DNA from: Catajapyx aquilonaris
Lineage: Eukaryota
Direction: 5' to 3'
NCBI GenBank assembly: GCA_000934665.2
Contig: JYFJ02005137.1
Location: 1 to 34,768 of the forward strand
DNA length: 34,768 nucleotides
Shown here: one piece after another, positions 1-34,768 of the stretch
Numbering within the stretch: position 1 is the first letter of the stretch
How the letters are laid out: every line of letters begins with the position of its first letter
Position numbers and translations under genes: made by a program
The notes under the pieces: model-generated
The model's database searches: none
Seen by the model: only the letters and a program-made list of their open reading frames with translations
Told to the model about the DNA's origin: nothing

Positions 1-192
1 AATATACCGTTGGAGAATTCCACTTGCACCTTGCACATATCCCCTCCCAGTCAGCCTGCCCGTGGGCCCGGGCGCTACGTCGAAAAGGTTCCATCAAGAC
101 GAAATAAAGGTTCCATCCCTGCGGTACGATGCAGGGAGGTAAATAGCTAAAAAAAAGAGAGGCATTTCCATGGGAATGCAAATTGATTTATT

Positions 193-625
193 AGGCGTAT
201 TCGGCAATTCAGGAATCTGACTTCCTGGGCTGTTTGGATGTTCGGCAAATCAGGTGCCACGCCCCCTGAAGTAAGTGCGCATGCGCCCTACCTGACTTCC
301 CAAGCTCAGGAACTTATAGTGTACTCCTGACCTGACTTACTTGCTGAGAAACATGGCGGCCAATGCAAAATGCCCAAAAACCCCGCGAGAGGACCTGAAA
401 ATACCCGATTTTACCCGCATTTTCATTTTACCCGCACCATTACCCGCAAGCGTCCGAAACACGGCACCGAAATACCCGAACATTGGCATATCACTGGGAT
501 GCAGCACAGGCGGGTAGGGGGGTCTCTCAGTTCGGCCGTTCGGCAATAATCTTCTGAGGGGCAGGGCTAACAACTCAGATATCACGTGACGTATCTCAGA
601 ATAATCTGAATTGCCGAATACGCCT
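193..625. mobile_element. Non-autonomous DNA transposon (MITE) with 21-bp terminal inverted repeats
   Basis: taggcgtattcggcaattcag (192-212) is the exact reverse complement of ctgaattgccgaatacgccta (606-626). TSD reads as ATT (190-192/626-628) or TA (192-193/625-626). Internal ttcggcaa sub-repeats occur near 241 and 539. Confidence 0.8.
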
Positions 626-885
626 ATTGTTATTGATGTAAGCTAATTGTTGAGGCAGGAATGTGCGTGTTGTGGGAGTTAGGTTCATTTTCGGAAGCTG
701 AAACATGCGGCGTTAGATTCCTTGGAAAGAGTAACCCCCGATATGCTTATTTAAGGCGGTGTAGGGGCCTTCCCCTGGATTTCTATAAGGGACAAACATC
801 CAAACTCACAAACTCACAAACTAACAATCAAGCTTCCTTATTTATAGATATAGAGATAATAAGCTGCACTGTTGGAGTGTTGGAC

Positions 886-915
886 ATTATTATTATTATT
901 ATTGTTATTATAATN

Positions 916-951
<36 letters not shown>
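886..951. repeat. (ATT)n/(ATG)n microsatellite containing an N, flanked by a 22-bp direct repeat
   Basis: Trinucleotide runs lie either side of the N at 915. agctgcaYtgttggagtgttgg occurs at 862-883 and 952-973. Confidence 0.9.
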
Positions 952-952
<1 letters not shown>

Positions 953-2495
953 GCTGCATTGTTGGAGTGTTGGGTCCAACCGAACCAGGGTCCAACTGGC
1001 CGATAATGATGATCAGGTTTTTATGATTGGAGAGGGCTGCGTTAGATCCGAAAGTGGTCTTTCGCAGCCAACTCCAATGGGGAGTCACCTCACTCCCACC
1101 ATTAGAAGTGGACTGGAAGGAACCTGCTCGTCTGCAGCAATCATACTTCTTGTGCACATGACTTTAACTATCAAAGAGCATCACTCCTATGGCCAGCTGT
1201 AGCGCATTACAAGGGCATAAAAATTATAATGCTCCATGGGAAACTCTCAGTATAGTGATGCTCGCGGTTTACAATGTAGTTATAGTTATCTTAAGTGCTA
1301 CTAGGCCGAAGTGAATCATCAATACTGACTTCACTCGACGCCTGAAATGAAACGTCCCGTGAGACAAGAACGTGGTTGCGTACGTCTCAGGATATAGTAC
1401 GACTATTCCTAAGCATTTTCCATCACGTCGATCGTGACTTGGAGCCGGTCATGACTCACGAGACGTATCCTAAACACTGCCAAATTTTTAGAGATTTTAA
1501 TCAAAATCGTCAACGTGAAATCACTGGATGGCTTCAAGTATGTTGAGCTCTTGCAATTAGAGCCTGGGTATCATCGCAAATTCAAGAAATTTTTGTCAGG
1601 ATTTGAAAGTTTCGCTTTCTGATCGTGGGTTCACAGTAGCATCATACGATATTGAAGAGTCACCTCCCTACAACATGTCGTAGGGGAGACAGTGGTACCG
1701 TTCACAAACTTTGCCTGACGTAGCCTACTTCATCAATATAATATTTTGAGCCATTTTTAACATCCCCCGCCCTCTGCCTGGTACGATTTCGTCCACTCGA
1801 CCCCTTATTTGGACGACTGTGGGGACCAGGGAACGACTACACCTCTCCGGACCTAGCAATCTAAATACATTCCCATGATAGTAACATAGTAGGCTAATTC
1901 GACAAGCCTCCAGCGTGGCTTTTTAATTATTTACTCGAAAGAATTCCGGGATATTTTTAAAGCAAAAATTATAGGCTACACATTCGCTTCTTGTCTTTTA
2001 TATTTAACACCCGCCACGTGCTAATTAAATCCAGCAGTTCATTTAGTTTCAGCGTACAGTTAACGGTTATGATTTATTTAAAACTATTACTCTCCTCATG
2101 CTATCAATTTATTACAATTTATTATGTGAGTAATGTGGCCAACTCATGTTACAGTGTGAGGTATGGCCTTTGCATGATTAACGGGCTTGCCCACACAGTT
2201 CAAAGTACTGTTGTAGCAACTGCAGTCAAAAATATTACCAGGCGCCTGCCCCAAATTACCTCCCCTCCTCCGTGGCACCATCCCCTCCCACCCACCCAAG
2301 GAACCCCCTCAAGGCTGCTGGTTGTGGTGGACAACCGGGAAAATATTGTTCTGGGCATGCCAGGTGGTCCGCCCACTCACTAAGCACCATCGATTGCCCC
2401 CAAGGTAAAACGCATTCAGTGGACATCTGAGCAGCAAGCCAGCTATTACCTACTGTCGGTTCCTGTCCGGAGTAACACATCTACCAGCAATAACA

Positions 2496-5400
2496 ATGGG
2501 TTGCAAAGAGAGCAGGCAGCAAAGTGGAGGATGCAGGGTCCGTGTGGAGCAGGCCGGTTCAGACTCGTATCCGTCTTCAGTGGACCACTTCAGGTTGTCC
2601 TCGGGAAAGTCTCTTCTGTCCCAGCTGGACGATGAGGTTGTTCGGGTCACATCGGCCAAGGCTGCAGCAAGTCTGAATTCGGCGGGAGCTGCTTCTGTTG
2701 GGGACAACGCCCAGCCTCCGGGTCTGCTTCCTCAGGCCAAAGGAGGAGGAGGAAACGGAGGATTATTTGCACCAGAAGACGACTTCATTCCAACTATCGA
2801 CTTCGGGGTGAGAACTATACCGTTAATATCCTACACGCAGGCCGAACGAGTCATTGCATAGAATAATAGGTCAGCTGTTCAGTATGACTGTATTTGACAA
2901 ACTGCCCATTTTTCATATGTAAACATTCAGACACAAGTCATAATTGAGGGGGTTCCACATCAAAAACAGCCAAAAGTCCACTCCAATATTAATACACATT
3001 TTACGTGCAGCAATTACGTAGCCATTTTAATGTAATTGGGTATTAATTGCACATTTGCGTATGTAGCTGAACTGCTGCAACATATGTACGTAGAGCGTTT
3101 CAATATTGAACCAGTGAAAGCTAAGTATCAGTTTTTTCTAATTTTACGACCAGTGTTTTTCCAAGTTGACACGGCTGTCCTCAATTGACTATATTGTACG
3201 ACTTACGGTACATGTAGCACATTGCTTTTCATTACAATGGTCATATAATTCCGACAATATGGGTTGCCTGAATATGTCTTTTATCCTTGGTGTTACACAA
3301 CTCAGCAGTTATTGATACTGTATACCAAGGAGTATGGATGTCAAAAGACAACACTTTTATGTCATGGGAACTACCCATTCAGACGCTTGCACCTTCACAC
3401 AGCAGGCCTATTGGACAATGGTAATAAAAGTTTATTTTGCTAAAGGGACCTTTTAGGGTCTAGGTTTATGACAGCGCACTGGTATACATGAGCCTCTAGG
3501 GAACCCTGTGTCAAAGCACGGTGTTAATCATTCAGTCACTTAGAGGTTGCGAAGAAAAGACCACACGCACATAATATTGGCTGGGGGGAAAGAGCTATAT
3601 CCTGTCGTCGTGGATTTTATTTTTATGCGCCAACATGATTGCTTGCTCAGGATATATCCGCCAACCTCTCAGTTGACGTGGACAATTGCTATATATTGAT
3701 ATTTTGGCTTACGTTCGAGACGTAAAAAACCTCGGCTTCAGCCTTCACCTCAGTCTATTGCGCCACTAGTTGAAGAATTCAGCTCGGAGTTAGTATAGTG
3801 ACCGTCGTTAAGGTTACATCCAGTTAAGCACACAAACAAGTCTGTGTCTAACGATACGTGCATTACGAGACCGATTAGCTCATTGTAAAAGAGGAGACCG
3901 TAATGCAGGTAAGGAAATATTCATTAAGTTCTATCAAGAGCTAATAACTCTATTATTAGCTCTTGGTTCTATCTTATCAAGCCATTCGCATAATTATTAT
4001 AATAACCAAATTCAGCTGTTGCAAGAGAGGGCTTAAATGCCTTAAATGCTCTAGTTTTGGAGAAAGAGAAAGGGGTCAAAGACTTTGCAAACTTTTTCGG
4101 CATATTGAAACCAGGAATGTGTGTCACTGGCATATCACGCCAACATCCTTATACACGTACAGCTTTTCGGTGAGTGACCTAAAAGGTGACCACCAGCATG
4201 CAACAGACTCATTTCCGGATTCCAAGTAACCTGAATCACGCTGGGATTTCCTTCCCGGGTTTGTGTGCCACCTTACAAGAAGTTTATTGACGCTATAACC
4301 TACTGTAGTTTATTGATGCTATACATTAATACACTGCATAAGTTTTGTGCATTGTACAACAACCTGAGCACTTGTTTTGCAGGAATCTTTGGATTGTCGT
4401 CGAGGAGGCGCCATGCCTAAGACCATGAGCGCCCAAAGCACTGATTCAGTCGATTCAGGCATATACGACTTGGATGAAGAATACTCGTTCGTGATCACAG
4501 AAAGATCAGCACCAGAACTGGTGGCTAAAGTGCACAACGACTTCATTGCTGTCGAAAACTTAGGTACTGAATTATACGACCATGCCCTGCTCCGTCCTTT
4601 TCCAGCCATGATTCACGAGGGACTTTTCAGAGCTGATAGTGACAGGACGGGCCTGTCCTCGTCTTCTGAGCGGTGTCCAGAAGAGCAGGTTGCAAGAGCA
4701 ACTGATATTAAAGACCCTGAGGGAAGAAGGCCTCATTTCCAAACCAGCCAACAAAGCAACTGGAGGGCTCAGGTGAGGACGGCAACACGTTTATTTCAAT
4801 GGCCATACATAACGAATGTTGCATGTTTCCGACAGCTTTGAGATAGTGGACACCAGAGCTGCAACCGCGGTCGGAAATCTTCCTCCAATGCAGCTGCAGA
4901 AACTGGAGGAAAGAAGGATGCAGCTGAAGAAGCCCACAGCGTCCACCTTGGAGGAAAGGCTGGAGAAAGCCGAGGAGAGAAGAAAGGTAGGTTCCTTCTG
5001 CTGAGTTGGTTGAGCTGAGAAATGTCGGGTATGAAGATTACAGACATTAAGTTGTCCACCTCCACATGCCATTGTAGATGTCACCGACTACTAGAAGTGG
5101 TACGCCTACTCCTGTTGTCTAATCCAGTACACCATTCAGATAGTTACAGGCATTGGCCCATTGCTCCAGAGTATATACACGTTGCTGAATATTTTCACCG
5201 CTTTTGCCCAATCGATCTCTGCTGTAGCCTACTGGAATAAATCCTTTGGGGGTATTACCGTACATAGGATATCAATGGCGCCGGGGTTTAGTCACGAGCA
5301 ACAGAAAACGATCATTACCTGGCGAGGTCTTTATACTTCGGTTCCTATGACAACAAGCAGGAATTGGGGGGGTTGAGGAGGTGAGGGTGATGGGGGAAGA

Positions 5401-6756
5401 GGGTGTCTTTTTCCTGGGACTATACCCGGCAGGAGAAAGAAAAAAAAAACTACTCGCGTGCGGGTCACTCCCAATGTCAAAGCTTCAAAGAATACACTGG
5501 GAGCTGTGAATTGGATTACACGGAGTGAATCTAAGATTCCGAGTAACGCCCACGTGTGGGGATCACACTTTGGTAGTTTACTTTCGCCATCATACTATCG
5601 AATACCGATAGTTCCGTGGCTTCTATCAAGCTTCTATATAGTGTAATGCGGGCACAGTATATAACACTGACGTAGATTCACATTAATAATGGAGCCAACT
5701 CGTCAAAGGGCGACCCTGTCATATTACAGTTTCGTTTTTCATCCACATAAAAAAAGCTGTCACTATATAATATACTGTAATGCAGTGCGGAACATTGCGC
5801 CAAGTACGGTGTTCGCCGGATTCAATGTTAATGAACAGTCCACAGAGTACATAAAAACCTTTGCCAAATGCTATCATCAGGGTCATTATAAATCGATCTG
5901 TATCGCGTGTCCAGGCCTCACTTCACAGAATCACATGGATTATTTTGCTGGCTAGTGGGCCTTCTACGTGTCAATTAATTATCTATGCACTCATCATCTT
6001 CCAGGAGTTCAGTCAATTGTGCAAGTTAGACACTCAGGCATATATGACCATGGTGAAAGTTTTGATCGAGACAATCAAAAGAGTTGCTTGGCCGAATCGC
6101 TACCATTGATGTAAATTATTCATCCTATTGATCTCGCACGCTTGCATGACAAAATGAATCCTAGTTCACGTGAATCTTGGCTGCCTGGTAATATGCAACA
6201 GTACTTTACTTTTTCTTACCAACCATTTGCAAAATCCGGCAAAATCACAACCTGTATACTGTAATCCAAAACACTATAAGGGCAGGTGTGAAATTGCAAA
6301 ATACAATATATTAGTGTCATTACGGCAACAGTGTAATTGGATGAAAATGATTGGACCAGTACTATAATGAAATAAACGCTTTCGAGAATAATGACACGTT
6401 GACCCACATATTTCAGCAATTGGAGGAAGAACGCCTGAGAAGAGCTACAGCTGTGGAAAGAGTGACTGAGAAGCAAGAGATGCAGAGGGAGGAGCTGAGA
6501 ACTAGGCAGTCAGAAAAGTTTGAGGCTGCACTTGAAAAAAGGTACACACGACTCTTTTCCACCCTTCATTGCCCCCCCCCCCTCCCAACTTTATCTTTTG
6601 GCTTTTGGCAGGGAGGAACACCTGCGAAACCTTCGAGATAAGCTCAAAGAAAAGCACAGCAAGGGAGCTTCCATCCGGCTCAAGAAGGTTTTCAATCAAG
6701 CCCCCATCCCTACTGTGTCTGCCAACGTGGACATGGATGATGACTTCTTCTCTTGA
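2496..6756 (+). CDS. STMND1: Stathmin domain-containing protein 1 (STMND1)-like, about 351 aa
   Basis: Exons 2496-2807, 4383-4563, 4631-4772, 4836-4986, 6417-6541, 6612-6756 join in frame with GT-AG introns. N-terminus is MGC. ILKTLREEGLIS...GLSFEIV...LPPMQLQKLE...TLEERLEKAEERRK resembles the recalled STMND1 core (ILEELIVQGII...SYDV...KPPSRLKKL...IEEKMEAAEERRK) and is followed by a stathmin-like coiled coil. Confidence 0.75.
2946..3182. mobile_element. Possible degenerate Sola1-like non-autonomous element
   Basis: GAGG...CCTC termini flanked by AATT on both sides (2942-2945, 3183-3186); TIR similarity beyond 4 bp is weak. Confidence 0.3.
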
Positions 6757-7845
6757 AGACAATCAAGAAATGAAGTGCTGGTGTCTTCCAGCCAGTTGAG
6801 GACGCACAGGGACAAAAACTAAAGAATGGAGACCACCATTATAGTGTAAGCATTGGCCTTACTCTGGATCTCACTTGCAGGAAGAAATTATTTGCAAGTG
6901 ACTTCAGCATCACAGCAAAAACATGTGGACTCCTTTATTATTTAACTGATTCGCTCAACATTCCAGACATGTAGTTTCCAAGGTACATGCCCAGAGAACA
7001 TGTTCTTCAACTATGTTTGCTCTTTTGTTGGATTGAATGCAAAAAAAAAAAAGTAATAAAAAGTGACACTCCCGTACCTGACTGCAGTGTTTGTGCAGGT
7101 AGAAACCGCCACAGACAGGTATTGTCTGTGGAAACCGCCTTGTTATGAAGTGTTAATATTTCCTTTACTACTATCACTTGTGTCTTGTCACACTGGAGTT
7201 GAACCTTCATGCAATAAAGCTCTGTAGCTTCATTATCCACCGATCTTTCAAGTCGTAGTGAAACATAATCCCTGAAATAATCAGAAATGCAAGAGTGTAT
7301 TTGCATATGTATTACACAGTACATGTTACAAACCAGTTGTCCTGTGTGATTTCACACAGAAAATATTAATAGCTTTTTTAAACATTTGTATCAACATGAC
7401 CTTGTTGTCAACATTACAGAAAGTAACAACATAATGGAATGGTAATAGAACAAAACAAATTAAACAATGCAAAGTCACACAATATGCCAATGATTCCTAC
7501 ATGGGATATAAATAACAGGTGTAGATACATTATACAATTACAGGACATCAACTGAATGGTCGTTAGTAACGCATTTTCTTCCAACCAGTTAAATGCTGCT
7601 GACTAAAATGTAATTAACAGCACCATCATTCTTGGCTTATGTATAAGTAGCAATCTTGGGTTTGGGGGGGGGAGGAGCAAGGGAAGTCTAGGCAATCAAT
7701 TTTTATTATATATGCAATTATGTGCAAAGACTACTGTGTATTACATATGATAAGAACATACAGTAGATATATGGCAAGTCTGAAATCACCAACCAGCATT
7801 GATAAATTCCTGTGAGTGGGGTCCGAGGGAATGGAGGGAGTAAAT

Positions 7846-7935
7846 TCATCTAGTTGCAGATACCACCACTATTATGATGACGAGGACAGTCAGGACCACT
7901 GCCAGAAGAATGAAACTTTTCTTTCGCTTCGTCAT
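7846..7935 (-). CDS. Syntaxin terminal coding exon B (MTKRKKSFILLAVVLTVLVIIIVVVSATR*)
   Basis: Acceptor ctttcctgtttag ending at 7936, phase 0; basic residues plus hydrophobic TM, then TGA. Confidence 0.75.
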   Translation of the reverse strand: MTKRKKSFILLAVVLTVLVIIIVVVSATR

Positions 7936-10460
7936 CTAAACAGGAAAGATAAGGCAAAACGGGAAAGATGTACTCAGTCGTGACATTTACCTAGATATTA
8001 AATAAGGAAATTTAAAGCACATCCTGTACATTGAAAATACAAGATATAAACGAAAACTGAGAGTATGTTACAACAAAACAAAAAATATTGCATAAAATTA
8101 CTTACAGTGCAAAACGACTTAACTCAGCTGCCAGGAAATTATGCCAATCAGAATTGCAAGGACAACTAAGAGGATTAAGAACAGAATACACTTCTTCTTT
8201 CTTGCTTTGCTCTAAAAAGAAAATAACAAAAGGAGAAAGAAATAAAGGAGTGCATGTTGTAATGAGAACAAAATCACACTGGAAAAACTGAAACTTGGGA
8301 CATAATAATCTCTGGTAAGGAATAAAAATGGTAAAAATCATGCATAAGTACAGTAATCAAAATGGAACGTGACCATGAAGTAAAGCATCCTTATACCAAA
8401 ACAAAAACATGTAGAATGTGGCAAATGCTGCAAGGACAATAACCTCAGGTTCTACCACATAACTAAGCAGAGAACCTAAGTCAAACTTGGTGAACAATGG
8501 CTGGGGATTTATTCTTCATGTCTGTCAGAGGTAAACTAGCAAAGTGTTCTGATCTCAATCCGCACTCCCAGCTCTCCAGGATGGGTATTCAGTTGTTTTT
8601 CATTCCTCTTTGTTAGTTCAACCTCAGCAATGCAGCCTAAATTCCTCTTTTATCTAGCACATTTATGCAAAATCTATGTGGGTGCAGCAACAGCTCTATA
8701 TAAAGTTTGATAACAAGTTTTGCTATATCAAAAATGCATCCGTTCGTCCCCTACCCTCCCCAATCCATAAATCCAGCACTCACCTGATAATTGCTAGCCT
8801 TAGCCAGCTGCTGCGTCCCCTGCGAGACATGGATCTGAGCTGATTCAACCGAAGCCTCAATAGAATCCACTACTTCTCCCTGCTCATGAACCAGAGTGGC
8901 CAGGTCCTTGAAAATTTGGTTGACATCCACAATGTCACTCTCCAGCTGGCGGATGGCTTGCTCTCGTGCCTCCAGCTGCTGGATGTCTGCCTCCTCCTGC
9001 ATGGTTATCTGGGTTTGTGACTGGGTGGCTGCTACTGGAGAACCCAGGTCAATCAGTTTCTCCTGGGATCGCCCACTTCCCCCTCCAGGGGTTGGGAGGG
9101 TAAAGTCATCCAGTCCAGAAGCAGCTCTAGCCCTTTTCACCTCTTCCTTTTCCTTGGAGGCAGCTCTGCGCTGGGTCACCTGTATGGAGTAGTGATTCAC
9201 CTCCTGGGTTGTGCAACCAAGTGCAAGTAGGGGGCTACATGTTAGTGGTGTGATGCATGCAAATGCTCAGGCATGGTGTGATGAAGAACTAAACAATTTA
9301 TTAGATTCTGTGTCACTCTTGGAAAAAGAAAAAGAAGAAGAAACAGCTGCATGAGGCATTGGCCAAAGGAAAACGAAAATAAATAATATCTATTTGACAA
9401 TTACAAGTACCACATCTATGAAACAAAATACTTTTACAACTGCAGCTCAACAAGCAGTTCCAGTCCACTTGTAAGCAGTCTGCTACATTGGATGTACTAA
9501 CTGTCCACAAATAAGATCTGGCGAGCAATCTGATCTTCCATTACAGGAAGGATGTCCAACAATGAAGTATGCCTGCATAACTAGTATCAGGTAATTAGAA
9601 GTTAAAAGTGACAAATCCTCCTCACTATCTTGTGAATTCAGTAATTTCTGCCTTTCCTTCTTGTTCATTTTACTTTTGACACACAACACAAACAAGTCCA
9701 TGTGACTATATAAATCTGTCATGCACGTTATCTGAAACACTCGTCACTGACTACTTAGCTATCCACTTCTCAAGATATGATAAAGTACAGGTGAGTCAAG
9801 CCTACAGTCACACCTTCAGCAATGACACATGCTGGTATGAAGACATGCAATTATACTGACTTGGAAAGCATTAAGAGCAGTAGAGAACTCATTGGTGAGT
9901 CGCTCCCTCTGCAACTTCCACTGCCTCTGTTCCGAGACATTGAGGGCCATGGGAAGGTTAGCCAGATCCTTCAGGTGGCGATTGGTATCTTTTGCCAACT
10001 GCCCAGTGTAGTGTTGGATTTGATGCCTGCCAGGTTCAAAAATATATGTGATAAATTTGTTATTGCCAAAACTTCATATCCCAAATCAACTTTGTAAGAG
10101 ATCATTTAAAAATAATATATTCAGAAGTTCAAGGCAAGTGAGCAACAACTGCAGCTTTTGGGAAATATACCACGAATATTTTACTCCAGCCATCAACTTA
10201 CAGCTGATTCCGTAGCTCAGGTGTGTCTTGTGGTGTCCCCAGTTGCGCAACCATCCTCTGGATTGAGGACACTATAAATACAAATGGATGCTTTAAATCC
10301 TATTGCACTCTTTGAAAAATTGGAACATTGAGTAGCACTCACCACTTTGTGAGATTTTTTGAATGTTGGTACCAATGGTTTGAGAAAGTTTGTGGAATTC
10401 ACTCTCCCTCCCACCACCTCCACTGTGGTAAGACGAGTAGTTGTACTGGCTTCCGTCCAT
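7846..10460 (-). CDS. STX12: Syntaxin-7/12 (Syx7/Syx13 class) endosomal Qa-SNARE, about 280 aa
   Basis: Coding exons 10460-10343, 10271-10202, 10026-9861, 9179-8784, then either 8211-8119 or 7935-7846, all phase-compatible. Habc motif LGTPQDTPELRNQL, SNARE motif IRQLESDIVDVNQIFKDLATLVHEQGEVVDSIEASVE, and a C-terminal TM helix. STX7 versus STX12 orthology cannot be resolved by eye. Confidence 0.9.
8119..8211 (-). CDS. Syntaxin terminal coding exon A (SKARKKKCILFLILLVVLAILIGIISWQLS*)
   Basis: Acceptor tttttag at 8212-8218, phase 0; basic residues, Cys and a hydrophobic TM. A gtaagt donor at 8105-8100 follows the stop. Confidence 0.8.
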   Translation of the reverse strand, partial: SKARKKKCILFLILLVVLAILIGIISWQLS

Positions 10461-10904
10461 GGTAACTTCAGTAACTCAAAATCTGGAATCAGACAATTTA
10501 TCATTATTTCCACATTCAATCAAAAAAGTTTGCATAATCTCATCAAAGCATTAAGGAATACCAAAGTTCTATTTCAAAAACCAACCCCCAATATCATGAA
10601 CTTGAAGTAGTAGCTCCTTCAAAACATTCTCATTCTCCTAAGTATGCATCTCAATCTTCCTACCACCCTGCATCACGTACACTTCACCCTCAATGACATC
10701 TCTCTATGCCAACCTTGCCACCAATTGCATAACAAACATTTAATACATGTCAGGGCTTTATACTTCGAGATTATAATATAATCTCAAAGTATAATGGCCT
10801 GACATGAATACATGCGTACATGTTTCATGTTTTAGCTGCAGCTCGATCTCACTGGATCTTTCCAACAAAACCAATCCATGTCAGAAAATCATATTGGGGA
10901 GAAT

Positions 10905-11242
10905 GGGGAAGCGTGGTGGCCGAGTTCATAATGACTCGGCTGGCTGAGTGAACGGTCCGGGGTTCGATCCCCGCTCGGGAGTTCCCTTTCACCTGCGTCA
11001 GGAGGGTCTCTGACCTTGGAGGTGTCTGGCAACCTAACCTCCAGGGAGCCTGCACATAACCCATTTTCAGACATTGCACCAGCACCCGTGTCTCCTCCCC
11101 AAAAATCTCCATCCCTACCTCACATCCTTTCTTCCCTGCATAGAGTTTGATGAAAATACGAAAACTTGAATGGTAAATATGGTGGTGTTCCACCCCCCCT
11201 AAGAGGGCCTCTGGCACTATCACGGGGTAATACACGCACAAA
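10905..11242 (+). mobile_element. tRNA-derived SINE with 20-bp target-site duplication
   Basis: Pol III A-box-like tggccgagt (10917) and B-box ggttcgatccc (10961-10971), short A-rich tail. TSD aaaatcatattgg(g/a)agaat-type repeat at 10885-10904 and 11243-11262 with one mismatch. Confidence 0.85.
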
Positions 11243-12069
11243 AAAATCATATTGGGAAGAATCATCTCCTTTACATACAGTTATGTTTGTGGGATAACTG
11301 GATGTATTCCTGACTCATGTTGGCTGGTTAATGCTGTGGTACCCTCCGCAAGTAGTGTGCAGTCTGAATGACTCATGCAAAAGCACTAATTTGAGTTTCA
11401 GTCACAGAGATTTGAACTATCTTAATCAGACTGATATCTGGGACATTATCCAGGTAAGTTTATACCAAAATCACAGTGACACACGATGCATGTCTAGCTG
11501 CATGCTAATATATGGAAGTAAGGCTCATTGAGTCATTGCAGAACACTGCCTTGGATATACAAATTGGATGTGAAATCTGTCCAAGGCTTTAGGGCAATAT
11601 TTCTCTAACTTCTTTGGCTGTGATCCAATTTGCAAGAAATAAGAAATCCTGTGACCTATTCTGGCCATTCAACCCCGTAAGCAAATTGTAATCCACTATT
11701 CAATGTTTGATAGAGAACTAAATTTTTGATCAATCAGACCACAGACCCCATTGTCGCCAACAGATAAAATGTTCTACAAAACAGCTGATTTGGAACACAC
11801 ATGATGTCATAAATGGGGCACAGAATATTACAATATGCCGATTTGTTCCATATGGAGATAAACTGTGATGTTGCCTCCCATACATGTTGTTTCTGTATGT
11901 GGGTAATGATGAGACATTTCCCAACTAACTGGCCACTGTAATCCTCAGCGGTATGTGCGGAATGCATACTGAGCAAGGCCTCACTATCAAAATGCCTTGA
12001 AACCCACAAATATTCATAGCTCGTGGCAGACTGATAGACATCTCCCCACTTTTACGGCATAATAAAATA

Positions 12070-12344
12070 CAGTAGAAGCCTGGTTATCCGACAGTCCCGT
12101 TCCAGCAATACATCTATGTTTTCTCATCAAGTATGTACTATGCACTTGTTTTGTATTCCTTAGTTAAATTATAAATACAGTACAGTGTGTATGTTAAAGA
12201 TAAATACTTCACTATTACTTAGAAAACTAATATTGGACATAATTTCAAAATTTATGCTTTTTGTTGTGTTTCATTAAAATTTTCTTTGCTATTCGGATTA
12301 TCTGACCTTTTTTTGTGTTCCGACCGTGCCCTGGGGTTCTACTG
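12070..12344. mobile_element. pogo/Tigger-like MITE remnant
   Basis: TA-cagtagaagcc ... ggttctactg-TA termini with TA TSD. Confidence 0.6.
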
Positions 12345-13331
12345 TAGGCTACTACAAAAATAAAAAGACACCATAGCCCGGTCAAGTAATTCACAATTAA
12401 TGTGAAAACAAACCATGAAATTAGGTCTCTCACACCTCACATTTTACTAACCATATGCAAATCTGTGTACTTTCGAAAGCACATACTAACAGGCCGTTAT
12501 GATTTTCACAGAAACGTGGGAATGAGCGGGCTCTACTCTTTCCTACCTGCAGGACCCCAACCCACTGTACCTGATGTCCAACAAGAATTGTCGCAGCAGC
12601 AGCGCAAGAACTACAGTCTCTCGTGTCCCTGTGCTCGTAGATTGTAGTTCGTGCGCTGCCTCTGCGACAATTATTCTTGTTGGACTGATAGTACAAGCCT
12701 TCCTACACAATCATTACTTAAGTCCTGTAATGCAACGAAATTAGTCAACTGCAAATCCCAATTAACGGGAACCCCAGCATATTGCGAGTCCCTGCTAATT
12801 ACTTCCAAGTGCAATTAGGCCTGCATTTGAGTCAATCAGTTTCCTCCGAACCCACTCACCCTGGTCAATTCCACCGACGAAACAGACTGGCACCCTCAAC
12901 AGCCAACGTAGCGAGGATCCAGGCGTGAAATGGGGCAGGAATTTCCGCAAAAGTGTGGAGCCAACGCACCGTGACCAGTCACTCAGCCAGCTAATAATCC
13001 GGATGACCTCACGCGGAAGGCAGATGCGCCTGTGTACCGGAACTTCCCTTCGAGAGAGCTGCAGGAAGGATGACCAGTCTTCCAGAGCAGTTTGGCGATG
13101 TGTGGAATGTTCTCCACCGCAAATAGAGGAGGTCACGGTCAACGACGATTCACATGAAGTGACAACTAGTCATGTGATGGCGGACATCTTGGAACAGCCA
13201 TTTTATTATTATAAGGACGTCGTAGGCCGGACGGCAGATGGCGCGCAATAAAAGGATCGTCGGTGCCATATTGCGTGCAATCCCCTTTTCCTTGCAATTT
13301 GCCGTATCTTTCCCACCAACGGGTTCAAAAA

Positions 13332-14827
13332 ATGGCTTCGGAGGCCTGGACCAAGCTGGAGGTGCAGACGCTGATCGAGGCGTACAGGCAGCACCCTTCC
13401 CTGTACTCTGCCTCGGATCCGCAGTACCACAACAGGGCGGTCAGGCAGAAGGCGCTGCAGGAGATTGTGGACCAGCTCAGGGTCAGGAGGCCTGACACCG
13501 GCCAGGAGGAGGTCAGGAGGAAGATTCACGGGCTCAGGACATGCTTCCTCTCGGAGATGGCCAAGGTTGGGTTATTGGACGTTAAATTAACATTGCCTTG
13601 TTGTGTATAATGTACACAGCGACATTACGCTAATTCAAACACAAACACTGTGACAACATGGCAGCTAGAGAGATGTTGCAAGGATCTATAGTCCGTTAAT
13701 CTTCTTGCAGATCCAGGCATCAATACAAAGCTGCAGTGGGGAACAATACGTGCCCAAACTCTGGTATTTCAACTTGCTCCAGTTTCTGAAAGAGCACATC
13801 ACCATGAAGACTAGTGTCTCCTCCATGGTTTCAGGACATGATGTCACTGATGAGGTAATAATGTCTTATTACAAATGTTGTACTCGCAGAATCTGCGAGT
13901 ACCTGACCAGTCTGTAGAATTTTTGAAAATATAATTGGTCATGTATGAGGGTAGCGAGGACCTCTTTGTTATCCACTGGCACCCCATTTTTGGGAAAAGC
14001 CATGAAGAATATGATGATGATGACAAATGTTGTAATGTTTCTGGCCCAACAGCAATAACCCAGTAAATAAAAACTCTCTTCTGCAACTCCAAAAACATTA
14101 CCGCCAAACAGCGTGAGATTGTGCCAGCACATTGTTTAGACAGCAGTGTGCCCTACAGCAAATTTTACTTGTCGTTGCCGACCTGACCATCCTTAAATGT
14201 AGTGAAACATGCCTAAATTAGGTAGTTTACGCCTGCTGCCAGTGTTGTCCATAAATGTGCTGGCACAATCTCACCCCGTTTGATGGTATATCAATACATC
14301 TTGAATTGAGATTCAATGCTGAATACGAAAGTGTGTTCTTAAAATTGTTTCATTTCACACAGTGACATTATGAAGGCAAGTGATTGTCCATTTTACAACA
14401 ATTTTGAAATAATATCCAGATGTCGAGAATCGGAAACATGACCACTATATCACCAGTCGCCTCGCCTGACTCGACCAAGAAGGCCAAGAAACGCATTTCA
14501 CCAGAAGGTACTCGTAGAATCTTACTGGATAAGATGGCAAGAGCGTCGGAAGAGGAGGATGACGACAGTGCTGCTTTTGGACGCTACGTGGAGAGAGAAA
14601 TGAGGTCCCTCAAAGACAGGGCCCTGTTCCTTAGGACGAAGAGAAAAGTTATGAATCTTCTCTTGGATGCTGTAGAGGAGCAAGAAGGTATCCACATGAC
14701 TGTGGAGGGCATCCCTTCACCACAGATAATCACACCAGAATTACATAACGAAGATGGGGAGGTGGTTGTGTCTTACCAGTGTGAACTTGAACCTTACGAT
14801 GATTCTAAGGAAACCTGTAAGCAGTGA
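13332..14827 (+). CDS. MADF (Myb/SANT-like in Adf-1) domain protein with C-terminal BESS-like motif, about 261 aa
   Basis: Exons 13332-13565, 13711-13854, 14420-14827, all phase 0, GT-AG. MADF hallmarks WT...LIEAYRQHPSLY...QYHNR..RQKA...EVRRKIHGLRT...YVPKLWYFNLLQFL. C-terminal DDSAAFGRYVEREMRSL...KRKVMNLLLD. AATAAA at 14903-14908. Confidence 0.85.
14101..14286. mobile_element. Tc1/mariner-pogo-type MITE in MADF gene intron 2
   Basis: About 33-bp imperfect TIR (ccgccaaacagcgtgagattgtgccagcacatt / aatgtgctggcacaatctcaccccgtttgatgg) with TA on both flanks. Confidence 0.75.
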
Positions 14828-15410
14828 ACCCTTAGTATTTTCAAAACTTCCCCATCAATGGTGCTAATCATGTGTACAAAAACATTACGTTCTCTGGAAA
14901 GAAATAAAGAAGACAAGTGTGTCCATTGACATGCAAGCACACTGGGTAGCACATTATTTTGAACATATCTCACGCCAATGACATTGAATTTGTTTCAGAT
15001 ATGTTATGGCCAAAACCACCATTTCCGTGAAGCTATTCCTGACTCGCAAGTCGCATTCATAGACTTTAGTAACTGTACAAACTGGGGAAAACTTTTATTT
15101 TGTTTGGGTTGACTATAATTTACTAATAATTATTGATTTTTTTGACTAATAATATGGTGAAAGACTTGATCAGACCACGTAACATTAGTTTAAACTCTGA
15201 AATGTGGCAATAACACAAAGCAAGACAGGGCACTTTAAAAGAGTGAACACAACTTTGTTTAAGAATTTGTAATGTTTGCTGACAACTGCAAAACAGTTTA
15301 CAATTAATCAAGTCACATTATTTTCTCCTACTGTGTCAAACATTGACTGCGGCACGGCACCCTTGAGAAAAATAGAGGCTCAAACAATGGGGCTGGGTTG
15401 AAAATAAAGT

Positions 15411-18400
15411 CTATGCTGTAGGCGCAGGTGCATCTCCTCCAAGCTTCTCTTTACCTTTCCCGTTCTTGTCTTTATCGGGATGAGGTGTATTCCACCCTTT
15501 CAGTCCCTCGGGAAGGGTGGTGTCCTCCTCAAACGATCCTGTCCCAGCCACAAACTCCTCATATGTTGACTTCTCTGGGAATGGCCTCTTTCCAAGCAGC
15601 TCCAACATATCCTCTCTACTTAGTATCTCCTGCTTCAAGAGCCTCTCTCCCACCTGAAATTAGTTGCGTTAATTAGTGTTAGGTTGGAACTGGTAGGCTT
15701 CAGTATTAGTGATGGCAACTGACACTTTTGTAGCGTGTGTCTAACCTTTTCAATATCCTCTCTGTGCTTGGTCAAAAGGTCAAAGGTGTGGTCATAAGCT
15801 TCCTGGATGAGCTTCCTGACCTCAGTGTCTATCAGCTGGGAAGTCTCCTCCGAGTACGGCTTCTCAAGGACCATTTCTCCAGGTCGGGGCATCTCAAAGC
15901 TCACGTTTCCTACCTTCTCATTCATCCCAAAATGCACTACCTGAAAGAAGTGAGTTTCTCAGGCACAATCTTGGTTATGAACTGCCACGTGTAGCATGAA
16001 CAGGGAAAACATCTTTGTACAATGGCTAATGGCTCATGGATAAAACACCTATTTTTAAAATGTTTCAGTAAGTTGAACATACTCAGCAACACTCACTGTC
16101 AGCGTATATAAAGGCAAAAAGCATGTAAAATGTATCCATCGAAAAAGGATGGCTCACCTGAGCATATGCACTCTGAGTAACTTTCTGCAGGTCATCCTGC
16201 GCTCCAGTAGTTATTTTTCCAAAAAATATTTTCTCTGAGACACGACCCCCTAAGGTCATGCACATCCGGTCAAAGAGCTGCTCCTTGGTGTACAAGTACT
16301 GCTCCTTTGGCAGGTACTGCGCGTAGCCCAGCCCTTTGCCTCTAGGGATGATGGACACCTTCAGCAGTGGGTCTGCATGCTCCAGAAACCAGCCTGCTAC
16401 TGCATGTCCAGCCTCGTGGTAGGCCACTGTTCTCTTCTCCTCTGGTTGAAGGACGTTTGTCTTCTTCTCCATACCGGCTACAACTCGCTCAATGGCTTGC
16501 TCAAAGTTCTTCATTATGATGTTCTCATTCAGGTCACGAGCGGCTATCAGAGCTGCCTCATTGCACACATTGGCTATATCTGCACCTGTTAATCAAAAGA
16601 AAGCATCAGCCTGGATGAAAATATTTCTGTACATGAAACAATGGGCGTCATTCTGTTACAAAATATTAACACAGCCGATCACAGCTAAAATGATCGAGGA
16701 GATCCATTTGCAAGACTCTATGGAGTTCATGTGAGAACTGGTGACATTGCTTTTATTGGAGCACCACTATTTTAAAGGGACACTCCACTCAAAAAACAAG
16801 TTGGCCCCCAAAAATTGGGCAAAAAATCCTGATTCCGAATGTGCAATCGTTTTTTTTCTACGCCCAACGGTAACACGGAAAATCATATATCTACACACGT
16901 CGTCTTTCGTCGTCTGCTAAAAAGGGCGATACAACACCATCCAGCGGCAAACTGGAGAAGTATAGTGTGCTCAGTAAACACCATGCCACGCCAGGCGAGC
17001 ATGGTCTAGTTCCGCCCGGTTCCACTCTGGTGGCGTCCCCACCTGCCCCGCGTGCGGTTTTCGAACGACACACTTCCAGCTTTCACACTGGCCTTACCGT
17101 TCGTCTCTAAGAAAAACTGCTTATACCCTCGGAATAAGGATTTTTTTGCCCGATTTTTAGAACCCAACTTGTATTTTGAGTGGAGTGTCCCTTTAAGTAA
17201 ATTGCCATTTCAGTAATAATGAACTAAACGCCCTCATTACTTATTGTCAGTTGTCAAAATCTCACGCATTTACTTTACCAGTGAACCCTGGTGTGAGTGC
17301 AGCCATCTTCCTAGAAAGGTCAGCCTTGTCCACTAAGGTCTTGAGTGGCTGCAGATGCACTTTGAATATAGACGCCCTCCCCTTGATGTCTGGGGCTGGC
17401 ACAAAGATCTGCCTGTCAAAACGCCCTGGCCTTAGGAGAGCCTGATCCAATATGTCTATTCTGTTGGTGGCTGCAAGGACGACAACGTTGGTGGTGGTGT
17501 TGAAGCCATCCATCTCAACCAGCAGTTGGTTCAGGGTGTTTTCTTGTTCAGAGTGACCTCCAAAGCTGCGTCCCCCACGCTTCCTGCCTACCGCATCTAT
17601 TTCATCTATGAAGAGGATGCAGGGGGCAGTCTTTCGAGCCATGGCAAACATGTCTCTGACCTGGAGCATAAAACAATGGCCAGTTAATAATGAGTTAGTT
17701 GCCCAATATTATTTTCTGGTTGTAATATAACACATATTTAATCCATTTTACCAAGGTTTCCCTTTTACAATGGCCTTGTGAACGAAAATAGGTCATGATA
17801 AACTAATATTAACAACAACTAGCTTGATACAATCATGTCCCATATGTAAGGCCACATTTACATGTGAGAGATTTGATCAGCGATGTGCAGTGATGAAATC
17901 AATTGCTTGGGAGTGAAATGGCCCAACGATGCTCATTGCTGAGCGAGTTGCTCACATATAGACGCGACCTAACAGAGTCTGAAATTCCAATACACGTGAT
18001 TAAATTGTAGTGTGAACTTACTCTGGAAGGCCCCACACCAACAAACATCTCCAGGAACTCAGACCCAGACACTGTGATGAAAGGGACATTTGCTTCTCCA
18101 GCAGTGGCCTTGGCCAAGAGAGTCTTCCCAGTGCCAGGAGGACCTGTGAGGATGGCGCCCTTTGGGATCTTGGCGCCCAGTTCAATATACTGCTGGGGGT
18201 TGCGCAGAAAATTCACAAATTCCATTATCTCCACCTTTGCTTCTTCACACCCAGCGACATCCCTGAATCACAAGGACAAACCTTCAATCAATCTCATCAT
18301 ACTTTATTACCCCAAAAAATCACATGACTTACTTGAATCGTACTCCGATATCACTAGAGTTGATCAGCTTGGCTGTACTTTCCATAACACCTCCAAATAT

Positions 18401-20132
18401 ACCTCCTCCTCTCCTCCCTCCCCTGCCCCCCATCATCTCAGCAGATCTCCTCATCATGAACAACAAAAATCCTATCAGAAGGAGGGTTGGTATAATCCCA
18501 GTGACACTTGCAGCTTCCAGTTCAGTCTTGTAAATGACCGGGATAAAATTAGGGGCCTCTACGTTCATGTCCATCTGAGCATTCTCAAGGTTACGCTCAA
18601 ATGAGTCCACGCTGCCAATGTTGAACCAGAGCACACTCTGCCAAACAGAGTTTAAAAGTGCATTTGGTAGGAAAGATCACAGTGAATAACTGTCAAAAGT
18701 CCATTTACTCACAGCTCCATCAATCTGATTCCCAGGCATTAATCTGACTCGAACCCATTTCTTATTGACCACCTCCAGCTTTTCAACAATGCCCTTGGCG
18801 AGGTAACTTGAAAAACGAAATGAAATTCAATAGTGTTACTGTCGCTTGTAGCTAGCAAAGTGGAAGCATACTTGTTGACAAAGTCCTTCCAAGTGATCTC
18901 CTTGTATCCCATCTCGTAGTATGCAAGTGCACCTAAGAGGCCGATGGTACCAAGCACAGCCATCATCATCCACTTGTCCCTGTCGCCTTCTCCAAAGCCA
19001 CCCTTTCCAGGTGGTCCAGTTGAACCCCTTTAATAAAATAATCATAATCATTAAATAATATTGACACACATAAATAATTCCTCCTCATGATTTTCATCTT
19101 ATTTCTTATTTCATATGATTCCTGATGGTTTTCTCCTCAGAGTCCATTCTTTAATTTTTCCTCCACTGATAGCCCCATGTTAACAATATCTAGGGTTAAA
19201 TTGCAGCTAATGTCGAAACGACTCACTTTGGAGGCCCTCCAAACATCCCAAATGACCACTGGTCAGATGGTCGCTGTTGACCTTTCTGAGACGGTTGACT
19301 TGGAGCAGCACCTCGGGAAGGAGGAGCTGCATCTTTCTCAGCTGCAGGCGCTTCCTTCCCTTTGTTGTTGCCTGCCTTGGGCTGACCATTTCCAGAATTG
19401 CTACCCTGATTAGGAAAAAACTTTCCAAACCCCTTGGGAGGCTTCTCACAGAACTGGATCCACTTCTCAAGAATTGAGCTCACTGGTGCACTTTGAAACA
19501 AAGCCAAGTTTTGCTGCAACTGGAAAGGAAGGAAAATGATGAAATTCAACACATATTGTGATTTGTGATGCATGCAACAAAATGTTATTAGGCAATTGCA
19601 AGGCTTTTGTCCTATACTCGAAATTTTGGCCATATATTCATCCCAGTTTCTTTCTTACAGCATTAAAAAAAATATTATAATAATCACCACCCTGAAACCA
19701 AGTGGGCAGTGATGTCATCCTTGCCACTGCCAATAATTTGTCAAGTTGCATCACCCACAGTCGACATCCGATGTAATTATTCCATTAGCTGCTGACAGCA
19801 CGTGCCATTAAAAGTAGGTAATTTAAGGTCACTTCCTCATTGCTATGGCTTGGTACAAACCTGCAGTCCAAATTGCAGCAGGTGTTACACCTTGGAAAAT
19901 TTACGTTCGCCCCACATTAATTGATAGTTCATGTCACATCTATTCAGAGGTGTATTAAAGTACCGTACTGTCCACAGCACAGTATAAACCTTGTGACGTC
20001 TTGCGCAAAGAGACTTACCTGCCTGACCGTGAGCCCAGAAATCCCTGCCGGTCCTCCTCCAGCAGAGGCCCCTCCTTGCTTCAGGAGCAGCCTCTCCAGC
20101 CTCCTGGCAGCGCAGATGAACCTGTACGCCAT
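15411..20132 (-). CDS. AFG3L2: AFG3-like protein 2, mitochondrial m-AAA metalloprotease, about 816 aa
   Basis: Ten exons: 20132-20019, 19519-19227, 19027-18872, 18806-18713, 18637-18333, 18262-18022, 17660-17279, 16585-16158, 15940-15746, 15653-15411, phases consistent. Walker A GPPGTGKT, Walker [20 protein letters not shown], zinc motif HEAGH, and AFG3L2-type C-terminus [13 protein letters not shown]...LPEGLKGWN. Confidence 0.97.
16776..17192. mobile_element. Kolobok/T2-type MITE (TTAA TSD, AGG...CCT termini) in an AFG3L2 intron
   Basis: TTAA(16772-16775)-agggacactccactcaaaa...ttttgagtggagtgtccct-TTAA(17193-17196). The imperfect inverted repeat continues for about 60 bp (aaaattgggcaaaaaatcctgattccga / tcggaataaggatttttttgcccgatttt). 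Confidence 0.85.
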
Positions 20133-20718
20133 CCTGCAGACCTACAGAAGAAGTCGCACCGACATACTCCGCCTGTATGATGCGAATGATTGAGATGAAT
20201 TGGACGAAAAACCTTTCTCTAGTGGGCCGCCATGTTGGATCGTCCCATTCAGTCCCCACCCACACAGAAATGATCAACGCAACGCACTTGTCAGCTTCTT
20301 GGGAGTTAGTTCAGCCGCCCGACACCTGCCGAAATTCAACGCTCAAAAAGGGCGCTGATGTCAAACGCTGACAGTGACATCTGTCAGCTAGTGGCGACAA
20401 TGCGAAATTGGCCACCAGATGGCAGAACCTACGAAAGAAACACAGTTGACAGATTTACTATGACGCAATGTAATCACCGTCGACACTCGACATGTACTTT
20501 TTAACTAATCGAATGTGCAATTAAATATCGGGTCCCTTCAGGCTAAAGCGTGTTGGGCTAACATTGAAGGGGAAGAAATTAATGGAGAGGCGTGAACGTC
20601 CTTCACCTGACAACCCTGCTCCGAGGATTTGCATATGGCGTCGGCTGCATTACAGCTGCTGCACTGAGGGCTGCGGTCGTGTCTCATTCCGTCTTTTCCA
20701 GATCAAAAGAACGGCGGC
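20133..20718. promoter_or_regulatory. Bidirectional promoter region shared by AFG3L2 and TCF25
   Basis: Divergent ATGs only 586 bp apart; CpG-rich; clustered tgtca/tgaca motifs at 20358-20387. Confidence 0.7.
20409..20427 (+). promoter_or_regulatory. Candidate CTCF-binding site
   Basis: tggccaccagatggcagaa closely matches the CTCF core CCACYAGRKGGC. Confidence 0.55.
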
Positions 20719-23022
20719 ATGTCGTCCCGCGTGCTTCGGAAGCTGCACAGCGAGCAGGGGGTTGGAGGAAGGAAAGGGAGAGGGGGCCTGGAAGGGTCGC
20801 AGGAGGAGGAGAGCGACCCGGACACGGAGAGCGTCACGGAATTCCGATTGCAGCATCAAAGAGGAGGGGCAGCAGGAAAAGGGAACGTCAACCCGTTCGA
20901 TCTGGTGAGAAGATTTAATCGCATTCCATCGTTAAAATGACATTCATTATCAAAATGATCTTTAAAAAACAATCATATGATTGGCAACTAATGTGCCTTG
21001 CTAATTTCAGCTGAATCAGAATTCACCGTCTGAATCAGAAGTGAAGGAGGATGACGACAGGGAGACTGAAGCGATGGCGTGTGCGGGCAACAACGAGGAT
21101 GGGGACCAGATGAAGCAGAGGCGTAAAAAGAAGAAGAAGAAGAAACCGCTCCGGGGCAGCAGCCTTGGTGGCGGAGGAGGCGCGGGAAGCAGCAGCAGCA
21201 ACAACAAGCGGAGCAGTGAGGACAACTTGGAAGACGCGGATGAGATAGACCGCACCGTAAGGGAGGTCAACCAGCTCCTGGGCGATTCGCACCATCCCCA
21301 GCATAACCAACGGCAGGCGCAACCCAGTGAAAAACACCTCCTGAAAGTAGAACACAAGCATCTAAACCCGGATAATGAGATGAAACGCATTTTTGGATCG
21401 CGTGTGATCCAGTCGGAAACGACAAAGCGACGTGGACGCGGTCCCAGGTCAGGGTCGTTCCGGAACTTGTGGTTGGTCACTCCAAAACCAATGTGGCCGC
21501 AAGTTGGAAAGGCTGGAATCACCATGAAGTTCATTGAAACCCGTCATTGCCTCCAGTACTTTGCTTTTGAGCACAGTCCGCAATACCAGGAGATACAAGG
21601 GAGATTCCTAGATGCCGTTGAAAGTTACAACCCAGACAATGTTTTGGAGATACTGAATGTCCATCCATACCATGTCGATGCACTCTTGCAGTTGTCTGAC
21701 TTATGCCGCATGGGCGAAGACGCACAAATGGCTGTCGAATTGGTCGAACGCTCCTTGTATTCGCTCGAGTCAGCATTACACCCCCTTTTCAGTTTTGGAG
21801 CCGGCAACTGTCGCTTGGAGTACCGCAGGCAAGAGAACCGTGCGCTGTTTGTCGCCATATTCCGCTACTTGGGATTTGTAGGGCAGCGTGCCTGCCATCG
21901 CACCGCTCTCGAATTCTGCAAGTTGCTGCTTAATTTAGACCCGGATGACCCCTTAGCAGTCACGTTGTTGATTGACTTCTATGCCATCCGAGCCCAACAG
22001 TACAAGTGGCTGCTGCGGTTTTACGCACAGATGGAAGCTCAACGCAACCTCTCGCAGCTACCCAATTTTGCTTTCTCAGTTGCCCTTGCCCGCTTCCTGC
22101 TTCTCCAGTCGGCAGAAGAGGAAGAGGAAGGCGAGAGTGCAGACGAGGCGCTTCAGAATGCCCTCTTGGCGTACCCTGCAACTCTGTCCTTGCTCCTTGA
22201 CAAGTGCGGTGTTAACACAGGATCATGCAAGACGGCCTCACATTCATTCTTCTCTAAAGCAGGGCTTGATAAGAATTGCCCAGCAGCACTGATGAACTTG
22301 ATCCAGTTGTATGTAGGGAGGGCTTATCATGTGTGGAAGGATCCAGCAGTGTTACTCTGGCTGGAGACCAACGCAGTGAAGGTGGTGGAGCGGGTGGATG
22401 CTGGAGAAGGTGTCGAGAAGGAAGAGAGGGAGAGGAGGATGCGAAGGTACCAGGGGATGCCCAGGAATGTGCTCAGGCACATCCTCATCTCGGAGGTCAA
22501 GGATGCCACTGCCGCATTGCCACAGGTATGCTACAAATCCTACAGATTATATGGTAAGAAAGTATATACTTTGTCTTATTACAGGAGCTGACCCACGCAC
22601 CCTTGCTGACCTTCGACCCGTTACCTCCAGCAGACTCCGTAAGCTCCTACACACGTCCACCCCGCCCAACGCGCCCAGTGTCAGCCCATGACAGTGGGAA
22701 CAACAACAGCAACCTCATCTCCATCTTCCTCCGCTCATTGCTGCCCAACTACAACGTGGCCCAGCAGCCGTACCAGGTGCAGGCAATGCCTCCAGGGCAG
22801 GTGGAGGCTGCCAGGATACAGCTGGAGGAAGCTGCTGGACTGCCAGCCGGAGGTGGGGCGGTTGGAGGAGCCGAGGGAGGGGCTGCAGGGGGAGGCGCAG
22901 CTGATCTGAGGAGGAGCGTCACCTCCCTTCTGGACGCCATGAGGGACCTGCTCAGCAACATCAATGTGCCTGACATGCCTCAAGACGCGGATGATGACGA
23001 CACGGACAGAGGCGAAAACTGA
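20719..23022 (+). CDS. TCF25: Transcription factor 25 / ribosome quality control subunit (TCF25, Nulp1, Rqc1 family), about 712 aa
   Basis: Exons 20719-20904, 21011-22525, 22585-23022, all phase 0. Family motifs MSSRVLRKL, NPFDLLN, LNPDNEMKRIFG, FAFEHS.QYQ, HPYHVDALLQ, RLEYRRQENR, GQRACHRTALEFCKLLLNLDP, LPNFAFSVALA, FDPLPP, FLRSLLPNY. Confidence 0.96.
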
Positions 23023-23680
23023 TGCCTACTGGCTTGGTTGTTGAATTGGTCTATGCAGGTTGTTTGGTTTCCTGACCAATTTTCAAAATGTCTTTCAAGC
23101 AATGAGTTTTTTTGCAATGCTTTCCTCCCGCTCCTTCATAAAATTCAAGAGATGAGCTTCATCTGGCTGGGGTCTTTATATGCAGCATATGGCACACTTT
23201 GTATAATGTTTTTACTCTGGAGTAGCCGGTTGGGGAGTAATGTATTGTACATAGGGAAAAAAATAATTTGAGTACATATTTATCTAGTGTTGCGTGTGAA
23301 AAAAAACAACAATTACTGTAACCTTTCACTAGTGGAATAAAATTTTTGAAAGCGTAGCACTTGTAGCTAAAACCTCCCGCTTTCCCAAGGAATACCCAGA
23401 TCGCTGTCACTTAATATCTTTATTAAACAATGGTTTTAAAATCCCTGGTTATATGCAAGTCACATCAGCTTCCATGCAAATGGTCTTAGAACCTAGGATT
23501 ACATTGTACGTCACAGCTACAGTACATGTGAAATGTAAAAAAATGTGAATATGAAAAATGAGGAAGTTTTCATTCGAGAAAATGGTCTGAACTTGTACCT
23601 GTTTACATAACTTGTAAGCTTTTCGAGTCGCAACTATTACCAAGTAACTACATGAAATATGTACAGTCTCGTTGATAAAT

Positions 23681-23976
23681 AATGGTACGACTCTATGGAC
23701 GAAATGTTTAACCTAATTATCCAGCATCATTCCAACCTTTTCTGGATCTCGGGTGAGTCGTATGGCCCATCCCAATTTTAAAATAAAAGTCTTAATTACC
23801 AAAATGTCCAACCAGGTGCAATGCTTACGTAGATTTTCCTTCTTTGCCTTGCTTTTTTCATATTTTTTATTTTATTTCGATTCCCTTTCCCCGGACTTCC
23901 GGTCATGACCCCTAAAACACGCTGGCGACCCAGGAGGATTAGGATAAACATTTCGTCCCTATAGAGTCGTATCATT
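23681..23976. mobile_element. MITE-like inverted-repeat element
   Basis: aatggtacgactctatggacgaaatgtttaacctaat on the left versus attaggataaacatttcgtccctatagagtcgtatcatt on the right; exact termini and TSD ambiguous. Confidence 0.7.
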
Positions 23977-25258
23977 CTTTATGAACGTACTGTACTTCAA
24001 TTTTACACAACCATTAGGGGAATTCCAGAAACTAATGCCGCTCAGGGGTGAATGTCTGGGTGCACCTGTCCCAGCCTTCAAATGCAATGCGAATTGGAAA
24101 TTCACATTTCGGAGAAAACTGGAGCTATAAAATAATGTATGCAAACAATGGCAATTATGCATAAGTGTTCCCAATGTATACAATAATTTACCTCAATTTG
24201 ACTCAATAATTCTGGTTGTAAGCGCCAATTGAATGAACACAAATTAGGGACAACCTCCGATAATAAATTTCATAGGTATTCGTAGCACCTAATCTGACTT
24301 CCATACAATTGGTTCTAAGTCATATTAACACCTGTACCGCAATTCAAGCCGGTGATTAAATTTGCGTCTCTCTTTTATATATTCAAGTTTGTACATTGAG
24401 CAGTGTTTTCTTCGTTTTGGGCAGGGAATACGTTCAGAAAATTGGTGCATTTAGAAAGAGATTCAAAAGTCCTTTAAATAATGCGACTTAATTTTTGGAG
24501 GGCCCTTGGCGTGGCTGGCTGCATTTTCATCCCGTTCATTGCTGTCTGGCAGTGGCTTTGAATCAAACCGTCAATTTGTCAGGTACAAATATTTAGGCAT
24601 GTCAACAGCAGCCTTGATGGCATACAAATTTCTTTTTTCAAAATATAGAAACCTCTTCAAAACGCATGCACACTGTTATGGTACTTACTAGAAATGTCTT
24701 GCAATGGCACAATTAGTGGCCGCAATGTACTAAGAAATTTCATATGGGAATGAGAAAAAGTGTTTTACTTGGAAGCGCATTTGTCACAATAGTTGCCTAC
24801 CAATTCTTGGTCCTACAAGCTGTTTTCTTCAAGACGTGCCGTGGTAATTACATGTGCTGTTGTACATACAAAAGTGTAACACTTGGCATAAAAGTTCCAC
24901 GATCACACTTTCTTCTGCCGTATAAAAACATCCTACCTGAGTTATACTGTACTGTGTTTGTCTCGTTCCAGTCAATCAAATGACCATCAACAATTAGGCC
25001 TACTCTTTAGAAAAGGGCACATGAGAGTTGATTTTCATATTTTGGTGCCATTTTTCACTCGAAATTGTCGAAAAATGGGTTACAACCTTAGCTGACAAAC
25101 TTTTGGATAAGTAACCTGAGAGGAAATCCTAAAGTCAATGTAACTGTTACATAACGCAATGAACTAATAATCACTATTAGTGAAAATACACTTGAAAAGG
25201 TTAAGCATTGGGGTTATTTGAACTAAGGTTATGATACAAAATGCCTGCCATGCAAACT

Positions 25259-25568
25259 AAAATACGCAGGGTGTTTCCAGGTAATACCACGAGAGAAAAA
25301 TCAGCATCTTTTTACCGTACAAGTTACACTGGGACGGTGAGATTAAAAGTACACAAAACAGAAGAGAATATTTAAAGTCCAACACACAGGACACATTCAC
25401 ATCATGGAAACAATGTGTACAAAATATGATGGAGGTTGTTGACGCAAACACCGGGATTAATATCAGAACAATGACGCCAGAGCATACCAAAGTCACATGC
25501 ACAAAAACAAACATTTTTCTCTCGTGGTAAAATGCCCAGCACCACCCCGCATTTTCGTGCGGAACTAG
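25259..25568. mobile_element. Inverted-repeat element with possible Helitron/Helentron-like 3' end
   Basis: 17-bp perfect inverted repeat taccacgagagaaaaat (25285-25301) / atttttctctcgtggta (25513-25529), then hairpin ccgca-ttttcg-tgcgg followed by actagt. Confidence 0.45.
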
Positions 25569-25923
25569 TTTTGTTCTTCATTACTCAATGCTTTGATAAA
25601 TACACAAAATAAGTTGCTACCAAATTAGTATCATGCAACCATACAAAAGTTTAAAAAAAAACATTAACCTCTAACTGGAAAATGCACTTACACCTATGTA
25701 GTCTGTAAAAAAAAAAAACGAATAAGCTTATTAAAGAAGCCCTTATAATTTACAATTCAGCTCTTAAATAACCGGTATTGTTTGGTGAAAATTTGTTGGG
25801 TTCTTAGAAAAGCACTTTGATCCATGCCTTTTCCTCACTCCTTTGACCCTGCAGAGATCAGAAATTTGTACTTGAGCCCTTGGAACGTACCCTGCCACTT
25901 GGTGGAGAGCTTGTCATGTGGGG

Positions 25924-26147
25924 CTATTCAAGTTTTGTGTCACACAAGTTCTTTCGATGGTACTCATACAGGTGGGCACGAAGGCTGTTACGATTCTTGG
26001 TCACCTTCTGGCAGATGGGACACAGGAGGGGACCGCGGGACTTTCCGTGAAGGTTCTCAAAATGAGTTTTCAAGTTGTCCTTGCGGGTAAATTCCTTCCT
26101 GCACACGGGACAGCTGAAGCGAGACGGAAGCTGCTGGGATATGCCAC
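25924..26147 (-). CDS. Alternative terminal exon Z-a: C2H2 zinc-finger pair (BTB-ZF-type variable exon)
   Basis: Acceptor ctattccag, phase 1; CPVCRKEFTRKDNLKTHFENLH-GKSRGPLL-CPICQKVTKNRNSLRAHLYEYH; own stop. Confidence 0.85.
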
Positions 26148-27147
26148 CTGGAATAGATCAGAGTCAGGAATAGTAGCGGATTGTAATGGTTTTTATTATT
26201 GTTTTCAAGAGCTGAACAACCCCTGGCTCAACTCACCTGGGGTTTCATGAAAGAGGCTCCCTCTTTTTCGCCATTTCTTACAGCAATAATTTTTAAAATG
26301 AAGAAGTCTTAGTGGGGAGCTCATCAAGTTTTATTATCACATTAGTTTGATATATACAGTTATTGACTCTGTGCTTGTATTGCATTAACGTCATTTCCAA
26401 ATATTCAACATATCCATGAAGTGACACTATAACTCAAAGGGGCATGTGGTGTGTCTCATGTGTCCATGGGAGCTATGAACTAAGCAGATATTGCATGCAC
26501 TCCCTTCACGGATCTCAGGGGATGACAAGACATTTTAAAACGTGGTGTAAATAGAAGGGAAGACTAACAAATGGCTCAACAATATTTTGTCAAGGCAAAT
26601 TGGAAACAGTCGAAATAACACAGCACTCCTGAAACGGCAACAGTTCTTCAATCCTCACCTGCATCCACACCCAAACTAGGGGATGCTGCAGAAAGTCCTC
26701 TGAGCATAGCAAATAATTTTGCCATCAACAATCCCAAACTTTTATAACAATCATAATATTATAATCAGAGTCGTGCTTGACCCCCAATGAGAGGTAGACC
26801 GCAGACTTTTATTTACCCACGATACATATCTGGACTTTTGTATAAAGTGGCCGGGTCAGCAGGCAGGGAAGGGTGGCTGGGGGATGGGGATGCAAGTGCA
26901 ATGTCTTAAATGGCCATATTGTGAGTTCCCGGGGTGGTTAGCCTCAGGAAATCCCACCCAAGACAATGCGAGAGATGGCCCAACTCTACAAATGATGAGG
27001 AGGGTACCACAGTGCCACTCCACCTCAACGGCCTTTTAATCGATTCAGGTGTACACCAAAATCTCCCTCGCTCATCAATCATGTTTAACTATGTCAACTA
27101 TTGTGGTGTGATTGTTTCAACCTCATCCCCCACCCCGACTTTGAGCT

Positions 27148-27401
27148 TCAAGGATTCTTGTGACCCAATAGGGACCCCTTCCCTCCATGTCGTGGGGCAA
27201 CCCTTGCCACTCGCCCTGGCCTGTGAACTGCATACAAGTGATACTCCAGGGAAGCCTTGTTTTTGTACACCTTTCCGCAGGGCTGGCAGGCGAAGGGCCC
27301 GCGGTGTTCACCATGCTGGTTGCTCATGTGCCTTCGCCAGCTGGATGCCACCGTGAAGGAGATGTGGCAGTAGGGGCATAGGCGGGGCTGTCTTCGCGCG
27401 C
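27148..27401 (-). CDS. Alternative terminal exon Z-b: C2H2 zinc-finger pair
   Basis: Acceptor ttttggtatcttgcag, phase 1; CPYCHISFTVASSWRRHMSNQH-GEHRGPFA-CQPCGKVYKNKASLEYHLYAVH; own stop. Confidence 0.88.
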
Positions 27402-28344
27402 CTGCAAGATACCAAAAAGGGACCAAACCAAACCTTTCTCTTGTCGCTTGATTCCACACTATATTTTATTTTTATAATTCTTTTTAAAGAAATAGTCTGC
27501 TAACCCACCCTTACAATTTGTGCTTCTCTTTCTCTCTTTTTTGGCCTCACATTATCGGCCCAGTTGTCAGTGGAAAATCTCAGTCCGGTCTCTTGTACAG
27601 AGGATATGACAATGCATAAGCATGAAACAAGACAAATAATCGTGACAGAAAAAGCCACATTCAAAGCGTGCAAAAAGTGCTTGGAGTTTTAAAAAATCTG
27701 ACTGACACAAATATCTTCAGACAAAATATGAGTCAGCTTACTCATCTTCCTTCTCTGAAATTGCAGTTGAAGCCTAGTTACTTCTTTGCCCCTACTGCCA
27801 CATGTATCCAAAATTGTACACCTCTCTCACACAGCATGTAGACACTAACAATAGTACGTAATCCTATATCAGGCATATCATGGTAAATAATGATTCTGAA
27901 ATGAACTCTGCTAATTTCAAGACTTCAGCAGATATGCTTCCCATTGCCCTCCACCAACTTGAACTTTAACATACGCAAAAACAGCAACTTCCTTGATTAC
28001 ATAAGAGTAATAAGGTGCAAAAGACTGTTCAACAAACCAAACATTGCATGGGCTCATAACTGTCAAAAATATTGTACATTACTTTTAAGCACTTAACAAG
28101 TCTCAAAGAGGCATATAATTATTTTTACATTAACAAACTATAAATTCTTGGGAGACAAAAAAAGCACATTACATAATCTGTATAGACTGATTTATAAATT
28201 ACACCCCTCATCTGCCAGCTTCTTGCCTATCCATATCTAGCAAGAAAATAAATTCAACCATAAATGTATGAAAATGCAACATTTATATCAACATTAAATT
28301 CAGTGTCACTGAACAAATGCAATTGACTTGGATGATAGGAGAGT

Positions 28345-28586
28345 TCAATCGGCCTTGCAATTTTTGTGATGCCTGTAGTTGAGGTAAACCTGCTTATGAA
28401 CCGAGTAGTAATGAGACTGCATAGTGTGTCGATTCTTGTACACTTTGCCACAAATGTCACATACAATGGGATGGTTGTGCAAACCATGAATGTTGTTAAC
28501 GTGCCTGCGTAGGTGGCAGGCAGTCGAGTAGCTTGTTTGGCATTGACAGCAGCGGAAGCGACCTCCATCGACCTCTACTGCCCTCC
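28345..28586 (-). CDS. Alternative terminal exon Z-c: C2H2 zinc-finger pair
   Basis: Acceptor ttttggctttgcag, phase 1; CCQCQTSYSTACHLRRHVNNIH-GLHNHPIV-CDICGKVYKNRHTMQSHYYSVH; own stop. Confidence 0.88.
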
Positions 28587-30072
28587 CTGCAAAGCCAAAA
28601 GCCATTCTTTGGCAAAACACTTTCACCACCACCAAAACTCCCTTTATAACGACTACTGCAATGACACCACACACACAAAAGCCAGTGGCTGCTGCAAGCA
28701 TTGCTCATTTCTCTCACTGGTACTTCCTTCACATTCTCAAAATAAAAATTGTGAAGAATTTAAATAGCAGTGCTACAACATACTGGTGCCTATTCATTCA
28801 ATCAGCACATACAAGAGACTATTCTAGTGCACAACACTCTTTACACTCAAGGTATTGAGAAGTGACTCACATGGGTCCCAGCTGTGTAAGCAGTGTCAGC
28901 TGTCACACTGAGATACATTCCCAACCCCTCCACCTCCCCCCCACCCTTTTGGCAACCGATTACAATGAGGAAATTAGCATAAAAATAATTAATGATTATT
29001 ATTCAAGAAGCTAAGGCATGAGGCAATGATTGGTTAAGTTTCAAAAGACCTACATTTTCTTAGATTTGATGAAAAAAGCAAGTTCAGAATATTTCTTGTC
29101 ATGTGTGGATGGACAGAAAAATTGTCCTGCAGTCCAATGATAATATTGGGATCTTTGTCAATCCAAATGTGAAAACTGTGATTACGGCAATAATAATATT
29201 GATGATCCAGATAATGGGGATGGAAAAGATGGATTAGCCCTTCCTGGGCTGAAATTGCATTCCAGTCCAGAATATGCCTAATTTGGTTTGGGTCACTCCA
29301 CAGTCGAGACGTGTGTGTATAGTATATAATTATACAGATCTGGCAACTCCCCCTCTTATCGCGTGGATCTTTCGAGTCCCACCTGGCCGCTGATCGACTA
29401 AGACGAGGAGAAACACTACCCCACTGCAGCAAAAGTTATTACTATTACTAGATCAGATAATGAGAACGTGATGCGAACAGGCCCCAATGCAAAGGAACGA
29501 ACGGACCATGCCTACTAGATTTGAATTGGCGGTTTGAGAGTCTTGGTCCGCCGTGTTCTGCTACCAGATTCGCTGTGTGGCGATTGTTGGATAAAGTAAC
29601 TGAAGGAATGGGCCAAGCGCCGAAACTACAGCAAAGCGGCAACCCACCTAACTACTGATATGTCGCTCCAAGGTCACGGGGATCTGACAGGGAAACCTAT
29701 ATGAAAAAAGGGGAGTTGCAGTGGGGTGGGCCATTCTATGCTTTTCAGAAAATTTTGTTTACATCATGATGGATGACAAAGCCATCAATTTTTCTCCATG
29801 AAAATTTTGAATCGCCAACTGGGGCATAGAAAGTTTTGCGTATGTCAACATGTGTGTGGACCAATCATATATCATTTAAAAAATATAATTGACAAGACTT
29901 GATTACTATCAATAATTTTTATTTTTAAAAAAAACATTGTTCTGAGGAAGATATTATTGTTATTTCAAGTGTTTCTGACCTAGGGCTGAAGAAACCATTT
30001 TTGACCCGTCAACAGCCATAACAGTAACACAAGAATGCATAAGTACCTAGAACTTCAATGGATCCAAGAGCA

Positions 30073-30234
30073 CAGTGTTGGACATTAATCGAGGCATAGT
30101 GCTAGCGACATTTTTCAAAGCAGCATAAGAAGGAATCTTGCTCGCCCGGCTTGCACTATCCTTATCTTTGATTCCTTCTTCTGCCGCTTCAGAAAATGTT
30201 GCTAGCACTATGCCTTGATTAATGTCCAACACTG
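30073..30234. mobile_element. Tc1/mariner-type hairpin MITE
   Basis: About 65-bp near-perfect TIR starting cagtgttggacattaatc; TA on the right flank, CA on the left. Confidence 0.85.
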
Positions 30235-30372
30235 TACATTTCTCAACTTCCCCAGCCTAATATTTCGCAACAAATGAAATTGGCTTGCTTCCTTGTGAAT
30301 CACACTTGAGTCAAGAGTTTTGATGCACAGCAGAGACATGGCTGACTCGCTTACAATTGTGGTTAATTAAAA

Positions 30373-30638
30373 TCATATAATATTAAAAGCGGAGGATGAA
30401 TTCTTCTTGTGATTAGTGGCAAAGTGAACGCTTGCACTATTCCAATTCTTGTACACTTTGTCACACAACTTGCACACATATTGCCCACTGTCAGGACCAT
30501 GTATGGTGCTAATGTGTCTCCTCAAGTGGGTGTTTCTCGTGTAAATCCTGGAGCAATGAGGGCACTTAAATATGGCCCCCCTCTTCTTTCCCCTGACCAT
30601 TCGATTTCCCTCTGCCATCTCAGCCTGAGTCACATCTC
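30373..30638 (-). CDS. Alternative terminal exon Z-d: C2H2 zinc-finger pair
   Basis: Acceptor ttttggtcttgcag, phase 1; CPHCSRIYTRNTHLRRHISTIH-GPDSGQYV-CKLCDKVYKNWNSASVHFATNH; own stop. Confidence 0.88.
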
Positions 30639-31245
30639 CTGCAAGACCAAAAGTCTACTTGTCTTACTTTAAACCGCATCCAAAAGCCTTCAGCCCTAGA
30701 TTCACATGAGAAGCACAAATGCACAGAATCTCTCAACTAATGTCAGGTAATTATCTCAAAACAGCAAACTCCACCATTATTACTCTTGTGGTTCGCTATT
30801 AACGTCAGGGTATATTATTGCATATGCACGAACAGAGGCTGATGTAAGTATGCAGTTGTGATAAACCCAAAAATCTAGTGAGCCAGTGTAGTTCAAGCTG
30901 ATGTCACCATTCATACTATGACACCTAATCCAACACTTCAAATGCCAAAACTGCAGGTAATTAGCACAGAAATTTCTAATTGTTGCGCTTGGAAAATTAG
31001 AATTGTCAAGGTCTGCCTTAGCAGACACCCACTGAAAAATCCTGGGTTTGTGTCAAGAGAAAGGGAATAATCAATCCTGCATCAATAACTAATTATGCAT
31101 GAAATTGTATGCACATCTCTCTCTTTAGTAACCAGTGTATGACAGGAGGTTTGTGATGTAATGTAAAAAGGCACGTCCAGATATGTAGTGCCCCATTTTA
31201 AAGTACACGAGGCCCACTCTACTGATAAGTTGAGCCGCTGCAGCA

Positions 31246-31448
31246 TTAGTCACAGTGTGCAGCATACTTATGCGTCTCGAGGCTCCCCTGATTTTTATAT
31301 GTCTTCCAACATACATTACACACAACAGGGTGGTTGAGTTCACCATGAATGTTATTTATGTGTCGCTTCAAGTTCCCAGCATTGGAGAAAAGGCTTGTGC
31401 ATTCAGGGCATTGATAACGGGTTTCAACAGTTGACTTAGCATTTACAC
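31246..31448 (-). CDS. Alternative terminal exon Z-e: C2H2 zinc-finger pair
   Basis: Acceptor cttggtcattgcag, phase 1; CPECTSLFSNAGNLKRHINNIH-GELNHPVV-CNVCWKTYKNQGSLETHKYAAH; own stop. Confidence 0.88.
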
Positions 31449-32250
31449 CTGCAATGACCAAGAGGAAGGAAGCCAATCAGTAAGAATAAGAAAATGGATT
31501 CCTCGCAGTTGCTTCATTCAATCACATACACAAGTTGCATATTAGGAGCATCCTTATCATCACTCTTCACAATGGTTGCATAATAAATTTGTATTTTCAT
31601 TTCTATACAGTTGAAACCATTTTCCTACAGACTTGGTGCAACTATTTCAATTGGTCCTGTAAAAGAAACTCGCAAATGTACACAAATCAAAGTTTTATAG
31701 CAAAGAATCCGAGTAAATTACGGTAATCAGCTAATACTTAATATAACTGGCACTCTGCCACACAGGTAGCTGGTCTTAATTCCTCTGTTAATTTAATTAC
31801 AATTTCTAACAATTAAGTGTCCCTATTCCTGCTGAGATTCTGCTGTACATACAATATACCACTTGGGCAACCCAAACCCATCACCTACATCCCTACAAGC
31901 ATTTTAATCCAGAGAACTGATTTCAAGAAAATAATGAACAGTCACGAGCAAAATTATGCGGACAGAAAGGGTCAGGGGCTCCTACAATTTCAGTGTAAAC
32001 CAGTGACATCTCTGTCCAAATGTTATTGTGTGGGAGGAGTTCCATGAAGATTATGACGTCCCCTTTGGTATAATCACATTAGAGGAGGAGTTCATTGGTT
32101 TCACAATGAACTCACTGGAGCTCCTCACACTAGTCTGTCCACATCCTTTTGCTTGACTGTATTCTGTACAATCCATTTCAGGGTCAGGGAGTTACCTCCC
32201 TCAGCAACCAACAAAACCCACCAACCAACTACACTTTGTCAGCATACTTC

Positions 32251-32495
32251 TTACGAAGGCTCCAGAAATGTTGTGTGGTACCTCCGCTTATGAACCCTCA
32301 AACTGCTCCTGGTACTAAACAGCTTATTGCAAACAGTACACTTCCACTCGTTGTAAACTCCAGTGTGGTGGTCAAAGATGTGAGTACTCAAATTTTTCTT
32401 GTGAAAGAAAACACGATGGCAAAATGGGCACACACCAGTCTTTGATCTACCCGATTTTGTTTGGGGACCTATGTCCAAAATCGGATCAGGAAACC
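32251..32495 (-). CDS. Alternative terminal exon Z-f: C2H2 zinc-finger pair
   Basis: Acceptor cactctttcag, phase 1; CPFCHRVFFHKKNLSTHIFDHH-TGVYNEWK-CTVCNKLFSTRSSLRVHKRRYH; own stop. Confidence 0.87.
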
Positions 32496-33388
32496 CTGAA
32501 AGAGTGGAAGTGGGGCATCAGAACTTGCCTATCTCTTACCACCAGAAGCCACACCAAAATAATGCATGCTCTCATCCCAGCTACTGAATTGAATTCATAC
32601 AAAAAGTAGGTCTGAAAACTGCCCCCGTGCTAAAAATAGTGCTGCTCTTGTAAGGGCTCTACAGAGACCAGTAACCATTCAAGGCTTTGAGGTGGTTTAT
32701 GCAAGTCATATTATAGGAACTTGAGCTGCTGCTGCTGCTGCTGCTGCATGATTTCACTGCACCTATTGCCAGCTAGCCCCTTGCAGTCAGTCAATAATGT
32801 ACCCCGCCATCATTTGCTACCATCTAATAAACTGCATACTTTAAGTGAGGGGTCAATGAGTAAAAAGTACACCTGCTTTTACAGCCTGTCACAATGAATG
32901 CACCATCACATGTGAAATAATATTAGCACCCCTTCAAAATAAGTTTAAAATTCCCTACTGTTTTTATAATCAGGAAGGACAAAACTATCTTTGGTTCAAA
33001 AATATTGCAACGATACATTCCAAGTACCCACTACGATAATGGATAACAACAAATTTTCACTGTAGGATACATTACCAGCCATCAGGCATGTATTTACCAT
33101 TTTTTTCTTCTTCTGGGTACACCCATTCCCACCATGTACTGCTATACCATATAAAAGTCACCAAAAAATACTTTTTTTGCTTTATACATGCTAAGTATGT
33201 AGGAAGCATAGTGGACTGCACATCTCTCTTCACTGCCACAAAGCTGAACCGACTTTCACACAAGATATAAAAGCTCATTTTCCAATGCAAAGGAATTACA
33301 ATTTGTACCAGAACACCCTCAACACAGCAATGCAAAAAAAAGTGATTACACACAAAAAGTCAGTCATTCACAGGAAAGCAGAAGTACT

Positions 33389-33621
33389 TCAGAGTAGATC
33401 AACCAATTTCATCCCGTGACACTTCATCCCATGTACTCGCAGAACACTCTTGTTCTTGTACCTACGCTTGCACACTTGACACCTCCACACGTTCTGCATG
33501 CCTGAGTGCTGATCCGCCATGTGAACCCTAAGATTGCCTACGTTTGAGAATGCCCTGTGGCAGTAAGGGCATTTGACTTTTTCAGAGATGGAGGAGATGC
33601 CTTCTGGCAGCAAGCAAAGCC
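33389..33621 (-). CDS. Alternative terminal exon Z-g: C2H2 zinc-finger pair
   Basis: Acceptor ttttgctcttgcag, phase 1; CPYCHRAFSNVGNLRVHMADQH-SGMQNVWR-CQVCKRRYKNKSVLRVHGMKCH; own stop. Confidence 0.88.
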
Positions 33622-34317
33622 CTGCAAGAGCAAAAATTTTACTCGGGGATGCTGCACTGCACTTCTTCTTTACAACTTTTGTCATGCACCTGGTCTAATT
33701 TTTCTCTGTCCAGAACATGTCATGCATCAAGTTAAAGCCACGTCCACACATTCTCACTCAAACTCCCTCTACGGCAACTTGTTTCCTTGGCTCTATTAAC
33801 ACACTAGCTTAAGAGGTCCTGTCAAAGTGTCACGGAAAGATCCATCACAGCAGTCACATCCCAACTATCACGTAACATACAAATACACTGTATTGACAAT
33901 AATTCACTTAGCATGGGAATATTCCAATTTCTGATGCCATGCATCATTCATGCAAAATCTTCCTTGACAAAGAGTAAATGGAATTTCAATACATTTACGG
34001 ACAGAAAAGGGACATTGTGGGCTCAAATTGCTCAGGAATTGCTTTAGGGACAGCAGCCAACTGCAATACTTTTCCCACCAAAAATTGTTTCTTCGCTGTG
34101 GTGCTACCAGACTGAACAGACTTCCATTAGATGATTAATAGTGGAAATGGCAATCCAACTATGTTTCAAGAGAAACTCAAATGATGGGTTGTCCCTTCTA
34201 TTCGGATATTGCAAAATCTGTATTTGTAATCTCCGGTTTTCAATTTTCCCCCAATTACATCACAAATGGAGCTGCTATAAATATTTTTTCATATTCATTC
34301 TTAAAGCAATGGTAGTA

Positions 34318-34684
34318 CTGTATGATTTATTCAACTCCGGACCCACGTCACCAAGCCCCCCTTCTCATCCCCGTCCATCCTTCCATGGACTGTACTAGTT
34401 ACCAACCTAACCTCACACATGTGGTCACCGCTGTCACCATTAATGCAATATACAGTCAACGCTGTTCCTTCCTGTCCATGACAAGGGAATACGCAGGGTG
34501 TCAATAAACACTCGCATTAATCATTTATATCACAAATGTATGCCATATGATTTAATTACAACGTTGTTTGTGATACCACATGTGTGAGATTAGGTTGGTA
34601 ACAAGTACAGTCCATGGAGGGGTGGACGGGTGGAGGAGAAGGGGGGCTTGGTGACGTGGGTCAGGAGTTGAATAAGTCAGACAG
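34318..34684. mobile_element. MITE with long (about 110-bp) terminal inverted repeats and TA TSD
   Basis: TA-ctgtatgatttattcaactccggacccacgtcaccaagcccccc...cacacatgtgg pairs with ccacatgtgtg...ggggggcttggtgacgtgggtcaggagttgaataagtcagacag-TA. Confidence 0.88.
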
Positions 34685-34768
34685 TATTTACACAGGATAT
34701 TTACAGTTGCATATTGTTCACACAATCAGATAATGTTGGGTAATTCCACCGTACCAGACTTTTACATT

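Follow-up and report, generated by a model that had tools for sequence, protein, structure and literature searches.

Seven zinc-finger-pair exons in Catajapyx aquilonaris, probable alternative last exons of one Tramtrack-type BTB gene

A contig of Catajapyx aquilonaris carries a row of seven minus-strand exons, each with its own pair of C2H2 zinc fingers and its own stop codon. All seven share one splice phase, and the acceptor of one is joined in RNA to an exon outside the window, the term used here for the whole stretch of DNA analysed (34,768 nucleotides of contig JYFJ02005137.1). They are probably alternative last exons of a single transcription factor gene, whose shared front would lie beyond position 34768 and would most likely encode a Tramtrack-type BTB domain. 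The array is real, and its design is already familiar, best known from lola and its relatives.

The array is defined by seven minus-strand ORFs between 25924 and 33694. Each encodes a finger of the spacing Cx2Cx12Hx4H, an 8-residue linker and a second finger of the same spacing, and stops 2-24 codons further on. All eight zinc ligands are intact and the linker keeps its length in all seven. Exactly 14 fingers of this strict spacing occur in the window, every one of them on the minus strand inside these ORFs; across 200 shuffles of the window the count averaged 0.035 and never exceeded 1. A looser finger pattern yields 21 matches across the six frames, comprising the 14 paired fingers and seven others that are isolated and badly spaced. 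No decayed extra finger exon was found when the window was searched with the seven exons (tblastn), the best match outside the array having an E value of 0.009. From acceptor to acceptor the exons lie about 0.8-2.05 kb apart, close to the 0.9-2 kb given in an earlier note made from the sequence alone, and 0.6-1.8 kb of non-coding DNA separates the finger pairs. The earlier note had described seven finger-pair exons, closed by stops, that cannot be chained into one polydactyl protein. The ORFs, the linkers and the strict fingers bear out this description, and a stop closes each of the seven units. A many-fingered C2H2 gene, with a KRAB- or ZAD-like tandem array in one exon, was rejected, since a stop follows every pair and non-coding DNA lies between pairs.

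The recognition helices of finger 1, all seven of which read as previously given, differ strongly among the exons. Those of finger 2 are more similar to one another, and six of the seven begin with N. The linker is of the type T/S-G-x-x-N-x-W in exons 6 and 7 and G-x4-P/Q in exons 1-5; because of this difference, the array may consist of two sub-arrays, or even belong to two genes.

Table 1. Features of the finger-exon array, all on the minus strand. Exons are numbered by rising window position; each stop-to-stop ORF encodes two fingers.
Feature	Position	Stop-to-stop ORF	Acceptor	Helices (finger 1 / finger 2)	Remarks
Alternative last exon 1	25924..26147	25924-26157	26147	RKDNLKT / NRNSLRA	stop 25924-25926; most distal of array
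Alternative last exon 2	27148..27401	27148-27465	27401	VASSWRR / NKASLEY	
Alternative last exon 3	28345..28586	28345-28704	28586	TACHLRR / NRHTMQS	
Alternative last exon 4	30373..30638	30373-30654	30638	RNTHLRR / NWNSASV	
Alternative last exon 5	31246..31448	31246-31476	31448	NAGNLKR / NQGSLET	overlapped by long contig descending from exon 6
Alternative last exon 6	32251..32495	32251-32517	32495	HKKNLST / TRSSLRV	sole acceptor with RNA use seen
Alternative last exon 7	33389..33621	33389-33694	33621	NVGNLRV / NKSVLRV	most proximal in window; skipped by exon 6 message
Intron upstream of exon 7	33622..34768				no finger, no 28-letter donor-side sequence, no strong U1-type motif; gene runs on past window edge
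RNA contig	31285..32288				1004 bases, depth 15.6, no differences; from exon 6 coding part over the acceptor of exon 5 and into that exon
3' untranslated part of exon 2 (probable)	26313..26754				RNA contig, depth 18.3, ending at 26313, about 20 bases beyond an AATAAA starting at 26335

Every acceptor consists of a pyrimidine-rich tract ending in AG and followed by G, and two leading bases after each place all seven exons in phase 1. Polypyrimidine-AG acceptors of one common phase, as first noticed in the sequence, are thereby confirmed throughout. This uniformity bears on the reading of the locus as a tandem cluster of seven small genes, each with its own promoter, a short first coding exon and a two-finger product. 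The same phase in seven of seven would be unexpected for unrelated first exons and would arise by chance at about (1/3)^6. ATG-bearing candidate first exons with a phase-1 donor occur upstream of exons 1 and 3 only. At exon 1 a consensus donor, CAGGTGAGT (26231-26239), lies 89 bases upstream, in phase 1 and after 31 open codons with an ATG among them; with it, this exon could be expressed as a small transcript of its own. The candidate at exon 3 is weaker. The upstream phase-1 candidates of exons 5 and 7 all lack a methionine codon, and exons 2, 4 and 6 have no such candidate exon. An ATG-bearing first exon for every ORF, which the earlier note had set against its own reading, is thus absent for five of the seven, and candidates stand at the other two. 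Furthermore, the exon that feeds the exon 6 message is over 2.2 kb distant; it lies past exon 7 and off the window. A cluster of seven separate genes is accordingly very improbable. A scan for bacterial promoters and terminators gave no enrichment and is irrelevant to a eukaryotic gene.

Transcript evidence for the array of alternative last exons comes from the assembled contigs of one public run (X1, of unrecorded kind); such contigs are uninformative on transcript starts. The run contains spliced RNA, as seen in a contig from the neighbouring Tcf25 gene that lacks two GT..AG introns (20903>21010 and 22521>22581). A loose contig end at 32496, one of at least five over 14.8 kb, falls exactly at the predicted acceptor of exon 6. 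The contig carries 28 letters on the donor side of this junction, and the frame is open across the joint (...QEGSQDYSH-G-FPDPIL...). Because the window lacks these 28 letters altogether, the donor exon lies beyond exon 7 and the right window edge. The locus therefore continues past that edge, as the earlier note had held. Mapping of RNA junctions to the seven acceptors, proposed there, has thus yielded one, at 32495, joined in frame to sequence outside the window; the other six have no junction among the contigs listed. This support for one acceptor of seven, from a single contig, was obtained from 8 of the 34 contig records on the window, and further acceptor junctions may exist. The claim that the ends are used one at a time by a shared phase-1 donor is borne out in so far as exon 6 skips exon 7 and uses an off-window donor; a single donor for all seven, and their mutually exclusive use, we infer.

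An off-window donor would also suit a second mode of expression, in which the finger exons, singly or in groups, would be transcribed from their own promoters and their acceptors spliced to a donor carried on a separate 5' transcript. Such trans-splicing is practised by fly lola and mod(mdg4), according to PMC4387717 and PMC11426971. In Catajapyx, all exons lie on one strand in one order, as plain cis-splicing requires, and nothing in the array calls for another mechanism. In flies, this intron position, the last 5' intron, contains a trans-splicing element, a strong U1-binding pseudo-5' splice site. While lola carries this U1-binding motif in its last 5' intron, the sequence CAGGTRAGT is absent from the minus strand of 33622-34768, 1.1 kb of an intron that continues beyond the window. 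Trans-splicing is considered fairly unlikely here.

The 3' ends give mixed evidence on the reading as alternative last exons. In its favour, a contig behind exon 2 ends just beyond an AATAAA (table 1), and AATAAA or ATTAAA occurs behind four of the seven exons, between stop and next acceptor. Against it, no canonical poly(A) hexamer was found for exons 1, 5 and 7 in the stretch searched. The long contig that descends from exon 6 (table 1) can be read in two ways, as unspliced read-through or as a long 3' untranslated region belonging to the exon 6 message. It crosses the acceptor of exon 5, and the exons are therefore not cleanly separate transcription ends, a further point against. Contigs of X1 give no cover in the bins 28381-28873, which hold the coding part of exon 3, and 33311-34296, which hold exon 7. 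High depth at 29860-30352 was considered as an untranslated region of exon 4 and rejected; a 66-base inverted repeat lies at the same place, as do two 255-letter loose ends, and the signal is treated as a repeat expressed elsewhere.

The following mechanism is proposed for a cis-spliced gene with alternative ends. (i) The primary transcript would extend through the whole array. (ii) The last shared exon would end after the first base of a codon (phase 1), and this base is G in the one junction seen. (iii) The spliceosome would pair this shared donor with a single acceptor, and the chosen exon's own stop and cleavage site would terminate the message. (iv) Whichever end is chosen, glycine would be encoded at the junction, because the donor base is G and all seven exons begin with G. 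(v) Each protein would combine the common front, most likely a Tramtrack-type BTB domain for multimerisation like that of lola, broad, fruitless and tramtrack, with one of seven two-finger DNA-binding ends. (vi) The ends would probably recognize different DNA targets, and the choice would be set mainly by finger 1, since it is the finger-1 helices that differ strongly and the finger-2 helices that are more alike.

A motif that might guide the choice of acceptor was looked for by analogy with dock-and-selector systems, which face the same problem of one donor choosing among several alternative 3' modules; RNA pairing of this kind in a 3' variable region is described for Drosophila PGRP-LC (PMC6191721). 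No selector motif above chance was found in the 700 bases upstream of the seven acceptors, and the putative docking intron lies outside the window. For words of 12 letters with 2 mismatches allowed, the top word was common to five of the six other introns, a count reached by 1 of 20 shuffles. The observed count was 4 both with 14 letters and 3 mismatches (reached by 16 of 20 shuffles) and with 10 letters and 1 mismatch (5 of 20).

The comparison with genes of the tramtrack group drawn in the earlier note holds, as this layout is the textbook design of Tramtrack-group BTB genes (PMC11426971). Tramtrack-type BTB domains are described there as arthropod-specific and usually combined with one C2H2 finger or two; many of the genes have isoforms that vary in the DNA-binding end. 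Both traits are present in all seven Catajapyx exons: one or two C-terminal C2H2 fingers with no long array, and alternative last exons on the same strand, in the same phase and with their own stops. Fly broad, fruitless and tramtrack likewise place two-finger C2H2 ends on alternative last exons; they have two to four ends each, compared with at least seven here. The spacing Cx2Cx12Hx4H-8-Cx2Cx12Hx4H is shared by the Tramtrack and Broad pairs. Most first fingers of Lola are of the C2HC type, whereas all 14 fingers of the array are C2H2. The lola gene itself is built from a shared front and a row of alternative 3' exons, and the Catajapyx array likewise comprises seven ends with their own stops. 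Different C2H2 motifs terminate 17 of the 20 Lola protein isoforms (PMC11426971, bioRxiv 10.1101/132027, PMC4387717). In mod(mdg4), over 30 alternative 3' ends follow a common BTB front (PMC4387717, PMC11426971). These are FLYWCH ends, all of them trans-spliced, in contrast to the C2H2 pairs found here. A mod(mdg4)-type locus was therefore rejected: all seven finger exons reach the Pfam cut-off for zf-C2H2, and Pfam gives FLYWCH in none of them.

The same layout of a shared front and seven finger ends could also carry another, or a novel, N-terminal module in place of BTB. The nine residues upstream of the exon 6 junction are uninformative on this choice. No BTB domain (Pfam PF00651) occurs in the best 120 of 623 matches of a seven-exon profile among longer proteins (word-indexed search), a list filled by many-fingered proteins, which outscore any two-finger protein. 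Two-finger C2H2 alternative last exons are nevertheless the typical partner of the arthropod Tramtrack-type BTB domain, as set out in PMC11426971, and a front of another kind is regarded as improbable. A BTB front is thus retained as the likely one.

Homologue searches returned mostly generic finger proteins. The profile of all seven exons matched 171,791 of 1.84 billion representatives, and the best 150 are all long, many-fingered proteins with 30-51% identity to single exons. Restricted to proteins of near length, it gave six matches, none informative, and exon 1 alone found no homologue candidate among longer proteins. In the ESM Atlas, exons 1 and 5 led to generic C2H2 clusters; a cluster under the name 'Longitudinals lacking protein, isoform G' ranked tenth for exon 1, as a lead only, and was not retrieved again with exon 5. 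Solved structures were likewise generic finger proteins. Among them is the finger pair of Tramtrack (PDB 2DRP), aligned to the first finger of exon 1 with an E value of 9e-6; this match does not place the exons in the Tramtrack family, because it ranks only 38th and covers one finger. Of three alignments used on metagenome contigs, the first had no conserved stretch to search and the second matched 123 stretches with no relative among them. The third gave eight loci: L001-L006 have scattered fingers of other spacings and were taken for unrelated multi-exon finger genes rather than relatives, and L007 and L008 have no finger.

The best-scoring relatives among those listed are two gene models of the mayfly Ephemera danica, B566_EDAN018155 and B566_EDAN019001, with 40-45% identity to exons 1, 2, 3 and 5. 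Both have the same pair spacing, the linker ...N-x-H-G-x4-P-x2-C... and Y-K-N in finger 2. They lie on one 1.2-Mb contig and are hypothetical proteins of 834 and 265 residues that chain many pairs. Neither is named or has a BTB domain, and neither corresponds 1:1 to a Catajapyx exon; we suspect that a gene predictor has merged alternative exons. The seven ends themselves are at most 45% identical to the matches listed from 5.8 billion proteins. There is a small chance that the locus is a lineage-specific lola-like gene with expanded ends and no named fly orthologue, perhaps with a non-BTB front or with trans-splicing outside the documented insects.

In flies, genes of lola-like design govern metamorphosis, the wiring of nerves and sex-specific behaviour. 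Through them one regulator with one multimerising front reaches many different DNA targets. The known mechanism is unchanged by the Catajapyx array, which adds a data point on the growth of such arrays by tandem duplication. Its seven intact and very divergent pairs provide defined, isoform-specific ends for knockout or DNA-binding profiling in a less-studied arthropod.

The right-hand part of the window carries seven two-finger exons, numbered 1–7 from 25924 upward on the minus strand, exon 7 being the most upstream. Each of the seven open reading frames encodes two C2H2 fingers and then stops, and zf-C2H2 scores above the Pfam cut-off in every exon. A strict Cx2Cx12Hx4H pattern detects exactly 14 fingers in the window, against a mean of 0.035 and a maximum of 1 in 200 shuffles. 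Scanning all six frames with a looser pattern gives 21 matches across the window: 14 are the paired fingers of the array, all on the minus strand, and the remaining seven are isolated, with other spacings. The exons share three structural features. (i) Every acceptor is a pyrimidine-rich tract leading to AG, followed by G. (ii) All seven acceptors are in phase 1, two bases preceding the first full codon. (iii) The linker between fingers is eight residues long throughout. The array, its common phase at the seven named acceptors, the finger-1 helices and the linker length, all described in an earlier note, are thereby borne out for 7/7 exons. No extra or decayed exon copy was found when the seven exons were compared with the window by tblastn (best outside match E 0.009). 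The array is real and intact, and it is expressed, at least in part.

Features of the finger-exon array (stop-to-stop frames, from the ORF list of 25000–34768) and of the neighbouring genes
Feature	Coordinates	Strand	Acceptor	Remarks
Exon 1	25924-26157	minus	26147	
Exon 2	27148-27465	minus	27401	
Exon 3	28345-28704	minus	28586	
Exon 4	30373-30654	minus	30638	
Exon 5	31246-31476	minus	31448	
Exon 6	32251-32517	minus	32495	
Exon 7	33389-33694	minus	33621	
Tcf25 gene	20625-23353	plus		Pfam E 5e-113; two short introns confirmed by RNA contig
FtsH-type AAA/M41 protease exons	16083-18676	minus		
MADF-domain gene	13215-14827	plus		
SNARE-domain exon	8751-9266	minus		

Evidence for expression comes from X1, a public sequencing run of unrecorded kind whose assembled contigs were aligned to 20000–34768; the observations are from 8 of the 34 aligned records. 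One contig skips both GT..AG introns of Tcf25 (20903>21010 and 22521>22581), so X1 contains spliced RNA. A loose end at 32496 ('behind'), one of five listed over 14.8 kb, coincides with the acceptor predicted for exon 6; a final G in the upstream exon, matching that of the intron, would account for the offset of one base. Its 28 letters are absent from both strands of the whole window, and the reading frame is open across the joint (...QEGSQDYSH-G-FPDPILDIG...), which is in the predicted phase. The exon 6 message is thus fed by an exon that lies past exon 7 and past the window edge, which upholds the proposal that the gene continues past the right edge. Mapping of the proposed acceptors to RNA succeeded in part: the exon 6 junction is supported by a single contig, and no junction was seen at the other six acceptors among those 8 of 34 records.

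Other X1 contigs bear on the 3' ends. One (26313–26754, depth 18.3) ends about 20 bases beyond an AATAAA downstream of exon 2. Another, of 1004 bases (31285–32288, depth 15.6), extends downstream out of exon 6 and crosses the exon 5 acceptor; its end, 39 bases short of the exon 5 stop, directly follows A-rich sequence. The 3' untranslated region of the exon 6 message may thus contain exon 5. Four of the seven exons have a canonical poly(A) hexamer in the interval separating their stop from the next acceptor. The distal limit of the gene follows from its neighbours, which besides Tcf25 lie within 8751–19654. Tcf25 lies downstream of the array on the opposite strand, convergent with the finger gene, and the FtsH-type protease, MADF and SNARE genes lie farther on, so exon 1 marks the distal end. 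On the other side of the array, the finger scan found no fingers in the 1.1 kb that precedes exon 7.

These facts point to seven alternative last exons of one gene, because each unit stops, one phase is common to all seven acceptors, all seven exons begin with G, and at least one of them is fed by a distant upstream exon with another member skipped. Since every exon begins with G, a shared donor ending in G would create a glycine codon at the junction whichever exon was chosen. The alternative, foreseen in the earlier note, is seven separate small genes, each with its own ATG-bearing first exon. Two candidate phase-1 donors behind an ATG-bearing open frame lie upstream of exon 1, and a single weaker one upstream of exon 3; the candidates for exons 5 and 7 all lack a methionine, and no candidate precedes exon 2, 4 or 6. 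With ATG-bearing candidates limited to two exons, the seven-gene account is weak. Comparison of the 700-base stretches preceding the seven acceptors revealed no common motif in excess of that in shuffled sequence, which gives no indication of a selector system like that described for PGRP-LC (PMC6191721); the docking site of such a system would anyway fall outside the window. The portion of the upstream intron within the window has no strong U1-type motif, the lola-type trans-splicing element.

The minus strand has a perfect match to the 5' splice-site consensus (CAGGTGAGT) at 26231–26239, 89 bases before the acceptor of exon 1. The site is in phase 1 and follows 31 open codons, an ATG among them. 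No other such site occurs on the minus strand of the finger region; the whole window has five matches against 0.66 expected. It could represent a leader exon private to exon 1, an element that binds U1, or a chance match.

The exons fall into two sub-types. Linkers of exons 1–5 have G as the first residue and P in sixth place (Q in exon 4); those of exons 6 and 7 read T/S-G-x-x-N-x-W. Identity of the other exons to exon 1 is 25–38%, which indicates that the duplications are old. The acceptor ending ...TTGCAG, followed by G, is common to 5/7, and the acceptors of exons 3, 4 and 7 are 87–100% alike over 15 bases; this likeness is compatible with an origin by tandem duplication, or may just reflect the acceptor consensus common in arthropods.

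Inverted repeats were also observed. A 20-base repeat (27362–27381/27784–27803, 95% complementary) has one arm at the start of exon 2 finger 1 (the part coding CPYCH); its other arm is intronic, 383 bases before the exon 2 acceptor, and there the plus strand encodes LCPYCH..., weakly recognisable as the remnant of a finger (tblastn E 0.019). Either an inverted exon fragment in decay or an RNA stem masking exon 2 could explain it. Behind exon 4, a hairpin at 30072–30235 (66-base arms, 89% complementary, 32 bases between) is touched on both sides by X1 RNA contigs that have loose ends of 255 letters, a pattern expected of a small foldback or MITE-like repeat expressed elsewhere. In the intron upstream of exon 7, two adjoining inverted repeats at 34316–34686 (55- and 56-base arms, 93% complementary) together form a foldback of about 370 bases, probably a MITE-like insertion.

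Database searches returned largely generic relatives. The 150 matches listed in a profile search of the seven exons are long many-fingered proteins, no BTB was among the 120 matches listed, of 623, in a word-indexed search, a 'near'-length homologue search gave six matches uninformative for placement, and exon 1 searched singly gave no homologues. PDB and Atlas searches yielded generic finger matches: the Tramtrack finger-pair structure 2DRP matched one finger (E 9e-6, rank 38), and exon 1, but not exon 5, retrieved at rank 10 an Atlas cluster that bears the name of Lola isoform G. No related array was found in metagenome contigs. The best relatives among the matches listed are two hypothetical proteins of the mayfly Ephemera danica, B566_EDAN018155 and B566_EDAN019001, from one 1.2-Mb contig. 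They carry the same pair type, with an H-G-x4-P linker and with Y-K-N in the second finger, at 40–45% identity to exons 1, 2, 3 and 5, but in the mayfly models the pairs are strung together. We suspect that many alternative two-finger end exons have been merged into single gene models; a locus like the present one, wrongly annotated, probably exists in the mayfly.

BTB domains of the Tramtrack type are confined to arthropods and usually partnered by one or two C2H2 fingers, and in many of these genes the DNA-binding end varies among isoforms (PMC11426971). Of the 20 isoforms of lola, 17 carry different fingers (PMC11426971; bioRxiv 10.1101/132027; PMC4387717). The layout of the finger ends described here fits this class, whose defining domain is the BTB. 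Most probably, the array forms the 3' end of a lola-like BTB zinc-finger gene of the Tramtrack group, with a putative BTB front; the design itself, a shared front with alternative finger ends, is already well known.
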